From: Deltaproteobacteria bacterium
Lineage (GTDB): Bacteria > Myxococcota_A > UBA9042 > DTJE01
Assembly: GCA_029555025.1 (NCBI GenBank)
Contig: JAKPTZ010000115.1
Location: forward strand, 24,898 to 88,897
Direction of reading: 5' to 3'
Length of the DNA stretch: 64,000 nucleotides
The notes beneath the pieces were generated by a model. It made no database searches and was not told where the DNA came from. It saw only the letters and a program-made list of their open reading frames with translations. The translations under genes and the position numbers were made by a program. Of this stretch, positions 1 through 64,000 are shown piece after piece (the first letter of the stretch is position 1; each line of letters begins with the position of its first letter).

Positions 1-1432
1 CGTTATTCAGAACGTCAATCGTCACGATGGCGTCAATATCCAGGATTCTTGCCTGCGTGCGCCCACCAAGCCGGAGAGCGGCGATCGCCTTGAATTCCCG
101 GGCGAAGTCATCGAACTCGGTCATCTTCAGCGACAGTCCCGCGGCCATCGGGTGTCCACCGTTTCGAAGCAGCATTCGATCCAGTTCCGCAAGTGCCGCG
201 CCCAGGTCGAAACCCTCGACGCTTCGACCAGAACCGGTTGCGATGCCCCCGTCTATAGAAAGGACGATTGAAGGGACGCGGAACTCCTCGACCAGCCGCG
301 CGGCGACGATGCCGAGCACGCCGGGGTGCCATCCCTCACCAGCAGCCACGATGGCAAAAGAGTCTTCCGTTCGCTCCGAAAGGACAGCGCGGCGGGCTTC
401 CTCAAGAACCTGGGCGCCGACTTCACGTCGCAGTGAATTGTCAACGTTGAGCCTGTCGGCCCATGCGGCGGCCTCTCGGTCGTCGCCCGCGACCAGCAGG
501 CTGAGGCTGGTGTCGGGGTGGCTCATGCGCCCGGACGCGTTAAGTCGAGGGGCCATCCTGAAGCTGATGCTTCCGGAGGTGATCGGGCCCCGGATCTCGG
601 AAACCGACCTGAGGGCCGCGATACCCGGTCTTGGCGCCCCGTTCATGCGCTCCAGGCCGGCCCGGACAAGAATCCGGTTGTCCTGAAGAAGCGGCATGAC
701 GTCGGCGACGGTTCCGATTGCGACCAGATCAAGGAACTGCCGGATGTCGGGCCCCGGAGCCGCAAGCCGGCCAGTGTCGATCATGTGTCTGCGGAGCGCC
801 CCGCAGAAGTAGAACGATATCCCGACCGCGGCGAGATCCTTGAACGGGAACGGACAGTCGTGCCGATGAGGATCAACGACGGCAACCGCCCGGGGCAGGA
901 CGGTTCCCGGCATGTGGTGATCCAGGATGACCAGATCCATTCCCAGGGATCCGGCGAATTCAACCGCATCGACCGCCTTGATGCCGCAATCGACGCAGAT
1001 GACGAGCCTGGTTCCCGACGCCGCGAGTTCGGCCAGCCGTTCCGTGTTCAGTCCATATCCGTCGGCTTCCCGATCCGGAAGAAAGGTCCGGGCATCAAGG
1101 CCCAGTTCCGCCAGGAAAAGCTTAAGGAGCGCCGTCGAGGTCATTCCGTCGGCGTCGTAGTCGCCATATATGCAGGTCGATTCGCGCATGGCGATCGCCT
1201 GGGCCACGCGTGCCGCGGCCGCTTCCATGTCCTTGAACAGGAACGGGTTGTTCAGTCGGGACAGGGAAGGATCCAGGAACGCGGAAATTTCAGCGTCGGA
1301 AACCAGCCCCCTGGCAAGCACGATTGAGGCGAGCGTCGGTGAAAGCCCGAATTCCGATTGGAGGCGGCCGACGGCTTTGGAGTCCGGCCCGAAAAATCTC
1401 CAGGAGTGGCTGATTGCGGGCTCATCCGGCAT
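1..1432 (-). CDS. recJ: Single-stranded-DNA-specific exonuclease RecJ (C-terminus truncated by window start)
   Basis: The minus-strand translation from ATG at 1430-1432 reads MPDEPAISHSWRFFGPD... through the DHH motif DLVILDHHMPG and the DHHA1 motif RNGGHPMAAGL. The reading frame stays open to position 1. It was not in the ORF track because its stop lies outside the window. It sits in the conserved yajC-secD-secF-recJ neighbourhood. Confidence 0.8.
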   Translation of the reverse strand, partial: MPDEPAISHSWRFFGPDSKAVGRLQSEFGLSPTLASIVLARGLVSDAEISAFLDPSLSRLNNPFLFKDMEAAAARVAQAIAMRESTCIYGDYDADGMTSTALLKLFLAELGLDARTFLPDREADGYGLNTERLAELAASGTRLVICVDCGIKAVDAVEFAGSLGMDLVILDHHMPGTVLPRAVAVVDPHRHDCPFPFKDLAAVGISFYFCGALRRHMIDTGRLAAPGPDIRQFLDLVAIGTVADVMPLLQDNRILVRAGLERMNGAPRPGIAALRSVSEIRGPITSGSISFRMAPRLNASGRMSHPDTSLSLLVAGDDREAAAWADRLNVDNSLRREVGAQVLEEARRAVLSERTEDSFAIVAAGEGWHPGVLGIVAARLVEEFRVPSIVLSIDGGIATGSGRSVEGFDLGAALAELDRMLLRNGGHPMAAGLSLKMTEFDDFAREFKAIAALRLGGRTQARILDIDAIVTIDVLNN

Positions 1433-1467
1433 GGCCGGGATAGGTGGTGTTTCCCGCTCTATTGGCA

Positions 1468-2778
1468 TCAGACTTTTGCGGTGAGGCGGTTCCTGCGCAG
1501 GTACTTGTCGAGAACCAGCGTCAGCGGTGCCGCGACGAAGATCGATGAATACGTTCCAATCAGGATGCCCGTGAGCAGCACGAATGCGAAGTCGGAGGTC
1601 GTTCCGCCGCCCAGAAGCCAGATCGAAAGAACCGTAAGCAGGGTGGTTCCGGAGGTGATAATGGTTCTGGACAAGGTCTCGTTCAGTGCGACGTTGATAT
1701 GCGTCCTGAGGTCGTTGCCGCGACCCTTGCCGATGTTTTCACGGATTCGGTCATAAACGATGATGGTGTCGTTGATGTCGTAACCGATGAGTGTCAGCAG
1801 CGCCGCCACGATCGGCAGAGTGAACTTGACGCCGAAGACGATCATCAGGGCCATGACGATGATGACGTCGTGAACGATGCACAGGATCGCGCCCGGGGCG
1901 AATTTCATGTCGAAGCGGATCGCGATGTAGATGAGGATGCCGATGACGGCGTAGAACAGGGCCAGCATGGCGGTGTTGAACAGTTCGTGTCCGACGGACG
2001 GGCTCACCGATGCGGTCGATATGACGCTTACGAACTTGTCCCCGAACTCGGAAGCCATGCGATCCGAGACCATGTCCTTGATGGCCTGGACTTCAACGAT
2101 GAACCGCGAATCCGAAATGCCCGCAATCCTGCGGGTCGCGTCCGTCTCGACCTTTTCGGCCTCGGCCTTCATGTCGACGTCCGAAGACGAAAGAAGCAGA
2201 TCCTTTTCGCGAAGCATGTCGGCGCGGATCCGTTCCTCCTTGTCGGAAATGACGGAAACGTGCTCGTGGCCGTTGGCCGCGAAGACCTTGCCGATCTCGG
2301 TCATGGCGGCATCGCGTGGCCACTCGTTGTTCAGGTACAGGTAGAACTTGTCTCCAGCCTCGAAGGGCGACTCGACAACGGTGCCCTTGCCGAAATGCAT
2401 CTCAATCTTCTTCGACAGCGCCAGCTTGTCGGTGGGAGAAAGCAGGCTTGGCAGTTCGGTGAAGATCTGGAATTTGACAGTATCCGAAGAGCCGCCGGAA
2501 CCGACGTCGAAGTCCTGAACCTCGACCTGGCTGCCCTTGATGCTGGTGTTGCTCTGCACCAGTTCATCGACGACCTTCTTGATGGTGTCGCGGTCGATGT
2601 TGCCGTCGGCCTTGAACTCGGTGATGATCTTCGTTCCGCCCTTGAAGTCGATGCCCTGATCGAATCCGACACCGAAAATGATGCCGAGGGAGACGACCAC
2701 TGCAACGATGGATCCCGCGACGAAGTAGCGGGCAAGTCTCATGAAATCGATTTCGGAACCCGGTTTGATAAATTCCAT
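1468..2778 (-). CDS. secF: Protein translocase subunit SecF (long form with extended periplasmic domain)
   Basis: 436 aa. A C-terminal cluster of 6 TM helices carries SecF motifs (YDRIRE, TSGTTLLTV). It lies immediately downstream of secD. Confidence 0.88.
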   Translation of the reverse strand: MEFIKPGSEIDFMRLARYFVAGSIVAVVVSLGIIFGVGFDQGIDFKGGTKIITEFKADGNIDRDTIKKVVDELVQSNTSIKGSQVEVQDFDVGSGGSSDTVKFQIFTELPSLLSPTDKLALSKKIEMHFGKGTVVESPFEAGDKFYLYLNNEWPRDAAMTEIGKVFAANGHEHVSVISDKEERIRADMLREKDLLLSSSDVDMKAEAEKVETDATRRIAGISDSRFIVEVQAIKDMVSDRMASEFGDKFVSVISTASVSPSVGHELFNTAMLALFYAVIGILIYIAIRFDMKFAPGAILCIVHDVIIVMALMIVFGVKFTLPIVAALLTLIGYDINDTIIVYDRIRENIGKGRGNDLRTHINVALNETLSRTIITSGTTLLTVLSIWLLGGGTTSDFAFVLLTGILIGTYSSIFVAAPLTLVLDKYLRRNRLTAKV

Positions 2779-2793
2779 GCTATTGCTCCCGCC

Positions 2794-4647
2794 TTAGATG
2801 CCCGTTGAAATCTGACTGGGGCGGAACTTGTCCAGGTACCAGTCGTAAATAATGCGTGTCACGAACACCTGGGTCAGGAATGTGACAGCGATGCCGATGA
2901 GCAGCGTGACCGAGAATCCATAGACAGGTCCGCTCGAGAAGTTCAGAAGGATGACGCCGGCAATGGCCGTGGTGATGTTGCCGTCGAAAATTGCGGTGAA
3001 GGCACGGCTGTAGGCAGCCTCGACGACTGCCCGCGGGCCTTTGCCCAGGCGCATTTCCTCGCGCATGCGTTCCAGAATCAGGACGTTCGCGTCAACCGCC
3101 ATGCCGATGGTGAGCACGATACCGGCAAGACCGGGCATCGTGAGCGCGGCGTTGAAGCCGACCAGAATGGCGAGCGTGAAAAGGACGTTAAGAAGCAGTC
3201 CGATATCCGCGATGATTCCACCGGCGCGGTAGTAAACAACCATGAAGACGAAAACCGATATGATGCCGACGAGCAGCGCCACGATACCGGAATCGATAGT
3301 GTCCTGACCGAGGGAAGGTCCGACCTCGAAGTCGTGAACCTTGTGAACCGGGGCCTTGTAGGCTCCGTGCGTCAGAACGGTCACGAGAGACTGCGCGTCG
3401 GCGAGGATCTCGTTCGCCGCCCGGGCTCCGCCAAGCGAAATCCTGGCACGCCCGCCACCGATCTTTTCCTTGATCACCGGTGCCGAATTGACTTCCTCGT
3501 CAAGCATGATCGCCATGTACTCGCCGACGTTGGCCGCGGTGACCTGCTCGAACGCCTTTGCCCCCTGGCTGTCGAATTCGATGCTGACCGACGGCTCGCC
3601 TGTCGTTTCAAACTGAACCATGGCCTGGGTCAGGTGGTCGCCGGTGACGTCCGCCCGTGAAAACAGGTAATGGGTGCGGAAGAAGCGCCTGCGAACCTGA
3701 TTGCCGTCGCGATCCTCGACCAGTTCGTAACCGACCAGGTGATCGTCGTCAACGTGAAGCGTCTTGACGAACGAGATGAGCGCGTTTTTCGCGAGCGCGT
3801 CGCCCTTGCCCCTTGTCAGGCCGGCTTCGGCCGCCACGAAGAACTGGCCGGTGGTCGTATCCTGATCAAGTCGGAGCAGGTTGCCCTTCTCAGGGAACTT
3901 CTGCTGAAATTCGACCAGCTTCGCTGAATTGTTCTGGAAGAAGTTAACGGCCGTCTCGCTGCGATCGACGATGCGGAACGCCAGGCGCGCGGTCTGCCCG
4001 ATACGTTCCCTGACCGCGGTCAACTGGGTTCCCTTGACGCCGGGGAGCTGGATGTCGATATCCGTGTCCCCATTTTTTCGGACGTCCGGCTCGACCAGTC
4101 CGAATGCCTCGACGCGCTGGCGAATGACATCGACGGTCTGGTTGACGACTTCGTCCCGGATCTGGGCCACCCTCTGTTCCGACATCTTCAGAACGACGGC
4201 ATTTCCCGACGGAACCTGCCTGACCAGGTCGGGGCGGGCCTCGCGGACCATTTCGTTCGTAACGACATCGACGTCGTCTTCATTCGTGAAAGTGATCTGA
4301 AGGGAATCGAAATCGTAGCGTTCGACAGTGAAAAGCGCGGCGAGTTCGGCCTTCTGCTGATCCGTCAGGTTTTCCGCGTCCATTCCTTTTTCGGACGCCA
4401 GCCCTTCGGTGACCACCCCGGCAATCACGTCCCTGGCCCGCAGCATGTTGTCGCTGATGGCCTTCTTGTAATCGACGGTGTAGCGGAGTTCAAGGCCGCC
4501 CTGAAGGTCGAGACCGAAGGACAGGCTCTTCTTCAGAGGATTCCATGACGGATTAGAGTCGCCCAGCAGCGTCGGCGATATGTAAATCAACGCCAGCGTT
4601 GCCAGTGCTGCCACGAGGAGCAGCTTCCACATTTTCCACTTGTTCAT
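2794..4647 (-). CDS. secD: Protein translocase subunit SecD
   Basis: 617 aa. It has an N-terminal TM helix, a large periplasmic domain and a C-terminal 6-TM bundle typical of SecD. It follows yajC. Confidence 0.9.
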   Translation of the reverse strand: MNKWKMWKLLLVAALATLALIYISPTLLGDSNPSWNPLKKSLSFGLDLQGGLELRYTVDYKKAISDNMLRARDVIAGVVTEGLASEKGMDAENLTDQQKAELAALFTVERYDFDSLQITFTNEDDVDVVTNEMVREARPDLVRQVPSGNAVVLKMSEQRVAQIRDEVVNQTVDVIRQRVEAFGLVEPDVRKNGDTDIDIQLPGVKGTQLTAVRERIGQTARLAFRIVDRSETAVNFFQNNSAKLVEFQQKFPEKGNLLRLDQDTTTGQFFVAAEAGLTRGKGDALAKNALISFVKTLHVDDDHLVGYELVEDRDGNQVRRRFFRTHYLFSRADVTGDHLTQAMVQFETTGEPSVSIEFDSQGAKAFEQVTAANVGEYMAIMLDEEVNSAPVIKEKIGGGRARISLGGARAANEILADAQSLVTVLTHGAYKAPVHKVHDFEVGPSLGQDTIDSGIVALLVGIISVFVFMVVYYRAGGIIADIGLLLNVLFTLAILVGFNAALTMPGLAGIVLTIGMAVDANVLILERMREEMRLGKGPRAVVEAAYSRAFTAIFDGNITTAIAGVILLNFSSGPVYGFSVTLLIGIAVTFLTQVFVTRIIYDWYLDKFRPSQISTGI

Positions 4648-4706
4648 TCAGGACCCCCAGGCATACCGGTGGCTGGAAAGGCCACCGGGGGTGATCAACA
4701 AAGACA

Positions 4707-5105
4707 TCACTCCGGTTTATCGGTCTCGGCCGATTCCGTGAAGTGGCTGACAACCTGGTTCTTGACGATGCGGACGCGGACGTCCCTGGCCAGTTCCAGA
4801 GTCACGACGTCACCGGTCATGGTGACGATTCTTCCAATGAGACCTGCCGCAGTGACGACCTTGTCACCGTTCTTCAGCGAGGCAAGGAATTCTTCCTGCT
4901 TTTTCCGCTGCTTCTGCTGCGGGCGGATAATCAGCAGCCAGAATATCAGGATCATCACGCCGAAGAAAATCAGAGTCTGCCACCACTGGCCGCCCTGTCC
5001 ACCACCGAGAAGTCCACCCTGAGCCTGGGCGGGTTCGGCCGGTGCCGACGGGGTGGTTACCGGGGCCGTCTGGGCAACGCGCAAAACACTGGTAATGAAT
5101 GACAT
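4707..5105 (-). CDS. yajC: Preprotein translocase subunit YajC
   Basis: A small single-TM protein with a Q/G-rich N-terminus and the YajC core (GDKVVTAAGLIGRIV). It sits upstream of secD. I chose the start at the internal Met MSFITSV. Confidence 0.78.
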   Translation of the reverse strand: MSFITSVLRVAQTAPVTTPSAPAEPAQAQGGLLGGGQGGQWWQTLIFFGVMILIFWLLIIRPQQKQRKKQEEFLASLKNGDKVVTAAGLIGRIVTMTGDVVTLELARDVRVRIVKNQVVSHFTESAETDKPE

Positions 5106-5319
5106 GAAACCTCCGTCCACAAAACGGACGCAGTCTTGTAGCAGAAACATCTTGAATCGTCAATCACATATACTTTCGACACGACTTGACTTCCCAGGCC
5201 CGGGCGGATAGTTTTTGCGGCACGTGCCGACCGCGATCCGGATCGCTTCCGGGATTTGCCGGGACGCCCTTTGATGGCCTTCGGTTCCCATCCGCAACGG
5301 CCAGGAGGTTACAGACAGC

Positions 5320-5916
5320 ATGGAAACTGGTTGCCCGGAAAGGGAAGAAAAGGGTGAGCAGGGCTCGCCGGCCGTCCAGGCCAGGCTTTTCGACAACAGA
5401 ACCATTGTTTTCGGATCGGAGGTTTCTCCGAAAACGGCGACCGCCTTGATCGAGCAGTTGCTTGCGATGGATGCGGCCGATCCGGCCGCACCGATCACAC
5501 TGTTCCTCAACTCTCCGGGAGGCGAGGTCAATTCCGGTTTCGCCATCTACGACGTAATCCGGTTCATCCGCCCTCCGGTCAGGATAGTGTGTACCGGGCT
5601 TTCGGCCAGCATAGCGGCGATCATTCTGCTTGCCGCCAGGCCCGAGCACAGGCTTGCCATGGCGAACGCCAGGCTTTTGCTTCACCAGCCGCTTTACAGT
5701 GGCGATGTAATCGGTCCCGCATCGGATCTTGAAATAACCGCGAACGAGATTCTGAAGTCGCGCGCCCGGATCAATTCGATAATCGCGTCGGCAACCGGTC
5801 GCGACCCTGATCAGGTTGGCGAAGACACCCAGCGGGATTTCTGGTTGACGGCCCCGGAGGCCGTGGAATACGGACTCGTTTCAAGAATCGTGTCGAGTTT
5901 TTCCGAACTGGGCTGA
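5320..5916 (+). CDS. ClpP-family serine protease (orphan, no adjacent clpX)
   Basis: ClpP fold with a Ser/His/Asp triad candidate (GLSASIAA, LHQPL, Asp near the C-terminus). The N-terminus is atypical. Confidence 0.7.
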   Translation: METGCPEREEKGEQGSPAVQARLFDNRTIVFGSEVSPKTATALIEQLLAMDAADPAAPITLFLNSPGGEVNSGFAIYDVIRFIRPPVRIVCTGLSASIAAIILLAARPEHRLAMANARLLLHQPLYSGDVIGPASDLEITANEILKSRARINSIIASATGRDPDQVGEDTQRDFWLTAPEAVEYGLVSRIVSSFSELG

Positions 5917-5927
5917 CAGGCCCTGTT

Positions 5928-7280
5928 TCATCTGAAAAGTCCCAGCTTTCCAACAAGATTGGCAGCGACCTGCCTGCCCGGGACGAGCGGATGCGCCGTC
6001 AGCGCATCGATCGCCAGTTCGACCGCCCGCGCATTTTCGCCCCGCATCGCCGCGGTAACCGACTGGACGGCCAGCCTTTCGTATTCCTTGACCCTGACGG
6101 TCAGCGTAGCGTCGGCGGCCGGCATCCTGGCGTGTCGTCCAGGGATGATTCCGGCCGACCCAACGGTGCAGTCGGTTTCCACCACGTCATCGTCGTCCAG
6201 CTCCGGAATCGAGCCGCCATTCCGGACATTGAGCGCCATAAGCCGACCGTTCGTGGACGCCGACGACGCCAGGAGTTCCATCGCGACTTCGGCGTATCCG
6301 CCGATTTCCGTCTCAAGGTATTGAAGGGCCTCCGCCATGGTTGACGGCCCCGGCGTGCCGTGCCTGTGGCCCAGCGCATACGACATATACGTGTCGTTGC
6401 GGGAGAAGAGATATCTGGCGTAGTGGATGGTCTTTTCCCGCGATCCCATTCCGGGAAGGCTTTCAAGCAGTTCGGAGTTGCTTCGAAGAACGGCCTCGCC
6501 CCTGGTCAACGGTTCCGCGGCCATGGCTGCCAGGGCCTGATCCGCCCGAAGATAGTAGAAAAGATATTCGACCGGCACAGCCCCTGTCACGGCTGTCTCC
6601 TCCGCGTGCCAGGGGACTGTCCGTTCAAGAAACTCCCTGTCGGCCAGCGCCGCCGAAAGTATGTCCCGACCGCCGGCGGTAACCTTCCTGGTCCAGGACA
6701 GATGGTTCAATCCCCCGACTTCGAAGACAACGTCATGAAACGGGATCCCCGCCCATCCAGCGGCCTTCCTCGCCGCGCCCGTCGCCGAATCGCAGATGCC
6801 GACGGCCCTGTCGTGACCCTGATCGATCAGTGCCTGGGTCACCATGCCGGCCGGGTTCGTGAAGATGACCGGAAGGTACCCGGGGGCCAGCCTCTCGGCC
6901 AATTCGCAGTAACCCGTGACCGCCGGGATCGTCCTGGTCGCGAATGCGAGGCCCGCAGGCCCGGTCGTTTCCTGGCCAATGACTCCAAGGTCAAGGCAGG
7001 CCCTTTCATCAAGTGCCCGCTGCTTCTCGAAGCCGGGCCGAATCGTAAGGATCATGGCCTGGCAGCCTTCAATCGCGTCGCTCGCGCCGGAGGCGATCCG
7101 GAACGGCACGCTGGCGCCCAGGAACGCACACAGTTCAAGTCCGACCGGCATCAGCGCCTTGATGCGATCCGGACGTATGTCGAAAAGTGTTACCTCGTCG
7201 AAAGAGAAACCCGACCTGGCCACCGACGCCATCATCAGAGGAAGGCGGCTTGAGCCCGCACCGACGATACATAGTTTCAT
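5928..7280 (-). CDS. Glycoside hydrolase family 4 (NAD+/Mn2+-dependent glucosidase-like)
   Basis: An N-terminal Rossmann signature MKLCIVGAGSS, a GICD Cys motif and a GLNHLSW motif typical of GH4. I chose the start at ATG 7278-7280. Confidence 0.72.
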   Translation of the reverse strand: MKLCIVGAGSSRLPLMMASVARSGFSFDEVTLFDIRPDRIKALMPVGLELCAFLGASVPFRIASGASDAIEGCQAMILTIRPGFEKQRALDERACLDLGVIGQETTGPAGLAFATRTIPAVTGYCELAERLAPGYLPVIFTNPAGMVTQALIDQGHDRAVGICDSATGAARKAAGWAGIPFHDVVFEVGGLNHLSWTRKVTAGGRDILSAALADREFLERTVPWHAEETAVTGAVPVEYLFYYLRADQALAAMAAEPLTRGEAVLRSNSELLESLPGMGSREKTIHYARYLFSRNDTYMSYALGHRHGTPGPSTMAEALQYLETEIGGYAEVAMELLASSASTNGRLMALNVRNGGSIPELDDDDVVETDCTVGSAGIIPGRHARMPAADATLTVRVKEYERLAVQSVTAAMRGENARAVELAIDALTAHPLVPGRQVAANLVGKLGLFR

Positions 7281-7308
7281 TGGGTACTCCACCCCACGGG
7301 GTCGCAAA

Positions 7309-8175
7309 TCACCTGAAAAGCAGAAGCGGAGGGCCGTCGGGCGTAACCGTGATTCTGCTGCCGAAATCAACGGGAACCGCCGTTCGCCGGCCGTCAAGGT
7401 AAACCCCGGATCGAATCATGCGTGACTGCAAGACGATGCCTTCATCCCCCAGCATTCCGGAAACAAGCCGGTATCTGATCGAGTCCGGACGGCACCCGAA
7501 TGGTTCCCGGACAAGGTACTGCAGCCGGGTATCCTGCAGATCCTGAATCGAACCGCCCGCAGAGAGCATGGCGCCTGTTGAGCCGGCCGCCGTCGAGATC
7601 CAGACCCCCGAGCTCTTGTGGGTTTCGGACACCCCGGCCACCGTAATGACGTACCTGGATGTCGCCGACGGCACGACGTTGGCGAAAAGCACGTCGTTAA
7701 GGGCCGGCTGCGGGTGCCTTCTGCCGTCGATCGTGACGAAGGCGCGGGTCAGGCTTGCGGGCTGCTTCCGGTCGGAAAGGACAAGTTCCAGCAGCGACGG
7801 AAATCCTTCGGAGGTCGTGGCGCAGAAATGGCCGAAACTTGTCGATGGGGACGAGTTGACCGCCAGCAGCGGGGTGTTTCGGATGAACCTCGCGATGTCC
7901 AGGACGGTTCCGTCGCCGCCGACCGCAATCACGAGGTCGAATTTCTTCGACACGTTGTTTCTTCTGCGGGCGTGCGTGACTTCGATCCCGGCCTGCTCGA
8001 GTGTCCGCTTCACAACGGAAATCGTTTCAACAGTCTTGCGGTGTCCCGGTTCCTCGTCCGCCACCAGCGGATCCCCGGCATCAAGCAGCCGCTTCAGGGG
8101 CTGTGTCGCGTGCATGGATCTGCCCACGTCCATCAGCGTCGTCTTGGTGGCAAGCAGAACCCTTGAAATCTTCAT
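7309..8175 (-). CDS. nadK: NAD+ kinase
   Basis: GGDGT motif (VIAVGGDGTVL). The length and fold are consistent with NadK/PpnK. Its start codon lies 2 nt after the Lon-like gene stop. Confidence 0.8.
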   Translation of the reverse strand: MKISRVLLATKTTLMDVGRSMHATQPLKRLLDAGDPLVADEEPGHRKTVETISVVKRTLEQAGIEVTHARRRNNVSKKFDLVIAVGGDGTVLDIARFIRNTPLLAVNSSPSTSFGHFCATTSEGFPSLLELVLSDRKQPASLTRAFVTIDGRRHPQPALNDVLFANVVPSATSRYVITVAGVSETHKSSGVWISTAAGSTGAMLSAGGSIQDLQDTRLQYLVREPFGCRPDSIRYRLVSGMLGDEGIVLQSRMIRSGVYLDGRRTAVPVDFGSRITVTPDGPPLLLFR

Positions 8176-8177
8176 CG

Positions 8178-10610
8178 TCAGGTCGTTTTCCGCTTTCCGG
8201 CCTTTCCAGGTCGGTCCCGTTCGGGCTTTTCCTTCTCGCTCATCGCCTTGACCGCAGCGTCGGTCGCGGCGAAAACCGAACCTTTTTCCCAGGTTCCGTC
8301 TTCCTGCCTGGTTCCGGCCGGCAAGCCGGTCATGATTTCGACCACTTCCTCGATGCGGCGAGCCGCCCAGATGTTGAAGCGTCGTTTCCTGACGGCCTCC
8401 TCGACCTCCGGTTCCAGAACCAGGTTGCGCTGGTTCGCGGCAGGAATGATCACACCCTGGCGTCCGGTCAGTCCGCGTTCACTGCAAATCTTGAAAAAGC
8501 CCTCGATCTTCTCGTTGACGCCACCGACCGCCTGCACGTCTCCGGTCTGGTTCAGGCTTCCGGTGACGGCGACGTCCTGCCTCAGCGGAATCCGGGAAAG
8601 CGAGGACAGAACCGCGCAGAATTCCGCGCATGAAGCCGAGTCCCCGTCGATGCGTCCGTACGACTGTTCGACCGTCAGGCTGACCGTGATGCCGGGAACG
8701 CGATTCTTTGCGAACATGTCGCCCAGAAGGCCGGAAATGATGAGGACGGCCTTGTTGAAGGTGTTTCCGGAAAGCCTTGCCTCGCGTTCGACGTTGATGA
8801 TTCCGGCGGAACCCCGGAATGATTTGGCGGTGATCCTCAGAGGCATCCCGAAAGTCTGGTCGGCCATCTGATAAACGGCAAGTCCGTTGATGACGCCGGG
8901 AATCGCGCCCTCGGAATCGATGATGACGGTTCCGTTCAGGACCATCTCGACGCCCTTGTCCCAGGAGAGCGAAACGCGATCCTTGCGCTGGCGGCGCGCG
9001 GCGATGATGTGCCTGGCGTCGATGATTGCCGATCCTTCCTGGCGTGCCAGGTGATCCGCCTCGATCAGCAGGTTCAGAACCAGATTGAACTGAAGCGTGA
9101 GTCTGTCGGACGCGTCGGCCATCCGCATGGAGTATTCGATCACGTCCGCGACGCCGGCCGACGAAACGGGAAGCAGTCCGTCACGTTCACTGGTCGTGGC
9201 TATGAACCTTGCATATTCCTGGAGCATGTCGTCGGAAACGGCGACTTCCGAGTCGAACTCCGCCTTGATCTGGAAGGCTTTTCCAAATTCCTCGTCTGCC
9301 TCGTGCAGAAGCTGGTACAGGAAATTGCTGCCTACCAGGATTACCTTGCAGGACATCGGGATCGGATTCGGCCGGATGGTCGTGGTAGGCAGGAACTGGT
9401 AGGCCTCGCCCATCTCGGCAATCTCCAGCAGCCTTTGACGCAGCACGGTCTTCAAGGCCTCCCACGCAAACGGATACGACACCAGTTCCCGGGTATGCAG
9501 AATCAGGAATCCGCCGTTTGCCCGAAGCAGAGAGCCAGCCTTGATCATCGTGAAATCGGTTGAATAGATGCCGTTTTCAACGCGCTTCTCGATGCGCCCG
9601 ACAAGGTTGTGGTAAGTCGGGGTGTTTTCGAAGACGACCGGCGCGCCCCTGACTTCGGAGTTGTCCACCAGCAGGTTGACCTTGTATTCGGTCATTGCCG
9701 CTTCGATGAGTTGTTTGGTCATGCCGTCGTCGGAGTCCTCGGCCAGGAATCGCGGGATGTTTTCAAGAATGCTGGCCCTGACCGCCTCCAGGTGGGCTAT
9801 CACTTCCGGACAAGATGAGTATTCGGCCAGCAGGGCCTTCATCGACTCATCCATCGTTTCGGCACACAGGCGGTTGTTGGCCACCTGAACCTTCGCATGG
9901 ACAATCTGCTCCGCTTCCTTGTTCTTTTCGAAAAACGCCGCGATTGCAGGCTCGATTGCCCTGCGGTTTTCATCGATGGTCTTCTTCTGGGCGTCCGAAA
10001 GCTTCGCGTATTCCTTGTTGCTGATGGCCTCGCCGTCAACCACGGGTATGGTGACCAGGCCTTCCTTTGTCTGCTTCACCTGGAAGTTGTTCCTGCCTGC
10101 CACCTCGTCCAGCCGTTCGAAGGCCTCGTTTTCGATGGCCAGTCCCTCGTTCAGGATTTCCTGAAGCGTTTCCTGGTGTTTCTGGGTGTGAAAGGCCCTG
10201 GGCAGGTTCTTCTTCAGCGAAGAAATGAACTCGTCCATCTGACCGCGGAACTGAAGCCCCTTGCCTGCCGGCAGGCTGAAAACCCTTGGGGTTTCGGGGT
10301 GCTTGAAGTTATTGACCATGCACCAGTCGGGGGGCGTGGGCATCTGCCTGGATGCCTCATCGACAAGTCTTTTGAGAAGGCTCGACTTGCCGGTTCCGGA
10401 GGCACCTGAAACGTAGATGTTGAAGTTTCGCTTCTGGATCGAAAGGCCGAGTTCGAGAGCTTTCTGGGCCCGGGCCTGCTCAACGACCCCGACAAGCTTC
10501 TCGACGTGCCTTGTGCTCCGGAACTTGAATATGGAAGGGTTGATGTGGCGATGTACCTGCTTCCAGCCCAGGCGGCAGTCTTTTTCAGCGGACGGTTTTT
10601 TCGCGGCCAT
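8178..10610 (-). CDS. Lon-like ATP-dependent protease (AAA+ ATPase plus S16 peptidase domain; BrxL/LonC/YcbZ-like)
   Basis: 810 aa. The N-terminal Walker A is VSGASGTGKSS. The C-terminal S16 domain carries a catalytic Ser motif (GDSASCAEF) and a Lys (NEKIEGFF). The long AAA region resembles stand-alone Lon-like proteases. Confidence 0.75.
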   Translation of the reverse strand: MAAKKPSAEKDCRLGWKQVHRHINPSIFKFRSTRHVEKLVGVVEQARAQKALELGLSIQKRNFNIYVSGASGTGKSSLLKRLVDEASRQMPTPPDWCMVNNFKHPETPRVFSLPAGKGLQFRGQMDEFISSLKKNLPRAFHTQKHQETLQEILNEGLAIENEAFERLDEVAGRNNFQVKQTKEGLVTIPVVDGEAISNKEYAKLSDAQKKTIDENRRAIEPAIAAFFEKNKEAEQIVHAKVQVANNRLCAETMDESMKALLAEYSSCPEVIAHLEAVRASILENIPRFLAEDSDDGMTKQLIEAAMTEYKVNLLVDNSEVRGAPVVFENTPTYHNLVGRIEKRVENGIYSTDFTMIKAGSLLRANGGFLILHTRELVSYPFAWEALKTVLRQRLLEIAEMGEAYQFLPTTTIRPNPIPMSCKVILVGSNFLYQLLHEADEEFGKAFQIKAEFDSEVAVSDDMLQEYARFIATTSERDGLLPVSSAGVADVIEYSMRMADASDRLTLQFNLVLNLLIEADHLARQEGSAIIDARHIIAARRQRKDRVSLSWDKGVEMVLNGTVIIDSEGAIPGVINGLAVYQMADQTFGMPLRITAKSFRGSAGIINVEREARLSGNTFNKAVLIISGLLGDMFAKNRVPGITVSLTVEQSYGRIDGDSASCAEFCAVLSSLSRIPLRQDVAVTGSLNQTGDVQAVGGVNEKIEGFFKICSERGLTGRQGVIIPAANQRNLVLEPEVEEAVRKRRFNIWAARRIEEVVEIMTGLPAGTRQEDGTWEKGSVFAATDAAVKAMSEKEKPERDRPGKAGKRKTT

Positions 10611-10692
10611 CGTCTGGCTCCAGAACGGTTTCGCGAAAGCCTATCACGATTGACGGAAAGCGGGGGACTCTCAAAGTTTGCCTTCCGGGGGA

Positions 10693-12318
10693 TCACCTTG
10701 CGGAGCCCTGACGGAGTTCAGGTGGAAGGTATCGCGAAAAGGCCCCGGCACCGGAGTTGGAACCGAAGCTTGCCCCCGATTCCAGCCCGCTTCCGGCGGT
10801 GGCCTTGACAGCGACCCCGCCGCGGGAGGCGTCGGTGACCGTCCAGTTCCTGCCGCCGATGATGACGTCGGCACCGGCGGCCGTCCTGGCCGACACCATG
10901 CCGACGGTGCGCCCTGTCCCCGCATCCACGACTTTGATCGAGGCGGAGTCGGCGATATTGGAGTGTATGCGTCCCCGTTCGCCCATGTCCATCAATCTTG
11001 ACGAGGCCCGAAGCACTTCGCCGGCGCTTTCGTCCAGGAAGCCTTCGGTACGCAGGTGATCGACGATCGCGTCGATGACCGGGCCAGGTGCGACGGGGTC
11101 AAGGATTCTTCGGATCGTGGCGCGTCGAAGTCCCTTTCTGTTTTCAAACAGAAGGGAAAATATCTGCTGAACCGCGACCGACAGGTCTGGCAGCCTTTCT
11201 GACTGCGGGAATGCCTGTTCGACGACGTCATTCATCAGCATCGCGAATCTTCCTTCATCCCCCGGTCCGTCCGGAACGAATATGGCCCTCATGCCGTCGC
11301 GCCGCCTGCAACCGCGGCCGACCCTCTGCTGGAGCGATGCGACCGTTTCGGGCGCTCCGAACAGAACGACTGCATCGACGTCACCGATATCGACCCCGAG
11401 TTCCATGGTGGATGTCGAGACCAGGATGCCTGCCTCGAAGTACCTGAAAGCCTTTTCAACGTCCTCGCGTTCCCGGCGGGCGAGGCTGGCGTGGTGCACC
11501 ATGACTCTCTCGGCCGGCCACGGGCCCGTCCTGAGCACCAGGGCCGCGGTTTCCTCGGTCTTCTTCCTGGTGTTGCAGAATATTATGGCCTTCGTGAGCC
11601 GTTCCGAACGCAGAAGCGCGAGTGCGGACGGGATGTCGGGGGACACCGTGGCATCCAGAGGCCTTCTTCTGTCATCCCGAACGACCTCGGGCCTTTCACC
11701 GAAAAGTCGCGTTCCCAGGCCGGCGGGATCCCCGACGGTCGCCGTTACGGCAATCAGCCGGGGCCTGGCCGCCGACCGTTTCATCTGAATCCGTCGAATC
11801 AGTATCCGCAACTGGTCGCCGCGCGCGGTACCGTCCATCAGGTGCGCCTCGTCGATGACGATCGCGTGAAGGTTGTCGAAAGCCGCCGGATGGCGGCAAA
11901 GCAGCGAATCGAAAGACTCCGGCGTCGTAATCAGGAGGTCGGTGTGATCCCTTCCAACCGGTGAAGGGCGGTCGCCGGTCCTGACCCGGCTGCTCATCTT
12001 CATTGCCGCGGCCGGCTCGCGAACGCGGTTTTCGATGTCGTTAGCCAGCGCCCTGGTGGGAACGATGTACAGAATGCCAACCTGCGGACGGGGATCTTCA
12101 ATGGCGGCCATTTCCTCGAAAAGCGGGGCGAGCACGGCCTCGGTCTTGCCGGAAGCGGCGGGCGCGACAACGACGGCATCCCGCCCCGAGGCAATGACCG
12201 GAATCGCAAGTTCCTGGATCCCGGTAAGGTTGCCGAAGCGGGCCAGAAATGCCGGAAACGCGCGCGGAAGGGATCTGGCGGCATCCATCCGGCTGAATCT
12301 GTCGATGCCCGGTTTCAA
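10693..12318 (-). CDS. Lhr-like DEAH-box helicase (BrxHI-like)
   Basis: Motif I APAASGKTEAVLAP (Lhr-type GKTEA), DEAH in VIDEAH, helicase C motifs, and a C-terminal extension. The TTG start overlaps the stop of the upstream ATPase. Confidence 0.75.
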   Translation of the reverse strand: MKPGIDRFSRMDAARSLPRAFPAFLARFGNLTGIQELAIPVIASGRDAVVVAPAASGKTEAVLAPLFEEMAAIEDPRPQVGILYIVPTRALANDIENRVREPAAAMKMSSRVRTGDRPSPVGRDHTDLLITTPESFDSLLCRHPAAFDNLHAIVIDEAHLMDGTARGDQLRILIRRIQMKRSAARPRLIAVTATVGDPAGLGTRLFGERPEVVRDDRRRPLDATVSPDIPSALALLRSERLTKAIIFCNTRKKTEETAALVLRTGPWPAERVMVHHASLARREREDVEKAFRYFEAGILVSTSTMELGVDIGDVDAVVLFGAPETVASLQQRVGRGCRRRDGMRAIFVPDGPGDEGRFAMLMNDVVEQAFPQSERLPDLSVAVQQIFSLLFENRKGLRRATIRRILDPVAPGPVIDAIVDHLRTEGFLDESAGEVLRASSRLMDMGERGRIHSNIADSASIKVVDAGTGRTVGMVSARTAAGADVIIGGRNWTVTDASRGGVAVKATAGSGLESGASFGSNSGAGAFSRYLPPELRQGSAR

Positions 12319-13832
12319 ATCGCGTCGCCTTCGCCACCGGAAACGACCATCTGTTCCACGTCGCCATCGGGATAGAAGCGGACGTAGTCGAGGGCTTCGA
12401 TCACGGACTTGATGAACGTTCTGGTCGATTGTATCCGGTCGGCCGTGTACAGCAGCCTGAACAGCCTGTCCTGGCGCTTCTTCTCCAGTTTCACGCCGTA
12501 CGTGGTGTCATAAGTGCGGCATATCCTGCGGAAAAGCTCGCGAAGCTGATCCATTGAAAGGACATCGACCTGGACCCTTGTAATCGTTTCCCTGGTCCGG
12601 CTGAATTCATCCTGGAGCGTGCCCGGAGTAAGCGCGAACGCGACCTTCAGGGCACCGGGAATTCCGGTGGTGTATCTGACGGGGTGATGTGCCGAGTATA
12701 TCAGGCCGGATACCGCGCCCTGGATTGTTTCGGCTCGAATGAGTTCCTCGTCCATGAGTACGTCGTCATCGTTGGCTGTAAGGACAAGCCCGCGGAAGAA
12801 GTTCATTCCGCGCTGGGCCTGGTATCGGTACATTACGCTTCCGGCCACTTCCGCCTCGTCCAGAAGAACCAGCAGGCCCATCATTCCAAGGACTTCCGAT
12901 GCTGCCCTGGCAGTTGCCGAAAGTATGTTGCAGTAGATGTTGGCACAGGTCGAGTAATCGTAAAGCGTCTTCTTGCGCCCGATCCGGCCTTCCCCGCGGG
13001 CTTCGATGAAGTCCCATTCTTCCTCGGTAAGTCCTGGCCTTTCGTGCGGCTCCTCCTCCTGGAGCCGCTCCAGGACGCTTGCAAAAAGCCAGTGGTCGCC
13101 AAGGACATCCCGCCAGCCCGGCCGGGACGCCACTTCACGCCAGAATCCACGGAAGTTCAACACCCGGTCATCAACGACGGCCTTGAATCCGGTGACCAGA
13201 TGCCGGTAAGCCTTCTTGGGAAAAGCTGCCGATGCCTCGGATGGATCGAAACCCGCCATGGCGACCGCGTAGCCCAGTTGCTCCGCTTCGCCCGCCAGGA
13301 ATCGCAGCAGGTGGCTCTTGCCCGCGCCGTAGGCCCCTTCCACCAGGGCTGCGCCCTCGGCATGGTCGTGAAGGAATTCCATCAGTTGCCCGACTTCATC
13401 CTTGCGCCCGACCGTCCACTCCCCGATCGATGAAGATGGCACGATCCCAAGCCTGAAGGCCTCTATAGCCATGCTTGCACTGACCGGCCGGTTTTCCGGC
13501 AGCATTCGATACACCGGAGCCCGATGTTTCCTGGCTCCTGCAGGTTCCTCGCTCGCTGGAGCCTGTCCCCCAAGCAGGCGGAGGATTGCGTCAAGGGATG
13601 TGCTGGAGGGTGCCGTCGATCGAACAGCCGGAGCCTCGTCTTCGACGAGCTTCAGCCCTTCACCGGCACGGACAAGTTCCCGCGCCGGGATCCACAGGCT
13701 GTAAACCCCGAAGTTGACACGGAATTCAAATCCGCCAATCCGTGAACCAAGCACCGTGCCGTCGCCATATGTGGCATGCGTCACGGCATCGCCCTTTTCG
13801 AACCTATTCATAGATATCGTCCGGGTCGGCAT
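12315..13832 (-). CDS. P-loop ATPase, paralog 2 (BrxD/DUF2791-like candidate)
   Basis: Walker A EGAYGAGKSHLL and Walker B LLVLLDEAE. It is a clear paralog of the upstream ATPase. Its 3' end overlaps the helicase start. Confidence 0.65.
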   Translation of the reverse strand: MPTRTISMNRFEKGDAVTHATYGDGTVLGSRIGGFEFRVNFGVYSLWIPARELVRAGEGLKLVEDEAPAVRSTAPSSTSLDAILRLLGGQAPASEEPAGARKHRAPVYRMLPENRPVSASMAIEAFRLGIVPSSSIGEWTVGRKDEVGQLMEFLHDHAEGAALVEGAYGAGKSHLLRFLAGEAEQLGYAVAMAGFDPSEASAAFPKKAYRHLVTGFKAVVDDRVLNFRGFWREVASRPGWRDVLGDHWLFASVLERLQEEEPHERPGLTEEEWDFIEARGEGRIGRKKTLYDYSTCANIYCNILSATARAASEVLGMMGLLVLLDEAEVAGSVMYRYQAQRGMNFFRGLVLTANDDDVLMDEELIRAETIQGAVSGLIYSAHHPVRYTTGIPGALKVAFALTPGTLQDEFSRTRETITRVQVDVLSMDQLRELFRRICRTYDTTYGVKLEKKRQDRLFRLLYTADRIQSTRTFIKSVIEALDYVRFYPDGDVEQMVVSGGEGDAI

Positions 13833-15093
13833 CTTCGCCGGGCGAAAGCATTCGCGTGGCGAATTCCTCGTCGATCACGGTGTCCGGTTCGAACCGCAGC
13901 GCGTGCATTGCCCGCACGACGGCCTGGACGAACATTCTCTTGTACCCTATGTCGCCAAAGGCGCGTTCGGCGGTCGCATCCGCGAGAACCCTTACCAGAT
14001 TGCGGGTCTGATCGGCCGGCATGCGGAACTGGTAGGCGTTTTCATAGACGCCGCACAGTTTTCTTCCGATGTCGTTCATCAAGGTCTTCGGATCCCTTGC
14101 GATTCGATCAAGCCGGACTTTGACGCCGGTGGGGTTCGTGTAGTCGAATACCGTCTGAATTCTCTGGCGAAGCGCTTCGTAAGCCGGAGATCGGCCCTCG
14201 GTCAGGAACTGCTCGTTTGGAATGGCATAAAAGACCATCGTGTTCGCGAACGAGGAAGCCCCGCACTGATCAACCATCTCGCGCAGGTTGGCCAGCATCA
14301 GTTCCTTCTGCTTGGAAGTCATCGAGCCGGCCTGTTCGGCCTCGTCGAACAGGATGATGATGCCGCCGAAGCGCAGGTTCCGAACCCACGTCACCAGTGA
14401 TCTGATCGTGGCGAACGCCTGGGATCTGTCAATCGGCTGCAGAACCCCTCCAGCCTTGTGCGACAGCCGATCCCAGCCATCGACGGTAAGGTACTGCAGC
14501 ATTGCGTCGAACTGATCCTGGTCATTGCGGGTCAACGCTTCAATGGCAAGTCGGACGGCCTTCCCGAAATTCGGGTTTTCGCAGCCACGAACCGAATCGG
14601 CCGCAATTGCCCTGATGCGATCTTCCAGTTGTTCGCCGGCGATGCCTTCCTCTTCGGCGATGGCGGTCTTCATGTCGTGATAGACCGCCTTGATGAAGGC
14701 GCCGAGCCCGCGCTCCCCGCCGGTCAGGAGTTCATCCGGCGTCAGTGGACGCATCAGGTTGACCGCGATGGACTTGTAAACCATGTCCAGGCGGTGGAAC
14801 GGCGACGATTCCGCCGAAAGCGGGCAGTATGTGACCAGGTAGTCATGACGCCAGGCAAGCTCGCGGACGCTGTACAGGAAGTGTGTCTTGCCGCCGCCAT
14901 ACGTTCCGACGACGACTTTGAACGACGACCCGCCTTCGCGGACGAATGACTTGAGGTAATCGTCCTCGATCACCTTCAGGTACCCGTCAAGGCCCGAGGA
15001 AAAGAACTGGAAACCCCATTCGGGCGGGGTTCCGGACGAACCGACCACTTCGATAATGTGGCGGGCCTGCCTGGCGGTCAGGTTGTCAACCAT
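13804..15093 (-). CDS. P-loop ATPase, paralog 1 (BrxD/DUF2791-like candidate)
   Basis: Walker A VGTYGGGKTHFL and Walker B IIILFDEAE. I chose the start at the internal Met MVDNLTARQ to avoid a 119-nt overlap with the upstream gene. Confidence 0.62.
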   Translation of the reverse strand: MVDNLTARQARHIIEVVGSSGTPPEWGFQFFSSGLDGYLKVIEDDYLKSFVREGGSSFKVVVGTYGGGKTHFLYSVRELAWRHDYLVTYCPLSAESSPFHRLDMVYKSIAVNLMRPLTPDELLTGGERGLGAFIKAVYHDMKTAIAEEEGIAGEQLEDRIRAIAADSVRGCENPNFGKAVRLAIEALTRNDQDQFDAMLQYLTVDGWDRLSHKAGGVLQPIDRSQAFATIRSLVTWVRNLRFGGIIILFDEAEQAGSMTSKQKELMLANLREMVDQCGASSFANTMVFYAIPNEQFLTEGRSPAYEALRQRIQTVFDYTNPTGVKVRLDRIARDPKTLMNDIGRKLCGVYENAYQFRMPADQTRNLVRVLADATAERAFGDIGYKRMFVQAVVRAMHALRFEPDTVIDEEFATRMLSPGEDADPDDIYE

Positions 15094-15124
15094 CTGAAAT
15101 CTCCCGTTCCTGAGTCGTCCAAAC

Positions 15125-15988
15125 TCAGGCAGTAACCTTAACAAACCGGAGCGTTGCGAAGTTAACGCCCTCAAGGATTCCAGGTCTCGGCACCCAGAGG
15201 TGATCCCCGGCATTCCTTGTCTGGGACATCGTCGCCACGTCAAGCCTCAGTTCCATTCCCCGGATGATCCGGTTTCTGAGCCTTGACAGATCCGCCGCGA
15301 ATTCCACCCTTCCGTACGACCTGAAGGTCTCCTTTCGCGGATCAATCAGGAAGGCCGGCTTCTGGCGCATAAAGGCGATTTCCGGGATCAGCGACGTGAC
15401 CGGCACGCGGCCCCCGGACTCGGCACCGGTGCGTATCACGGCCAGCCGGTAAGCCTTTTCAAGTTCGGCAAGGAAAGCCGGCTCGTCGAAAGAATCCGGA
15501 AAGAGCCTGCCGTTCTGTTCCCGGATCTGCGCGCAGATGTCTTCGGGATCCAGAGAAGCCGCCGCCAGCCTGTATTTGCCGGGTCCAAGCCATATGGTGC
15601 ACAGGCCCTTTGAACCGAATGTGAATTCCAGCGAGAAAGGCCCGGCCGTCAGCGTGGGAAGGTTTCCGGACACCTTGAAGTCTTCTTCGTTCAGGCGTTT
15701 TGCGACCGCTCCCGCAAGCAGCGCCTTCTCGCGATCAAGGCGGCTGCGGGATTCCGACAGCGTCGCCGCAATCGCCGCCTTCATTGCCGCGGCGCCCGTT
15801 TCCAGCCCGGCGATGTCCCCGATTGCCCGCAACGCCCTTTCGGCCATGTCGATTGATGATGCCAGGTTCCCCTTGCGGTGTTCCCTGGAGAATTCCTCAA
15901 CCGACTTTCCGGCGTTGGCGGCAGCCTTGATGGCCTTCAGGAACGTCTTGACCTGTTCTTCCATGGGCTTCCCCCGGGGTTGCTTCAT
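15125..15988 (-). CDS. Hypothetical protein, first gene of the ATPase/helicase/Lon module
   Basis: 287-aa ORF with coding-like composition, co-directional and closely spaced with the ATPase genes. I recognise no motif. Confidence 0.5.
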   Translation of the reverse strand: MKQPRGKPMEEQVKTFLKAIKAAANAGKSVEEFSREHRKGNLASSIDMAERALRAIGDIAGLETGAAAMKAAIAATLSESRSRLDREKALLAGAVAKRLNEEDFKVSGNLPTLTAGPFSLEFTFGSKGLCTIWLGPGKYRLAAASLDPEDICAQIREQNGRLFPDSFDEPAFLAELEKAYRLAVIRTGAESGGRVPVTSLIPEIAFMRQKPAFLIDPRKETFRSYGRVEFAADLSRLRNRIIRGMELRLDVATMSQTRNAGDHLWVPRPGILEGVNFATLRFVKVTA

Positions 15989-16074
15989 CCGATCCGGGTC
16001 GCCCCGGCCGCGCAGTATTATAAGGCCAAATCAATTTATGGCGATTGAAAGCGTGTAACCTGTCGGGAACTTCG

Positions 16075-17076
16075 TCAGCGCGCGGCCTCGCGGGACAGGA
16101 GGTCTTTCCATTGATCACCGAAGAGTCCATCCAGCATCCTGCGGAAATCGCCCGGAAGCGGGGCGGTGATATCCATCTGTTGTCCGGTGACGGGGTGGGC
16201 GAAGCGAATGTTCCAGGCATGAAGGGCATGACGCTTGATCATTTCCAGGGCGGCCACCTCGGATTCGGGGCGGCTTCCCCTGCGGGGCCATCCGCGGCCA
16301 TAGACGCGATCGCCGACAATCGGGTGCCCGGCCTCGGACAGGTGAACCCTTATTTGATGTGTTCTTCCGGTCATCGGTTTGGCCGCCACGAGCGCGCACA
16401 GGTTGGCGCGCATAAGCGTCCGGTATCCGGTCACCGCGTCGCGGCCGTCGCGCACGCGCCCGGTGAACTGGCGTCTGTCCCCGGTTCGTCTGCCGAAGGA
16501 TGTCTCGATGAGTCCCTGGTCGTCGATGCCTGGTCCAAGCACCACGGCCAGGTACGTCTTGTTGATTGTGCGCTCGCGGAACATGTCCCCGAGAAGTTCG
16601 TGTGTGTGATTGTCCCTTGCGACGATCATCACGCCCGAAGTGTCCTTGTCCAGCCGGTGTACTATTCCCGGCCTGTCCGGTCCGCCGAAGTTCGAAAATG
16701 TGCGGCCGGACGCCAGGAGCTGGTTCACAAGTGTTCCCGAGCCGTGTCCCGCGCCCGGGTGAACGACCAGTCCGGCCCGCTTGTTGATCACCATCAGGAA
16801 TTCATCCTCGAAAAGGATTTCCAGTTCCGGGCCACCGTGTTCGGGAGCGGGACCGGCATGGTCGGACGGCGGCGGCGGAGTCAGTTCCACCTGCATTCCG
16901 GCTGCAAGCCTGAAGCCTGCCGGTCGTTGCCTTCCGTTGACCAGCGCCGCCCCGTTCTTGATCAATTTCTGGGCGAGCGACCTGGAGATGGCGGGGAATC
17001 TGGCCGCGATGACCATGTCAAGCCTTGCGCCGTTTTCGTGATCCCCCGTTTCAAATCGCAGCAGATCTTCTTTCAT
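16075..17076 (-). CDS. rluD: RluA-family 23S rRNA pseudouridine synthase (RluD-like, S4 domain)
   Basis: S4-like N-terminus and the catalytic motif HRLDKDTSG. Confidence 0.8.
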   Translation of the reverse strand: MKEDLLRFETGDHENGARLDMVIAARFPAISRSLAQKLIKNGAALVNGRQRPAGFRLAAGMQVELTPPPPSDHAGPAPEHGGPELEILFEDEFLMVINKRAGLVVHPGAGHGSGTLVNQLLASGRTFSNFGGPDRPGIVHRLDKDTSGVMIVARDNHTHELLGDMFRERTINKTYLAVVLGPGIDDQGLIETSFGRRTGDRRQFTGRVRDGRDAVTGYRTLMRANLCALVAAKPMTGRTHQIRVHLSEAGHPIVGDRVYGRGWPRRGSRPESEVAALEMIKRHALHAWNIRFAHPVTGQQMDITAPLPGDFRRMLDGLFGDQWKDLLSREAAR

Positions 17077-17309
17077 CGGCCAAATCCGGGTTGTCCATTT
17101 TCGGACAAGTGAAAAAGTACGTCGCGGATTGTAACATGGATCCGTCCGGGCCGGGCCGGACGCCTTCGCGCGCCATGCCGTCAGCCAGAGTGCCGGCCCT
17201 TGTCTGGCGGCGCGTTTCGGGCGATCATGCCGGCTGAAGCGGTCTGAATGTTGTGCGGGGATTGTCTGCCGGGCGTCGCAAGTCGATCGCCGGGCATCGG
17301 AGATTCCAG

Positions 17310-20300
17310 ATGCGAACCGGGTCTTCCGGGATGTTGCCGGTCGTTGCGATGGCGTGTCTATTTGTGTCGTCGTGCGGCAGCCATGTGGAGAAGGCCGATA
17401 TCGGGGGCTCCTGCCGGGAAGACTCCGATTGTCAATCCGCCCTCTGTTTCGCAGACGTATGCATCGATCCCCTGGCGGACCAGGATTGGGACGGTCTTTC
17501 GGCGGGCGATGAAGTTGAAATCGGGCTGGATCCGTTTCACCCGGACAGTGATCGCGACGGCATTCCCGACGGCCTGGAAGTGGGCCCCGAGCTTGCGACT
17601 CCGGCGGATTATGACGGGGACGGCGTCATCGACGCTCTTGAGTCCGCTTTTTCGGATTCTGACGGGGACTGCCTTCCGGATCAGTATGATCCTCTCGATG
17701 CGCTCGGGCCGGCCGGCTCAAGTCAGATGGTGCCGGTGCTGTGCATGACAGCCGGGGTCTGCGGGGCCGCAATGAACACCATTGTCGCTACCTGCGACGG
17801 CTCGAAGGTAACGTGCAGCTATGAAGGCGTGCCAGGCTGGAACGCCGCGGAATGGATGTGTGACGGAAAGGACAACAACTGCGACGGTCGAACCGACGAA
17901 GGTTTTCTTCACGAAGGCTTGTCCATCGGACTTCCCTGCCTTGGGGCAGGAAGTTGTGGCCCGGGTATCGTCGAGTGCGATGACTCGGGCTTTTCGACCA
18001 GGTGTTCGTCAAACCCCGGCGCTTCTGGCGACAGATCCATGCCCGAGGTGTGCGACGGTCTCGACAACGATTGCGACGGCTTGACCGACAACGGCATGTC
18101 GTGGAAGGGCGTGCCCCTCGGGGAACGTTGTGACGGCGAAGGCGAGTGCGGCATCGGCAAGGTCGAATGCCTGGCCGACAGGACGGCTTCCTGTTCAACC
18201 ATGAAGGGTGGAAGTCACGAACAGATCCAGGAGGAATCCTGTGACAACCTTGACAACGACTGTGATGGACGAACCGACGAGACATTTTTCGGCAACGCTT
18301 CCGAACTGTGCGTTCCCCGCGGCGTCTGCGCCCTGTTCCCCAACATGATTTCGTTGAAGTGCGAGCAGGGGATCCTGAAATGCGACTTCAGTGCTGTGCC
18401 TGGGTATTCGGGAAGTTCCGAGATGTTCTGTGATGGACAGGATGACGATTGCGACGGGCTGGTTGACGAGGAACTGTCGTTCGCGGTGACCGAACCTGGC
18501 GCCGTGATAAGGCTTCCCGGCCAGTCCTGCGGTTCGGGCGCCTGTGCCGGCGGGGTCGTCACGTGCTCGCCGAGTTCGATGTCCGGCATGTGTTCCACCA
18601 CGCCCCTTGCCGCGCCGGAGAAGTGCGATGGAATCGATGACGACTGCGACGGGTACATAGACAACGGTTTCGCCCTGAGTTGGAAGCCGGCGCTTGAAAC
18701 CATCATGGACAGGGAGCCGCAGGCGCTTGTTTCGTCGCGGATGGCCGTGGTCGAGTATTCCCTGGAGGATCCGCCTGAACCAGGTGAACCGCCTGCCGGC
18801 ATATATGTATGCGGCGGGGCCGTTGGAAGTCCTGAGAACGGTTCGTCCGGGATTTCAAGGCGTTGCTGGCTGTACAGCTTTGATTCGCATCGTTTCGATC
18901 GACTTCCCGACGGGCCCGAAGTCGATTCGGGGGCGATGGTTCATGACAGGGCGGGCGGAAGCCTGCTGATGGTGGGTCGTCTGTTCGCGTCCGGCGAAGT
19001 CGCCGTTTTCCGGATGAACGGAATCGATTTCGGATGGAGCAGGCTGCCCTGGGAACTGGAAAGTGGCGAGGTTCTTGCCGCCGGAGTGGATCCGGTTGAA
19101 AACACCCTGAATATCCTCACGAATGGTGATTCCGGGCTTCTGGTGAGCATGGTCGGGCTGTCCGATGGCTCCGTCCTGACCGTTCAGGCGGGCGAGCGCG
19201 TCTCTGCCGGCTCCTTTGCCGCCGGTTCGCCCTCCGGGGGGTTTGTCCTGTTTCATGCCTGCAACGAGCTTGCCGGCACTGTGGTCGAACATGTCTCGCC
19301 GGACGGGCAGGTCAACGGGCTGCCGCTTGCAGGACAGAGTCCATGCATGTCCTTCGGCGCGGCGGTCATGCCGATCCCGGGACGCATCGTCGCGATTGAG
19401 GGCAGGGCACTTGACGGCTCGGTCCAGGCCACAAGGGAATTCCTGCTGGGCGATGACCTGTGGCACCACGAAAGGATCACGGTTCCCGGCGGCCAGGGAT
19501 CCGTCATGCATCCCGCGATGGCCTCCTCTGGCGACACCGTCTATGCATTTTCCGGGGAGTATGGTGATGGAGGGGCACTGCGGCGTGTGATCCGGCTGGA
19601 TCGCGAATCGACGGAATGGCTGGTTGACAGCTTCGTAAGCGGTCCATCTCCCAGGGCGGGCGGCGTTGCGTTCGTTTCGCGCCTGACGGCGGCGGCCTAT
19701 TTCATTGGCGGCTATTCGGATGAACCGGGCGGGCCTCAGCCAGTCCAGGATGTGTGGAAGATTGATCTGGTCAATCCGCGGATTGGACAGATTGCGGTGT
19801 CGGGCGAACCAGGGGCGGTTATAGGTGCTGCTGCGGCCATCAATGATTCCGGCCAGACCGCCTACATTTTCGGGGGGCTCGATTCGCCGCCGGGGCCCGA
19901 CTCCAGGCCGGTTAGCAGGTTCCTTCGGTTCAACTGCATTCAGTCGAGGTTTGATTCGATTCAGTCGGGGGAAGGCGGTCCGACGGCACGTTATGGACAC
20001 TCGCTTGTCTGGGCCGGTGACAGGTTGCTTCTTTACGGCGGCCTGAACGACACCGGTTTCCTTTCCGATCTCTGGTCCTGGGCTCCGGACGAAGGCTGGA
20101 TCTTCATTGGATATTTCGAACTCAGCTATGGCCACCAGGCGTTCTGGGACAATCCCGGCAAGCGCATGCTGGTCGTCGGGGGCAGGCCAGGTGGGGGCCT
20201 TCGCGCATACTATCCCGCCACATCCACGTGGAAAAGCCTGCTGTCCGGGGTTCTGTTCGATTCGTATGAAGGCCACGGCTGGTTTGACGAGCAATCCGGC

Positions 20301-20522
20301 AGCGTGCTTTATCTTTCATCGACATCCAGCGACGCGGTGGTCGTGACTTTCCTTGAAGACGGGCTTGTCGATCAGGTCATCCCCGGACTGCAGCCGGATT
20401 TGATCGATGCGTTCGTGGTTTATGATCCGTTCGGGCGCCGGGCCATGATGCTCGGTGGCAGGGATCCCTCGAACGGGACCGTCGGAACCGTTTCGCAAAT
20501 CGATCAGTCCTGCGGGCGATGA
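17310..20522 (+). CDS. Large secreted lipoprotein with TSP3-like Ca-binding repeats, MopE-like Cys motifs and a Kelch/beta-propeller C-terminus
   Basis: Lipoprotein signal MRTGSSGMLPVVAMACLFVSSC and D-rich DxDxDG repeats. Five CDGxDNDCDGxxDE motifs (putative metal-binding motif type) are present. The C-terminal region has Kelch-like repeats. Confidence 0.68.
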   Translation: MRTGSSGMLPVVAMACLFVSSCGSHVEKADIGGSCREDSDCQSALCFADVCIDPLADQDWDGLSAGDEVEIGLDPFHPDSDRDGIPDGLEVGPELATPADYDGDGVIDALESAFSDSDGDCLPDQYDPLDALGPAGSSQMVPVLCMTAGVCGAAMNTIVATCDGSKVTCSYEGVPGWNAAEWMCDGKDNNCDGRTDEGFLHEGLSIGLPCLGAGSCGPGIVECDDSGFSTRCSSNPGASGDRSMPEVCDGLDNDCDGLTDNGMSWKGVPLGERCDGEGECGIGKVECLADRTASCSTMKGGSHEQIQEESCDNLDNDCDGRTDETFFGNASELCVPRGVCALFPNMISLKCEQGILKCDFSAVPGYSGSSEMFCDGQDDDCDGLVDEELSFAVTEPGAVIRLPGQSCGSGACAGGVVTCSPSSMSGMCSTTPLAAPEKCDGIDDDCDGYIDNGFALSWKPALETIMDREPQALVSSRMAVVEYSLEDPPEPGEPPAGIYVCGGAVGSPENGSSGISRRCWLYSFDSHRFDRLPDGPEVDSGAMVHDRAGGSLLMVGRLFASGEVAVFRMNGIDFGWSRLPWELESGEVLAAGVDPVENTLNILTNGDSGLLVSMVGLSDGSVLTVQAGERVSAGSFAAGSPSGGFVLFHACNELAGTVVEHVSPDGQVNGLPLAGQSPCMSFGAAVMPIPGRIVAIEGRALDGSVQATREFLLGDDLWHHERITVPGGQGSVMHPAMASSGDTVYAFSGEYGDGGALRRVIRLDRESTEWLVDSFVSGPSPRAGGVAFVSRLTAAAYFIGGYSDEPGGPQPVQDVWKIDLVNPRIGQIAVSGEPGAVIGAAAAINDSGQTAYIFGGLDSPPGPDSRPVSRFLRFNCIQSRFDSIQSGEGGPTARYGHSLVWAGDRLLLYGGLNDTGFLSDLWSWAPDEGWIFIGYFELSYGHQAFWDNPGKRMLVVGGRPGGGLRAYYPATSTWKSLLSGVLFDSYEGHGWFDEQSGSVLYLSSTSSDAVVVTFLEDGLVDQVIPGLQPDLIDAFVVYDPFGRRAMMLGGRDPSNGTVGTVSQIDQSCGR

Positions 20523-21565
20523 ATCCAGCACAGCAGTTGCTGCAAAGCCTGATCCACCGAACCCTTCATCGCGACCCGGCCCTTGATGAAAAGCGCGGCG
20601 CCGCCCGGAGTTCCAACGATTGCCGCATCGGCGCCTGCGGCTTCGCCCGGACCGTTCACCACGCATCCCATTACGGCGATAACCAGTTCCGGCGGTTCAC
20701 GGCTTGCGTCCAGTCCCTCAAGGGCCGCCTCGATTCCAGCCGCGATCGATTCGGTGTCCAGGCATGCCCTGCCGCAGGTCGGGCATGCCCGAACCTGAAT
20801 GCCCGGTTTCCGGAGGCCGATTGATTCCAGAATCTGCCTGGCGACCTTGACTTCGGGTAATGGCGAACCTGCAAGCGAAACCCTGATCGTGTCCCCGATT
20901 CCCCGGGAAAGCAGGGCGGCGATGACCGCGGCGGATCGAACCGCCCCCGAGGCCGGTGTGCCGGATTCCGTGACGCCTACATGAAGCGGGACGTCCAGCC
21001 GGGATGCCGCAAGTTCGCAAGCAAGCATGGTTACTGTCGGCGAACTGGACTTCACCGATACAACGATGTCCTCAACCCCCAGTTCCCGCATGTCCGAAAC
21101 GGCCCGCGTGGCAGCTTCGACCAGCACGGTCGCCGGATCTCCGGTTGCCGCCGCCAGGTCCTCGGGAAGGGAGCCCGAGTTGATCCCGATTCTTACGGGG
21201 GTTCCCGTGTCCAGAAGGGCCGCCGCCGTCTCGCGCAGGGCCGCTTTCCCCTTCAGGGTTCCCGGATTGATTCTGATCTTGTCGATGTGGCCGCACATGG
21301 CGATGGCGACCCTGTGATCGAAATGCACATCCGCCACCAGAGGAATGCCGGCCGTCATTTCCCTGACCCTGATGGCCGCCGGCACTGCGTCAAGGCGCGG
21401 AACCGATATCCGGACAATGTCGCACCCGGCAGCGTGCAACTGACGAACCTGAGCGGTTACCGCGTCATGGTCATAGGGATCGGCGTTGCACATGCTCTGG
21501 ATCGATATCGGGGCCCCCCCGCCCATCTCAATTCCGCCGATGTTCACCGTCCTTGTCGAACCCAT
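20504..21565 (-). CDS. ispG: 4-hydroxy-3-methylbut-2-enyl diphosphate synthase (IspG/GcpE)
   Basis: TIM-barrel N-domain and the C-terminal CPTCGR 4Fe-4S motif. The typical GcpE length is reached with the start at MGSTRTVNIGG. Confidence 0.85.
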   Translation of the reverse strand: MGSTRTVNIGGIEMGGGAPISIQSMCNADPYDHDAVTAQVRQLHAAGCDIVRISVPRLDAVPAAIRVREMTAGIPLVADVHFDHRVAIAMCGHIDKIRINPGTLKGKAALRETAAALLDTGTPVRIGINSGSLPEDLAAATGDPATVLVEAATRAVSDMRELGVEDIVVSVKSSSPTVTMLACELAASRLDVPLHVGVTESGTPASGAVRSAAVIAALLSRGIGDTIRVSLAGSPLPEVKVARQILESIGLRKPGIQVRACPTCGRACLDTESIAAGIEAALEGLDASREPPELVIAVMGCVVNGPGEAAGADAAIVGTPGGAALFIKGRVAMKGSVDQALQQLLCWIHRPQD

Positions 21566-21688
21566 CTGAAGACCTCGTGGCGTCAGTCCGACGCATGATC
21601 GGTTCGGCCAATCGTATATCATTTTGCCGGTTGCGTGCCCGCCCCCGACTGGAATATGCTGACCGGTGCCTCATCATCGGGGGCTTTC

Positions 21689-22381
21689 ATGCGCGGTCCC
21701 GCGGTTATCTTCGACCTTGACGACACGCTCTATCCCTCGAATTCATTCGTGGCCGGCGGCATTCGCGCGGTTGCTGTCCTGCTCCGGGATGACGGATTCA
21801 CCGATCCCGATCCTTGCGATGTCCTGATGGAGGTTCTCGAGACCGAAGGTCCATTTTCCCTTTTCGACTCGGCATTTGCACGTCTTGGAGTCCGAAGGAC
21901 GCCTGAACTGGTTTCCAGGCTGGTCGCGGCGTTTCGTGCCCACAGTCCGTCCATATCGCCGTACCCCGGCATCGTTGACCTGCTTTGCTCACTTCGAAAT
22001 CACGGCGTTGGCCTTGGGCTTGTTACCGACGGTTATCCCCAGGTCCAGAGATCCAAGTGGACCGCTCTTGGGCTCGGGCACCTCTTTGACGCGGTGGTTT
22101 TTTGCCGGGACATCGACGGAGGCGACCATCCAAAGCCTGATCCCTTCCCTTTCGCCAGGGCCCACCACCTTCTCGGGGAACCTGATTCCGTTGTCTTCGT
22201 CGGTGACAATCCGTCGGCCGATTTTCCGGCTCCCGATGCTTTTGGCTGGCGCACCGTAAGGGTGTGCTGGCCCGAAGCGACGCACATCCTTGACGGGGAC
22301 ACCGTAATAAACAGGCCGGTTGCCCGAAATGCGGCCGAGCTGCGGGCTATCCTTTCAAGAATCCTCGATTTTCCGTCCTGA
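21689..22381 (+). CDS. HAD-superfamily hydrolase
   Basis: DLDDTLY motif I immediately after the chosen start, and a later GDNPSAD-type motif. Confidence 0.6.
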   Translation: MRGPAVIFDLDDTLYPSNSFVAGGIRAVAVLLRDDGFTDPDPCDVLMEVLETEGPFSLFDSAFARLGVRRTPELVSRLVAAFRAHSPSISPYPGIVDLLCSLRNHGVGLGLVTDGYPQVQRSKWTALGLGHLFDAVVFCRDIDGGDHPKPDPFPFARAHHLLGEPDSVVFVGDNPSADFPAPDAFGWRTVRVCWPEATHILDGDTVINRPVARNAAELRAILSRILDFPS

Positions 22382-22419
22382 TCCGGATCGGTTGACCTGA
22401 AAAGGTTGTGGAATGGCAA

Positions 22420-23958
22420 TCAGTCCTCGACCGGCAATGGATCGGTGAACGCGGAGAATCCGGGATTCGCGACGGAGCACATGGTGAAGGTTGCCCGATA
22501 GTCAAGGTTGCCGGAAATCTGGATTGGTCTTTTGAGGCTTTCGGTCGATGTCACGAAAACCTCCCGGTCAATCAGGTGCTGCTGGGTCGCGGCGGTAAGC
22601 GGCTGGCCTGATGAATCGCGGATGGCCGTCCCGACAAATGACAGGAAGCGCCCGGACGGGGAAAGCGACATGCTGTCCGGCGACACCGAAATCATTTCCG
22701 GCGCCCCAACCTTTGGAAAGTCCGTGATCTTTCTGAATATGTCCGTAAGATTCGCGTCCGTGCCGATGTCGCTGACGGAGAATGCCAGGATGTTGGTCCA
22801 TGTCTTCCCGGGGGCGCCGTCACAGGTCGATGCCGCGGCGACGATCAGTTCCCGGCCGTCGCGGGAAAGCAGCAGGGGCTGCATGATCGAGGTGTACGGC
22901 CAGTCCCTGTTCAGGTTGTAACATGCGTTTGAAGCGTATCGCGACGGAGTCCTGACCAGCGTCACCGATTCAATTGAACCACTTTCCACGTCCATCTTCG
23001 CCAGCCGGAGTTCGCGCGCGTCGAAGACGTGGGCGAACAGCAGGGTTCGCCCATCCGCTGAAAGGATCGCCGGGATGTCGTCCGAAAGCTGGGGGGCATC
23101 CTGGGAATACATGCACTTGCCCTGAAGGTCAATCGCCTGGCACACCGGTACGCCGGCCTTTCTAAGGCCTGCCTTTTCGTTGAACAGGTAAAATGTCAGG
23201 GATTCAAGTTCCAGATTCTGCAGAACCAGCGTGACACCGTCCGCGCCGAGCCTGAACCTTCCGGTGTAGTTGGAGCTGCCCGCAAGATCCGGCCCCGGGA
23301 ACTCAAACAACTCCTGGATTTCAAAAACGGGATCATCAAGGTCGATCCGACCGAAGCGATAGCAGGTCCGTATTCCGCCATCCTTTGATTCGCAATCATT
23401 TTTTACCCTGGAAACGTAAAGTGACCTTCCCGAAAAGACTGCCTGGCGAACGGCCGGGATCGGCTGCTCCGTAACGATTGTCGGTTGTCCTGTCTCATCG
23501 ATGGCGATAAGCCTGGCGTCCTGTCCCGGTGTGCCGACGCCCGTTGTCGTCGCCACGAGCAGGAAGTTGAGGGCGGGTTCCGTCACGCAGCCCAGGGAGC
23601 AGTCGAGTCCCAGAGGGGCGAGGATCCTTGCGTTAACCTGGAAGTTGTCCTTCCATGCCGGGAAGCCGGGCTGCCCCTCGCCGTCGAGCGGGTTGGAAAT
23701 CCCGAGGTCGCCGGGCCTGTCGCCCGCCGTGGCCGCGTATCCGTAGATAACGCGAAAGTCTTCATCGACCTCGACCGGATCAAGGTTCGGAATGTCAGGG
23801 CCGGCGTCGGTAATCACGGTGTCCGTATCGCCGCCGACATCGCTTTCCGATTCCTGCCCGGCGCACCACGGGGCCGAAACAAGAGTGGCCGTGGCAAGCA
23901 GGAATGTCGGCCATGACGCGACCCTGCGGCCCGAAACGGTGGCAATGCGCTTCCTCAT
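22420..23958 (-). CDS. Secreted TolB-like beta-propeller protein
   Basis: Signal peptide MRKRIATVSGRRVASWPTFLLATATLVSA. Recurring S(A/R)DGR-L-F blade-like repeats are present. Confidence 0.5.
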   Translation of the reverse strand: MRKRIATVSGRRVASWPTFLLATATLVSAPWCAGQESESDVGGDTDTVITDAGPDIPNLDPVEVDEDFRVIYGYAATAGDRPGDLGISNPLDGEGQPGFPAWKDNFQVNARILAPLGLDCSLGCVTEPALNFLLVATTTGVGTPGQDARLIAIDETGQPTIVTEQPIPAVRQAVFSGRSLYVSRVKNDCESKDGGIRTCYRFGRIDLDDPVFEIQELFEFPGPDLAGSSNYTGRFRLGADGVTLVLQNLELESLTFYLFNEKAGLRKAGVPVCQAIDLQGKCMYSQDAPQLSDDIPAILSADGRTLLFAHVFDARELRLAKMDVESGSIESVTLVRTPSRYASNACYNLNRDWPYTSIMQPLLLSRDGRELIVAAASTCDGAPGKTWTNILAFSVSDIGTDANLTDIFRKITDFPKVGAPEMISVSPDSMSLSPSGRFLSFVGTAIRDSSGQPLTAATQQHLIDREVFVTSTESLKRPIQISGNLDYRATFTMCSVANPGFSAFTDPLPVED

Positions 23959-24080
23959 CCGGTCATGCTCCGCGCAATTCAAGGTCAATCTTACCGTTGT
24001 TTGCCATTTGAGTTCCATCTGAAAGGTGATATAATATCGACCCTTTTTCCCCTTTGGCCTTGCGCCTGGCACTGGAGTTT

Positions 24081-25583
24081 ATGACCCTTAACATCACTGA
24101 ACTTGAATCGGTTATCCCGGAGATTCAACTTGCCGTTCGCGGTTCCATTCTTACGGGTGTCGAAAGTCCCGATCAATGGACCTGCATTCTTTCCTTCTCC
24201 AGCGTTGACGGCGGGCCCGTGAAGCGGGTCTTCTTCTCAAGGCGTCCCAGGCTGACCAGGTTAAACCTGCTTCCGGACGGCTGGACCTCGCCCGCGCAGA
24301 ACATCGGTCGCCGGTCAATCGAGGCCGTAAAGTTCGTCGATGCCGTCTCCCGTGCATTGAAGGGCGCCGAGGCGGGTCCGATGAGGACCCGTTTCCGTGA
24401 CCGGGTCGTTTCGATGGAAATGTATCTGCCGAAGGATTCGGGCCGTTCGGACGGGTCGGATGACCAGCCGGTCAGGATGTTCCTGCTTTTCGAATGCACC
24501 GGAATGCATGCGAATCTGTTTCTTCTCGATGAGAGGCAGGTCATTCAGGCAGTGTTCGGGCGTTCGACGTCGCGCAGGCGTCCCCTGGACGTCGGCTGCA
24601 GGTACCAGCAGCCCGCCGAAATCGAAGGGCCCAGGCCTGTCGGGCGGCGTGTCGATGTGATGCGCTTCGTAAGGTCGGACATGTCCCTGGGACATCAGAT
24701 AAGCGAAATGTACGATCCCCTGGATCAGGTTGACGACCGCAAGCGCGAGCTTTCCTCGCTTGCCGAGGAACTGTCGTTCGTGGTCGAGGAAAGGCGCAAG
24801 GTTGCGGAGTCGGTTCGCAGGGATCTGGCCGAGCCGGTTCGTCCGGGGCGGCCTGCGGATCTTCCAGAGCGTCTGCGGGAACGGCTTGACCGCGTCGATT
24901 CAGAGGTGCGCGAGCTTCAGGAACTGCTTCATGGCGTACGCAAGGGCGACGTCAGCGTTTTTGATCGCGCGACGGAACTTGTTACAGAGTACCGCGCGAA
25001 GATCCAGGAAATCGAGCGTCGCAGGGCTGAACGTCCGGCCCGTCCCGACTGGAGGCCGCGTGAAGGCGGATACCAGCGCCGCGACGACTCGCCGCGTCCA
25101 CCCAGGGAAGGCGGTTACAAGCCGCGCGAAGCCGGACACCAGCGCCGCGACGATTCGCCGCGTCCACCCAGGGAAGGCGGTTACAAGCCGCGTGAAGGCG
25201 GATACCAGCGCCGCGAAGATTCGCCGCGTCCACCCAGGGAAGGCGGTTACAAGCCTCGTGAAGGCGGATACCAGCGCCGCGACGATTCGCCGCGTCCACC
25301 CAGGGAAGGCGGATACAAGCCTCGTGAAGGCGGATACCAGCGCCGCGACGATTCGCCGCGTCCACCCAGGGAAGGCGGTTACAAGCCACGCGAAGGCGGA
25401 TACCAGCGCCGCGACGATTCGCCGCGTCCACCCAGGGAAGGCGGTTACAAGCCACGCGAAGGCGGATACCAGCGCCGCGACGACTCGCCGCGTCCACCCA
25501 GGGAAGGTGGTTACAAGCCGCGCGACGGCGGCGCTCGCGGAACGCGGTCGGCTTCGGGCCGCACCGTCAGGCGGTCAAAGTGA
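24081..25583 (+). CDS. NFACT-N (RqcH/FbpA N-terminal-like) domain protein with coiled coil and C-terminal 22-aa tandem repeats
   Basis: The N-terminus aligns by eye to NFACT-N (HANLFLLDERQVIQAV...GCRYQQP versus HSNIILvD..IldA...G.Y..PP). It has a charged coiled-coil segment and then about 7 copies of PREGGY(K/Q)... units. Confidence 0.55.
   Translation: MTLNITELESVIPEIQLAVRGSILTGVESPDQWTCILSFSSVDGGPVKRVFFSRRPRLTRLNLLPDGWTSPAQNIGRRSIEAVKFVDAVSRALKGAEAGPMRTRFRDRVVSMEMYLPKDSGRSDGSDDQPVRMFLLFECTGMHANLFLLDERQVIQAVFGRSTSRRRPLDVGCRYQQPAEIEGPRPVGRRVDVMRFVRSDMSLGHQISEMYDPLDQVDDRKRELSSLAEELSFVVEERRKVAESVRRDLAEPVRPGRPADLPERLRERLDRVDSEVRELQELLHGVRKGDVSVFDRATELVTEYRAKIQEIERRRAERPARPDWRPREGGYQRRDDSPRPPREGGYKPREAGHQRRDDSPRPPREGGYKPREGGYQRREDSPRPPREGGYKPREGGYQRRDDSPRPPREGGYKPREGGYQRRDDSPRPPREGGYKPREGGYQRRDDSPRPPREGGYKPREGGYQRRDDSPRPPREGGYKPRDGGARGTRSASGRTVRRSK
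25056..25532 (+). repeat. Near-perfect 66-bp tandem repeat array (about 7.2 copies) inside the CDS
   Basis: Unit starts are at 25081, 25147 and 25213, and continue every 66 bp with only occasional synonymous or conservative changes. Confidence 0.9.
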
Positions 25584-25629
25584 CCACGTCATCTCCGATT
25601 GATCTTTTTTTTATTAATTTCAGTTTGAA

Positions 25630-26160
25630 TCAGTCGAGGGTCTGCCAGGACTTTCCAAGCGTTCCGTGCTTCACGGAAGTCCGCCGGCTTTCACCGTCCG
25701 GCCCCTTCAGAAGCAGGAAGTAGGTCACGTCAAGGCCATTCCTGCCCTGGCGGGCCTGGCTCGTCGTCACGCTTCCGGTCCAGTTCGCGTACTTGCCGCC
25801 GAGCAGTTTGACCGCGGCACCCTTCGGCACGATTGAAGCGGGCGCGACTGGTGTTGCCGAGCGTGAACCCTTTCTTCGGCGAACTACCGTCTTGTGGCCG
25901 GCAGTCGCCAGGTTGTCGATTGTCAGGAATTTTGATGCCGATTTGGAAAGGCCGCAGTCGGCAAGGGCATCAAGGAAGCTGGATTCTCCATGCGCGCCTT
26001 TGAGGAAGTCGATCAGGTTCCTGATTATCCGGCTTTTGGATCTTCTGGCCTCCGAAAGTTCGGTGAACTGCGCGTCGATGACATTGAAGTCCTCGATGTG
26101 CTTCTTCAGATCCTTCAGATAGACGTCGGCGATGGTGCTTTCAGGAGTATCGGGTTTCAT
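25630..26160 (-). CDS. Hypothetical protein (possible KOW-like C-terminus)
   Basis: ORF with coding composition, start chosen at MKPDTPE. The C-terminal KGAAVKLLGGKYANWTGSV weakly resembles a KOW motif. Confidence 0.4.
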   Translation of the reverse strand: MKPDTPESTIADVYLKDLKKHIEDFNVIDAQFTELSEARRSKSRIIRNLIDFLKGAHGESSFLDALADCGLSKSASKFLTIDNLATAGHKTVVRRRKGSRSATPVAPASIVPKGAAVKLLGGKYANWTGSVTTSQARQGRNGLDVTYFLLLKGPDGESRRTSVKHGTLGKSWQTLD

Positions 26161-26469
26161 CAATATTCCCCACGTGAGAAGTCGTTGTCGTGGCGGCCGG
26201 TTGCCGCGCATCCTGAATCATATTCTATTGGCTGACCGTTGATGTCTGTATATGTCAATTTTACAACTGCTTGGATTGACAACAGTATCACAGGCGGTCA
26301 ACTGTTTACCGTCCGGTCTGATTGACGGTTTGTTTACATTTGCATAACAAGGGTGAAGGTCGATTGACTGTGGGTTGTATTCCGGACTATTCTTCGGGCG
26401 GGAGCCCCATGCCGATCAAGGCGCGTTGCCATTGATTTCGCGGGGGTGTGAAGTCATCTGGAGGTTTTC

Positions 26470-27792
26470 ATGGACGGTTCCGGCGGCGGCCAGGGAAAAG
26501 GCGGGGACAGGGGCATCGGCAGCAGGCGCGCAACCAGGCTCATCCATGGTCGTTCGCAGTCGAGCATGTGGGAATACAGTCATCATGCGATTCCACCGAT
26601 CACCGCATCCACGACCTTCAGGCTTTCTTCGGTTTCCCGCGGGCAGAAGGGTTTCCTTGCTTTCGGCAGCCCGGATCTGGGCCATGGCGAAAGTCCGACC
26701 TACATCTATGACAGGCTTGACGAACCGACCACATCGATGCTGGAAGAAGTGCTGGCCGACGGGGAAGGCGGGGATCGCGCCGTCGCGTTCGCCTGCGGCA
26801 TGTCGGCGATCTCCTCGACTCTGATGGCCTGTTGTTCCGTCGGACAGTCAATCGTGGCACACCCGGTCATGTATGGGTGTACTTACAGCCTGTTGACCAA
26901 ACAACTCCCCAGGTTCGGAATCACGACGGTTTTTGCCGACATGAGGGATCCTGAAGCGATCCGACTGGCGATTACGGCCGATACAAGGGTCGTGTATTTC
27001 GAGACCCCGGCCAATCCGACGCTTGAGTGCATCGACATCCAGAACGTCGCCACGGTGGTCGGCGCCATAAACGCCGCCCGTCCGGTGGAACAGAGGGTCA
27101 GGATTGTCGTTGACAACACCTTCCAGACGCTGTGGGGACAGCGTCCAATCGAGTCCGGCGCCGATATCGTGGTGGCAAGCCTTACCAAGAACGTCGGGGG
27201 CTTCGGCGTCGATATGGGTGGCGTTGCGGTCGTTCCCCGGGAACTTTGCGGGCCACTGAAGGGGATTCGCAAGGATTTTGGCGGAGTACTTCCACCGGCG
27301 TCCGCCTGGGATTTCCAGGTTTACGGGCTTTCGACCCTTCCCGTCCGCCTTGCCAGGCAGGTGCAGACGTCCCGGGCCGTGGCCGAATTCCTTGCGTCGC
27401 ACCCGGCTGTCAGCAGGGTTTCCTATCCCGGTCTTCCTGATTATGAATTCAGGGAAATCGCGGAAAAGCAGATGCGGACGCCCGAGGGCGAGTTCTGTCC
27501 CGGTCACATGATTTATTTCGAGCTGGCCGGCGATCCCGAAATCTCCGCGAATCGTCGGGAAAGGTTCATCAACTACCTTGCCGAGCACGCCTACTCGATT
27601 ATGCTGGCTGTCAGTCTCGGCATGACCAAGACCTTGATCGAGGCCCCCGGACTGATGACGCACTCGTCGTTTGATCCAGAAACACAGATGAAGCTTGGCA
27701 TTCATCCCGGCGGAATCAGGCTGGCAATCGGACTGGAAGACGCCCGCGACGTGATTTCGGATCTTTCAGAGGCCCTCGAGAATTCAATTTGA
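26470..27792 (+). CDS. Cys/Met-metabolism PLP-dependent enzyme (methionine gamma-lyase / O-acetylhomoserine sulfhydrylase family)
   Basis: A PLP-lysine motif SLTKNVGG, a fold-type I pattern, and an N-terminal TRLIHGG-like box. Confidence 0.8.
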   Translation: MDGSGGGQGKGGDRGIGSRRATRLIHGRSQSSMWEYSHHAIPPITASTTFRLSSVSRGQKGFLAFGSPDLGHGESPTYIYDRLDEPTTSMLEEVLADGEGGDRAVAFACGMSAISSTLMACCSVGQSIVAHPVMYGCTYSLLTKQLPRFGITTVFADMRDPEAIRLAITADTRVVYFETPANPTLECIDIQNVATVVGAINAARPVEQRVRIVVDNTFQTLWGQRPIESGADIVVASLTKNVGGFGVDMGGVAVVPRELCGPLKGIRKDFGGVLPPASAWDFQVYGLSTLPVRLARQVQTSRAVAEFLASHPAVSRVSYPGLPDYEFREIAEKQMRTPEGEFCPGHMIYFELAGDPEISANRRERFINYLAEHAYSIMLAVSLGMTKTLIEAPGLMTHSSFDPETQMKLGIHPGGIRLAIGLEDARDVISDLSEALENSI

Positions 27793-27908
27793 AGCATTGC
27801 CGTTCAGGCGTTGAACATACCGACGAATCCAGTGAAGATGCGGTCGGGGAACCGAAACGGCCTGGCGCCCGGCATGAAGGCACCCACAAACGCGGAAATT
27901 GTCGCTTA

Positions 27909-27985
27909 AGCGACCCCAACGGGAGTCGAACCCGTGTCGCGGGCGTGAAAGGCCCGTGTCCTAGACCACTAGACGATGGGGTCAC
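27909..27985 (-). tRNA. tRNA-Glu (anticodon UUC)
   Basis: The reverse complement folds as a cloverleaf. The acceptor stem is GTGACCC/GGGTCGC, the anticodon stem CGGGC/GCCCG has a CUUUCAC loop, and the T-arm is GGGTTCGACTCCC. Confidence 0.85.
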
Positions 27986-27995
27986 GGAAAAAAAG

Positions 27996-28068
27996 TGAGC
28001 CCAGCGAGATTTGAACTCGCGACCAACGGCTTAAAAGGCCGCTGCTCTACCGGCTGAGCTATGGGCCC
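27996..28068 (-). tRNA. tRNA-Lys (anticodon UUU)
   Basis: The reverse complement is GGGCCCATAGCTCAGCCGGTAGAGC...CUUUUAA...GCGAGTTCAAATCTCGC TGGGCTCA, a canonical cloverleaf. Confidence 0.85.
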
Positions 28069-28138
28069 AGCAACGAAACGCGGGATATGGTATTTGCTGG
28101 GTCGAATTGTGTCAATGGAATTTTTCTGCAACAACGAA

Positions 28139-29533
28139 TTATTCTTCGTCGCCAAGTCCGTATTTTGCCAGTTTGTACCTGATCGACCTGAAGCTGATGC
28201 CCAGAAGGTCGGCAGCATTCTTGCGCACCCCGCCACATCGGGACAGCGCGTCGAGCAGCAGCCGCCTTTCAATGTCGGCCAGCAGCGCTTCCAGATCCAT
28301 TCCGTCCTCGGGAACCCTGAAGATGGAATCCTGCTGACTCCTGTCCGACCTGGATGATGTTCGGAGGCCTTCCGGAAGCGCGTCGGGGGTGATCCTGTCG
28401 TCAGAGGCGAACGTCATCGCATGCTCGACGATGTTTTCAAGTTCGCGCACGTTGCCCTTGAATTCGTGGGCGGAAAGGATGTCCATGACTTCCGGCGAGA
28501 CTCCCCTGATATCGTCCCGTCCAAGCTCCTTGCGGTACTTCTCGATGAAGTGCATGACAAGAACCGGGATATCCTCGCGTCGCTCCCGAAGGGGCGGAAG
28601 GTGGAGGCCGATGACGTTAAGCCGGTAGAACAGGTCTTCGCGGAAGGCGCCAGCCTGCACAAGTTGGGAAAGATCACGGTTGGTGGCAGCGACGACCCTG
28701 GTATCGACGGAGATTTCCTGCACCCCCCCGACCATTCGGATCTTGTGATCCTGCAGGAATCGAAGGAGCTTCACCTGCATGGCCAGGGACAATTCGCCGA
28801 TTTCGTCAAGGAATATGGTTCCGCCGTCGGCCGACTCGAACAGGCCGTGTCTGGTCGCGTGGGCACCGGTAAACGCGCCCTTGACGTGCCCGAAGAGCTC
28901 CGATTCCATCAACTGGTCGGGAATCGCGCCGCAGTTCACAACCACGAACGGCTTGTCCTTCCGGTTCGAGTTGAAGTGAACGGCGCGCGCGACCAGTTCC
29001 TTGCCGGTTCCGGATTCACCGGTAATCAGGACGCTGGTCTTGGTCGGCGCGACCTTGATGATCTTTTCGAATACCTTGTGCATCGTCTGGGACTTGCCGA
29101 CGATGTGGGCGAAGCTGTACTTGTCAGACAGCGCGATCCGCAGCCGGATGTTTTCCAGCGACAGATTGCGTCGCTCCAGGGCTTTCTGCAGGGTGATGCT
29201 GATTTCTTCGAGCTTGAACGGCTTGCCGATGTAGTCGAAGGCGCCCCTGCGCATGGCGTCGATTGCGGTTTCGACTGTCGAGAAGGCCGTCATCATGATG
29301 ACTTCGGTCTGGGGCGAATGTTCCTTCACGAACGTAAGAATTTCGAGTCCGGTCACCGCACCAAGGCGCAGATCGGTCAGAACCAGGTCGAATTCATCCT
29401 CGGATGCGACCAGTTTCAGGGCCTTGTCGCCTTCCCCGCAGACCGTCACGTCGTGACCGCTCTTGTTCAGGAACATCCGCAGGACTTCGCGCAGCGACTG
29501 GTCGTCCTCGACTACCAGAATGCGGGCCATCAT
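28139..29533 (-). CDS. Sigma54-dependent response regulator (NtrC family: REC + AAA+ + Fis HTH)
   Basis: REC domain with D54-like VLTDLRL. The AAA+ domain carries GESGTGKE and GAFREDLFYRLNV. A C-terminal HTH is present. Confidence 0.85.
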   Translation of the reverse strand: MMARILVVEDDQSLREVLRMFLNKSGHDVTVCGEGDKALKLVASEDEFDLVLTDLRLGAVTGLEILTFVKEHSPQTEVIMMTAFSTVETAIDAMRRGAFDYIGKPFKLEEISITLQKALERRNLSLENIRLRIALSDKYSFAHIVGKSQTMHKVFEKIIKVAPTKTSVLITGESGTGKELVARAVHFNSNRKDKPFVVVNCGAIPDQLMESELFGHVKGAFTGAHATRHGLFESADGGTIFLDEIGELSLAMQVKLLRFLQDHKIRMVGGVQEISVDTRVVAATNRDLSQLVQAGAFREDLFYRLNVIGLHLPPLRERREDIPVLVMHFIEKYRKELGRDDIRGVSPEVMDILSAHEFKGNVRELENIVEHAMTFASDDRITPDALPEGLRTSSRSDRSQQDSIFRVPEDGMDLEALLADIERRLLLDALSRCGGVRKNAADLLGISFRSIRYKLAKYGLGDEE

Positions 29534-29560
29534 TCCTCCAGGGGCGTGTCATGCGACGGT

Positions 29561-29638
<78 letters not shown>

Positions 29639-29917
29639 TTCCCGCGCAGTCACCAAAGCGAGGGATAAATTACATTCCGCGCATGCCTGCTGTCAAGAGA
29701 TTTTTGCGTGGCGAACGACTACTGGCGTGGAGTTATTGAAGGACGCGGTGCGTGCTTCCGGATACGCCCCCGCTTGCGGCGCCGCCAACCAGGTAGATGT
29801 ATCCGAAGGCACGGGTCAGTCCGTAATAGCCCGGCCTTCATTCCGGCCTCAAGATGTCCGTTGACACCATGCGTTACATGGAAGAATCTTTACACAGTCT
29901 TAATCAGGGGTGTCCCC

Positions 29918-31516
29918 ATGGCCTGCAAAGAGATTGACAGGGAACGTCAGGTGCTGGTGTCCATGAATCCGGCTACTTTCGAGACTCTTGGAGAGGTTCA
30001 TCTTTGTTCGGCCGACGAGGTCAGGGGCGCCGTCGATTCCGCGCAGGCGGCGTTTCCCGGGTGGGCGGCCCTTACGGTCCGTGAAAGGGCCGGGTACCTG
30101 CTGAAGGCACGCGATTACATGCTCGAGCATGCCGACGAGATAGCGATGCTGATTTCCCGCGAAAATGGCAAGCCGCTTTCCGAGGCCCTGAATGCCGAGG
30201 TGCTTGTCGCTTCGGAACTGATCACCCGCTATGCGGCCAGGGCCCCCGAACTTCTGCGGGATCGTCCTATTGAACTCGGCAATCCAATGATGAATTTTCT
30301 GAAGGAATCCAGGCTGGTCTATCGTCCGCTTGGCGTCATTTCGGTGGTTTCGCCGTGGAACTATCCGTTCTCCATTCCGATTGGCGGCCTTGTCTTTTCG
30401 CTTATCACAGGTAACACGGTGGTCTTCAAACCGGCCTCTGACGTCGCCATGGTCGGAATGAAGATTGACGAAATCCTCAATGTCGGCGGTCAGTTGCCAA
30501 AGGGTGTCCTTAACACGGTCATCGCATCAGGGCGCACCATCGGCGAAACCCTGTTTTCGCCGCCAGTCCGCAGGATAGTCTTCACGGGAAGTACGGAAGT
30601 CGGCCGGACAATCCAGGGAATCGCCGCGAAGAACTTCATTCCGACCTCGATGGAACTTGGCGGCAAGGATCCGATGGTGGTGCTTGAAGACGCCGACCTC
30701 GACCTTGCGACGTCTGGGGCGGTCTGGGGCGCCTTCACCAACTGCGGCCAGGTATGCGCCTCGGTCGAGCGTGTGTATGTCGCGAAAAAGATTTACGACA
30801 GGTTCGTCGAAATGGTCGTGCGGAAGACGCGGGCCCTTCGGGTCGGTGTCGGCCAGTCGTACGACATTGATATCGGCGCGATGGCGAACGAGGAACAGTA
30901 CAACCAGGTCCTGGACCACATCAGGGAAGCCGTCGAGATGGGGGCGAAGATTGAATGCGGCGGAAAGAGGCCGGAAGGCGCCGGGCCGGGCTATTTCATC
31001 GAGCCGACGGTGCTGACGAACGTCACGCACGACATGAAGGCCGTGCGGGATGAGACCTTCGGCCCGCTGATGCCGATCATCCCGTTCGATACCGTCGATG
31101 AAGCGGTTCGGATGGCGAATGATTCCGTCTATGGGCTCTGCGCGTCGGTCTGGACGAAGGATCGCCGTCTGGGGCGCGAGGTGGCGAAGCGCATCGAATC
31201 CGGAACGGTGGCGGTCAATGACGCCGTCTTCACTTTTGCCCTGGTCGAGACCCCGTGGCAGGGAATGAAGGAGTCCGGCGTCGGCCGTTCGCATTCCGAC
31301 GAGGGGCTGCTCGAGTTCGTATTTCCGCAGCACATCAACGAGGACAGGTCTCCCGGATTCATGCGCCGCAGGATGTGGTGGTTCCCGTACTCAGAGCATT
31401 CCTACAACCTTCTGAAGTCGGCCATGCACGCTTTCGCCAACATGGCGAAATTCCCGTCCCTGGGATGGCAGGTCATGACAAAGAAGTCCTACCGCAACAT
31501 GTTCCTGAAGGACTAG
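29918..31516 (+). CDS. NAD(P)-dependent aldehyde dehydrogenase family protein
   Basis: ELGGKDP and the catalytic Cys motif FTNCGQVCASVER. I chose the start at MACKEID because the upstream in-frame extension is Arg-rich and non-coding-like. Confidence 0.8.
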   Translation: MACKEIDRERQVLVSMNPATFETLGEVHLCSADEVRGAVDSAQAAFPGWAALTVRERAGYLLKARDYMLEHADEIAMLISRENGKPLSEALNAEVLVASELITRYAARAPELLRDRPIELGNPMMNFLKESRLVYRPLGVISVVSPWNYPFSIPIGGLVFSLITGNTVVFKPASDVAMVGMKIDEILNVGGQLPKGVLNTVIASGRTIGETLFSPPVRRIVFTGSTEVGRTIQGIAAKNFIPTSMELGGKDPMVVLEDADLDLATSGAVWGAFTNCGQVCASVERVYVAKKIYDRFVEMVVRKTRALRVGVGQSYDIDIGAMANEEQYNQVLDHIREAVEMGAKIECGGKRPEGAGPGYFIEPTVLTNVTHDMKAVRDETFGPLMPIIPFDTVDEAVRMANDSVYGLCASVWTKDRRLGREVAKRIESGTVAVNDAVFTFALVETPWQGMKESGVGRSHSDEGLLEFVFPQHINEDRSPGFMRRRMWWFPYSEHSYNLLKSAMHAFANMAKFPSLGWQVMTKKSYRNMFLKD

Positions 31517-31549
31517 TCCGGATTTTCGGTAATATCCGGTGGTCGTCTG

Positions 31550-33742
31550 ATGAATGAACGCGCAATGAACGAACTTCAAGAGATCCGATCGTTGACGTCG
31601 GGATACATGCCGGGCGCCGATCTGCAAAGGGTCGAGGATGTCCTTGAACTGGCGCGGGTCGAATCCGGCGGCGATCCGTCGGTGCTTGCTGCCGCGATGC
31701 GGATTGTTCGACCGGTGTGCCGTTTGAAGCTGGACGTGCCGTCGATATGCGCCGCCATCGCGCTGGCAATGCCGCCCGGGCCGGACGGCGGTCCATCCAC
31801 GCGTGGCCTGGACGAGGATTCGGCGCGCCTGGCCGAGGGCGTCATCGGTCTTGGTCGTTTCCAACTCCTTTCCAGCAAGTCCGGGCAGGCGGAGGCATTC
31901 AAGAGGATGCTGGTCGCGCTTGCCGGCGACATCCGCGTGTTGCTGGTCAAGATGGCCATGCGCCTGGCGGAGCTTCACCAGACCTCGGACGATCCAGGGG
32001 CCGAGCAGATCCGGGTCGCCGAGGAAGCGATGATGATTTACGGCCCGCTGGCGGAAAGGATGGGTATTTCCTGGCTGCGGACCGAGATCGAGGACGAGGC
32101 GTTCCGCGTCATGAGGCCGACCGAATACGCTTCCCTGAAGCTGGCGGCGGATCGGCGTCTGGCCGAGCGGCAGGAATTCATCGCGGGCGTCGTCGGGCGG
32201 CTTCAGGCGATGATCGTTCAGGGCGGGCTGGCGGGGTTCGAGGTTTTTGGACGCCAGAAGAACCTTTACGGCATCTGGAAGAAGATGCAGATCCAGGGCA
32301 TCGAGCTTGAACAGGTCTATGATTTCGTGGCCTTCCGCGTGATCGTGCAGAAGCCGGGCGACTGCTGGCAGGTGCTTGGGCTGGTTCACGATACATGGAC
32401 GCCCATTCCGGCGCGCTTCAAGGATTTCATCAACGTTCCAAAGCCGAACGGCTACCGGTCGCTTCATACGTCGGTATTCGGCCCGCTTGGCGAGCCGATG
32501 GAAATCCAGATCCGTACATGGGAAATGCATCGCGAGGCAGAGTCGGGAATCGCCGCGCATTGGTCGTACAAGGAGTCGGGCCGAATCGAGGTTCGGGATT
32601 CCGAGCGCCTGGGCTGGATGAAGCAGGTTGTTGAATGGGCCCGCGAGATTCAGTCGGGCCGTGAGACCGAGCAGGGGCCGCTGATCGAGGAAGCGCGGGA
32701 AGGACTGCTGGTCGATCAGGTGTTCGTGTTCACCCCGCAGGGCGACCTCAGGGTTCTTCGGCAGGGGGCCACCTGCCTGGATTTCGCGTACGACGTTCAT
32801 ACCGAGGTCGGTCATTCGTGCACCGGCGTGCGGGTTAACGGCCGGCTGGTGCCGTTGTCAACCGAACTGGTTTCAGGAGACGTGGTCGAGGTGATGACGT
32901 CCAGGACGGCCAGGCCCCGCAGGGACTGGCTGAATTTCGTGGTTTCGTCCAAGGCCAGGGCGAAGATACGAAGCTGGTTCCTGGAACAGGACAGGCGCGA
33001 GGCGCTCGAGGTCGGCCGCCAGCTCCTGGAAAAGGAGTTCCGTCGGGCCGGCGCCCATGTAGTCAAGTATTTCAAGGAACTGCTTCTTGACGAAGAAAAG
33101 GGCCGGAAGGTTGCCGAGTCTTTCCGCATCGGAAGCCGTGACGAACTCATCAGGGCGGTCGGTCACGGTCGCGTGTCGGCGGCCGATGTCGTAAAGGCGG
33201 TTGTTCCAGTCGCCGCCCCGGGGGTTCCCGAACCGGAAAGGCCCGAAATCCTTCCGAAGAAGCTGCGCAGTCCGACTGGGATTGAGGTTGACGGGATTGA
33301 CGGCATGATGGTGCACATTGCGCGTTGCTGCAACCCGATCCCGGGCGACGGAATTGTCGGATACGTCACCAGGGGAAGGGGGGTGACAATTCACACGGTT
33401 TCCTGCCGGTCGGTTCTGGACGGTGATCCGGAGAGGGTGCTTCCGGCAACCTGGAACAGTGGCTCTGGCGGTACCTTCAACGTGCCGGTAAGGATTACGG
33501 TGCGCGATGTCCCGGGCATTCTGGCCGGCGTCACCACCGAGATCGGCAGGCAGGGCGCGAACATCGCCGGGGTCTCGACGAAGCGGGACGACAGTGGATT
33601 GCAGCAGGTTGACGTGGTTCTGCAGGTTGCCGATCAGTCCATGCTGGACGGAATCGTCCGTTCGGTTCGACGGCTGCGCGGGGTCGTCGAGGTCATGCGG
33701 GTTCGCGGGCCCGGTGTCTCGGCGGTCGCCGAACGGCGCTGA
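31550..33742 (+). CDS. relA: RelA/SpoT-homolog (p)ppGpp synthetase, apparently hydrolase-inactive (RelA-type)
   Basis: Synthetase-domain motifs (YGIWKKM, GYRSLHTSV, EIQIRT) plus TGS and C-terminal ACT regions. The N-terminal HD domain lacks the conserved His and HD residues. Confidence 0.8.
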   Translation: MNERAMNELQEIRSLTSGYMPGADLQRVEDVLELARVESGGDPSVLAAAMRIVRPVCRLKLDVPSICAAIALAMPPGPDGGPSTRGLDEDSARLAEGVIGLGRFQLLSSKSGQAEAFKRMLVALAGDIRVLLVKMAMRLAELHQTSDDPGAEQIRVAEEAMMIYGPLAERMGISWLRTEIEDEAFRVMRPTEYASLKLAADRRLAERQEFIAGVVGRLQAMIVQGGLAGFEVFGRQKNLYGIWKKMQIQGIELEQVYDFVAFRVIVQKPGDCWQVLGLVHDTWTPIPARFKDFINVPKPNGYRSLHTSVFGPLGEPMEIQIRTWEMHREAESGIAAHWSYKESGRIEVRDSERLGWMKQVVEWAREIQSGRETEQGPLIEEAREGLLVDQVFVFTPQGDLRVLRQGATCLDFAYDVHTEVGHSCTGVRVNGRLVPLSTELVSGDVVEVMTSRTARPRRDWLNFVVSSKARAKIRSWFLEQDRREALEVGRQLLEKEFRRAGAHVVKYFKELLLDEEKGRKVAESFRIGSRDELIRAVGHGRVSAADVVKAVVPVAAPGVPEPERPEILPKKLRSPTGIEVDGIDGMMVHIARCCNPIPGDGIVGYVTRGRGVTIHTVSCRSVLDGDPERVLPATWNSGSGGTFNVPVRITVRDVPGILAGVTTEIGRQGANIAGVSTKRDDSGLQQVDVVLQVADQSMLDGIVRSVRRLRGVVEVMRVRGPGVSAVAERR

Positions 33743-33834
33743 CTCCCGCATTCCTCGATTATCAGCAAGCTTTTGGGATTTATAGAAGTGGTCCGTTTGT
33801 GTACAATACACCGGACCGGATTTCGGGGTCATAA

Positions 33835-36567
33835 ATGAAGCGTTTTCAATATGTCATCTGTCTGACCTTTGCGGTGTCTGGATTTGCCGGCTGCGGTGGC
33901 GGCAATCAGATTGGCGACGTGGTCGGGGATGTTCCGGACGAGGATAGGATTGTCGAGTTGGACGTCACGCATGACGAAGGTCAGCCTGACGAAGGCAGGG
34001 ACATCGGAAGGGACGAAGGCGAGCCTGGCGATTCCGTGGATGACCGCTTCGTGGATGATTCCGACGTAAACGGCGATATCGACGACATCGACGGCGGTGA
34101 CGAGTCCGGGGGCGATACCCCTGAAACGGACGGGTGCCCCGGCGAGACGTGCGAGCCGTGCCCGGACGACGGCCTGTTCTGCACCGAGGAGTATCGCGAT
34201 TCGCTGGGCGAATGCCAGATTCGCGTGAAGCCCGAATTCTGCATGATTGGCGGCGAATGCCTTTTCGAGAACCAGCCTTCCCCCGATGACATGTGCCTGG
34301 CTTGCAGGCCGGCCGTCAGCGGTTCCGAGTATTCCCCCGCGGAAGGGATGCCGTGCGACGACGCGGATCCGTGCACTGCCGGCGACACCTGCGATGCGGA
34401 CGGCATTTGCCAGCCGGGCGCCGGTTTCGGATGCGATGACGACAACGAGTGCACCATCGACCGTTGCGACCCCAATTTCGGATGCACGAACACCCCGCGG
34501 GCTTCCACGTGCGACGACCACGATTCGTGCACGTACCAGGATCAGTGCAATGTCCAGACCGGCGTCTGCAAGGGTTTCCCGGTCAACTGCAACGATGGTA
34601 ACGAATGCACCCGTGACTATTGCGATTCGTTCGACGGTTGTCAGCACGAGCCCATTTCGAAGGCTTGCAACGACTTCGACGGGTGCACCTTGAATGATAT
34701 GTGCAATGAAGACGGCGTCTGCCAGGGCACTCCGATGGACTGTTCGGACGGTATTGAATGCACCGTCGATTCCTGCATGTCCGGCGTCTGCCTGAACGAC
34801 TGGCATTACGGCCCGTGCAACGACGGCGACATGTGCACGGATAACGACTTCTGCAATGGTTATCACGAGTGTGCCGGCATCCCGAAGACATCATGCGACG
34901 ATTACAACGTCTGCACCACGGACTACTGCGACCCGGCGGTCGGATGCGTGAACGAATTCAATACGGTCGAGTGCGAGCCCGATTCGGCATGCGAGATAAA
35001 CGGCGTGTGCGCCGGCGGCGTGTGCGTCGGCCAGCCAAGGAACTGTGACAAGGGCAATCCGTGCATGATCTATTCGTGCAATCCGGACACGGGCTGCAAG
35101 GAAATTCCGACAACCGGCGTGTGTGACGACCACAACGCATGCACCATCAACGAAAATTGTTCGACCGGAGCATGCATTCCGCCTGAAGGGCCGGCCGGCG
35201 TCACGAACTGCGACGACTTGAACGACTGCACCGTTGACAACTGCGTTCCGGCCGTCGGTTGCGTGCATACCCCGCAGGAAGGCGAATGCCAGGATCCGAA
35301 TCCGTGCAGCCTGACCGGAACCGGTTTCTGCAGGAACGGCGAGTGCATTTCGAACGTCAGGGACTGCGATGACAACCAGCCGTGCACGCTCGACACGTGC
35401 GACGGCGCGGGCAACTGCATCCATCCGCCGATTTCGGGATTCTGCGATGACGGCAATCATTGCACGTTCGACGAGGTCTGCATCGGCGGCGACTGCATCG
35501 AGGGAAAGAAGGTAGATTGCAACGACTCAAACGTATGCACGCTGGACGAATGCAACCCGGATTACGGATGTGTCTATACGCCGACCGGCGGTTCGTGTTC
35601 CGACGGTGACGTCTGCACCATCAACGACGGGTGCGCAAACGGCACCTGCGTCGGGACGGTCAGGGCATGCGAGGACTACAACGTCTGCACCGACAACGGC
35701 TGCAACAAGACTTCGGGATGCTTCTTCACGCCGAATTCGGTGGAATGCGACGACTTCAACATCTGCACATTCGACGACATCTGCGGCGCCGGTGAATGTC
35801 ACGGCGTGTCGGTGTTCGAGGATCCGGCGACCAAGGCCGCGACTTTGACTTATGGCGTCAACGGCAATCTCGGCCAGGGCGTCGATGTTGATGACGACCC
35901 GTCCACATGCGCGCCGAAGGGCAGTTGCGTCCAGGGTATCGACAACGCGTTTTCCAGGCTGCACTGGCTGTTCAACACCGAGATGTTGAACGCGTCGTCG
36001 GACGGCTCGTGGTCGCTGCTGCTGGAACACGACGGGTTGAAGGTGAACGGCACTGCGTATAACCTGAACCTTTACTGGGGCGCCAGGATTGACCCGGTGA
36101 CCTGTGACCCGACGACTTCCGGATGCAACTACGGCGTCTATACGTCGTCGTTGTCGCCAACCTGCGGGCCGCTTGACGTGTTCGACAACGCGGTGATCAA
36201 CGGCACGAAGCTGAAGGCGGGGGGTGCCACTTACGAAGTCCCGGTCAGCATCGTCTTCGGCGACACCAGGCGCGAACTGGTGCTTTACCGGGCCAAGGTC
36301 ACTGCCAACGTGTCGCTTGCGGGCGGCAAGGTCGTTGGCGGGGCCGGCGCGCTTGGCGGGGCATTCGTTGTCCAGCAGTTGGTCGAAGCGCTTGAATCGA
36401 TGCCGGAAAGCGCGTTCCTGCCGCGTTACAACAAGGAAATCATTCTTGCGTATATCGACATATACCTGAAGCCGGACATCGATCTTGACGGTGACGGAAC
36501 CGATGAGTCGGTTTCCGTCGGAATGCCGTTTTCGATTGTGACAGGTCACCTCATTGGCCCGATTTAA
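33835..36567 (+). CDS. Secreted lipoprotein with about 16 myxo-type cysteine-rich repeats (CxDxNxCTxDxCxxxxGC) and an unknown C-terminal domain
   Basis: Lipobox FAVSGFAGCGGG and an acidic linker. Repeats such as CNDGNECTRDYCDSFDGCQHEP and CDDYNVCTTDYCDPAVGCVNEF recur every 40-45 aa. Confidence 0.68.
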   Translation: MKRFQYVICLTFAVSGFAGCGGGNQIGDVVGDVPDEDRIVELDVTHDEGQPDEGRDIGRDEGEPGDSVDDRFVDDSDVNGDIDDIDGGDESGGDTPETDGCPGETCEPCPDDGLFCTEEYRDSLGECQIRVKPEFCMIGGECLFENQPSPDDMCLACRPAVSGSEYSPAEGMPCDDADPCTAGDTCDADGICQPGAGFGCDDDNECTIDRCDPNFGCTNTPRASTCDDHDSCTYQDQCNVQTGVCKGFPVNCNDGNECTRDYCDSFDGCQHEPISKACNDFDGCTLNDMCNEDGVCQGTPMDCSDGIECTVDSCMSGVCLNDWHYGPCNDGDMCTDNDFCNGYHECAGIPKTSCDDYNVCTTDYCDPAVGCVNEFNTVECEPDSACEINGVCAGGVCVGQPRNCDKGNPCMIYSCNPDTGCKEIPTTGVCDDHNACTINENCSTGACIPPEGPAGVTNCDDLNDCTVDNCVPAVGCVHTPQEGECQDPNPCSLTGTGFCRNGECISNVRDCDDNQPCTLDTCDGAGNCIHPPISGFCDDGNHCTFDEVCIGGDCIEGKKVDCNDSNVCTLDECNPDYGCVYTPTGGSCSDGDVCTINDGCANGTCVGTVRACEDYNVCTDNGCNKTSGCFFTPNSVECDDFNICTFDDICGAGECHGVSVFEDPATKAATLTYGVNGNLGQGVDVDDDPSTCAPKGSCVQGIDNAFSRLHWLFNTEMLNASSDGSWSLLLEHDGLKVNGTAYNLNLYWGARIDPVTCDPTTSGCNYGVYTSSLSPTCGPLDVFDNAVINGTKLKAGGATYEVPVSIVFGDTRRELVLYRAKVTANVSLAGGKVVGGAGALGGAFVVQQLVEALESMPESAFLPRYNKEIILAYIDIYLKPDIDLDGDGTDESVSVGMPFSIVTGHLIGPI

Positions 36568-36586
36568 GTTTCGGCGCAAGCCGTCA

Positions 36587-37201
36587 GTGGGGGTTGCATT
36601 GCGAGTCCAGAACGGATCAATCCTGGCTGTTCTGCCTTTGCTGGCGGTCATCGGGGCGTCGTGCGGCGGCAGTTCGGACGCCGATCTTGTCGAGGCTGCC
36701 TTTCTGGAGTTCCAGACCGGGCTTGCCGAGGCCAAGGGCGACGTACTCTGGGGCATCGTCGATGATTCCACCAGGACTTACTTCGAGGAACTGGCCAAGT
36801 CGATTCGCGAAACCTGTCGTCTTGTATCCGAGGCCTACCCTTCGGACGATCGCGCGGCAACGCTGCGATCCGTCGGCGGGGACATCCTGGCGTCGGCACG
36901 GGATGGAAAATCCCTGTTTGTTTATATGCTTGACGCGAGAAGGCTGGTTCCACCGAAGGATCCAGATTCCGCGAAGGTCCTGGAGATCAAGTTGAACGGC
37001 CGGGATGCGACCGTTGTGACCAGATCCGGCGAGGTCGTCGCATTTGCCAGGAACGCCGACGGCAAGTGGGGAACCAGGATGTTCCTGGAGGCCTTCCGGG
37101 AACTGCCGGCGATTGCCACGCTTAAGGACAACATACGGACGGCCCACGAGAACTGCCGGATGCTTGGAATCGACGTTGACGCTTACGTCACCGGCAAATG
37201 A
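36587..37201 (+). CDS. Hypothetical lipoprotein (start uncertain; GTG/TTG start likely)
   Basis: Lipobox LLAVIGASCGG. The ATG-initiated ORF at 36554 would overlap the upstream gene by 14 nt. Confidence 0.5.
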   Translation: MGVALRVQNGSILAVLPLLAVIGASCGGSSDADLVEAAFLEFQTGLAEAKGDVLWGIVDDSTRTYFEELAKSIRETCRLVSEAYPSDDRAATLRSVGGDILASARDGKSLFVYMLDARRLVPPKDPDSAKVLEIKLNGRDATVVTRSGEVVAFARNADGKWGTRMFLEAFRELPAIATLKDNIRTAHENCRMLGIDVDAYVTGK

Positions 37202-37231
37202 CGTCACGTCGCGTCGGGGCGGTATATCCAG

Positions 37232-38146
37232 TTGCAAAAGCCTTCATGCCTGCGACAGGGCGACACCGTAAGAATCATCGCCCCGGCTTCCCCCTTTTCA
37301 CGCCAGAAGTTCATGGCCGGTGTCACGATTCTTCGCGAGCTTGGGTTGAAGCCGGTCTGGCGTGACGACATCTTTTCTTCCTGCGATTATCTGGCCGGGG
37401 ACGATGCCCGTCGCGCCGGTGAAATGGTTCAGGCCTTTCGCGACCCTGACAGCGCCGCGGTCTTCCCTGCCCGGGGCGGGTTCGGGTGTGCCAGGACGTG
37501 CATCGCGATCGGAAACGAAGTCGAATTGCCGCCAAAACTGCTGGTCGGGTTTTCGGACATCACCGCGCTTCATGCATTTTTTGGTCGCAAGGGTGTTGTC
37601 ACCATTCATGGCCCGAACGTCACGACGCTGCCTTCGATGGAACCGGACACGCTTGAGCAGTATCGCAGAACCATCTTCGGCCTGGATCGTGGAAGGGATC
37701 AGGCATGGGACGGGCTTCGCCCCGTTACCCCGGGCAGGGCCGCGGGCAGCGTGCTTGCGGCGAATCTCACCGTTCTCGTTTCCCTGGCCGGGACGTCGCT
37801 TATGCCTGACCTTCGAGGCAGGATCCTGGTGCTGGAAGACCTGAACGAAAAGCCGTACAGGCTTGACAGGATGCTGTTCCAGCTTTCCCTTCAGCCGGGC
37901 TTCGGTCAGGTCGCCGCCGTCGTTTTCGGCGATTTCATGCTGGAAGGCGACGATATCCCCCTGTTTGAAAGGACGGTGGCAGGATTTGCGGGCAGGTGGG
38001 GCGTCCCCGTGGTGACCGGCTTCCCGCTGGGTCACGGGCGGGCCAACGACTGTATCGGGGAAGGTGTCGATGCCGAGCTCGACGCCGCCGACGGCCGGCT
38101 GGTTGCCCGGGCGCCGGTCAGCCCCCGGGGGCCGGTGAATTCATGA
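37232..38146 (+). CDS. ldcA: LD-carboxypeptidase (peptidase S66, LdcA-like)
   Basis: GFSDITALH nucleophile motif and an S66 fold pattern. Its stop overlaps the next start (ATGA). Confidence 0.75.
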   Translation: MQKPSCLRQGDTVRIIAPASPFSRQKFMAGVTILRELGLKPVWRDDIFSSCDYLAGDDARRAGEMVQAFRDPDSAAVFPARGGFGCARTCIAIGNEVELPPKLLVGFSDITALHAFFGRKGVVTIHGPNVTTLPSMEPDTLEQYRRTIFGLDRGRDQAWDGLRPVTPGRAAGSVLAANLTVLVSLAGTSLMPDLRGRILVLEDLNEKPYRLDRMLFQLSLQPGFGQVAAVVFGDFMLEGDDIPLFERTVAGFAGRWGVPVVTGFPLGHGRANDCIGEGVDAELDAADGRLVARAPVSPRGPVNS

Positions 38147-39285
38147 AGTTCGACGAAGTCGCGACGATACTTCAGTCGTTCACTGGTGTCGCTTGTCCGG
38201 GATATGCCTTCGAGGCCAGGCGGAACGGTGACGTCCTGGCCCGCATCTGCGGCGGCTTTTCGGCTGGCATCGGGTGTGGCGGGCGCAAGCCTGTTGACGA
38301 GGAAACGGTTTTCGACCTGGCGTCCCTGACCAAGCCCCTTTCGACGGCGCTGCTTGTGGCGATTCTTTGCGATCGCGATGCAGTCGTTCTTTCGACCACG
38401 CTTGACGACTTTTTCGGCGCGGATGACCTGGGCCACCAGTTGTCAGCCGGACAGATGTCGGCATGGCGGTCATGCGACGTTTCGGCCCTTCTGGGCCATC
38501 GTGCCGGATTCGTTCCATGGCTTCCTTTCGCGCGTGAACTTTCGGCCAGCCTGGGCATTTCGGCGGCTGGAAGTCCGCAGGCCGAGTCGGGCGTTATTCG
38601 GATGGCCCTGGACTCGCTGCCGGTGGAACCGTCCGATCGTATCGTCTATAGCGATGTCGGTTATATCCTGCTGGGCATGATCCTTGGCAGGGTCAGCGGC
38701 CGAAAAATCGCCGGGCTCTTTCATGACCTTGTGGCCGGGGAACTGGGGCTTGGTTCAACCGGATTCAGGCCGATTGTTCCCGTTGTCGGTTCGGTCCCGT
38801 CCGATGCCCGGTTTGCGGCAACAGCCTGGTGCGGAATGCGGGGGCGGATCCTGCAGGGCGAGGTGCATGACGACAATGCCTGGTTCCTTGGCGGCGCGGC
38901 CGGCCATGCCGGACTGTTTTCGACGATTTTCGGGACCGCATCGTTGGTCGATGAATGGATTAAGGCCATTCAGGGGCGATCCGCAATCCTTGGCAGGGAC
39001 ACGGCAAGACGGTTCGTGTTCGATGATTTCGGGCCTCGGGACGCGCTTCGCACACCCGGTTTCGACAGGCCGGCGGCCATCGGATCGAACGCGGGCGACC
39101 ATGCCCCGGCAGGCACCGTCGGTCACCTTGGATTCACGGGGACCTCTTTCTGGTTTGATCGAGATTCCGGCTTGTCGATTACCCTTCTTACGAACCGGGT
39201 AAACCCGGAAATGCATGGGCGCAAGGATGAAATCAAGGCCATGCGCAGGGCCGTCTATGATGCGGCCTGGAAGGCGCTTGCGTGA
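38143..39285 (+). CDS. Beta-lactamase-family serine hydrolase (class C/PBP-like)
   Basis: An SxxK motif (ASLTKPL) near the N-terminus and the later conserved HxGxxG region (HAGLFS). I chose the start at MKFDEV, which is coupled to ldcA. Confidence 0.7.
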   Translation: MKFDEVATILQSFTGVACPGYAFEARRNGDVLARICGGFSAGIGCGGRKPVDEETVFDLASLTKPLSTALLVAILCDRDAVVLSTTLDDFFGADDLGHQLSAGQMSAWRSCDVSALLGHRAGFVPWLPFARELSASLGISAAGSPQAESGVIRMALDSLPVEPSDRIVYSDVGYILLGMILGRVSGRKIAGLFHDLVAGELGLGSTGFRPIVPVVGSVPSDARFAATAWCGMRGRILQGEVHDDNAWFLGGAAGHAGLFSTIFGTASLVDEWIKAIQGRSAILGRDTARRFVFDDFGPRDALRTPGFDRPAAIGSNAGDHAPAGTVGHLGFTGTSFWFDRDSGLSITLLTNRVNPEMHGRKDEIKAMRRAVYDAAWKALA

Positions 39286-40853
39286 TCTGAAACGGCGTTT
39301 TTCCCCGTGGCCCCAAGTCCCCTGAATATCTGGCCGGAAAGGCCGCGTCCCGTTGTCGAGAGCGTGCGATAGACGATATTCGGTGCAAGCACCGATGTGA
39401 ATCTTGCCCCGGCCCTTTTCAGGGCGTGACCGTCCCTTCCTCCGGCGCGGGCGTACCTTGCGGCGCGCCGAACGATCGCAAGCGGCGAATAAATCTGCGA
39501 AATCATGCGTGAGTACGCGGTCTCCAGATCCAGCGCGTTCAGTCGATCCGGCTTGATGACGACGTGCGTGATGTCATAAAGCGACCAGTCGTCGCAAAGA
39601 ATGCGTTCGTCCCGATGAAGCTGGTAAAAAAGCGGTGTTCCGGGATAAGGGGTAAGGACGCTGACCTGTGGAATATCGACATGCCGCTCGATGAAGTCCA
39701 GGGTCGGCTGGAAGGTCTCGGGGCCATGTCCGTCAAGGCCCATTATGAAGCAGCCGATATTCGATATCCCGTGGTCGTGCAGAACTTCAAGCGATCTTGC
39801 GTAAGTATCTGATTTCATGCTCGCCTTTCCAAGTCGTCCCAGGCCTGCCGGGCTCACCGTCTCAAGGCCGACAAGAAGGGTGTGACAACCGGACTCGGCC
39901 ATCATCGCAACAAGGCCGGGATCCTGGCCGACCGTGATTTCCCCCTGTCCGACCCACGTGATTCCAAGAGGCTTCAGGGCCAGAAAAAGGCTGCGCGCAT
40001 ATCGGGTGTCCCGGATGCCGTTTCTGTGGTCGCTGTCCGAGACGATGTTGTTGTCGGTGAAGAACACGGTCTGGTCGGGGCCGATGACTCCATTTGCCTT
40101 CAGCGTCCGGATTTCGTCCGCAATTTCGGCCACCGGCCGGTGGCGCCTTGCCGCGCCCTGGAACCTGGTCGTCGAGCAGAAAGCGCATGCGTTCCTGCAG
40201 CCGCGACTTGTCTGCACCGGCACGACCCACTGGGCGTATGGAACCGCTTTTCCCGTCCGCCTGGTTCTTCCCGGACCTTTCACAAGGGGGGTAACCCCGA
40301 GTTCCCACGCCGGAACCGGCAGCCCTTCAAGCGTGGTTCCGTGCCCACCGTCATAGATTGGTGCAGGCGTTCCGGAGTCGTAGTCGTCAAGCATCCGGCC
40401 AAGGATCGTCTCGGCTTCCCCCCGTGCCACAGAGTCCGCGTGGGCAAGGCATTCTTCCGGCATGACCGAAGGGTGGATGCCGCCCATGACCACCTTCACG
40501 CCAAAGTGCCTTGCACGATCGGCGACACGGAAAGTCGCCGGTGCGTTCGATGTCGAAACGGTGAACATCGCCATATCGACGTCCCAGTTCCAGCCGGAAA
40601 AGCCTGCCTCCGGTTCGTCGACAAGGATGTACTCGCGCCTGATTCCCCGGGCGGCATCGGCCTTGCCGCACAGTGCTGCAATGTATGGAAGCGCCATTGC
40701 CGGCATGTACGTCCGGCCTTTTCCGGCCTTGACCAGCCTTCCGATGCGCGAAAGCCCGAGAACGGGCGACAGCGCCGTTACAAGCGCCGACGGCGCGAAT
40801 TCAACGTCCTGGCTGCCCCTGACCCTTACGATTGCGATTTTTTTCAATTTCAT
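39255..40853 (-). CDS. B12-binding-domain radical SAM enzyme (class B)
   Basis: An N-terminal cobalamin-binding-like domain, then TSRGCRNACAFCS (CxxxCxxC) and a radical SAM core. Confidence 0.75.
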   Translation of the reverse strand: MKLKKIAIVRVRGSQDVEFAPSALVTALSPVLGLSRIGRLVKAGKGRTYMPAMALPYIAALCGKADAARGIRREYILVDEPEAGFSGWNWDVDMAMFTVSTSNAPATFRVADRARHFGVKVVMGGIHPSVMPEECLAHADSVARGEAETILGRMLDDYDSGTPAPIYDGGHGTTLEGLPVPAWELGVTPLVKGPGRTRRTGKAVPYAQWVVPVQTSRGCRNACAFCSTTRFQGAARRHRPVAEIADEIRTLKANGVIGPDQTVFFTDNNIVSDSDHRNGIRDTRYARSLFLALKPLGITWVGQGEITVGQDPGLVAMMAESGCHTLLVGLETVSPAGLGRLGKASMKSDTYARSLEVLHDHGISNIGCFIMGLDGHGPETFQPTLDFIERHVDIPQVSVLTPYPGTPLFYQLHRDERILCDDWSLYDITHVVIKPDRLNALDLETAYSRMISQIYSPLAIVRRAARYARAGGRDGHALKRAGARFTSVLAPNIVYRTLSTTGRGLSGQIFRGLGATGKNAVSDHASAFQAAS

Positions 40854-40996
40854 GATGACATCCCCTGTGCGTGGTGGTCCTTGCCGCCACGACCGCGTCA
40901 ATGGCGGTCGAGTCCATGTACAGAGTCTGGATCTTCGATGTCATCGACGTGTCACGGGATGTCCGGATTGTGCGCGATGGCGGACGGATCCGCGGC

Positions 40997-41707
40997 TTAT
41001 GGCCTGCCGCCGGGCCTGAACATGTATCCGGCACCGAATACCGTCACGAAGAATTCAGGGTCGGTCGGGTCGGTTTCAAGGCTGGCCCTGATTGCCCGGA
41101 TGAAGTTATCGACGGTCCGTTCGGTTCCCTCGTAGTCCCATCCCCAGACCGCCTTCAGGATCTGGTCCCTTGAAAAGACGTGATCGGGATGGGTTGCCAG
41201 GAACATCGCGAGATCGAATTCCCTGGCCGACATTTCCTTCGGGATTCCAGCCTTCTGCGCGGTTCGCGACGCGGGATCAAGCACGACGTCCTTGAATGTC
41301 ACAGGTCTTGCCGCGTGTTCGGCGCGTTCCAGTCGAAGGCGCCGCAGCAGGGCGTTGACCCGGGCCACAAGCTCCCGAACCGAGAACGGCTTCGTCATGT
41401 AATCGTCGGCGCCCAGGCCAAGTCCGCGCACCTTGTCTTCGTCGGTTCCCCTGGCGGTCAGCATCATGATCCGGAGTTCAAGGCCGGCGCGCCTGATTTC
41501 TGCCAGGACGTCGAATCCGTTCATTCCCGGAAGACCCACGTCAAGGATCACAAGATCGGGACGTTCGCTGAAGGCAAGGGTCAGGCCCTTGTCACCGTCC
41601 CGGGCGATCAGCACGTCGAAGCCTTCGTACTTCAGGTTGTGGACAAGGCCCATCGCCAGCGATGCGTCGTCCTCGATAACCAGGATCTTTTCAAGTTGCG
41701 GTTTCAT
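40997..41707 (-). CDS. OmpR/PhoB-family response regulator
   Basis: REC domain (LVILDVGLPGMNG) plus a winged-helix output domain. It is coupled to the upstream HK by a 4-nt overlap. Confidence 0.85.
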   Translation of the reverse strand: MKPQLEKILVIEDDASLAMGLVHNLKYEGFDVLIARDGDKGLTLAFSERPDLVILDVGLPGMNGFDVLAEIRRAGLELRIMMLTARGTDEDKVRGLGLGADDYMTKPFSVRELVARVNALLRRLRLERAEHAARPVTFKDVVLDPASRTAQKAGIPKEMSAREFDLAMFLATHPDHVFSRDQILKAVWGWDYEGTERTVDNFIRAIRASLETDPTDPEFFVTVFGAGYMFRPGGRP

Positions 41708-42729
41708 TCATGTTCACCGTGGCCCTGGCAAGCAGCGGTTTCGCCGCTGTCGGCCTGGTGCGCCGGAAGCGTCAACCTGAAGGTTGCCCCGCCCCCCGGA
41801 GTGTCTTCAACGGTCACAATCCCGCCGGACGCCCGGGCGAATCCGCGAACTATCGACAGGCCGAGCCCCAGTCCGGGAACGTCGGTCTGGCTTGCGGCCT
41901 TTCCGCGGCAGAAGCGGTCGAAAATCATGCTGGTCTCGTCAGACGCCACCCCGGGGCCCTGGTCGGCAACCGAAATGACGACCTCGCCGAACGGCGCAAG
42001 GACTTCGTGAAGCCGGACACCGGGAAAGAAAACCTCGATTCCGACGCGCACCGGCTTTTCGTGATTCGCCCGTCCGTGCGTAAGGGCATTTGAGACCATG
42101 TTGACGACTGCCCCGGCAAACGCGTCGAAATCGACCGATACGTTGTCATTGCATGGGCCTTTGATGTCATGCGCCGCAAGAAGGACGACCGAATCCCTTG
42201 TGGCCGGGGACGCCAGGATTCCGGCCAGCGCGTTTTTGACAAGTTCCGATGCGCACCCGCTTGTCGCCGCGTTGGGGGCGGCCTTTCCCGATTCCCGGTC
42301 CGCCGACAGTTCGTAACCGACCGCCTTTTCCACCAGCGACGAAAGACGGCGCGATTCGATCTCCAGCATCTGCAGAAATTCGCGGCGTTCGTCTTCCGAA
42401 TGGAACCTTTCGTCCCTCAGGGTTTCGATGCCCATCCGGATGGATGCCATCGGGGTGCGCAGTTCATGGCTGACGAACGCGATGAAGTCGGCCTGGGCCC
42501 GCGCCATCCTGTTCTGACGAAGAAGAAGCCCCAGGCTGGTGAACGTGCCGGCGATGACGGCAAGACCCATCACGATGACAAGGACGCCAAGCGCGATGTC
42601 CCCGGCCTGGCGCCAGAACACAAGGACAAGTATGCCTGCCACCGCGGATCCGGCGGCTGGAAGCAGCACGGATCCGAAAAGCAGCCACGGAATCGCCCTT
42701 ATGACGGCAGCCCTGAAAGCACCGGCCAT
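41704..42729 (-). CDS. Sensor histidine kinase (2 TM, HisKA + HATPase_c)
   Basis: H-box FVSHELRTPMASI, and the N and G boxes (DQGPGVASDE, GLGLGLSIV). Confidence 0.8.
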   Translation of the reverse strand: MAGAFRAAVIRAIPWLLFGSVLLPAAGSAVAGILVLVFWRQAGDIALGVLVIVMGLAVIAGTFTSLGLLLRQNRMARAQADFIAFVSHELRTPMASIRMGIETLRDERFHSEDERREFLQMLEIESRRLSSLVEKAVGYELSADRESGKAAPNAATSGCASELVKNALAGILASPATRDSVVLLAAHDIKGPCNDNVSVDFDAFAGAVVNMVSNALTHGRANHEKPVRVGIEVFFPGVRLHEVLAPFGEVVISVADQGPGVASDETSMIFDRFCRGKAASQTDVPGLGLGLSIVRGFARASGGIVTVEDTPGGGATFRLTLPAHQADSGETAACQGHGEHE

Positions 42730-42838
42730 GCCATACCCCCGCCAGCAATCATCCCGCACCGATGTCATGCAATTGTAACCGGGCCGGCGGAAATGCCGTA
42801 GTGCGGAGCTTCAGGGATTGGGGCAGGAGTGCTGAACC

Positions 42839-42942
42839 GCTGCGGGCGGATGTAATCCGCCCATACAGGGACAGTCGTGCCAGGCGCTGCGGGCGGATGT
42901 AATCCGCCCATACAAGGCGTACGGGCGAATGAAAATTCGCCC
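42839..42942. repeat. Two 29-bp direct repeats (42839-42867, 42886-42914), each holding a 7-bp-stem hairpin GGGCGGA-TGTAA-TCCGCCC, plus a third hairpin GGGCGAAT-GAAA-ATTCGCCC (42923-42942) in a divergent intergenic region
   Basis: Read directly from the sequence. The region lies between the HK start (42729) and the CNNM start (42965). Confidence 0.6.
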
Positions 42943-42964
42943 GGGGCGGTGACGTTGACCGCTG

Positions 42965-44329
42965 GTGCCTGACGGTGATAGCATTGACACGACTGAGTAC
43001 GGGGGCAGCCTGCAACGCGTGGGCCCTACTGAATTTCAACTTCTTGTCGTTTTTATCCTGATCCTGCTTTCCGCGCTGGCATCGGCCACCGAGACCGCAT
43101 TGTTGTCCCTTGGGCAGGCCGACATTCATGCCATTCTGAAGGTGGAAAAGCGCAGGTCGCGCATGCTCGCCTGGTGGGATGAAGACCCGAACCGGGTGTT
43201 GACGGCCATCCTTATCACAAACAACCTGATTAACATCCTGGCCTCGTCGCTGGCGACCGGCATTACGCAGGACTACCTGCACCGGATGGGCGTCGATGCC
43301 TCGATTGGACTTGGTGTCGCGGTGGCGGTCGGCGTCATGACGTTCATGATCGTGATGTTTGGCGAAGTAGTGCCGAAGACGTTCGCCAGGAACAATCCCA
43401 GGTCGATGCTGCCTTTCCTTCCTTTGATGTGGCTTCTTTGCAAGTTGTTTTCGATGCCGGCACTGGCCCTGCAGCGCGCCAGCAGTCGTTTCATCAGGGC
43501 GGTCGGCGGGTCGGTCGACAACCGTGAAAAGGTGACCGAGGCCCAGATCGATTCGCTTATCCGCATCGGGGCCGAGCAGGGCTCGCTGGCCGGCGAAACC
43601 GGCGACCTTCTTTCGTCGGTGATGGAATTTTCGGAAACCCGATCCATGGAAATCATGGTTCCAAGAACCGACGTCGTGGCGTTCGAAGTCAACGATTCCC
43701 TTCAGGAAGTGCTTCGCGTGATGAACGAGCAGAAGTACTCGCGCTATCCGGTCTATGAGGAAGACCTGGACACTATACTGGGCATCCTCACCACCAAGGA
43801 CGTGCTCGAGTTCCTGTCGAAAGGCCCCGAGGGCAAGTTCAGCGTCCGCGAAATGGCCATGCGCCACAAGGCGATGATATTCCCGGAAGTGATCAAGATT
43901 GGCGCGCTGCTGAAGGATATGCAGAAGGAGCGCGTGCAGATGGCCTTCGCGTTCGACGAGTTTGGCGGGATGGCCGGCATCGTGACCGTCGAGGACATTG
44001 TCGAGGAAATCGTCGGCGAGATCTGGGATGAACACGAAAAGGCCGAGGAGCCGGTCAAGTCTTCGGCCGATGGATCCTGGATCGTCAAGGGCAGGGCGGC
44101 CGTCGAGGAACTTGCCGAGGAAACGGGCATCGAGATTCCCGATCAGGATCTGTACGAGACGGTCGGGGGAATGGTGATGACCCTGGCCGGCAAGGTTCCG
44201 TTGAAGGGCGACAGGGTTTCCTTTGCCGGTTTCGAGTTCGAGGTGCTGGATCGAACCAGGACCAGGGTGATATGCCTTTCGGTTCGAAAGGTTCCGGACA
44301 CCGGACAGGATCCGGATGAGCAGGACTGA
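42965..44329 (+). CDS. CNNM/TlyC/CorC-family transporter (DUF21 + CBS pair + CorC_HlyC)
   Basis: An N-terminal 4-TM DUF21 region, tandem CBS domains and a C-terminal transporter-associated domain. Confidence 0.8.
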   Translation: MPDGDSIDTTEYGGSLQRVGPTEFQLLVVFILILLSALASATETALLSLGQADIHAILKVEKRRSRMLAWWDEDPNRVLTAILITNNLINILASSLATGITQDYLHRMGVDASIGLGVAVAVGVMTFMIVMFGEVVPKTFARNNPRSMLPFLPLMWLLCKLFSMPALALQRASSRFIRAVGGSVDNREKVTEAQIDSLIRIGAEQGSLAGETGDLLSSVMEFSETRSMEIMVPRTDVVAFEVNDSLQEVLRVMNEQKYSRYPVYEEDLDTILGILTTKDVLEFLSKGPEGKFSVREMAMRHKAMIFPEVIKIGALLKDMQKERVQMAFAFDEFGGMAGIVTVEDIVEEIVGEIWDEHEKAEEPVKSSADGSWIVKGRAAVEELAEETGIEIPDQDLYETVGGMVMTLAGKVPLKGDRVSFAGFEFEVLDRTRTRVICLSVRKVPDTGQDPDEQD

Positions 44330-44380
44330 CGGCGGCGTCGCGGGGGCGGGCCGCATCTTTCATTTTCTTCCTGGTGAATC

Positions 44381-45697
44381 ATGAAAGTCGGTGTTATCGG
44401 TACCGGGTATGTTGGGCTTGTGCTTGGCGCGGGGCTTGCCGAAACCGGGAATCACGTCATCTGCGGCGATATTGATGCCGAAAAGATCCGGATTCTTAAC
44501 GAGGGCGGCATCCCGATATGGGAGCCCGGCCTTGACGGCATGGTGCTGCGTAATCGCGAAAAAGGCCGGTTGCGCTTCACGACGGACATCCAGGGGCTTG
44601 TCCGGGACTCCACCGTCGTGTTCATTGCAGTCGGAACCCCACCGCAGGAAGACGGAAGCGCCGATCTTCACCATGTGCTGGGGTGCGCGCAGACGATTGC
44701 CACGACGATGGACGGTTATCGACTGATTGTGGTCAAGTCAACGGTGCCGGTCGGGACGTGCGACAAGGTTCGCGATATTGTTGCCGCAAACACGACACAT
44801 CCGTTCGATATCGCGTCCAATCCGGAATTCCTGAAGGAGGGGGATGCGATCCAGGACATGATGAAGCCCGATCGCATCGTGTGCGGCGTCGATTCGCCGC
44901 GTGCCCGTGAGCTTCTGGAAGACGTCTATCAGACGTTCATGAGAACCGGAAATCCAATCCTTTTCATGGACGTGAAATCGTCCGAAATGACCAAATACGC
45001 CAGCAACGCAATGCTCGCGACCAGGATTTCCTTCATGAACGAGATGGCCGCCCTCTGTGATTCGCTGGGTGCCGATATCGACTGCGTTCGGCGCGGGATG
45101 GGCGCGGATCCCAGGATTGGTTCGAAATTCCTTTTTGCCGGCGTGGGATACGGTGGATCGTGTTTTCCCAAGGACGTAAAGGCCCTGGCATCGACCGGCC
45201 GTGAATGCGGTCTTCCCATGAAGGTGCTCAACGCGGTCGAGGAAGTGAACGCGGCGCAGAAGAGGCTTCTTGTGGAAAAAGTCGTCGGTCATTTCGGGCC
45301 GGATCTTTCCGGGTTGAAGCTGGCGGTCTGGGGGTTGGCCTTCAAGCCGAATACCGACGACATGCGCGAGGCCCCGTCGATTGAAGTGATTTCAGGTCTT
45401 ACGGAGTTGGGCGCGACCGTTTCGGCTTACGACCCCGTTGCTTTGACGACTGCGGCACGTGTTCCGGAAATTGGCGGCAATCGAGGCTGCACGATAGTGA
45501 CGACATGCGCCGAGGACGCCCTCGACGGCGCGGACGCGCTTCTTCTGGTGACTGAATGGGGCGAGTTCAGGAATCCGGATTTCGACGAACTGAAACGTCG
45601 AATGAAGGGTAACGTCATCTTTGACGGGCGAAACATATTCGATTCGTGCCGCGTCAGGGATGCCGGGTTCCGTTATTACAGCATCGGCCGCCCCTGA
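44381..45697 (+). CDS. ugd: UDP-glucose 6-dehydrogenase / nucleotide-sugar dehydrogenase
   Basis: MKVGVIGTGYVG Rossmann motif and a catalytic Cys region GGSCFPKD. Confidence 0.85.
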   Translation: MKVGVIGTGYVGLVLGAGLAETGNHVICGDIDAEKIRILNEGGIPIWEPGLDGMVLRNREKGRLRFTTDIQGLVRDSTVVFIAVGTPPQEDGSADLHHVLGCAQTIATTMDGYRLIVVKSTVPVGTCDKVRDIVAANTTHPFDIASNPEFLKEGDAIQDMMKPDRIVCGVDSPRARELLEDVYQTFMRTGNPILFMDVKSSEMTKYASNAMLATRISFMNEMAALCDSLGADIDCVRRGMGADPRIGSKFLFAGVGYGGSCFPKDVKALASTGRECGLPMKVLNAVEEVNAAQKRLLVEKVVGHFGPDLSGLKLAVWGLAFKPNTDDMREAPSIEVISGLTELGATVSAYDPVALTTAARVPEIGGNRGCTIVTTCAEDALDGADALLLVTEWGEFRNPDFDELKRRMKGNVIFDGRNIFDSCRVRDAGFRYYSIGRP

Positions 45698-45835
45698 CAT
45701 ATCCTGAAATCTGTTCACCCCCGGCCGGGCATTACTCCAGCTCGACGATTCCTGATTCCAGTCCGTGAAGACGGTTTGAAACGACTTAAGTGGCCGGGAT
45801 TACACAGGGATGCGATTTGGATCGGGCCGGTGCGG

Positions 45836-48800
45836 TTACTGGCAGGCGGCGACGCCCATTCCGGCGAAGTAGTTGTTGCCGTAGCTGGTCCACTGGAGGG
45901 CCGGGTCGAACACGTCGTTGATGATTGTATCCGGAACGCGCACGGATCTGCACAGGGTGTCGTCAGCCGTCGTAGGCCCAGGCGTTGTTCCCCATTCGGT
46001 TCCAGGGTCGAAGCCGACCTGCCCGAACGAGTCGATGACCTCGCCGTCGCAGCGCAGGACAACCGCGTCGTCCCCGTTGAACTGAAGCACGGTGCCGGCG
46101 ACCTGGTCGCAGTTCGGAAGCGCCGTCGCGTCCAGGCCGCTGTGGCAGACGACCCAGGTGTCCCCGGCCGCAAGTGACGATGCGGTCAGGTTGATCGTGT
46201 ATCCGACCGTTGAAGCCCCGTTCTGGTATCCGGTAATGGTGCAAGAGGTCAGGTCGGTTGCAACGGTGCCGATGTTCAGGATCTCGATGAACTTGTTGCT
46301 GCTGGAACCTTCCCCGTATTCGCTGAAGATCAACTGCGGCGGGGGCGTGCAGATGTCGGTTGTGGCGCATTCGGTTTCGTCGCAGTCGGATATGCCGTCG
46401 AGATCGTTGTCCAGGCCGTCGGAACAGCACGCATCGGTGGCCTTTTCATGTCCGTCCTGGTAACAGGCGTCCGAACATTCGTACGTTCCAAGTCCAAGAT
46501 AGTTGTCGGCCGCGAAGTGAATCCAGCCCGCTGTCGGAATGAAGGCATCGTCGCGCACCCTGTCGCCGACCGAAACATAGCATTCCCGACGCATGGTCGT
46601 GTCAACAGTGGTCTTCCCGGAGTCATCCCAGCCACCGGCGCCGGGATCGGTGCCGATCTGGCCGAATACGTCCATCAGGGAGTTTTCGCACCTAAGGACG
46701 ATCGTGTCGTTGCCGTTGACCGAGAAGAGGCCTGACAGGGCGTCGCAGTATGGCGCCAGCGCAAGGTCGGCGTCGTCGTCGCAAACGACCCATGTGTCGC
46801 GGTCATGCAATATTCCGTCACGCGCGATCGCCATCGCGTAAGCCATTTCCGATGTTCCGTCGGGGTATCCCTCGAGGACGCAATTGTTCAGCATCACGTC
46901 GCGTCCCGACAGGTTGGTGATTTCAATCGCATTGTTGACCCCGGTGCCTTCCACGTATTCGCTGATCACCAGGTTGGGGGCGTCGTTGGCGACAATCATC
47001 CGTCCAGCCTGGTTATCCTGGTCGAAGCCGGTGTCCGAACCGTCAAGGTCGCACAGGGTCCATGAACGGCCGCTGTCGGCGCTGAAACGGATGGCGAAGT
47101 CGTATTCGCCGGCAGTCGTCGGCAGGAAAAGGTTGTAGTAGTAAGTATCGGCGTCCTCGTACGGGGAATTGTTTCCCAGGCCGACGAATGCTGCCGTCCA
47201 GGACCATGTGTCGGGAGAACTGCCCTTCGGGCCATATCCGACTTCGGCCTTGACCGCTGGCGGGTTGTCGTTGCCTGTGGTCACATCCGTCATGCCCGCC
47301 TCGATGATCCAGCCGAAAACCTGGAAATAGGTTCCGGTCTGGGAGATGAACGGCGAGTCGGCCTTCAACTGGCAGAAATCAACCGGTTCCTGGCATACGG
47401 GATCGTCGTCGCAGTCGGAATCGTCGCAGTCGGTTACCCCGTCGTTGTCCTCGTCCGTGCCATCATCACAGTCGGTTTCCTCGGTCGGTTCGATGCAGTA
47501 AGGATCAGTCGCGCAGTCCGGGTCGTTGCAGTCGGTCTGGAGGTCGCCGTCGTTGTCCGCGTGGTCGTCGCATGCGGTTTCGACCCCGGCGGTCACAACG
47601 ATCGAACCGGTGGTCGCCGCCGAGTAGCCGTCGATGGTGCCGGCCGGTTCAAGATCCGCGTAAGTCCACGTGTCGCCGCCGTCGGTGCTGAAACGGAACG
47701 CGTAGTCGAAGGTTCCGACCGGAACGTCGTCGAAGGAAACCCCGTACCTGTCGTCCGAACCGTCAATGTCGTCGAAATAGACCGCGTCGTACCAGGACCA
47801 CAGGATATGTCCGTCGGGGTTGCTGCCGTCAGGGCCCCATCCACCCTGGGCCATCACTCCCAGGCCCTGGCCCGCGACGTTGGTGATGCCCTGCACGAAT
47901 ACCCTGCCGAAAAGTACTTCAGGGATCTCGGCGAAGACCCAGGCGCCGGTGCCGGGCATCATGACGGCCGCGTACCCGATGACCGGCGGCAGGCATTCGA
48001 CCGCCTCGTCGCAGTCGGGATCCATGCAGTCCTTCAGTCCGTCAAGATCGTCGTCATTCAGGTTGTCGCAACAGGTTTCCCTGCCACCCACATGGCATGC
48101 CTGGGCGCAGAGGTTTGAACCAAGATCCAGGAAGGAGTCCCGCGGGAAAGACCACCATTCGAGCCCGGGATCGAACTCGTTCGAAAGGTCGGTGTCCCCG
48201 AAGATTACATCACAATGACGGCGCAGGGTGTGTCCGACGCTGGTGACTTCGCCCGTTCCCCATCCCGAGGCGCCCGGGTTTTCCCCGCGCCGGCCGAACG
48301 AATCCATCAGCTTGTCTTCGCACGTCAGGCTGATTGTGTCGTTGCCGTTGAAATTCAAGAGGGATCTGAATTCGTCACAGTAAGGGGTAAGGTCGGTCGA
48401 GACCCCGGTCTGGCACATCACATAGGACGCCGCATCCTGAAGAACGCCGTCCTCGACATTGAAGATGGTCGATGGGCTGACCGCCCCGTCGGTGTAAATG
48501 GATATCGCGCAGTTCTCAAGGTTGAGGTCACGGCCGCTCAGGTTCAGCAACTCGATCGCCTTGTCGTTCCCCGTGCCGTCAACGTATTCGGTGATGAGCA
48601 CGATCGGATCCGACACGATTTCCAGCTTGCCGGCGTCCGCCACGTCGTATCCGTCGTCGGTTCCGTCAAGATCGCAGTACTTCCAGGAATATCCGCCGTC
48701 GGCCGAGAACCTGAAAGCCATATCGTAATGGCCTTCATCCGCGACCGGCACCACGAATGAATACCGGTAGCTGTCGGCGTCGTCCCTTCCGCTCAGGTTG

Positions 48801-51199
48801 CTTGCGGTCGGAGAAGCGTTGTCCCATGTCCAGTCGTTGCCGGGAATCGAGTCCGCCGGGCCGTAGCCGTACTGTCCAACCAGGCCGGCCGGGTTGTCGT
48901 TGCCGTTCGTGACATCGGTCTTGCCAGCGACGAAGACGTACCCGATGGCGTTGACCGTCATTCCCGTGGAACCGCGAACCATGGCCGGCTCGAAAGTCCT
49001 GCACCAGTCAACCGGAATGAAGCAGGTCTCGGTCGCCTTGCAATCCGGATCGTCGCAGTCGGCAAGGCCGTCACGATCCGAGTCAAAGGTGTTGGCGCAG
49101 CAGGTTTCCTTTTCGTTGGCATAGCAGTCGCCCTCACACAGCCGGAATCCGAATCCCTGCCACACATCCTGGGGAAGGGACATCCATTCCACGGCTTTGA
49201 AGGCCGTTGCCGCGGCGCCGGTGCCGGCGGTGACCGAGCAGTCACGACGCAGCGTGTGATTCAGGGTGGTCAGCGGCTCGATTCCCCAGCGGTCGCCTGG
49301 ATCCACGCCAATGACGCCGAAGACGTCCTGAACCGCTTCACCGCACTTGAGTTCGATTGCATCGTCACCGTTGAAGTTGAGCCGGCTTGAAAGCAGGTCG
49401 CAGAATACGGCGGAGCCGGCCGCAAGTGCATCGTGGCAGACTGTGAACATCGCGCCCGGGGCAAGATCAAGAGCCGGCAGCGTGATGACGCTGCTGGTCG
49501 TCAAGGCACCGTTGAAGAACACCGACACGGTGCATTCGCCCAGCGGTGCCGGGAAAGCCCCCGCGTTGATGATTTCGATTGCCTTGTTGTTGCCGGATCC
49601 TTCCATGTATTCCGAAATCAGCAGTTGGTGCGGCGGCTTGATGGTGATGCTTCCGGCATTTTCGGCCGCGTATCCGTTGTCGCTGCCATCGGTGTCGCAG
49701 TAAATCCACGTTGCGCCGTCGTCGCCCGATACCCTGAACGCGAAGTCGCGGGCCAGCGACATGTCGGTGATGGCCGGAACGGTCACGACACCGTTCCAGA
49801 TGTCCGAAGACGCATCGACCGCGTCCATGTCGGGGGTTGCCGGAAGCCAGTCACCCCAGGCGAATCCGGTCGGATCGCCAGCATCCGGCCCAATCCCATA
49901 CTGAACATGTACCTTTGGATGGGCATCGTATTTGTCCGTCGTGTCGGTGATTCCGGGCGCCGTCACCTTGACGACCGCGGTGAACGTGTCCCCGGAAGGT
50001 CCGGTATGGGTGGTTGGCGATTCAACGATGCAGGAAACATTATCGACCGGGCATACGAATTTGCAGGATTCCTCCTCGCAGTCGGTTTTGCCGTTTTCGT
50101 CGTTGTCCATCTCGTCTTCGCAGCACGTCTCGAACCGGGCAAGACAGGATCCTTCCATGCAGTAATCGCCGCCGGTGCAGTCGTTTCCGTCGTTGCAAAG
50201 GGAATCGACCAGGTTTTCGTGAACGCATCCGGTTTCCGTGTCGCAAAGATCGCTGGTGCATTCGTTGCCGTCGTCGCAATCAATGTCGGTTCCGGCAGAG
50301 CATGAACCGTTCAGGCAGAAATCGTTTTCGGTGCAGGCGTTTCCATCCTGGCAGGCCCCGTCGTTGAAGACCATCGTGCAACCGGCCTGGGCATCGCAGG
50401 CATTATCAGTGCAGACGTTGCCGTCATCGCACAGAAGCGCGTCCGGCACCCCGACGCATTCGCCGTCGGCGCATGAGTCGCCTGTCGTGCAATCGACGCC
50501 ATCCTGGCAGGGTTCGCCCTGGTGGATGCTGATGTTGATGCAGTCGCCGGTTTCAGGATCGCAGCCGACAGTCCGGCAGAAAAGGCCGAGGGTATCTTCG
50601 CAGACCGGGATGGTTTCTGCCGGAATGTGGCAGACAGAAGGTGTCACGGCCAGGTTGCACCTGTACGAACCGTTGCACTTGTTTTTGTCGTCGTACCACG
50701 CGCAGTCGCTGTCAGTGCTGCAGTTGCAGTTGTTCTGGCCCGGCTGGCAGACGTGATCCGCATCGCACTTGTCGTCTATGGTGCAAAGGTCGCCGTCCTC
50801 GCATGTCGCGTCCGCTTCAAGCCAGACACGAACACACGCGCACCGGTCGCAGGATGCCCTCTCACACAGGCCGAGGTCGTCGAACGCATCCTCGCATTCC
50901 TCATCCTGCGTGCATTCGCACACTTCGGGCATTTCAAGGGGGACATCGGTGACGCCCTCGTCCGGCACGTCCTGGACTGCATCGGGATCGATCGTTTCCT
51001 GGAAAATTTCTTCCCTGGGCTCGTCGCCGGTGTCCGGAATCAGGATTTCCGGCGCGGTGTCCAACTGGACATCCGGCATAACGTCATCACCCGGAAGTTC
51101 GGATACATCCGGCTGACCGCCGCCGCCGCCGCATGAAAGCAGCATTGAAGCAAGGATGAGCGCGGTGACTCTGGCTGTTGATTTCATCTGTTCCCCCAA
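45836..51199 (-). CDS. Giant (1787 aa) secreted lipoprotein with N-terminal myxo-type Cys repeats and four beta-sandwich + lamin-tail-domain-like modules
   Basis: Lipobox LLSCGGG. Four modules recur with motifs (F/Y)AFR(F/V)SxDxGxxW-YCDLDG-D followed by (L/V)I(S/T)EY(M/V)(E/D)GxGNxKAIE(I/L)xN. Acidic CCxDxxDNDxDGxxDCxDxDC linkers lie between modules. Confidence 0.68.
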   Translation of the reverse strand: MGEQMKSTARVTALILASMLLSCGGGGGQPDVSELPGDDVMPDVQLDTAPEILIPDTGDEPREEIFQETIDPDAVQDVPDEGVTDVPLEMPEVCECTQDEECEDAFDDLGLCERASCDRCACVRVWLEADATCEDGDLCTIDDKCDADHVCQPGQNNCNCSTDSDCAWYDDKNKCNGSYRCNLAVTPSVCHIPAETIPVCEDTLGLFCRTVGCDPETGDCINISIHQGEPCQDGVDCTTGDSCADGECVGVPDALLCDDGNVCTDNACDAQAGCTMVFNDGACQDGNACTENDFCLNGSCSAGTDIDCDDGNECTSDLCDTETGCVHENLVDSLCNDGNDCTGGDYCMEGSCLARFETCCEDEMDNDENGKTDCEEESCKFVCPVDNVSCIVESPTTHTGPSGDTFTAVVKVTAPGITDTTDKYDAHPKVHVQYGIGPDAGDPTGFAWGDWLPATPDMDAVDASSDIWNGVVTVPAITDMSLARDFAFRVSGDDGATWIYCDTDGSDNGYAAENAGSITIKPPHQLLISEYMEGSGNNKAIEIINAGAFPAPLGECTVSVFFNGALTTSSVITLPALDLAPGAMFTVCHDALAAGSAVFCDLLSSRLNFNGDDAIELKCGEAVQDVFGVIGVDPGDRWGIEPLTTLNHTLRRDCSVTAGTGAAATAFKAVEWMSLPQDVWQGFGFRLCEGDCYANEKETCCANTFDSDRDGLADCDDPDCKATETCFIPVDWCRTFEPAMVRGSTGMTVNAIGYVFVAGKTDVTNGNDNPAGLVGQYGYGPADSIPGNDWTWDNASPTASNLSGRDDADSYRYSFVVPVADEGHYDMAFRFSADGGYSWKYCDLDGTDDGYDVADAGKLEIVSDPIVLITEYVDGTGNDKAIELLNLSGRDLNLENCAISIYTDGAVSPSTIFNVEDGVLQDAASYVMCQTGVSTDLTPYCDEFRSLLNFNGNDTISLTCEDKLMDSFGRRGENPGASGWGTGEVTSVGHTLRRHCDVIFGDTDLSNEFDPGLEWWSFPRDSFLDLGSNLCAQACHVGGRETCCDNLNDDDLDGLKDCMDPDCDEAVECLPPVIGYAAVMMPGTGAWVFAEIPEVLFGRVFVQGITNVAGQGLGVMAQGGWGPDGSNPDGHILWSWYDAVYFDDIDGSDDRYGVSFDDVPVGTFDYAFRFSTDGGDTWTYADLEPAGTIDGYSAATTGSIVVTAGVETACDDHADNDGDLQTDCNDPDCATDPYCIEPTEETDCDDGTDEDNDGVTDCDDSDCDDDPVCQEPVDFCQLKADSPFISQTGTYFQVFGWIIEAGMTDVTTGNDNPPAVKAEVGYGPKGSSPDTWSWTAAFVGLGNNSPYEDADTYYYNLFLPTTAGEYDFAIRFSADSGRSWTLCDLDGSDTGFDQDNQAGRMIVANDAPNLVISEYVEGTGVNNAIEITNLSGRDVMLNNCVLEGYPDGTSEMAYAMAIARDGILHDRDTWVVCDDDADLALAPYCDALSGLFSVNGNDTIVLRCENSLMDVFGQIGTDPGAGGWDDSGKTTVDTTMRRECYVSVGDRVRDDAFIPTAGWIHFAADNYLGLGTYECSDACYQDGHEKATDACCSDGLDNDLDGISDCDETECATTDICTPPPQLIFSEYGEGSSSNKFIEILNIGTVATDLTSCTITGYQNGASTVGYTINLTASSLAAGDTWVVCHSGLDATALPNCDQVAGTVLQFNGDDAVVLRCDGEVIDSFGQVGFDPGTEWGTTPGPTTADDTLCRSVRVPDTIINDVFDPALQWTSYGNNYFAGMGVAACQ

Positions 51200-51318
51200 A
51201 AGATTTCCACAATGACCAGAGGATGATAACCCCGTGCACGCGCGCGTTCAACAACGGCGGGGAAAAATGCGTTGATCTCGGCAGGCTTGCGATACGGAAG
51301 TAGTTCGGGGTGAGCCGG

Positions 51319-51726
51319 TCAGCGCCTTCCCTGAAGTGCCCTGGAAGCAAGCCTGGTCACTGATTCCTCGGGATCCTCGGCCGCAAGCCTGGCAAGTTCG
51401 GCGCGTATCTGGGGAACATCGCGCAGCGGCCTCATGCAGCGGACGGCGAACATCCTTACCGCGACGGCCTCGTCCCTGGAAAGAACCTTCAGTATTCCGA
51501 TTTTTTCAAACAGGGGCTGTCTTTGAAGGATTTCACGCGCCTGGGCTGGGCGCTTGTCCGCCAGGGCGGCCGACACCCGATTCAGGGATTCGCCCTTGAA
51601 GCTGACGTGGAACATGGCGATGCGATCCAGGCTTGTCTCGTGCCACCAATAGACCGCGTATCCGGCCCCCGCGCAGATTGCGAAGAAAAGCAGGATCAAA
51701 GCCATCTGTCTGTTGCTGACCGTCAT
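51319..51726 (-). CDS. Hypothetical membrane-anchored protein
   Basis: An N-terminal TM (ALILLFFAICAGAGYAVYWW) and coding-like composition. It lies immediately upstream of, and co-directional with, the giant lipoprotein gene. Confidence 0.4.
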   Translation of the reverse strand: MTVSNRQMALILLFFAICAGAGYAVYWWHETSLDRIAMFHVSFKGESLNRVSAALADKRPAQAREILQRQPLFEKIGILKVLSRDEAVAVRMFAVRCMRPLRDVPQIRAELARLAAEDPEESVTRLASRALQGRR

Positions 51727-51860
51727 CCCAGCAGCCTCCGTCGGCGCGCGCATTATAGCAGCACGATGCGTTCGTGTTCAAATCACCGGTGCCGGTCAAA
51801 GGCGGTTGGGCGGTACGTCACTTTGTCATGATGTTCGATGTGCGTGCAGAATAGGTTGCC

Positions 51861-53255
51861 ATGATGCGCCCTTATTACAGCATTGCCGCGGTTTTTTTGA
51901 TGTTCCTGGCCGGGGCCGCGCATGCTTCCCAGAATCCGGGGTCCGACAAGTCGGCCAAATCCGGTTCGAGTGAATCCGAATGGGGTCGGCCCTTTGCCGA
52001 ACTCCAGTTTTCCGGGGTCGCCGGCGGCAGCCACGAATCATGGCGAGCCGGTTTTGACTTCGCGCTTTCCGGCGGCAGGGATGGTTTCGAGGTATCCGTA
52101 ATCGCGCCGATACGTTTCGATCCGGACGGCTTTCGGATGCGGGAATGGGATGAGCCGAACGACTTCGGCCGTCTTCTGTCCAGATTCGGCTGGACCGACA
52201 GAACCGGTCAATTCGATGTTTCCATCAAACCAGTCCAGAATTTCAACCTGGGCATGGGTAACCTTGTTTCCATGTTCAACGGAGTCATCGACGGGGATCA
52301 TTTCAGAACCGGAGTCAGCGCCAGACTTCACTGGGATGTTGCTGGCGGAGACCTGTTTCTTGACGGTGTCGCCGGGCCGTCCGTGATCGGCGGTCGGGTC
52401 TATTTCAGGCCGCTGTGGTTCGTCGATCGATCGGGACAGATCGGGCGGCTTGAGATCGGTGCTTCGTTTGCCGGCGATATCAACGCACCTTCAAACCTGG
52501 GAGCGTCCACCCCGGAAAACCCGACGTCATCGGTTCCCGGTCCGAACGGCCTGGTTGCGACCGACCCCTCGCCGTTGACCGCCTGGTCGATCGATGTTTC
52601 CTGGCCGGTTCGGCCGGCGCGGGCCATCCAGATAAAGCCCTGGGCGTCATGGTCAAGGATCGGATGGTCGGATGCATCCCACGTCGGCCTTGAACTCGCG
52701 TTCAACATCAGGTCGAAGGTCGTCCTTACCGTGACAGGCCGGTACGACTTCATGGAATCCGGGTTCGTGACCGGTTATTTCGACAATATCTACATGGCCG
52801 ATCGATACGACTTCAATGCCTTCAGGGACGCGGCGGAAGGTCCGGTGTCCAAGAGGGTAGTCACCGGGACATCACGTCCCGCGAGGCATGGGGGCGCATT
52901 TGGAGTGATGGTCGGCTGGGATCCCTGGCTGACGACGTGGATCGGTGCCGACGTCGATCAGTACGGGGCATTTTCCAGGATTCGCGCGGGCCTGACGGTC
53001 AAGGTGCCGGACAGGCTCCTTCTGACCGGAACCGTCTATGCAAGGGGATTCGGGATTGACGGCCGCCAGCGCCTGGCGGACAGGATCTTCTGTTCCGTGG
53101 CCGCCGACGTCACCGTCTGGAAGTACATCGGTGTGTTCGCCCTCTACTCCCGGGATCTGTTCGTTCCCGACTCCGGTTCCGATCGCTTCAGGTACGTTTC
53201 CGGAAATACCGGCCTGGCCGGAGTACGCTTTTCATTTGGACTGCTGAAGGATTGA
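51861..53255 (+). CDS. Secreted protein, possible outer-membrane beta-barrel
   Basis: Signal peptide MMRPYYSIAAVFLMFLAGAAHA and alternating amphipathic beta-strand-like segments. There is no recognisable catalytic motif. Confidence 0.45.
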   Translation: MMRPYYSIAAVFLMFLAGAAHASQNPGSDKSAKSGSSESEWGRPFAELQFSGVAGGSHESWRAGFDFALSGGRDGFEVSVIAPIRFDPDGFRMREWDEPNDFGRLLSRFGWTDRTGQFDVSIKPVQNFNLGMGNLVSMFNGVIDGDHFRTGVSARLHWDVAGGDLFLDGVAGPSVIGGRVYFRPLWFVDRSGQIGRLEIGASFAGDINAPSNLGASTPENPTSSVPGPNGLVATDPSPLTAWSIDVSWPVRPARAIQIKPWASWSRIGWSDASHVGLELAFNIRSKVVLTVTGRYDFMESGFVTGYFDNIYMADRYDFNAFRDAAEGPVSKRVVTGTSRPARHGGAFGVMVGWDPWLTTWIGADVDQYGAFSRIRAGLTVKVPDRLLLTGTVYARGFGIDGRQRLADRIFCSVAADVTVWKYIGVFALYSRDLFVPDSGSDRFRYVSGNTGLAGVRFSFGLLKD

Positions 53256-54989
53256 CGGCCATTCACCCCCGGCAGGCGCCCATTCCCAGATCTGGCGCCC
53301 GGCAATCTGGCGAACAAGCCGCAGACCGTCGGCGCGCGGCATTTTTCCAAGTTGCATCTCGCGTGGCCCGTAAAGAATCCACCTGATTCCGGCGTTGTTC
53401 AGGAAGCCGGCCGTCCGCGCCTCATCCGGTTCATCGGAATAAAACCAGCGCACAAGGGCGGCCTTTTCCTGATACCGCGTCGAAAGGAACCACTGGCCGA
53501 CAAACACAGGCTTCCCGGCTTTCCACGGAACAATCTGGGCATCGAAAGGGTCGCACAGGACCCCACCGTCCGGAAGCGTTTCAAGTTCCTTCAGGAGTGC
53601 AAGGTGATCCTTTCCGGCCCGCGCCGCCGTCCTTGTCGCCGTCGGGTTGACGTCCAGCACCAGCCCCGCGGCCGAATTCAGCGACGCCAGAACCACGAAG
53701 GCGGCAATGGCGCCGCCCGGCCATGAAGTCCGCCCGCCCGCCGCCTGCCGCCTTTGAACCAGGGCGAACAGTCCGGCAATCTGCAGGATCAGGAATGGAA
53801 CCAGGAACGAAAACTGAAATTTCACCCCGGTCACAAACGGGTTGGCCATCATCGCGAAACCGGTGACGAACCACAGCAGCAGCCATCGCATGACGTGGCG
53901 ATCAATCGTGTTGCGGCGCATCACCAACCCCAGCGGAAGCAGCATCCACGGTCCATAGACTATCGGATAGATTATCGGGGGATAGCCCAGCTTCCACAGA
54001 CCGGTCTGTGCGTTTGACGCCGCGACCACCGGATCCTGCTGGGACCAGGTGATGAAGACGGCCACCAGTGCCGGTCCGGCGAGCGCCGGCAAGTTGATGA
54101 ACAGCGACCTTTTAAGGCTGGTGCCCATCGGCGGAACGACCACCGCGACAGCGACCAGCAAGCCCCAGACGATTGCCGAATATGGGTGTATGAACCACAG
54201 TGCCGCGAACACCATTCCGCGAACCACTCCGGGCAGAAAATCGGCCGGTTTCGAGACGGTGTCCATGCTTCCGACTCGATGATCCCCGGTCTGCGCGCGA
54301 ATCCTGGCAAGCTCGGCCGATCTGTCGGCATTCTTCACCGCGGCCTGTTCAAGCCACCTGATTTCCAAAAGGATCATCAGGGTAATCAGTGTCATCGGGA
54401 TCGCCCAGACAAGGTTGGTCGAAGCCCAGAACACGCTGAAATTCCAGGGGTTGTCAATGAAATTGACCCAGTCCAGCCCGGTCGATGCCATCCTGTCCCG
54501 GAAGAATGGACGGACAAGCCAGTCCAGCCCGCCGGCAAAGAGAACAAATGCGTGGGCCGCGACGGCCTTCCTGCCTTCCTTGAAGACGGCCTGGACAAGT
54601 TTCCACAGCACCAGGCAGAAAGCGGCCAGAACCAGCAGCCGGAGTCCGTGCCATACAACCGGGTCGGGAAGGCCGGTGATGCCCCTGACCGCGCCCGCGA
54701 TAACCAGGCCGACCATCAGGAATCGTCCGTCCTGCCTGGCGGTGGTAAATAAATTTTTTGTCAGCAGCGACCCGTCGCGGGCGGTCTGGGTCGAATACAT
54801 CATATAGGCGAAATGGTCGGTCGGAAGATGCCTGAACCCCAGGAAGGATGAACTTGAATCGTGGGTTCCTGCAAGGGGGGCAGCGCAGATCCAGGCCTGG
54901 GCGATGATGAACGTGGCCGAAAGCGCCAGGGCGATATTACGGTACCGACGGGGAGAGGCCACTGTTACCCCCTGCCTGGTTTGCTGCAT
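53232..54989 (-). CDS. Polytopic inner-membrane protein (about 12 TM, possible GT-C-like glycosyltransferase or DUF membrane protein); start uncertain
   Basis: Many hydrophobic helices across the first 400 aa and a soluble C-terminal domain. The N-terminus overlaps the upstream lipoprotein gene under any ATG start. Confidence 0.5.
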   Translation of the reverse strand: MQQTRQGVTVASPRRYRNIALALSATFIIAQAWICAAPLAGTHDSSSSFLGFRHLPTDHFAYMMYSTQTARDGSLLTKNLFTTARQDGRFLMVGLVIAGAVRGITGLPDPVVWHGLRLLVLAAFCLVLWKLVQAVFKEGRKAVAAHAFVLFAGGLDWLVRPFFRDRMASTGLDWVNFIDNPWNFSVFWASTNLVWAIPMTLITLMILLEIRWLEQAAVKNADRSAELARIRAQTGDHRVGSMDTVSKPADFLPGVVRGMVFAALWFIHPYSAIVWGLLVAVAVVVPPMGTSLKRSLFINLPALAGPALVAVFITWSQQDPVVAASNAQTGLWKLGYPPIIYPIVYGPWMLLPLGLVMRRNTIDRHVMRWLLLWFVTGFAMMANPFVTGVKFQFSFLVPFLILQIAGLFALVQRRQAAGGRTSWPGGAIAAFVVLASLNSAAGLVLDVNPTATRTAARAGKDHLALLKELETLPDGGVLCDPFDAQIVPWKAGKPVFVGQWFLSTRYQEKAALVRWFYSDEPDEARTAGFLNNAGIRWILYGPREMQLGKMPRADGLRLVRQIAGRQIWEWAPAGGEWPSILQQSK

Positions 54990-55875
54990 CGGTGCCGGTC
55001 GGTTCGGTCGAACCGGAATCGAGGCCCGAAAGTATTTCGTCCGCAGCATCCTGGTTGCCAATCTGGTTCAGAAGATCGCTCAGGTCGCGAATCCAGGCCT
55101 GGTGCCTGATCCCCCAGCTTCCGGCCCTCAGGGAATCCGCCGCGGCTTTCGCAATCTCAAGCGCGGAGTCCTCGTCCTCGTCGGCTTCCCAGAGGCCCCT
55201 GGCAAGATAAATCCGGTTCGGCGGATAATCGGGAAACTGCTCGACTGCCTTGCGAAGCATCTCGATTCCCTTTTCGGGATCGCCGATTCCGGCCGGCCAC
55301 GGCGGCGCCTTGATCAGGAGGTAACCCATGGTCCGCAGGGGCCCGCCGCTGTCGAGTTCCGGCGCCTCGCGCACGGCCCTGCCAAGGTGGCGCTGAAGTC
55401 TTCCCAGATACTTCATTGCGGTCAGAATGCTGTCACGAACCGCGATTCCAAGGTTGATCGAGTAGTAATACGATGTCGCAGGGTCGATGGCCAGTCCTGT
55501 TCCCATCGAGTATTCGGCCCACGCGACGCCTTCCCAGGCAAGCGACTTCCTGCGTTCGTCACCGGCTGCCCCCGCCGGGCTGGATTCCGCAAGGAGGCTG
55601 CAAATCCGGGATGCCGTCAGCGCCTCGTGCGCACGGGGCTGCCTTTCGGGCGGCTGCATGTTCCTGACTGCCTGCAGGGCGCAACGCAACTGATCCTGGC
55701 CTGCCGTCAACGGATCCGTCCTGTCACGGGTCAGTGCTTCTTCGTTCCCGGGACAATCGTCCGGAAGATCAAGTTTGAAAAGGTTGCCTTTGTAGGCCGG
55801 GCTGCAGCCGGCGAGGAAAAGAACCGTGACGGAGAAGATGAACAGAACGGCGTGCCTTCCGGGAGCTATTTCCAC
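54937..55875 (-). CDS. Lipoprotein with TPR-like helical repeats
   Basis: Lipobox VLFLAGCSP. The remainder is helical and repeat-like. Confidence 0.5.
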   Translation of the reverse strand: MEIAPGRHAVLFIFSVTVLFLAGCSPAYKGNLFKLDLPDDCPGNEEALTRDRTDPLTAGQDQLRCALQAVRNMQPPERQPRAHEALTASRICSLLAESSPAGAAGDERRKSLAWEGVAWAEYSMGTGLAIDPATSYYYSINLGIAVRDSILTAMKYLGRLQRHLGRAVREAPELDSGGPLRTMGYLLIKAPPWPAGIGDPEKGIEMLRKAVEQFPDYPPNRIYLARGLWEADEDEDSALEIAKAAADSLRAGSWGIRHQAWIRDLSDLLNQIGNQDAADEILSGLDSGSTEPTGTDAANQAGGNSGLSPSVP

Positions 55876-56681
55876 AGTCCTCTCGCCTCGTTAAGGAGAG
55901 CGTTGTCGGCTTTGACGAATCCGGAAATTCCAAACAGCTTGCAGAACTGCTTTCCTTCCTTGTCGTCGCAGAATCTTTCCATGGTCCTGATGAAACCTTC
56001 CCGATCCTTCGCCGTGGTCTTTGCCTTGCTGGCAACCAGAGGCATGATCGGCAGGGCCTTCGATGTGAAGATTACTTCAAGGTCGCGTGCCCAGTCCAGA
56101 GACTTTGACGCGTTGAACTGCTGCTCGGTCACCAGCACGGCGTCAATCTTGCTTCCGGTCAGGTCGCGCAGTGCCTTGATCGAGCCGCGCGCCTTTTCCG
56201 CGACGAACGAGGAAAGCGGGTATTTCCCGGCCAGAACGACCTTCTCGACGAACGCGGGCTCGGCCAGCGGCGTGCCGCTGATCTTTTTTCCCTTCAGTTC
56301 GTCCATCGTCTTGAACGTGCCCTTGCGGACAAGGACGCGGAATGTTTCCGTCGTCTTGCCGTCCATCTTCGGCTGGACGACCGGCTCGAGGCCTTCCGGG
56401 TTCTGAAGCAGGAATCCAAGCGAGACGATGGCGTAGTCGGGCTTTGCGGCCATCAGGGCGCCACACTTCGTCATGTCCGAAGTGAACTCGGAAGTGAACG
56501 AGCCGGAATCCCAGCCCGACATCTTCTCCATCACGCGCAGCATCTGGTCGGTGGCCGGTTTGGCGTCGGCCTCGCGGACGCTGCCGCCGGGATAGCAAAG
56601 GACAAGTGTCTTTCCGGCTGCCGGGACACAAGCCGCGACCGCAATCAACGCAACAATGGATGCCGTGAAAAACCTGTTCAT
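55866..56681 (-). CDS. Periplasmic solute-binding-like protein (signal peptide, PBP-like fold suspected)
   Basis: Signal peptide MNRFFTASIVALIAVAACVPAAG. Its start overlaps the MMPL stop (ATGA). Confidence 0.5.
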   Translation of the reverse strand: MNRFFTASIVALIAVAACVPAAGKTLVLCYPGGSVREADAKPATDQMLRVMEKMSGWDSGSFTSEFTSDMTKCGALMAAKPDYAIVSLGFLLQNPEGLEPVVQPKMDGKTTETFRVLVRKGTFKTMDELKGKKISGTPLAEPAFVEKVVLAGKYPLSSFVAEKARGSIKALRDLTGSKIDAVLVTEQQFNASKSLDWARDLEVIFTSKALPIMPLVASKAKTTAKDREGFIRTMERFCDDKEGKQFCKLFGISGFVKADNALLNEARGLWK

Positions 56682-59437
56682 TTCTTTCTCCTGTCGGTCA
56701 GTTGTGCCATCAGCGGCGCAAGCAGAAGCGCGCACGCAAGGCAGCATGCAAGGCCGATCGTAACACCCAGGCCAAGCGTCGAGATGCCCCTGTATTCGGC
56801 AAGCGAAAGGGCACCGATACCGGCTATCGTGGTCAACGCAGCCACAAGTATAGGAATTCCCGCGACGCGGATGATCTGCCAGGGTCCGTACTGGCGCATT
56901 TCATCGAACCGGTGGGCGAACCAGATGCCGTAATCCAGCGCCAGCGCCATCAGCAGCGGCAGGGCGATGATATTCGCGTAGTTGTACATGTAGCCATGAG
57001 TCTTGTTCAGGATTGCCAGGATTCCCAGCATGATTCCCTCGCCAATCAGAAGCGGAAGAGAGGCGACGAGGAAGACCGGGATGCTGCGCAGAACCAGCAT
57101 CAGGAATGCCATCGCAACAATAATCGCCAGGGCCGTGCCGCTGAAGAAGCTTGAACGCGCAAGCTCCGCCTGGACGTTGTGCGTGGTCGGGAAACCGGTC
57201 GCCGCCGGGTTGATTTCGTAGATGTCCTTCATCAGGCGCTGAAGGAACGAAATGTTATAGACGGAATCGGCCGGATAGACGTAGGTGGCGATACTTCCGT
57301 CATTTCCGAAGAACCTTGAACGAAGGTTGTCGGGAAGATCAGTCGGTTCCAGAACCTTGGCGTCCTTCCACTTCGCCAGTTCCCGAAGCATGTATCTGGC
57401 GTCCCCGACGATCGCGGTCAGGAAAGCCTGGTTAGCCGTCCCCGCCTTCTCCGGATCTGCCTGGAGCCTTTCGATGATCCTGGCAAGGCGATCCCGGACG
57501 CCGTCGATGGCCCCGACCAGATCGGCATGTCCGGCGCTGGAGGCTGATTCCTGGTAATCGTCAATCATGTCCATAACCTTTTCAAGGATTGCCGCAATCC
57601 GCAGCGGCGCGCCGTTTTCCGGCAGCACGAAGTTCTTTTCGTCCATGATGTATCTGGCCACGTCCGATTCCGACAGGATTCGGCCGACCTTGCGGGCGGG
57701 TTCCACCCTTTCTGCCGCATCGGACGGGAAGAACTGCATCGGGCTCTGCACCTTGGCAACGGTGTTCAGCTTCTGGGCCTTATCGCCGATCTCGCGAGCT
57801 TCCTCCTGGGTCTTCGCCACAAGGATGACGACTTCCGACTGGTAATCGCTTTCCTTGACCATCCGTTTGGAATAGATCGCGGTTTCCGAATCCGCTGGCA
57901 GCATGTTAAGGACGTCGTAATCAAACGGCAGGTTGATGCCCTTGTAGGCACCGACTGCGGCGAGAATGACGGCCACCGTGACGATTGCCGCCGCGATCGG
58001 CTTCGGGATTTTCTTTCCCGGGTCGTCCTTTCCTTCCATGCCGGTGTCCTGTCCGAGTGCCTCGGCAGGCCTCGGCTTCAGCAGCGCGAACAGCGCTGGA
58101 AGCAGGGTGAACGTCGAAATCTGGACGGTTGCCACGCCGCACAGGGCAACGATTCCCAGTTCTGAAAATCCGGTGAATTCAACGGTTCCAAGTGCCCCGA
58201 ACACCATCATCGAAGCAAGTCCGGAAGTCACGACCGGTCGGGCCGAAGCCCCGGTTCCGACGCGGATGGCGTCCATCAGCGGCAGTCCGCGCTTCATCTC
58301 CTCGATGATCCGCGATGAGATGAAAACCCCGTAGTCAACGCCAAGCCCGAACAGCACCGCCGTGAAGGCGGTGGTAACCATGTTCATGTGGCCGACGGTG
58401 AAGTACATCATCGAGAAGGCCCAGACCGACCCGAAGCCCATGGCGCCGAATACGACCAGTCCGCGGCGGAACGAACGCATGACGAAAGTGATGATCAGAA
58501 GGATCAATATGCCTGCGCCGGCGATTGTCCAGGTGACGCCCTTCTGGATGTAGCTGAATTCCTCGTAGATTGTGGCAGGCATTCCGGCAAGGCCCGTCGT
58601 CGGAACCGCGCGTCCGGCCGCCTTCCATTCCGCCTTCAGCGCGTCGTTGGTTGATCTTACGTTCTCATAGAAAGGCTTGATTGCGGTGAATTCCTCGGAG
58701 CCGATGGCCTTTCGTACGAACACGAAAAGCATCGAACCGTCGTGGGAATCGTAGAAGCCGTTGCCGGTGACCATCTTGCGTGCTTCCGGCTGATCGGCCA
58801 GCATCTTTTCCCACGCGATCCTGGTCGCCTTGCTGTCCGGTTCAAGCCAGCGCAGCCATTCGTCCAGGAAGAACTGCATGCCGTTCAGTGAAGCTCTGGC
58901 CGAATCCATGTCGATTTCGCCCATCGGGATGGCCGGGGGCTCCTCGAAATAGCGGTTGGCCGCGTCAAGCGCCTCGTCCAGGCTTGACGGCATCTTTCCA
59001 TCCATCGACAGGAGTCCGTCCATGAATGTCGCAGCCTTGTCGAACTGCTCGTGGGGAAGGATGGTGTATGCATGGGAAACGAAAAAGTTCAGGTCAAGAC
59101 GGCTGTCGGCGGCGGACACCTCGGGAAGCTCTTCAAGTCGGGACGCCAGTTCCGCGGCGTACTTCTCCAGTTCCGGCCGTTCGATGCCTTCGATTGCGAT
59201 TATCAGGTCCGAGGCGGCGCCGAAGTTTTCCATGTAGTGTTCGAAACGTTCAACTTCCGGGCTGGTTCTGTCCAGCAGCGCCGTGCGTGATGTAAGGAAA
59301 GGCATCTGGCTCAGCAGATAGAGGGACAGCGCGCACAGGGCCAGGCCTATACCCACAAATACAAGTGGACGTCTCGAGGAGGCCGCGGCAATCGTCTGGA
59401 AAAAATGCTCGAATCGCTTTTCGAAATTCTTCAACAT
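56678..59437 (-). CDS. MMPL/RND-superfamily transporter (HpnN-like, 12 TM with two periplasmic loops)
   Basis: Two 6-TM bundles of SSD type, each preceded by a large periplasmic domain. This is the typical MMPL architecture. Confidence 0.8.
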   Translation of the reverse strand: MLKNFEKRFEHFFQTIAAASSRRPLVFVGIGLALCALSLYLLSQMPFLTSRTALLDRTSPEVERFEHYMENFGAASDLIIAIEGIERPELEKYAAELASRLEELPEVSAADSRLDLNFFVSHAYTILPHEQFDKAATFMDGLLSMDGKMPSSLDEALDAANRYFEEPPAIPMGEIDMDSARASLNGMQFFLDEWLRWLEPDSKATRIAWEKMLADQPEARKMVTGNGFYDSHDGSMLFVFVRKAIGSEEFTAIKPFYENVRSTNDALKAEWKAAGRAVPTTGLAGMPATIYEEFSYIQKGVTWTIAGAGILILLIITFVMRSFRRGLVVFGAMGFGSVWAFSMMYFTVGHMNMVTTAFTAVLFGLGVDYGVFISSRIIEEMKRGLPLMDAIRVGTGASARPVVTSGLASMMVFGALGTVEFTGFSELGIVALCGVATVQISTFTLLPALFALLKPRPAEALGQDTGMEGKDDPGKKIPKPIAAAIVTVAVILAAVGAYKGINLPFDYDVLNMLPADSETAIYSKRMVKESDYQSEVVILVAKTQEEAREIGDKAQKLNTVAKVQSPMQFFPSDAAERVEPARKVGRILSESDVARYIMDEKNFVLPENGAPLRIAAILEKVMDMIDDYQESASSAGHADLVGAIDGVRDRLARIIERLQADPEKAGTANQAFLTAIVGDARYMLRELAKWKDAKVLEPTDLPDNLRSRFFGNDGSIATYVYPADSVYNISFLQRLMKDIYEINPAATGFPTTHNVQAELARSSFFSGTALAIIVAMAFLMLVLRSIPVFLVASLPLLIGEGIMLGILAILNKTHGYMYNYANIIALPLLMALALDYGIWFAHRFDEMRQYGPWQIIRVAGIPILVAALTTIAGIGALSLAEYRGISTLGLGVTIGLACCLACALLLAPLMAQLTDRRKK

Positions 59438-59686
59438 GTTAAGACCTGGGCGAGTTAATAATTTCAAATGGTTGTGCGACCTGCCGTGTTCATTGAACCG
59501 ATCCGGCAGGTCGGAATTCGGTGCAGATTGTCACCGTTCTGGCGGTCGAAAGTCAAGGAAGGCACCCCCAGTCCGGTCAGCGCCATCAAAGGCCATATCG
59601 ACCCTGACCATGTTAGTCCCCGAAATCACTTGTTGACTGGCGTCGGCATGCAAAATACCCTCTTCCGGGTCTTTGTCCTGGAGCAG

Positions 59687-61492
59687 ATGATGCGACATCA
59701 CCCCCTTCCAACGCTTCTGATTCCCCTGATGATGATGGCCGCCTGCGGTTCCGCCGGTTCAAGCCCGGATCTGGCCGGGGATGTCCCCGACGTGGGCGTG
59801 CCCGATTCGATCCAGGGAGACTTGATGCCGGACGATCCCGGCGGGCCGGACGTTCCGGTCGTTTCCGACGCATCCGATGCCGTCGAGCCGGTCGATTCAC
59901 TTGACGCGGTCGATGCCGCCGATTCGGTCGGGGATGAGGGCGCTCCGTTCGACTTCAGGGTTCGGTGGAATGCGCCGGCCGGTCCGTGGCCGGTCTGCGA
60001 CGAGGTGGCTGGAACATCGAAGACGCTGGCCGCCAAGGCCGCCTATTACGACTGGATCGGGCCGAAGCTGCACCAGGAACCGAAGTCCGGATCGCACGAA
60101 GACACCGCAAGGATGTACAACGTGGATTGTGACGGCCCGGTACCGGTGGAAATCGTGCCGGACGACCAGTTGCCGAACTGCGTTCTTCGCAGCAGCGAGA
60201 ACAACGGGCTGTGGACGTCGATGTACGTTGCGTCCCAGTGCTTCAGGTACGGCGCGACCGGGGATGCGGAAGCACTTGCAAATGCGCTGCGCACCCTGAA
60301 GGGCACGTACGAGTTGATGCAGATCACCGGGCGTCCCGGTCTTTACGCCCGCGAGGCTTCGGATCCCGGGATCGCCCCAATCCAGACTTGTCCCGAAGAC
60401 CCGATGGAGTACCGACCGCCCGAGGAAGGCACCAGGAAGGGCAATTACTGGGTGAAGGTCGATACCGACGGGTGCATGCTGGATTACCACTCGGACTCGG
60501 CGGAATGGGTGAAGCACCCGGATGTCTGCACGGACGTCAAATATGCCGGGCGCTGCTGGAAGCGCAACGTGTCCAAGGATGAATACAGCGGCCATGCATA
60601 CGCGGCCGGCGTGTGCGCCAAGGTTGTCGATGATCCCGCCGTTCGCGGGCTGGCGACCGAAATCCTTTCGAAGATTGCGCATCATCTTAAGGACAATGCC
60701 TACTGGCTGACAGATTACGACGGTCTCGAGACCAGGTACGGTTCGATCCATGCCATGTCCCTTGACCACATCCCGGGTTTCAACGCGAAGCTGGCGCTTG
60801 TCTGGGTCAAGTCGGCCGCGATGGCATCAGGCGAGCAGGAACTGATTGACGAATACTATAAGTGCCTTCTCCAGTCCGACGGCGAACTGCGGTGTATCGA
60901 AAGGGAGACCGAATTCCCGGTCGATTACACCACCTTCCTGGACGAACTCGGGTTGAAGATTGGTTGCCAGACCAACTTCGACAACGTCAGCATGATGATG
61001 CTTGCGTACCTGAACGAGATCTGGTTCGAGCCGTCGAAGGCGGAGCGTGCGCGTTTCCGTGCCCTGTTCGAACAGGCCAGTCGAGGCCCGGATACCGATG
61101 ACAGGGACATCTGGTCGATGAAGGTGCCCTTTTACAATTTCATGATCGCCGCGGCCGAAGGCGATGAAGCGATGACCGCGGAACGAAGGAACCTTATCGA
61201 GTCCATGGTCAACGATGGAATCTGCGTCCTCAAGAATTTCCAGGAAACCCAGATCGAGCGAGATGAAGACACCACCGTGCTTGAATCGGTGTGCGAGTCC
61301 GACCGCCACGGTTCGTTGATTGACGGCATAGTTCCAATCGAGGATCGCTGTCCGGCGACGTTTGAATGGTGGGGCGACCCTTCATCGGTTGAAAAGTGCA
61401 GCTTCAACCCGAACGTCGCCGACAACCCGGCCGGCTTCCTTGCCCCTTACTGGATGGGGCGATACTTCGGGTTCATTTCGGAAGACATGTGA
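59687..61492 (+). CDS. Lipoprotein, paralog A of an unknown-function family (C-terminus ...PYWMGRYFGFI)
   Basis: Lipobox LMMMAACGSAG after the start at MMRHHPLP, and a D/P/V-rich linker. The core is homologous to the next gene. Confidence 0.6.
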   Translation: MMRHHPLPTLLIPLMMMAACGSAGSSPDLAGDVPDVGVPDSIQGDLMPDDPGGPDVPVVSDASDAVEPVDSLDAVDAADSVGDEGAPFDFRVRWNAPAGPWPVCDEVAGTSKTLAAKAAYYDWIGPKLHQEPKSGSHEDTARMYNVDCDGPVPVEIVPDDQLPNCVLRSSENNGLWTSMYVASQCFRYGATGDAEALANALRTLKGTYELMQITGRPGLYAREASDPGIAPIQTCPEDPMEYRPPEEGTRKGNYWVKVDTDGCMLDYHSDSAEWVKHPDVCTDVKYAGRCWKRNVSKDEYSGHAYAAGVCAKVVDDPAVRGLATEILSKIAHHLKDNAYWLTDYDGLETRYGSIHAMSLDHIPGFNAKLALVWVKSAAMASGEQELIDEYYKCLLQSDGELRCIERETEFPVDYTTFLDELGLKIGCQTNFDNVSMMMLAYLNEIWFEPSKAERARFRALFEQASRGPDTDDRDIWSMKVPFYNFMIAAAEGDEAMTAERRNLIESMVNDGICVLKNFQETQIERDEDTTVLESVCESDRHGSLIDGIVPIEDRCPATFEWWGDPSSVEKCSFNPNVADNPAGFLAPYWMGRYFGFISEDM

Positions 61493-61549
61493 CGCCGGCC
61501 TTTTTCCGGCGCGTGTCCGTCCTGGCATTCAATGACGCTGGAGGTACCA

Positions 61550-63391
61550 ATGTTCAGGTTTGGCCCGTCGGTTGCCGCGATTGTAGCTACCCTTGTCCTT
61601 GGCTGTTCCGGCGGGCCTGGAAACCCGGATGCGGTTGAACCGGACGATGTCCCGGGCGACATTTCCGGCGATGACGTTCCTTCGGTTCCCGACACCGGTA
61701 ATCCAGCGGATGCGTTCGATGCCGGTTCGGATTCGGAGCCGGGCGATCTTCCGCGAAATGACGGCCAGGAAGTCGCCATCCCTGATGATGGCTCATCTGA
61801 AGATGTCCCGGTTCTGCCCGAGCTGGTTCTTACAAGGACAGTCGTGCCCGTCGTGGATGCCGGCTTGTCATTGAACCATGCCCTCGAAGCGACGGGTGGC
61901 CAGCCGCCTTATTCAGACTGGACCATAGTGAAGGGGAGCCTGCCTGCCGGCGTCGAACTGGATGCCGAAACGGGGATCATTTCAGGGGTGCCTTCGGAAA
62001 GGGGGTTTTCCTGGTTTGTCGTCGAGGTTGGTGACTCGGCCGGCAACCGCGCCTCCGAGCTCTTCGGCATCCGGGTCGGGGATCCCGTTTCGACAGGCCC
62101 GCTGCGCGAAAGGGCGGACGCATACCAGGCCGTCTATGAAGCCAGGCACGACTGGGGCGGCTTCAGCTACAACTGCAACACGCCCGACGATCCGGACGGC
62201 AACCTGCGCCTGACTACCCTTGGCGACGCGACTTTCCAGTCTGGTCAGTGCACGATGGCGATGGCTTACAGGGACGCGGTCGAACGTACCCAGCAGACTT
62301 CGGCTTACCTGAAGAAGCAGGTTGACGGCTGGCGGTTTTTCCAGAACCTGACGGGTGTTCCGGGGCTTATCGGAAGAAGCTGGGGCAAGGTCGATTATCC
62401 GTGGGAAGACAACCACCACCGTGACGGATTCTGGCCGGACAACCCGGATTCGCACAGTTACCGCGCCGAAGGCGATTACGAAGGGTACATATGGGTTGGC
62501 GATGTCAGTCGGGATCAGGCAAGCGGCGCCGTGCTCGGTGTCGCGGCCGCGTACGACCTGGCCGACGACCCGGAGACGAAGGCGACCGCGGCCGCCTTTC
62601 TTACCGATCTGGTCGATCATGTCTGGGAAAACAATCTCGATTTCAAGGACAGGAACGACAAGCCGCCAAGGTACGGGAACATCGACGGCGACAACTTCGA
62701 AGGCTGGCCGTATCCAAACGGCCTGAACGCGGCGTGCTCGCTTGCATGGTTCAGGATCGCGGCACACGTGGCCGAGGCTGAAGGGCTCGACGATGCGGGC
62801 CGGTTCCGCGAAAGGTACCAGGAACTGGTGTCTCGCGGGTATATCGGATACATGCGCGACTACATGTGGGTTTATGACGGATACAACACGAAGCACTACA
62901 ACACTTACATGGCGTATGAAAATCTTTTCCATCTGGCACGTCTTGAAGACGACCCCGTTCTTGGCCCCCAGATCGACGACATCTTCCGGGACACGCTGTG
63001 GCTGAACCTGGACGACAACACGCCGAACCGCAAGGGCGTGAAGGAAGGAAATCCGGTCAAGACCACATGGTACCTGTATTCGACCGGGGATCGGGATCCG
63101 GTTGCCCTCTGGGATGCGCTCTGGCAGGTAGTCGTCTTCCCGGACGCGCCGCTTCGCGACCGTTACGTGAAAAACAGCGACGACCCTGAAATCGTGGTCA
63201 ACCCGGATGAGCCGACGGAATCCCTTTACCCGCTTCCTTCAAACCGGCTTCAGCCCGACATGGTCATCTGGCACCGCAGCACGTTCCTTCTGGACGGCGG
63301 AGTCGATTCGGGCGAGGAAAGAACCGGTTGCGATTACCTTCTGCCTTACTGGATGGGGCGTTACTACGGCTGGATCGATGCGGCCTGGTGA
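61550..63391 (+). CDS. Lipoprotein, paralog B with a putative Ig (He_PIG-like) domain; C-terminus ...PYWMGRYYGWI
   Basis: Lipobox LVLGCSGG and a motif LPAGVELDAETGIISGVPSERG. The C-terminal 400 aa align with paralog A. Confidence 0.6.
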   Translation: MFRFGPSVAAIVATLVLGCSGGPGNPDAVEPDDVPGDISGDDVPSVPDTGNPADAFDAGSDSEPGDLPRNDGQEVAIPDDGSSEDVPVLPELVLTRTVVPVVDAGLSLNHALEATGGQPPYSDWTIVKGSLPAGVELDAETGIISGVPSERGFSWFVVEVGDSAGNRASELFGIRVGDPVSTGPLRERADAYQAVYEARHDWGGFSYNCNTPDDPDGNLRLTTLGDATFQSGQCTMAMAYRDAVERTQQTSAYLKKQVDGWRFFQNLTGVPGLIGRSWGKVDYPWEDNHHRDGFWPDNPDSHSYRAEGDYEGYIWVGDVSRDQASGAVLGVAAAYDLADDPETKATAAAFLTDLVDHVWENNLDFKDRNDKPPRYGNIDGDNFEGWPYPNGLNAACSLAWFRIAAHVAEAEGLDDAGRFRERYQELVSRGYIGYMRDYMWVYDGYNTKHYNTYMAYENLFHLARLEDDPVLGPQIDDIFRDTLWLNLDDNTPNRKGVKEGNPVKTTWYLYSTGDRDPVALWDALWQVVVFPDAPLRDRYVKNSDDPEIVVNPDEPTESLYPLPSNRLQPDMVIWHRSTFLLDGGVDSGEERTGCDYLLPYWMGRYYGWIDAAW

Positions 63392-63467
63392 TGGCACGCC
63401 CCAGCATGGATCCCGCTTCAACGCACATGTATAATGAACCGATTCTTTACAATACAAGGGGTCGCCC

Positions 63468-64000
63468 ATGGACAGAGTCCTGCCTTTCGAAGTGTCTCCG
63501 GCTTCCGCCCGTGTCGCGCTGACTTCACGTCATCGGCCACGCAACTGCGTCTGGGAACTGACCCTTGACTGCAACCTGAACTGCGTTCATTGCGGTTCGT
63601 CGGCCGGCAGGGCACGCCACGCCGAGCTTTCGACCGAAGAGGCCCTCGACGTGGTTCGGCAGCTTCGGGATCTGGGCTGCGAACTGGTGACGCTTTCCGG
63701 CGGCGAGCCGCTTCTGCGGCCTGACTGGTTTGAAATCGCCCGCGCGATTGCCGATTCCGGAATGTACGTCAACATGGTCACCAACGGCCTGCTGGTTGAC
63801 GACGAGGTCGCCGCGAAGATATCGCGTTCCGGGATGTGCAACGTTGGCGTAAGCATCGACGGGCCGCGTGACGTGCACGACAGGATCCGCGCCCCCGGAT
63901 CGTTCGACAAGTCGATGGCCGGCATCCGGACGCTGGTGAAAAACGGCGTCAGCGTCGGCGTGATGACCACAATCAACCGCTGGAACATGGCCAGGCTCGA
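63468..64000 (+). CDS. Radical SAM enzyme (CxxxCxxC; SPASM/PqqE-like family suspected), 3' end beyond window
   Basis: The translation from ATG 63468 reads MDRVLPFEV...WELTLDCNLNCVHCGSS...TLSGGEPLL...MVTNGLL. It is open to the window end. It is absent from the ORF track only because no stop lies within the window. Confidence 0.7.
   Translation, partial: MDRVLPFEVSPASARVALTSRHRPRNCVWELTLDCNLNCVHCGSSAGRARHAELSTEEALDVVRQLRDLGCELVTLSGGEPLLRPDWFEIARAIADSGMYVNMVTNGLLVDDEVAAKISRSGMCNVGVSIDGPRDVHDRIRAPGSFDKSMAGIRTLVKNGVSVGVMTTINRWNMARL

Follow-up and report, generated by a model that had tools for sequence, protein, structure and literature searches.

A gene for a Lon-like protease lies within the window, the 64,000-nucleotide stretch of DNA analysed here, directly downstream of genes that resemble components of BREX systems. 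This raises the question as to whether the protease is a working part of that cassette, comparable to BrxL in BREX type 1, or an enzyme of a known kind that is encoded next to it. The analysis establishes the family membership of the protein, its domain layout, the conservation of its residues and the independence of the two gene modules; judged by its sequence and fold, the gene product is a soluble LonC-subfamily Lon-like protease of the ordinary kind, in a quality-control class that has already been characterised.

Placement of the protease in the LonC subfamily

The open reading frame starts with ATG, occupies exactly positions 8178 to 10610 of the minus strand (the strand of all features located below), encodes 810 aa and is preceded, about 7 nt 5' of its start, by a GGAG Shine-Dalgarno-like motif. 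Its identification as a LonC-type gene draws on the reading frame, Pfam, the best PDB match and Foldseek. More than 1800 homologs display the identical four-domain Pfam architecture (LonC_helical, AAA_32, LonB_AAA-LID and Lon_C), and this is thus a real gene and not a chance reading frame. A preliminary description of the locus had delimited the same frame correctly, and all the motifs that it quoted are real: GASGTGKSS at aa 69-77, hence a Walker A within the first 80 aa as claimed, DGDSASCAEF at aa 655-664 and NEKIEGFF at aa 699-706. It was also right that the protein has neither a LonA N-domain, for which the Pfam search returned no match, nor a LonB membrane anchor, no transmembrane segment being found in the protein (maximum 19-residue Kyte-Doolittle mean of 1.26), and the AAA_32 and Lon_C profiles that it proposed as a check were both matched in Pfam.

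Subfamily placement was based on rankings of phmmer bits, profile cutoffs and TM-scores. Searched against the PDB with phmmer, the protein matches LonC of Meiothermus taiwanensis (MtaLonC) at 264 bits (2e-77), TonLonB at 88 bits and LonA at 29 bits at most. The AF2 model (pLDDT 86.8) has full-length MtaLonC (8k8v_A) as its best Foldseek match, with an E-value of 1e-53 and TM-scores of 0.73/0.82 over 785 columns; TonLonB comes second at 0.54 and LonA reaches about 0.25, and the MtaLonC N-domain (4fwv) compares with the model at a TMt of 0.83. Archaeal LonB (TIGR00764) is the best NCBIfam match at 4.8e-41, yet its 141 bits fall far below the equivalog cutoff of 516.6, and the protein lacks both a transmembrane segment and a Walker B DE. 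LonA (TIGR00763, endopeptidase La) is dismissed, since its model reaches 36 bits where the cutoff is 608, no LON N-domain is present and E. coli Lon aligns over no more than a 115-aa stretch of the protease domain, in which it reads DGPSAG and the present protein DGDSAS. With LonC as best match and LonA and LonB excluded by cutoffs and motifs, the earlier view, that this Lon-like protease stands alone and differs from housekeeping Lon, is upheld.

The S16 Lon protease domain (aa ~563-760, positions 8331-8924) was recognised by Pfam Lon_C and aligned with MtaLonC, AfLonB and MjLonB. Both catalytic residues are invariant in 57 homologous sequences and align ungapped with MtaLonC: Ser658 of DGDSAS (codon 8637-8639) with S582, and Lys701 of NEKIEGFF (codon 8508-8510) with K625. 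The conservation of the dyad had been correctly noted and, since it is intact, the prediction of an active protease is a sensible inference. The residue before the catalytic serine, Asp657, is likewise invariant in the 57 sequences; an Asp rather than a Pro at this position is a criterion for LonC (PMC9569914). Two LonC-specific insertions are present. The first, CSERGLTG (aa 709-716, positions 8463-8486), fits the consensus CX3GLX(G/E) described for the segment that follows the catalytic-Lys helix and precedes the next strand (PMC3391209), aligns ungapped with MtaLonC K634-G640 and falls on a gap of 7 residues when E. coli LonA is aligned; its C709 is invariant in the 57 sequences. The second, VEEAV (aa 736-740, positions 8391-8405), aligns ungapped with MtaLonC V660-V664 (VLEAV), a segment of protease helix alpha5, and has no counterpart in E. 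coli LonA, where the alignment leaves 4 residues open.

The AAA-like module

Upstream of the protease domain, the preliminary description had seen some 450 aa without ATPase character; what is found instead is an AAA-like module split by an insertion of ~190-225 aa, in the order P-loop, helical insertion, AAA_32 and LID. The canonical P-loop or Walker A motif GASGTGKSS (aa 69-77, positions 10380-10406) takes the form GxxGTG[KR][ST][ST] in 57 of 57 homologs. It is followed by the LonC helical-hairpin extension (HHE; aa ~95-320, positions 9651-10328), which interrupts the alpha/beta domain of the AAA module after Walker A and ahead of Walker B, includes a LonC_helical Pfam match (aa 95-128, 1.5e-12) and is aligned within the full-length structural match to MtaLonC. 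In the AF2 model, the helical-hairpin insertion itself spans only about aa 117-309, with helices at 117-173 and 206-309 arranged around a beta-hairpin (176-191) and pLDDT mostly above 80. The second half of the alpha/beta domain (AAA_32, PF13654, aa 322-453, positions 9252-9647) matches the full-length profile at 4.3e-50, and the LID (alpha) subdomain (PF20436, aa 481-545, positions 8976-9170) matches at 3.2e-20.

The Walker B-like strand, FLILHT (aa 368-373, positions 9492-9509), is degenerate; it aligns with YLILDA of MtaLonC, called a Walker B-like motif by its authors (PMC3391209), and has His372 where the Asp, and Thr373 where the catalytic Glu, would be expected. Position 372 is variable among the 57 homologs (24 His, 11 Asp, 9 Glu, 7 Asn, 6 Gln), and position 373 is acidic in none of them. 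ATP hydrolysis is thus unlikely, as in MtaLonC, and the 'long AAA+ region' of the earlier account is better described as an AAA-like module, probably no working ATPase, since the catalytic Glu of Walker B is missing from the whole family. The P-loop, being canonical and strongly selected, has probably kept its ability to bind a nucleotide or phosphate, with an effect on assembly or activity. The retention of this P-loop throughout the family, without the Walker B Glu, suggests that ligand binding without hydrolysis has been selected, possibly to switch assembly or activity.

The alternative, that the protein is a genuine ATP-hydrolysing, soluble LonB-like AAA+ protease with a helical insertion, in which the P-loop and the displaced acidic residue Glu375 power substrate unfolding and translocation, carries a low but appreciable probability. 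Beside the invariant Walker A and the rank of LonB among the NCBIfam matches, it draws on an acidic residue that nearly always lies 2-3 positions past the Walker B strand (H-x-R-[ED] or [DE]-x-E-S) and on an Asn at a sensor-1-like position (GSN) in this clade; the combination of an invariant canonical P-loop and a nearby acidic residue may make the protein a non-canonical ATPase. However, the position of the Walker B Glu is hydrophobic or small in 57/57 sequences and that of the Asp is His, Asn or Gln in 37/57, the sensor-1-like Asn is not conserved (Asn in 25, Tyr in 22, others in 10), the LonB score stays below its cutoff with no membrane anchor, and ATPase activity is absent from MtaLonC and TTC1975, the nearest relatives to have been characterised (PMC3391209).

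The upstream cassette and its linkage to the protease gene

Directly upstream of the protease gene, at positions 10693-15988, lies a four-gene cassette, unk280-BrxDa-BrxDb-helicase, of BrxD-BrxD-BrxHI-like composition, which the preliminary description had not recorded and which would be the best argument for a link to defence. Its genes match BrxD/SngB and BrxHI/SngC in PADLOC, and the best matches of its helicase are BrxHI, SngC and DpdJ, with a weaker match to DruE; in a published phylogeny, these four helicases possibly form a distinct defence-associated SF2 clade (PMC12278908). The cassette is not assigned to Shango, as its first gene has no TerB domain, the mark of SngA. Apart from a generic MIT-like three-helix bundle, the confident model of this first gene product (pLDDT 90) matches no other fold significantly. 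Among the genes between ~1.5 kb and 21.6 kb of the window, the Pfam scan recognised BrxC_BrxD-family ATPases and the helicase as the only BREX-related ones, and no PglX, PglZ or BrxABC.

The protease gene follows the cassette helicase by 82 nt on the same strand. A scan of positions 5500-17300 returned 4 promoter-like sites (2.0±1.6 expected) and 10 terminator-like sites (12±4.3 expected), and the spacer between helicase and Lon (positions 10611-10692) contains none of them; the single good promoter-like match (16044-16017, 10/12) precedes the first gene of the cassette. In an alignment of this spacer from five syntenic relatives, nothing beyond a short GTGATA-containing motif is shared, and this by three. 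Co-transcription of the cassette and Lon is possible, given the shared strand, the 82-nt gap and the lack of a predicted terminator. On its other side, Lon is followed after 2 nt (tga-cg-atg) by an NAD-kinase/DAGK-like gene (positions 7309-8175; Pfam NAD_kinase 3e-9); in the relatives L001 and L004 the two genes overlap by 4 nt, and the NADK-like gene is probably co-translated with Lon in this clade.

It could be proposed that, in this Myxococcota clade, Lon has been recruited as an effector or regulator of the cassette, accompanying it as BrxL does BREX type 1, co-transcribed with it and degrading a host or phage target after infection has been sensed by the cassette; this we consider unlikely. 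Besides the close spacing and the PADLOC matches, such recruitment would fit the conservation of the order unk280-BrxDa-BrxDb-helicase-Lon from 75% down to ~53% Lon identity, and the occurrence of the cassette in other phyla next to restriction-modification (R-M) and toxin-antitoxin (TA) genes, although there without Lon. However, synteny in these relatives extends just as far to the housekeeping genes that flank the region on either side (rluX-like, NADK-like, GH4, clpP, yajC-secDF and recJ), so that vertical inheritance explains the adjacency. Moreover, 79 of 80 species genomes that carry this Lon do so without the cassette. Conversely, cassette loci were counted where 2.6 kb or more of sequence follows the helicase; Lon is present at none of the 18 in which BrxD-a is less than 60% identical and at 5 of the 7 with at least 60%, hence missing from two of the close loci as well; one cassette that is 63% identical (L100) sits in an unrelated context. 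The translational coupling of Lon, in addition, would be to the NADK-like gene and not to the helicase, and the BrxL model is unmatched.

The linkage between Lon and the cassette is therefore confined to one Myxococcota clade, and the cassette is a module independent of Lon. A defence linkage of the whole Lon family, examined from the Lon loci as well as from the cassette loci, is rejected, and the statement that proteases of this architecture are frequently found in defence loci is not borne out: 79 of the 80 loci lack BrxD and helicase, four inspected distant Lon contexts contain metabolic genes, and the commonest neighbour of the family across phyla is a Usp stress protein, encoded immediately downstream on the same strand at 11 of 80 loci. 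As the adjacency persists throughout the clade and no predicted terminator separates helicase from Lon, there is still a small probability that, in the Myxococcota clade, the LonC-type protease, with its intact dyad and canonical P-loop, is the proteolytic arm of the four-gene cassette; if true, it would be a catalytically active BrxL analogue in an uncharacterised cassette, in which a protein of orphan fold is combined with a pair of BrxD-like ATPases and a helicase of the BrxHI/SngC clade. A stand-alone Lon-like gene beside BREX-type genes is not thereby BrxL-like or a defence component, and the defence-island-associated, uncharacterised cassette is a more interesting object of the region than the Lon gene.

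Proposed function and comparison with known systems

The reading that we regard as likely is that of a soluble LonC-type protease acting as an ATP-independent ring with an HHE basket, in a stress or quality-control role and not as a dedicated component of the cassette. The protein would form a hexameric or heptameric ring like the M. taiwanensis and T. thermophilus enzymes, by analogy with which this oligomeric state is proposed; we infer its ATP-independence, substrate class and physiological role in the same conditional manner. The helical-hairpin extensions would constitute a basket capable of catching unfolded polypeptides, which the Ser658-Lys701 dyad within the chamber would cleave with no need of ATP to unfold them first. 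As for the AAA-like module, it would serve as a retained scaffold, whose P-loop ligand may tune assembly or activity; with the Walker B Glu missing and the Asp replaced by His in this clade, hydrolysis-driven translocation would be unlikely. The enzyme most likely serves in stress or quality-control proteolysis together with holdase-type chaperoning, and the protease most likely is not a dedicated part of the BrxD/BrxHI-like cassette; the frequency of Usp as a neighbour also points to a role in the stress response. For the protease itself, a widespread and characterised type, little is new.

The preliminary description had called the protein 'YcbZ/LonC/BrxL-like', a label that stands in its LonC part only. 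BrxL shares a Lon-related C-terminal domain and adjoins BREX-related families (BrxD, BrxHI), as does the LonC-type gene here. However, the PADLOC BrxL model scores a mere 15.9 bits (E 7e-4) over aa 563-731, a part of the protease domain, and no BrxL model is among the NCBIfam matches at E<=0.01; BrxL has been reported as probably no protease, its catalytic site being absent (bioRxiv 10.1101/2021.11.15.468586), whereas the dyad is intact here. E. coli YcbZ, a putative ATP-dependent protease of 586 aa, is 32% identical over aa 349-763 (distal AAA_32, LID and protease) and shares DGDSAS, NEKIEGFF, the insertion C-x3-[GE]-L-x-G and a Walker B-like strand without DE. The likeness is limited to the C-terminal 425 aa, YcbZ lacks the N-terminal P-loop segment and the LonC_helical domain, and orthology is rejected on these different architectures. 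TonLonB (PDB 3k1j) shares the B-type AAA module split between Walker A and B and the D-S active site; in comparison, the insertion is a soluble helical hairpin here and a transmembrane anchor in LonB, and the LonC insertions are present here.

The closest correspondence is with MtaLonC and TTC1975 (MEROPS S16.007; PDB 4fw9, 8k8v), with which the protein shares the domain order (P-loop segment, HHE with beta-hairpin, AAA_32, LID and S16), and MtaLonC is likewise soluble, with both protease-domain insertions, the D-S motif and a Walker B without catalytic Glu. These enzymes have no ATPase activity, degrade unfolded substrates and are heat-shock induced (PMC3391209); the HHE with its beta-hairpin hook is reported to act in chaperoning as well as in recognising substrates, and phosphate to bind at the P-loop (PMC13069640). 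As overall identity to MtaLonC is only ~26% and the N-terminal 300 aa barely align with it by sequence, functional transfer rests on architecture and fold. The two proteins also differ in length (810 aa here, 732 aa in MtaLonC), in the Walker B Asp, which is His here and Asp in MtaLonC, and in the P-loop, canonical GASGTGKSS here and degenerate GPPSLGKHE in MtaLonC (PMC3391209). A degenerate Walker A has served as a mark of LonC; the canonical motif found here is a difference inside the subfamily and no ground for exclusion. Finally, MtaLonC comes from a Thermus-group thermophile and the present protein from a mesophile-type, Myxococcota-like genome. The LonC type, known from such thermophiles and cited in 2022 with 8 MEROPS members, is thereby extended to a family of very large size and broad phylogenetic range, present in at least 600 species genomes.

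Domain architecture and LonC membership

The Lon-like protease gene occupies positions 8178-10610 of the minus strand exactly as claimed in the preliminary description, as an ATG-initiated open reading frame of 810 aa with a GGAG motif about 7 nt 5' of the start. The motifs quoted there were located (GASGTGKSS, aa 69-77; DGDSASCAEF, 655-664; NEKIEGFF, 699-706), and the protein does lack both a LonA N-domain by Pfam search and a transmembrane-like segment (maximum 19-residue Kyte-Doolittle mean, 1.26). Both the AAA_32 and Lon_C profiles match in Pfam, the latter at aa 655-759 (E 3.6e-11). The non-ATPase region of about 450 aa that had been placed ahead of the protease domain is absent; Pfam assigns LonC_helical (aa 95-128, E 1.5e-12), AAA_32 (aa 322-453, E 4e-50) and LonB_AAA-LID (aa 481-545, E 3e-20) to that stretch. 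This domain order means that the AAA-like module is split: the P-loop is followed by an insertion of about 190-225 aa and then by the rest of the α/β domain and the LID. An AlphaFold2 prediction from 57 homologs has high confidence (pLDDT 86.8, pTM 0.73) and shows residues 117-309 as long helices flanking a β-hairpin (176-191).

In a PDB sequence search, the LonC of Meiothermus taiwanensis (MtaLonC, a TTC1975-type peptidase) comes first by far (264 bits, 2e-77), followed by the LonB of T. onnurineus (TonLonB, 88 bits) and by LonA enzymes at 29 bits or less. The structural ranking by Foldseek is the same, with the full-length MtaLonC cryo-EM structure 8k8v as best match (E 1e-53, TM 0.73/0.82, 785 columns), TonLonB at TM 0.54 and LonA at about 0.25. 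The NCBIfam equivalogs for LonB, sporulation LonB/LonC and LonA all score far under their cutoffs (TIGR00764, 141 against 516.6). Among the features listed in the paper that defined LonC are two protease-domain insertions, of which one follows the catalytic-Lys helix with the consensus CX3GLX(G/E) and the other lies in α5 (PMC3391209). Their counterparts here, CSERGLTG (709-716) and VEEAV (736-740), align without gaps to MtaLonC and face gaps of seven and four residues, respectively, in E. coli LonA. With both insertions present, and with an Asp before the catalytic Ser like that of LonB and LonC, LonC membership is well supported. The family is very large, with more than 1800 matches and at least 600 species genomes.

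A constrained P-loop and altered hydrolysis residues

Across a 57-sequence alignment of Lon homologs (38-75% identity), the P-loop GxxGTG[KR][ST][ST] is found in every sequence. At the Walker B Asp position 24 sequences have H, 11 D, 9 E, 7 N and 6 Q; in place of the catalytic Glu stands A, I, T, M or V, never an acidic residue; and the sensor-1-like position is Asn solely in the clade of the window protein. The Walker B-like strand of the latter, FLILHT, agrees with the loss of hydrolysis residues seen in LonC; LonC has degenerate AAA+ motifs and no ATPase activity (PMC3391209). By comparison with MtaLonC, whose degenerate P-loop (GPPSLGKHE) has nothing but phosphate bound in structures (PMC3391209, PMC13069640), the P-loop of the present family is textbook and strongly constrained, and these motifs suggest that it binds a ligand without hydrolysis.

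In nearly all homologs an acidic residue lies two to three positions past the Walker B strand (H-x-R-[ED] or [DE]-x-E-S). It is because of this near-constant residue that a genuine non-canonical ATPase can be entertained from sequence, although this reading is unlikely. The segment covaries (window 9486-9509, aa 368-375): with H, Q or N at 372, positions 374-375 are usually R/x then E/D, and with D or E at 372 they are E-S. About one acidic residue thus appears always to be retained near the P-loop, at shifting positions.

Later work on LonC describes a helical-hairpin extension and a β-hairpin hook that recognise substrates and give chaperone activity (PMC13069640). The window protein is probably both a protease and a holdase: it would assemble as a ring-shaped, chambered Ser-Lys protease with no need of ATP hydrolysis, its helical-hairpin basket would capture unfolded proteins, and its conserved P-loop would hold a ligand, nucleotide or phosphate, with a possible influence on assembly.

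Genomic surroundings of the protease gene

Directly upstream on the same strand lies a four-gene cassette (10693-15988) encoding an orphan protein of 287 aa without family match (15125-15988), two BrxC_BrxD-family ATPases, BrxD-a (13804 to about 15093, about 429 aa; PADLOC BrxD 1e-36) and BrxD-b (12315-13832, 505 aa; Pfam BrxC_BrxD, PADLOC BrxD 8e-11), and a DEAD-box helicase of 541 aa (10693-12318; best PADLOC matches BrxHI, 2e-73, and SngC, 3e-56). The cassette looks like support for the earlier suggestion of a defence role, and linkage was therefore tested in both directions. Lon homologs of at least 53% identity retain the whole block, and with it the housekeeping genes on its flanks (rluX-like, NADK-like, GH4, clpP, yajC-secDF and recJ); those at 47% or less lie in unrelated metabolic surroundings. 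Among 80 species-level genome loci, which span many phyla and a methanogen, the cassette accompanies Lon only in the closest (a Myxococcota MAG, 54%). Conversely, other phyla have the cassette with no Lon at all: it adjoins a Type I R-M system with an OLD-family nuclease (locus L091) or an enzyme of Eco57I type together with a PLD-SNF2 protein (L090), or lies near a PIN/Phd pair (L088). Of 80 metagenomic cassette loci, the 25 that extend 2.6 kb or more past the helicase were used for counting Lon, which is present in 0/18 with BrxD-a below 60% identity versus 5/7 at 60% or above; the two exceptions (L100 and L101, 63%) sit among SDR, asparagine synthase and UDP-glucose dehydrogenase genes. Both tests lead to the conclusion that Lon and the cassette are independent modules whose adjacency is a vertically inherited, clade-specific juxtaposition; clade-specific recruitment of Lon into the cassette is unlikely.

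Helicase and Lon are separated by an 82-nt spacer. When this spacer was aligned across five syntenic relatives, three of them proved to share only a short motif with GTGATA, some 30-40 nt ahead of the Lon start codon (10630-10660, minus strand, in the window; also L001 and L004), which is a candidate -10-like element for a promoter of Lon's own. The best sigma-70-like match in the region (16017-16044, minus strand; TCGCCA-16-TATAAT, 10/12) sits just upstream of the first cassette gene, before the gene for the rluX-like pseudouridine synthase (16075-17076) is reached, and promoter and terminator scans of the Lon-cassette region gave matches at background level. Beyond, a plus-strand gene (17253-20522) encodes a protein of 1089 aa in which Kelch β-propeller repeats occur along with repeated, putatively metal-binding motifs of MopE type; relatives L001 and L003 conserve it in this position.

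The cassette matches no complete known system, having two BrxD paralogs and lacking TerB and PglX/PglZ. Canonical Shango was rejected, as fold searches with the orphan gene revealed no TerB and nothing beyond a generic MIT-like three-helix bundle. The cassette probably represents an unclassified module of defence islands and is of greater interest than the adjacent Lon gene. At L090 (11245-14124, FWPV01000191.1) the BrxD-b-like ATPase and the helicase are fused into one protein of 959 aa, which supports a direct physical partnership of the two.

Downstream, 2 nt separate the Lon stop from the NADK-like start, and in relatives the pair overlaps by 4 nt. Tight packing on the minus strand (5928-8180) of Lon, the NAD-kinase/DAGK-like gene (7309-8175) and a GH4 glycosidase gene (5928-7397) suggests a clade-specific operon. 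Family-wide, unbiased neighbour clustering in the 80 genomes yielded no recurrent defence gene, so that the statement that such proteases are frequently found in defence loci was not borne out. The commonest recurrent neighbour is a Usp-family protein (PF00582) of about 280 aa, whose gene follows Lon immediately and on the same strand in 11/80 loci (L029, L042, L047, L048, L051, L058, L065, L067, L068, L083 and L086) from at least four phyla, including Chloroflexota, Gammaproteobacteria, a Rhodopirellula MAG and a Chlorobium MAG; tsaE-tsaB synteny in Bacillota comes next. A conserved LonC-Usp stress operon is possible, and this neighbourhood agrees with what has been published on LonC in heat shock and quality control.

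Comparison with BrxL, YcbZ and LonC

The composite YcbZ/LonC/BrxL-like label of the preliminary description survives in part. The PADLOC BrxL profile reaches 15.9 bits, in the protease domain only, and BrxL itself, according to a published report, is probably no protease, as it has no catalytic site (bioRxiv 10.1101/2021.11.15.468586). The likeness to E. coli YcbZ is confined to the C-terminal 425 aa (32% identity, LonC-type insertion included); the segment with the P-loop and the insertion of helices, both present here, are missing from YcbZ. It is the LonC element that stands, on PDB similarity, fold and insertions, and the window protein is a further example of this already known kind.

What the first reader, a model, noticed from the sequence alone, without database searches (positions are those of the whole stretch)
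12315..15093. Tandem paralogous ATPases with Walker A GxYGxGK(T/S)H and Walker B hhhhDEAE, probably a hetero-oligomeric pair
The two adjacent proteins are 479 aa (about 429 aa from the internal start I chose) and 505 aa. They share an N-terminal region (A..I..G..W..G) and Walker A motifs (GTYGGGKTHFLYSV versus GAYGAGKSHLLRFL). They also share a long insert of about 170 aa before Walker B (ILFDEAEQ versus LVLLDEAEV), and C-terminal helical domains.

An adjacent duplication of a BrxD-like ATPase is unusual. BREX loci normally carry a single brxD. The duplication suggests a heteromeric ring or a division into sensor and motor roles.
Basis: seen in the sequence. Interest (0 to 1): 0.6.

Follow-up and report, generated by a model that had tools for sequence, protein, structure and literature searches.

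The report
Two-ATPase, helicase module related to Shango
The two neighbouring ATPase genes are real, very old paralogues that always travel together with a helicase and an unknown protein as a four-gene unit found in many uncultured bacteria, a so far unnamed relative of the Shango and BREX BrxD-BrxHI anti-phage modules rather than part of a BREX locus.

Summary
Two adjacent minus-strand genes (13804-15093 and 12315-13811) both encode PF10923 (BrxC/BrxD-type, ORC/Cdc6-like) AAA+ ATPases with intact Walker A and B motifs.

They are not a recent duplication. Pairwise identity is marginal, but family profiles align over 345 columns (hhalign E 2.6e-37).

The pair belongs to a four-gene cassette: an unknown 279-aa protein, ATPase 1, ATPase 2 and an Lhr/BrxHI-like helicase. 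The full cassette, or as much as the contig holds, recurs in most of 43 loci from about ten bacterial phyla and one ANME-1 archaeon. The four genes co-evolve (r 0.92-0.94).

ATPase 1 resembles BrxD. ATPase 2 is divergent, lacks ATPase 1's invariant YEALxQR (putative arginine-finger) motif, and carries an N-terminal UvrD/PcrA-type Tudor domain.

No BREX core gene (PglZ, PglX, BrxC) is in the window, and there is no TerB protein, so this is neither BREX nor canonical Shango.

The most likely function is a hetero-oligomeric AAA+ pair that loads or gates the helicase on nucleic acid, probably in defence. Housekeeping flanks and stable synteny keep a genome-maintenance role open.

The heteromer itself was not tested. 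I found no published description.

The parts
16017..16044 (-). Sigma-70-like promoter match (TCGCCA-16-TATAAT, 10 of 12) just upstream of the first cassette gene. A candidate only.
   Evidence: The number of matches in the region is no higher than in shuffles, so this is weak evidence.
15125..15964 (-). geneX, the first cassette gene. It is 279 aa from MEEQ; an alternative ATG at 15988 gives 287 aa. It belongs to an unnamed family. The N-terminal part is a three-helix, MIT-like bundle and the C-terminal part (residues 98-276) is an alpha/beta domain with no recognisable relative.
13804..15093 (-). ATPase 1 (429 aa), a BrxD-like ORC/Cdc6-clade AAA+ ATPase. Walker A is G63-H71 (nt 14881-14907), Walker B is D250-E253 (nt 14335-14346), and the invariant motif is Y305-R311 (YEALRQR).
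   Evidence: PF10923 over the full length, 4.8e-38. PADLOC BrxD 1.3e-36 and SngB 3e-14. 26% identity to a genuine BREX-2 BrxD over 363 aa, E 2e-25. Invariant residues.
12315..13811 (-). ATPase 2 (498 aa; alternative ATG at 13832), a divergent paralogue. It has an N-terminal UvrD/PcrA-type Tudor domain (residues 1-50, nt 13662-13811), a disordered linker, and an AAA+ module from about residue 106. Walker A is G159-H167 (nt 13311-13337) and Walker B is D318-E321 (nt 12849-12860).
   Evidence: PF10923 N-terminal part only, 4.9e-15. AF2 pLDDT 87, with five short strands at residues 9-48. Foldseek top hit is ORC1, 7jgr_A, 1.6e-5. The Tudor profile against PDB gives UvrD 7egt_B at 5.1e-7, and the top 8 hits are all UvrD/PcrA C-terminal domains. 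Invariant residues.
10693..12318 (-). SF2 helicase (541 aa from a TTG that overlaps the ATPase 2 stop as TTGA; alternative ATG at 12288). It is Lhr/Ski2-like and related to BrxHI and SngC. It contains DEAD, Helicase_C and winged-helix domains plus a C-terminal region, and it lacks the last ~170 aa of BrxHI.
   Evidence: Pfam DEAD 3.9e-31 and Helicase_C 2.6e-19. PADLOC BrxHI 2.3e-73 (profile positions 21-519 of 698) and SngC 2.6e-56. 29% identity over 534 aa to a BREX-2 BrxHI, E 3e-40. Closest solved structures are Lhr 5v9x/7lhl and YprA 6znp. Overlap shown.

Best explanation
The two ATPases are the central pair of a self-contained four-gene operon: geneX, ATPase 1, ATPase 2, helicase. It is a two-ATPase relative of the BrxD-BrxHI dyad of type 2 BREX and of the SngB-SngC pair of Shango.

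Shown:
- Both ATPases are ORC/Cdc6-like AAA+ proteins with intact ATP-binding and hydrolysis motifs.
- They are ancient paralogues.
- The four genes are inherited and evolve as one unit across many phyla.
- ATPase 2 alone carries a UvrD/PcrA-type Tudor domain.
- ATPase 1 alone keeps the BrxD-like YEALxQR motif, at the position where an AAA+ arginine finger is expected.

Inferred:
- The two ATPases assemble into a hetero-oligomer in which ATPase 1 supplies the trans-acting arginine.
- ATPase 2 supplies targeting. Through its Tudor domain it would dock on RNA polymerase or UvrB, the partners this domain has in UvrD and PcrA.
- Like other ORC/Cdc6-type proteins, the complex recognises a nucleic-acid structure and loads or licenses the Lhr-like 3'-5' helicase.
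- geneX, which lacks universally conserved catalytic-type residues, acts as an adaptor or sensor in the place that the TerB protein SngA occupies in Shango.
- The most likely biological role is interference with invading DNA (anti-phage or anti-plasmid). This rests only on the roles of the known relatives.
For: -
- Full-length paralogy: hhalign E 2.6e-37 over 345 columns.
- Cassette conservation: geneX-ATP1-ATP2-Hel in the same order and strand, or as much of it as the contig holds, in most of 43 loci. These come from Myxococcota, Desulfobacterota, Gemmatimonadota, Nitrospinota, WOR-3, KSB1, Sumerlaeota, Acidobacteriota, Planctomycetota and an ANME-1 archaeon.
- Overlapping stop and start codons in the window and in many loci.
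- Distance matrices of the four genes correlate at r = 0.92-0.94.
- Walker A and B are invariant in both paralogues.
- YEALxQR is invariant in ATPase 1 (37/37) and its QR is shared with BrxD, but the segment is deleted in ATPase 2.
- The Tudor homology is shown and the beta-barrel in the AF2 model.
- The AAA+ fold has ORC1 as top structural match.
- Genuine BREX-2 loci have one brxD followed by a DEAD helicase.
- The literature describes BrxD as an ORC/Cdc6 AAA+ in a tight dyad with BrxHI and proposes it as a helicase loader (PMC12839542). Shango is TerB plus ATPase plus DEAD helicase and protects against phages.
- The distribution suggests horizontal transfer. Window ATPase 1 is 54% identical to a Desulfobacterales copy and 42% to the ANME-1 copy, but only 26-33% to several other Myxococcota copies.
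Against: - No direct test of an ATPase 1-ATPase 2 contact was possible. There was no multimer prediction and too few sequences for residue covariation.
- No effector (nuclease, toxin) is recognisable.
- Flanking genes in about 40 loci are overwhelmingly housekeeping: glycosyltransferases, FBPase, tRNA synthetase, radical SAM and OmpA-like. Only isolated defence hits occur.
- The cassette is absent from 72,556 plasmids, 50,697 phage records and the viral contigs.
- In the window's own clade it has stayed between rluD and lon while the flanking proteins diverged to 53-75% identity. ATPase 1 (74-83%) is more conserved than its housekeeping neighbours.
- The Tudor domain is missing in 15 of 41 orthologues, so it cannot be essential to the core mechanism.
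- Calling R311 the arginine finger rests on its position alone.
Confidence: 0.55

Rival explanations
1. The cassette is a housekeeping genome-maintenance or transcription-coupled module, not an immune system. The Tudor domain of ATPase 2 tethers the AAA+ pair to RNA polymerase or UvrB, and the pair loads the Lhr-like helicase at stalled transcription complexes, R-loops or lesions in the cell's own DNA.
For: - The Tudor domain is homologous to the UvrD/PcrA C-terminal domain. From established knowledge, that domain binds RNA polymerase and UvrB.
- The helicase is closest to Lhr and YprA/MrfA repair helicases among solved structures. Its best NCBIfam hit is the ligase-associated DNA damage response DEXH helicase, 4.7e-54 but below cut-off.
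- Flanks are housekeeping.
- The rluD-cassette-lon-nadK synteny is stable across relatives with 53-75% Lon identity, and ATPase 1 is strongly conserved.
- No copies occur on phages, plasmids or viral contigs.
- GC content matches the neighbours.
Against: - All characterised relatives of the ATPase-helicase dyad (BrxD-BrxHI, SngB-SngC) belong to defence systems.
- The distribution is sparse and does not follow phylum boundaries. That fits a mobile accessory unit better than a core repair pathway.
- A close Lon-NadK relative (L050) has no cassette within 10 kb upstream of Lon.
- 15 of 41 orthologues lack the Tudor domain.
Confidence: 0.3
2. One reading: a BREX locus in which brxD has been duplicated, with the two copies serving the BREX machinery.
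For: Both proteins hit the BrxC_BrxD Pfam family and the PADLOC BrxD model, and a BrxHI-like helicase follows. A Lon-family protease lies downstream, and BrxL is Lon-like.
Against: - No PglZ, PglX, BrxC, BrxA or BrxB is present in the 64-kb window.
- Both proteins fall far below the BrxD equivalog cut-off.
- The Lon protein is LonB/LonC-type (AAA_32 4.3e-50) with only a 7e-4 hit to BrxL.
- Lon accompanies the cassette only in the closest relatives. It occurs without the cassette in L050 and in roughly 70 more distant Lon loci, many on short contigs.
- None of the about 40 related loci shows a BREX core next to the cassette, apart from one isolated BrxC hit.
Confidence: 0.03
3. A recent tandem duplication in which one copy is decaying, or an annotation artefact of one split gene.
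For: The genes are adjacent on the same strand and the reading frames overlap.
Against: - The two families are only about 18% identical at profile level, and each has its own orthologues in about 40 loci.
- Both keep invariant Walker motifs.
- Both give confident or full-length models or matches.
- Each has identical full-length database proteins.
Confidence: 0.01

Closest known systems
Shango anti-phage system (SngA TerB protein, SngB ATPase, SngC DEAD/DEAH helicase)
   Same: It is a free-standing operon with no methyltransferase or PglZ. It couples a PF10923-type ATPase to an Lhr-like helicase, preceded by a non-enzymatic accessory protein. PADLOC SngC matches the helicase (2.6e-56) and SngB matches both ATPases (3e-14 and 2.6e-9).
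   Different: There are two paralogous ATPases instead of one. The first gene has no TerB, TerB-N or TerB-C domain and no detectable similarity to any named family. ATPase 2 has a Tudor domain. The BrxD and BrxHI models score better than the Sng models.
BrxD-BrxHI dyad of type 2 (and type 6) BREX
   Same: ATPase 1 aligns with genuine BrxD over 363 aa (26% identity, 2e-25), including the QR motif. The helicase aligns with BrxHI over 534 aa (29% identity, 3e-40). The gene order is ATPase then helicase. Both ATPases are ORC/Cdc6-like AAA+.
   Different: No BREX core genes are present. Scores are below the BrxD equivalog cut-off. There is a second, divergent ATPase between BrxD-like ATPase 1 and the helicase. 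The helicase lacks the BrxHI C-terminal ~170 aa. geneX is an additional component.
ORC/Cdc6-type initiator and helicase-loader assemblies made of paralogous AAA+ subunits (archaeal Orc1/Cdc6 paralogues, eukaryotic ORC-Cdc6)
   Same: The AAA+ fold has ORC1 as best structural match. Paralogous subunits lie next to a helicase gene. One paralogue apparently lacks the trans-acting arginine motif, as inactive or asymmetric subunits do in heteromeric AAA+ loaders (established knowledge).
   Different: No winged-helix DNA-binding domain is predicted at the C-terminus, which is an all-helical bundle. The client helicase is a monomeric-type SF2 Lhr-like enzyme, not a ring helicase. No origin function is implied.
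UvrD/PcrA C-terminal Tudor domain
   Same: The N-terminal 50 residues of ATPase 2 match it by profile (7egt_B 5.1e-7; also 6yi2, 7egs, 5dma, 4c2t) and fold as a five-stranded barrel.
   Different: Here the domain is N-terminal and fused to an AAA+ ATPase rather than to an SF1 helicase. The binding partner is unknown.

Membership tests
BREX BrxD (NCBIfam NF033438 equivalog) | Score at or above the curated equivalog cut-off (350 bits) | tested here: not met
   ATPase 1 scores 125.2 bits and ATPase 2 scores 41.5 bits.
BREX BrxD (NCBIfam NF033438 equivalog) | Encoded in a locus with the BREX core (PglZ, BrxC/PglY, PglX) | tested here: not met
   A PADLOC scan of all large ORFs of the window found no PglZ, PglX or BrxC. 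Genuine BREX-2 loci fetched for comparison do have pglX-pglZ-brxD-helicase.
Pfam PF10923 BrxC_BrxD (DUF2791) P-loop family | Match above the gathering score (22.2 bits) | tested here: met
   ATPase 1 scores 131.6 bits over the full length. ATPase 2 scores 55.8 bits over the N-terminal part only. Profile-profile comparison shows full-length homology between the two.
Shango (SngABC) | TerB-domain protein SngA | tested here: not met
   geneX has no TerB, TerB-N or TerB-C hit even at E <= 10 and no PADLOC hit. Fold searches give only three-helix bundles.
Shango (SngABC) | A single SngB ATPase and an SngC helicase in a three-gene operon | tested here: not met
   The helicase matches SngC (2.6e-56). 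However, two ATPase genes are present and conserved in about 40 loci, giving a four-gene operon.
Shango (SngABC) | Anti-phage activity | not testable with these tools
   Requires plaque or liquid infection assays.
AAA+ ATPases, ORC/Cdc6 clade | Walker A GxxGxGK[ST], Walker B hhhhDE, and an AAA+ alpha/beta core plus helical lid | tested here: met
   The motifs are invariant in both paralogues. For the ATPase 2 model, the best PDB match is ORC1 7jgr_A, followed by other AAA+ proteins.
AAA+ ATPases, ORC/Cdc6 clade | Trans-acting arginine finger (box VII) | tested here: inconclusive
   ATPase 1 has an invariant R311 in YEALRQR at the expected position. In ATPase 2 this segment is deleted and no conserved Arg lies nearby. 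The assignment is by position only.
UvrD/PcrA Tudor domain (PF21196) | Sequence-profile match and a five-stranded beta-barrel | tested here: met
   The profile of 29 N-terminal domains hits UvrD/PcrA C-terminal domains as the top 8 PDB matches, best 5.1e-7. The single-sequence Pfam hit is only 0.072. The AF2 model shows five strands with pLDDT 84-95.
UvrD/PcrA Tudor domain (PF21196) | Binding to RNA polymerase beta or UvrB | not testable with these tools
   Needs pull-down, NMR or a complex prediction.
Lhr/Ski2-like SF2 helicases (BrxHI type) | DEAD plus Helicase_C core followed by a winged helix, with similarity to Lhr and BrxHI | tested here: met
   Pfam DEAD, Helicase_C and weak SelB-wing hits. 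PADLOC BrxHI 2.3e-73. Lhr 5v9x at 2.8e-23. BrxHI at 3e-40.
Lhr/Ski2-like SF2 helicases (BrxHI type) | BrxHI C-terminal Lhr-CTD-like domain | tested here: not met
   The match covers profile positions 21-519 of 698. The protein ends about 170 residues before BrxHI does. Longer helicases of 665-690 aa occur in other cassette lineages.

The most novel reading that the evidence does not exclude
The cassette is a transcription-coupled surveillance machine of a kind not yet described. A heteromeric ORC/Cdc6-like AAA+ pair rides on RNA polymerase through the UvrD-type Tudor domain of one subunit and recognises an aberrant transcription or R-loop state, on foreign or on self DNA. With the novel protein geneX, it then loads an Lhr-like helicase there. 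This would give the first mechanistic handle on what BrxD-BrxHI and Shango modules sense.
Probability: 0.15. Interest if true: 0.8.

Novelty: new variant of a known kind. Interest (0 to 1): 0.55.

Why it matters
The roles of BrxD-BrxHI in BREX and the mechanism of Shango are still unknown. This cassette keeps the same ATPase-helicase core but splits the ATPase into two specialised paralogues. One is catalytically BrxD-like. The other carries a docking domain whose partners in other proteins are known.

That separation offers testable hypotheses:
- Which subunit hydrolyses ATP.
- Which subunit targets the complex.
- Whether RNA polymerase or UvrB is the docking platform.

The work also defines an unnamed protein family (geneX) of about 680 clusters at 50% identity, with no Pfam model and a confidently predicted but unmatched C-terminal fold.

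If the module turns out to be a housekeeping repair device rather than an immune system, it would suggest that the defence dyads were recruited from, or to, genome maintenance.

Tried and rejected
- **Lon as part of the system (BrxL analogue): rejected.** The downstream Lon protease (8178-10610) is LonB/LonC-type, with only a 7e-4 hit to BrxL. It is linked to the cassette only in close relatives (L001, L046, L048, L052). It occurs without the cassette in L050 and in roughly 70 more distant Lon loci, many on short contigs.
- **A fifth conserved gene: rejected.** The recurrent gene after the helicase in WOR-3-type loci is a glycosyltransferase, and its recurrence reflects lineage synteny.
- **Defence-island context: weak.** PADLOC and Pfam scans of 121 flanking proteins, plus 9 further large flanking proteins, gave mostly housekeeping families. 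Only isolated BrxC, MADS and kinase hits appeared.
- **Mobile-element carriage: none found.** There were no hits in viral contigs, phage records or plasmids. The plasmid search returned only three genuine BrxD genes.
- **Literature:** searches for Shango, SngB, SngC, DUF2791, PF10923, BrxD, BrxHI and TerB-N/TerB-C found no description of a two-ATPase cassette. The Anantharaman 2012 Ter paper (PMC4104200) is not held, so I could not check whether it mentions such an operon.
Full report
**1. What is in the sequence**

On the minus strand there is a tight run of genes:
- geneX, 15125-15964.
- ATPase 1, 13804-15093.
- ATPase 2, 12315-13811.
- An SF2 helicase, 10693-12318.

A Lon-family protease (8178-10610), a NAD-kinase-like gene and a GH4 glycosidase follow. 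An rluD-like gene lies upstream.

ATPase 2 most likely starts at 13811, which matches an identical 498-aa protein. There its ATG overlaps the ATPase 1 stop codon (ATGAATAG). The ATPase 2 stop overlaps a possible TTG start of the helicase (TTGA).

**2. Are the two ATPases paralogues?**

Both proteins hit Pfam PF10923 (BrxC_BrxD, formerly DUF2791):
- ATPase 1 matches over the full profile (4.8e-38).
- ATPase 2 matches only over the first 100 positions (4.9e-15).

Direct BLASTP is weak. It finds 27% identity over 98 C-terminal residues (3e-8), plus the P-loop.

I built profiles from 37 and 38 orthologues taken from related loci. These align over 345 columns with 99.9% probability, E 2.6e-37 and 18% identity.

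So the homology is full-length but very old. Genuine BrxD proteins from two BREX-2 plasmid loci score 162-171 bits against the ATPase 1 profile and 96-109 bits against the ATPase 2 profile. The two families score only 71-90 bits against each other. ATPase 1 is therefore the BrxD-like member, and ATPase 2 is a separate, more derived lineage.

Neither is a pseudogene. Walker A (GxYGxGK[ST]H) and Walker B (DE) are invariant in every orthologue of both.

**3. The conserved unit**

A scan of one genome per GTDB species with the ATPase 2 alignment returned 43 loci.
- In about 40 of them, ATPase 1 lies immediately upstream of ATPase 2 on the same strand.
- In about 33, geneX precedes ATPase 1.
- In about 30, the helicase follows. 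Several exceptions are contig ends.

The loci come from Myxococcota, Desulfobacterota, Gemmatimonadota, Nitrospinota, WOR-3, KSB1, Sumerlaeota, Acidobacteriota, Planctomycetota, a Burkholderiales MAG and an ANME-1 archaeon.

Four-base overlaps between ATPase 1 and ATPase 2, and between ATPase 2 and the helicase, are frequent.

Pairwise distance matrices of the four genes across 21 cassettes correlate at r = 0.92-0.94. The four genes are therefore inherited as one block. Mean pairwise identities are:

| Gene | Mean pairwise identity |
|---|---|
| ATPase 1 | 41% |
| Helicase | 39% |
| ATPase 2 | 34% |
| geneX | 26% |

Similarity does not follow taxonomy. Window ATPase 1 is 54% identical to a Desulfobacterales copy and 42% to the archaeal copy, but only 26-33% to several other Myxococcota copies. 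This points to horizontal transfer of the whole cassette.

Variants exist:
- A Syntrophomonadaceae locus (L043) has three tandem PF10923 genes before the helicase.
- An Acidobacteriota locus (L032) has a PF09820 ATPase gene inserted between ATPase 2 and the helicase.

**4. The parts**

*ATPase 2.* The AF2 model is confident (pLDDT 87). Its best PDB match is ORC1, followed by other AAA+ proteins. This agrees with the published assignment of BrxD to the ORC/Cdc6 clade (PMC12839542).

The first 50 residues form a five-stranded barrel. A profile of this segment from 29 orthologues hits the C-terminal Tudor domains of UvrD and PcrA as the top eight PDB matches (7egt_B at 5.1e-7; also 6yi2, 7egs, 5dma, 4c2t, 1qhh, 9dqs and 1pjr). 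From established knowledge, that domain is the RNA-polymerase- and UvrB-binding module of UvrD/PcrA. It is present in 26 of 41 orthologues.

*ATPase 1.* It has an invariant YEAL[KR]QR motif (Y305-R311, 37/37) between the sensor-1 strand and strand 5, where an AAA+ arginine finger is expected. BrxD shares the QR. In ATPase 2 this segment is deleted, no conserved arginine lies nearby, and a ~40-residue insertion precedes the sensor-1 strand instead. The two paralogues are thus complementary rather than redundant.

*Helicase.* It is Lhr/Ski2-like:
- PADLOC BrxHI 2.3e-73 and SngC 2.6e-56.
- 29% identity over 534 residues to a BREX-2 BrxHI.
- Lhr and YprA are the nearest solved structures.
- It lacks the last ~170 residues of BrxHI.

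*geneX.* It has no hit in Pfam, PADLOC, NCBIfam or PDB sequences. Its AF2 model is confident (pLDDT 90). The model shows an N-terminal three-helix bundle (MIT-like, a generic fold) and a C-terminal alpha/beta domain with no structural match.

The geneX family has 684 clusters at 50% identity, almost all 270-295 aa long. Across phyla only A244 and G266 are invariant, and P103, Q201, F205, P209 and R219 nearly so. This argues against an enzyme.

**5. What it is not**

It is not a BREX locus.
- No PglZ, PglX, BrxC, BrxA or BrxB appears in the window.
- Both ATPases fall far below the BrxD equivalog cut-off.
- Real BREX-2 loci fetched for comparison have one brxD between pglZ and the helicase.

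It is not canonical Shango. There is no TerB protein, and there are two ATPases instead of one.

The Lon protease is not part of the module.
- It is LonB/LonC-type.
- It accompanies the cassette only in the window's close relatives (L001, L046, L048, L052).
- Lon-NadK occurs without the cassette in L050, and Lon occurs alone in roughly 70 further loci, many of them on short contigs.

**6. Function**

The only characterised relatives of the ATPase-helicase dyad belong to anti-phage systems: BREX-2 and Shango. BrxD has been proposed to load or activate BrxHI.

On that basis, together with the sparse, transfer-like distribution, I consider a defence role the most likely. The two AAA+ paralogues would form a hetero-oligomer that gates the helicase, and geneX would act as adaptor or sensor.

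The evidence for defence is indirect, and several observations pull the other way:
- Flanks are housekeeping in nearly all loci.
- No copies were found on phages, plasmids or viral contigs.
- In the window's clade the cassette has stayed between rluD and lon, while Lon diverged to 53-75% identity. Over the same span ATPase 1 stayed at 74-83%.
- The Tudor domain and the Lhr-like helicase both have repair and transcription associations.

I therefore keep a genome-maintenance reading at about 0.3.

The heteromer itself was not tested. No multimer prediction was available.

**7. Novelty**

PADLOC-DB v2 has no model for geneX and does not recognise the cassette. Literature searches found no description of it. 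One possibly relevant older paper could not be read.

I class it as a new variant of a known kind, the Shango / BrxD-BrxHI type of module. It has three distinguishing features:
- An obligatory pair of specialised AAA+ paralogues.
- A UvrD-type Tudor domain on one of them.
- A new accessory protein family.

Noticed in passing
window 8178-10610 (-): An 810-aa LonB/LonC-type protease (AAA_32, LonB LID, LonC helical, Lon_C) lies 82 nt downstream of the helicase. It is syntenic with the cassette only in close relatives and is always followed by a NAD-kinase-like gene there. It is not BrxL.
   Followed up: yes
L043 5359-9128 (+), Syntrophomonadaceae MAG: Three tandem PF10923 ATPase genes (397, 394 and 451 aa) precede the helicase instead of two. 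No geneX was detected.
   Followed up: partly
L032 9672-10997 (+), Acidobacteriota MAG: A PF09820 'Predicted AAA-ATPase' gene (3.2e-54) is inserted between ATPase 2 and the helicase of an otherwise normal cassette.
   Followed up: partly
P0303 (366 aa) and P0307 (469 aa), distant geneX homologues: These two longer family members carry an N-terminal extension with a borderline Rho_N (SAP-like) motif, at 25.4 and 22.7 bits against a cut-off of 24.9. This hints at nucleic-acid binding.
   Followed up: partly
window 17253-20522 (+): A 1089-aa protein with five MopE-type Cu-binding motifs and Kelch beta-propeller repeats. A similar Kelch protein sits between the two ATPases' region in L031, and a MopE/RCC1 protein follows the cassette in L030. 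This is probably lineage-typical Myxococcota and Planctomycetota content.
   Followed up: no
window 45836-51199 (-): A very long ORF (1787 aa). It was not examined individually. It was included in the PADLOC scan of the window's ORFs, whose output does not say which ORF gave which of the six hits, none of them a BREX core gene.
   Followed up: no
window, one ORF among 20504-63988: One protein matches the RtcR/PspF-type sigma-54 activator models strongly (1.4e-120). The scan output does not say which ORF it is.
   Followed up: no
L021 155-2434 (-) and L015 1501-3054 (-): A second, divergently oriented SF2 helicase lies upstream of the cassette. In L021 it is YprA/MrfA-like, with DEAD, an HRQ1 winged-helix domain and an MZB Zn-binding domain.
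   Followed up: partly

Follow-up and report, generated by a model that had tools for sequence, protein, structure and literature searches.

A truncated NFACT protein with a tandemly repeated basic tail in uncultured Myxococcota: a candidate remodelled RqcH orthologue

The window analysed here, a 64-kb stretch of DNA from an uncultured member of the Myxococcota, carries a gene for a truncated protein of the NFACT (RqcH/NEMF) family, the features of which are collected in Table 1. The ORF list gives its open reading frame as beginning at 24054 or 24081, and the ATG at the latter position is likely the start codon, because it lies behind a Shine-Dalgarno-like GGAG and a promoter-like site and because the orthologues begin with MTL. 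The promoter-like site is a prediction from a consensus match only, with 10 of the 12 consensus positions matched and a TG preceding the −10 hexamer. The neighbouring genes (a secreted-looking protein of ~512 aa, a 193-aa ORF and a 287-aa ORF) have no family in Pfam or NCBIfam and therefore give no clue to function. Two other frames are open across the repeat that ends the gene, i.e., a 290-aa ORF at 24730–25602 (+) and a 171-aa ORF at 24982–25497 (−), both of which were dismissed since only the frame of the NFACT-N domain is kept in orthologues with differing units. A known RNA element was ruled out by Rfam, which matched three tRNAs only in the window, and a CRISPR-like or other non-coding repeat by the head-to-tail arrangement of the units without spacers, in frame and with mainly synonymous differences.

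Table 1. Features of the truncated NFACT gene and its flanking signals (positions in the window)
Feature	Position	Strand	Basis
Promoter-like site, TTGAGT-16-TGaTATAAT, extended −10	24008..24035	+	consensus scan
GGAG, Shine-Dalgarno-like, shortly 5′ of ATG 24081	24074..24077	+	direct sequence reading
CDS, truncated NFACT (RqcH/NEMF-family) protein, complete, 500 aa + stop	24081..25583	+	ORF list
NFACT-N domain, aa 1–160, beta-sandwich + two helices	24081..24560	+	
DR motif, D107 R108, counterpart of RqcH D97/R98	24399..24404	+	alignment
ECTGMHAN loop, E138–N145, counterpart of RqcH E121-I122-M123 (“EIM”) GRHSN	24492..24515	+	alignment
Non-helical linker, aa 161–202, at site of canonical RqcH HhH domain	24561..24686	+	AlphaFold2 model, family profile
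Antiparallel coiled-coil hairpin	24687..25031	+	AlphaFold2 model, pLDDT >90 over most
Hairpin tip, aa 251–260, EPVRPGRPAD, instead of M domain	24831..24860	+	alignment
Disordered basic tail, aa 321–500	25041..25580	+	composition computed; tail-only database matches
Tandem array, 66 bp × 7.2 copies (seven full in-frame units, 25056–25517)	25055..25531	+	Tandem Repeats Finder

The N-terminal part of the protein had been predicted to resemble NFACT-N, and this assignment was borne out by Pfam, by comparison of a family profile with RqcH and by Foldseek. The Pfam NFACT_N model matches the window protein with E = 3.8e-6 and 26.4 bits, which is under the gathering cut-off of 31 bits, and the orthologue P0004 with 38.1 bits, which is above it. 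The family profile aligned with Bacillus subtilis RqcH at E = 3e-79, placing DR on DR and ECTGMHAN on EIMGRHSN; a search of PDB sequences with the single window sequence gave nothing useful, and matches came with the profile. The best 11 Foldseek matches are all NFACT-N, and the nearest solved structures (3doa, 6pon and 5h3x) bear names of the FbpA/PavA “fibronectin-binding protein” type. A word-index protein search with the subfamily profile returned 12 matches, and an NCBIfam match to an SMC-related protein (E = 0.029) was dismissed as a chance coiled-coil match. D107 and R108 align with the DR of B. subtilis RqcH and Staphylococcus aureus FbpA, and in the alignment of 34 family members R108 is invariant and D107 at least 90% conserved. 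In RqcH, this motif (D97/R98) is required for tRNA binding (10.1101/2020.09.03.281279). The same 34 sequences showed E138 and N145 of the ECTGMHAN loop to be invariant and G141 and H143 to be at least 90% conserved. Of the EIM motif the E is kept, the window protein has C and T at the positions of I and M, and the G.H.N that follows is conserved.

The architecture downstream of this head was read from an AlphaFold2 model built on a 34-sequence alignment (pLDDT 92.9), which replaced a model from three sequences (pLDDT 67). It contains the charged coiled coil that the original prediction had placed after the N-terminal domain, with helices at aa 203–250, 261–287 and 291–317. The HhH motifs are absent, the model having no helices in the linker and the family profile skipping RqcH residues ~200–248. 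The M domain, which in canonical proteins sits at the coiled-coil tip and contacts uL11/H44, is absent as well, with a gap of ~80 columns where full-length relatives have an I.LDP...N motif. In its place stands a 10-residue turn in which P252, R254, G256, R257, P258, A259 and D260, together with the adjoining L261, are invariant among the orthologues. The protein also ends without NFACT-R (DUF814, with the DWH motif), as had been proposed: Pfam gave no match to it in the window protein, and a custom HMM found none in any frame of the window or of eight related loci (L001–L008). Nor was a second NFACT-N gene found in the window and its flanks or in those eight loci. The loss of HhH and M domains had not been part of the earlier account. 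RqcH/NEMF proteins are said to share a four-domain core “across all members” (PMC4075521), and in B. subtilis RqcH, NFACT-N and HhH contact tRNA only, whereas NFACT-R (through its DWH motif) and the coiled coil with its M domain are the sole 50S contacts, both of which are needed, the loss of either abolishing 50S association (10.1101/2020.09.03.281279).

The tail that follows the coiled coil consists mostly of the tandem array, for which Tandem Repeats Finder reported 95% matches, no indels and a score of 842, and which is the sole array with a score of at least 80 in the window. This agrees with the predicted array of about 7.2 near-identical 66-bp repeats coding for 22-aa units, the in-frame unit being PREGGYQRRDDSPRPPREGGYK, which is the unit described before in a different register. 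Codon comparison among the units showed five variable columns that are synonymous and three with single non-synonymous changes, and some of the synonymous variants are ordered along the array (CCT in units 4–5, CCA-CGC in units 6–7). The tail is composed of 24% R, 17% G, 17% P, 8% D, 8% E and 7% Y, with a net charge of +21, a pI of 10.7, a GRAVY of −2.42 and 45% charged residues. It had been likened to RNA-binding tails, a likeness that stands for its basic disordered composition and its matches to tails of RNA enzymes but not for literal RGG, since it contains 0 RGG triplets; the recurring motif is instead (R/P)EGGY, with 13 GGY. Among the 116 non-orthologue tail matches listed, all but three are S4/pseudouridine synthases (rRNA), the others being a DEAD-box helicase, an RsmD methyltransferase and one uncharacterised protein, and these matches are driven by composition, their E-values overstating homology. 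They lend the notion of an RNA-binding tail indirect support. The unit length differs across orthologues (22, 17 or 15 aa), and the charge density lies between +10.5 and +11.8 per 100 aa in four orthologues with 22-aa and 17-aa units.

The suggestion that the copy number probably varies is compatible with the assemblies compared. A contig 99.88% identical to the window over 11.3 kb has 4.2 units against the 7.2 of the window, but short-read assemblies break here and assembly collapse may explain the difference. That contig stops 91 bp past the gene. The sister species has forms of 475, 509 and 512 aa, for which N gaps or contig ends at the arrays likewise leave collapse possible, and all three GTDB MAG orthologue loci carry a gap of ~100 N inside the array. 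Independent ENA, JGI, NCBI and GEM assemblies of several species also have an array at this site, with differing units. The repeat array is real and its exact copy number alone is uncertain, because independent assemblies agree on its place and the ordered synonymous variants are unlike a simple artefact.

The same architecture (in P0001–P0004 and L005–L007) is intact in at least five species-level lineages of Myxococcota MAGs at 50–60% identity, and all orthologues read their repeats in the NFACT-N frame despite the differences in unit length. Over aa 1–325 the closest informative pair (L001 vs. L006) gave a dN/dS of 0.10, and the range over pairs was 0.10–0.25. This conservation across lineages and the low dN/dS indicate that the gene is functional and under purifying selection, rather than a remnant. 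A neighbourhood consisting of a HAD hydrolase, an unknown protein of ~500 aa on the opposite strand, the NFACT gene and then a Cys/Met PLP enzyme is common to the window gene and to P0002, P0123 (495 aa), P0155 (630 aa) and P0159 (361 aa, truncated), of which P0155 has a weak NFACT-R and an R/P tail. The Pfam NFACT-R score declines along this syntenic series: it starts at 38–48 bits, drops to 19.8 bits and ends with no match. Syntenic relatives with NFACT-R have themselves already lost the H of the DWH motif (DLWMR in P0123, DFWLR in P0121, DLWFQ in P0133 and P0139). Judged by gene order, the window gene is orthologous by position to RqcH-like genes in which a degenerate NFACT-R persists, which implies that HhH, the M domain and NFACT-R were all lost in the window lineage. 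The original prediction had described neither this positional orthology nor the larger Myxococcota subfamily of truncated NFACT proteins to which the window protein also belongs.

These observations are best explained, with a probability of about 0.5, by a remodelled, lineage-specific RqcH (NFACT/NEMF) orthologue of uncultured Myxococcota in which the disordered tail supplies affinity for RNA or the ribosome. In such a protein NFACT-N, the DR loop of which grips the tRNA anticodon stem in RqcH, would still bind tRNA. NFACT-N and a shortened coiled-coil hairpin are kept, HhH, the M domain and NFACT-R are lost, and the 180-aa tail, grown by tandem duplication of the 22-aa unit, takes the place of NFACT-R. 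The tail may bind RNA (rRNA or tRNA) multivalently and largely without sequence specificity, and may take over the anchoring from the lost structured modules, in which case the unit number could drift via slippage or unequal recombination, with selection holding composition and charge density. Against this reading, a protein without either 50S contact may not act on the 50S subunit at all; the coiled-coil arm, of ~48 residues in the model, may be too short to reach from the tRNA as far as the stalk base; and the I and M of EIM are not conserved. A canonical rqcH in the same genome, if present, would make it more likely that the window gene is a diverged copy with another role.

Such another role is a possible, more tentative alternative, in which NFACT-N serves as a tRNA/RNA module and the Arg/Tyr-rich tail mediates self-association or condensates away from the ribosome, in a function unrelated to alanine tailing (e.g., tRNA sequestration, RNA chaperoning or regulation of RQC), with a canonical RqcH encoded elsewhere. 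It would fit the lack of NFACT-R and the M domain, the two known 50S contacts, the earlier loss of the DWH H in relatives that have NFACT-R, and a tail with 45% charged residues and a content of Arg and Tyr/Gly like that by which RhlE tails promote phase separation. Since rqcH was found in 61 of 72 Myxococcota genomes (PMC11633108), the genome could plausibly have another copy. However, the gene occupies the same chromosomal position as its NFACT-R-bearing relatives, which argues for an orthologue and not an extra copy, and the window and the eight related loci lack a second NFACT gene. The invariant tRNA-contact DR loop is compatible with this alternative and with a remodelled RqcH alike.

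The other alternatives have far lower probability. An assembly artefact, affecting the array or its copy number, is quite unlikely: the N gaps at all three MAG loci and the contig end just past the gene would suit it, as would the way in which short-read assemblers collapse or split arrays of 95% identity, but the independent assemblies with arrays of different units at the same place and the distinct, ordered synonymous variants argue against it. A decaying remnant, i.e., a truncated pseudogene of rqcH, overwritten at its 3′ end by an expanding minisatellite that has no meaning and stays open by chance, would account for the loss of three of the four canonical core domains, the Pfam score under the cut-off and the open alternative frames. 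This reading is very improbable and is largely refuted by the dN/dS of 0.10–0.25, the intact ORFs in at least five lineages, the frame of the repeats held in all orthologues despite different unit lengths, the mainly synonymous inter-unit substitutions with conserved charge density, and the presence of a promoter-like site and a Shine-Dalgarno-like motif. A surface adhesin of the FbpA/PavA type, as which bacterial NFACT proteins were historically annotated and which is echoed in the names of the nearest solved structures, is hardly credible, since NFACT-N begins at residue 1 and, judged from sequence and model, leaves no room for a signal peptide, since the tail, judged from its composition, is almost without hydrophobic residues, and since those solved proteins are now regarded as RqcH homologues (10.1101/2020.09.03.281279).

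A bolder and rather doubtful idea is that the protein is a natural “minimal RqcH”, in which the head and a short coiled coil would still perform tailing without a template, or some other reaction that depends on tRNA, on large subunits while anchored only by the tail; alternatively, it could be a tRNA-binding condensate scaffold. If either is true, a low-complexity tail can replace the structured ribosome anchors of a factor of LUCA age, and a minimal RqcH would do without the ASF and stalk-base contacts that are regarded as indispensable. The significance of the locus lies in a whole clade that, under purifying selection and at an orthologous locus, has shed both 50S contacts and HhH and has grown a charged repeat tail instead. 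If the protein is still active on the ribosome, it would define the capacity of an NFACT-N head and coiled coil alone, and would show a disordered tail doing the work of structured rRNA-binding domains; if it is not, it would clearly illustrate how a translation-quality-control factor of ancient origin can be drawn into a new function related to RNA. The locus offers a graded series of ready-made constructs (full NFACT-R; degenerate NFACT-R with a tail; tail only; amplified tail) for tests of domain function. Nothing on RqcH in Myxococcus or on solo NFACT-N architectures came up in literature searches, and the literature searched contains no description of a truncated NFACT protein with a repeat tail.

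Among known systems, RqcH (YloA) of B. subtilis, FbpA, PavA and FBPS share with the window protein the DR loop, the E..G.H.N loop and the hairpin after the N-terminal domain. In contrast to RqcH, the window protein lacks HhH, the M domain and NFACT-R with its DWH motif, has a shorter coiled coil, carries C and T for the I and M of EIM, and possesses a 180-aa tandem-repeat basic tail that is absent from RqcH. Short RqcH-like proteins of ~460–520 aa (e.g., P0129, P0131 and P0144), of which P0129 was named a YloA/Tae2-family RQC protein by JGI, consist of NFACT-N, a coiled coil with M domain and NFACT-R. They share the MTL..E start, LFECSGHHPNLFL, S..R.L..G..Y..P and RF with the window protein, and both lack HhH; however, the short proteins retain the M-domain motif, and their NFACT-R scores exceed the Pfam cut-off, whereas the window protein has neither motif nor NFACT-R. 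The Myxococcota proteins encoded at the same locus, i.e., P0121/P0155 (630 aa), P0123 (495 aa) and P0125/P0159 (361 aa; HOU52933.1), resemble the window protein in having no M domain and an Arg/Pro-rich basic C-terminal tail. P0121 and P0123 retain a degenerate NFACT-R, unlike the window protein, and the tails of the P0125 type are ~70 aa long without tandem repeats. Among the sequences available, GGY-containing tandem units amplified to 115–306 aa occur only in the window clade. The C-terminal disordered regions of RhlE-type DEAD-box helicases and the (P)REGGY(Q/K)PR tails of Bacteroidales pseudouridine synthases are, like the window tail, rich in Arg, Gly and aromatic residues and net positive, and the window tail and these RNA-enzyme tails have short tandem units in common and a local similarity of 40–59% identity over the tail. 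The window tail differs in being joined to an NFACT-N head and not to the core of an enzyme, in having more Pro and acidic residues, and in having no RGG triplets, and its similarity to the RNA-enzyme tails probably reflects convergent low complexity rather than homology.

The resemblance of the N-terminal part of the 500-aa window protein to NFACT-N, claimed in the original prediction, is borne out by several comparisons. Pfam NFACT_N matches aa 7–217 with 26.4 bits (E = 3.8e-6), i.e., under the 31-bit cut-off, which the orthologue P0004 clears at 38.1 bits. A 3-sequence profile matched the NFACT-N crystal structures 3doa, 6pon and 5h3x (E = 5e-5 to 3e-4), a 34-sequence family profile matched B. 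subtilis RqcH (E = 3e-79), and Foldseek with an earlier, poorer model agrees on NFACT-N. The AlphaFold2 model from the 34-sequence alignment (pLDDT 92.9, pTM 0.86; tail outside the model) also contains the expected coiled coil as a helical hairpin. NFACT-R, correctly predicted to be missing, was not found in the protein, in the six frames of the window or at eight related loci. The label 'NFACT family protein' is already carried by relatives at NCBI.

In B. subtilis RqcH, NFACT-N and HhH touch only the tRNA anticodon stem-loop, tRNA binding needs the DR (D97/R98) and EIM (E121–M123) loops, and there are just two 50S contacts, each of them required, namely NFACT-R (DWH motif, A-site finger) and distal CC-M (stalk base, uL11/H44) (Crowe-McAuliffe et al., 10.1101/2020.09.03.281279). 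The window protein has D107 R108 aligned to the RqcH DR, essentially invariant among the 34 relatives, and ECT as the EIM counterpart, followed by a conserved G.H.N. No HhH counterpart was found in the family-profile alignment to RqcH or in the AlphaFold2 model. The protein lacks the ~80 alignment columns in which full-length relatives carry the M-domain motif (I.LDP...N), and the hairpin tip is instead a 10-residue turn, of which P252, R254 and GRPADL (256–261) are invariant in orthologues. Because DR is present and both the M domain and NFACT-R are absent, the protein, judged by its sequence, amounts to the tRNA-binding end of RqcH without either known ribosome-binding element.

Features at and around the NFACT gene (nt) and segments of its product (aa)
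Feature	Position	Strand	Remarks
LonC/LonB-like AAA protease (810 aa), DEAD/Cas3-like helicase (541 aa), BrxC/BrxD-family ATPases (505 and 479 aa)	8178-15243	-	four adjacent genes
Secreted-type protein, 1089 aa	17253-20522	+	MopE Cu-binding motifs, Kelch repeats
~512-aa protein	22420-23958	-	ORF open to 24072; signal-peptide-like N-terminus; divergent from NFACT gene; no Pfam or NCBIfam family matched
Extended -10 site	24008-24035	+	putative, promoter-like
NFACT ORF	24054/24081-25583	+	ORF list; two candidate starts
GGAG	24074-24077	+	just 5' of ATG 24081
290-aa ORF	24730-25602	+	other frame
171-aa ORF	24982-25497	-
66-bp array	25055-25531		7.2 copies
Seven full in-frame units	25056-25517	+	translate as PREGGYQRRDDSPRPPREGGYK
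193-aa ORF	25630-26211	-	convergent with NFACT gene; family search without match
Secreted-type protein, 910 aa	33835-36567	+	Dictyostelium CTDC repeats
NFACT-N sandwich	aa 1-160		AlphaFold2 model
Non-helical linker	aa 161-202		AlphaFold2 model
Antiparallel helical hairpin	aa 203-250, 261-287, 291-317		AlphaFold2 model

The GGAG, the promoter-like site and the equivalent MTL start of the orthologues favour ATG 24081 as the likely start, and the gene appears to be monocistronic. The surrounding chromosome is ordinary Myxococcota-like (~59% GC; mean ~0.59, about 0.51–0.69, over 22000–28000), with SecDF, a LonC-like protease, a helicase, two BrxC/D ATPases, an RluD-like synthase, a Kelch/MopE protein, IspG, HAD, a Cys/Met PLP enzyme, a sigma-54 regulator, RelA/SpoT and three tRNAs; the RQC partners RqcP and MutS2 were not found near the gene. 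The four-gene cluster has the appearance of a defence or BREX-related module, and a BrxC/BrxD gene lies in matching position at loci L001, L003 and L008 and on the contig of P0155. The CTDC and MopE/Kelch proteins, large secreted-type repeat proteins typical of myxobacteria, are unrelated to the NFACT-gene finding.

Orthologues of the same architecture, at 50–60% identity, are P0001 (the window protein apart from its tail), P0002, P0003, P0004 and the genes at three GTDB MAG loci (L005–L007). These MAGs are labelled 'uncultured Anaeromyxobacteraceae'. The GC content of cultured Anaeromyxobacter is ~0.74, and since that around the NFACT gene is well below this, the label may be loose, uncultured Myxococcota being the better name. 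An exhaustive phmmer search with aa 1–320 against 1.84 billion representatives gave only 35 relatives, either of ~460–630 aa (NFACT-N, coiled coil with or without M, NFACT-R) or of 270–376 aa, with nothing but a short Arg/Pro-rich tail beyond the coiled coil; for one of the latter the annotation reads 'NFACT family protein [Myxococcota bacterium]'.

The decisive evidence on descent is synteny. The order HAD hydrolase, ~500-aa unknown (-), NFACT gene (+), usually a small (-) ORF, and Cys/Met PLP enzyme is found around the window gene, P0002, P0123 (495 aa, degenerate NFACT-R), P0155 (630 aa, P0121 type, with a weak NFACT-R of 19.8 bits and a 127-aa R/P-rich tail) and P0159 (361 aa, P0125 type, without NFACT-R), which makes these five genes a single orthologous locus whose C-terminus changes. 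The divergent ~512-aa neighbour is kept in every syntenic relative (490–513 aa), NFACT-R-bearing ones included; the 193-aa ORF has a 141–173-aa counterpart at the P0002, P0123 and P0155 loci and none at that of P0159 (L010). In the syntenic genes with a retained NFACT-R, the H of DWH is already gone, and the motif reads DWR or DWQ. The locus would thus have started from an HhH-less RqcH, which lost M and gained a basic tail as DWH decayed, then lost NFACT-R, and in the window clade had its tail amplified by tandem duplication.

The predicted near-identical 66-bp repeats are indeed present (Tandem Repeats Finder: 95% matches, 0 indels, score 842), in frame and as the sole array scoring at least 80 within the 64-kb window. 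Among the seven units, eight codon columns vary: five purely synonymously (CCG/CCT/CCA, CGT/CGC, GAC/GAT, GGC/GGT, GGT/GGA) and three with one non-synonymous change each (G>A and Y>H in unit 2, D>E in unit 3). Synonymous variants are common to adjoining units, the pattern expected from local duplication. The repeat also holds open the 290-aa and 171-aa ORFs, which are by-products of its composition and may be listed as genes by automated callers. Just downstream of P0002, L001 has a distinct array, of 14.7 copies of the hexamer CAGGGT (11513–11600), within an 88-aa minus-strand ORF with no counterpart in the window.

Across 11.3 kb, locus L008 (ENA ERZ795031) matches the window at 99.88% identity, yet carries 4.2 rather than 7.2 units, and the sister species has protein forms of 475, 509 and 512 aa; copy number thus likely varies among related genomes. 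The array itself is real. However, unit counts from short-read assemblies are unreliable, since the L008 contig stops 91 bp past the gene and all three MAG loci have a ~100-N run inside the array (about 11100–11400 in each), which may be a repeat-caused scaffolding gap or masking in stored data.

The tail (aa 321–500) contains R 24%, G 17%, P 17%, D 8%, E 8% and Y 7%, and is 45% charged (net +21, pI 10.7, GRAVY -2.42), a composition that is incompatible with a folded domain. The literal RGG of the original prediction is not present, the actual motif being (R/P)EGGY. Unit length differs among orthologues (22 aa in the window; 17 aa in P0002, P0003 and P0004; 15 aa in L007), whereas charge density stays between +10.5 and +11.8 per 100 aa in four of them and Arg, Pro, Gly, Asp/Glu and Tyr are kept in all tails compared, suggesting that selection acts on composition, not exact sequence, as is typical of functional disordered regions.

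The preferred reading, with a probability of about 0.5, is a remodelled RqcH orthologue, in which NFACT-N would still bind tRNA and the multivalent basic tail would provide the RNA or ribosome affinity that NFACT-R and CC-M formerly supplied. The chief alternative, a tentative one, is a neofunctionalised off-ribosome factor that binds tRNA or RNA or forms condensates, in which case a canonical RqcH would be encoded elsewhere; of 72 Myxococcota genomes, 61 had a detected rqcH (PMC11633108). There is little support for the artefact and adhesin readings. The same holds for a pseudogene, ruled out by low dN/dS: 0.10 between L001 and L006 (aa 1–325; dS 0.415, dN 0.042) and 0.18–0.25 in more distant pairs, where dS is saturated.

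A four-domain core was stated for all NFACT members by Burroughs and Aravind (PMC4075521), and literature searches found neither solo NFACT-N proteins nor RqcH in Myxococcus. The domain family is known; the combination of NFACT-N, short coiled coil and amplified disordered tail is undescribed in the literature searched, its distinctive point being that HhH, M and NFACT-R are all lost at an orthologous locus. Compared with B. subtilis RqcH, the window protein shares DR and G.H.N and lacks those three elements. Its tail resembles those of Bacteroidales pseudouridine synthases: nearly all of the 116 non-orthologue database matches listed align to the tail only. Apart from one uncharacterised protein, a DEAD-box helicase and an RsmD 16S methyltransferase, the matches are Bacteroidales S4/pseudouridine synthases. 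These similarities are composition-driven and probably convergent. All of the listed proteins carry (P)REGG(Y/F)(Q/K)PR-type repeats, and every one whose domains are recognised is an RNA-acting enzyme, mostly rRNA pseudouridine synthases, which supports, purely by analogy, a role of the tail in RNA binding.
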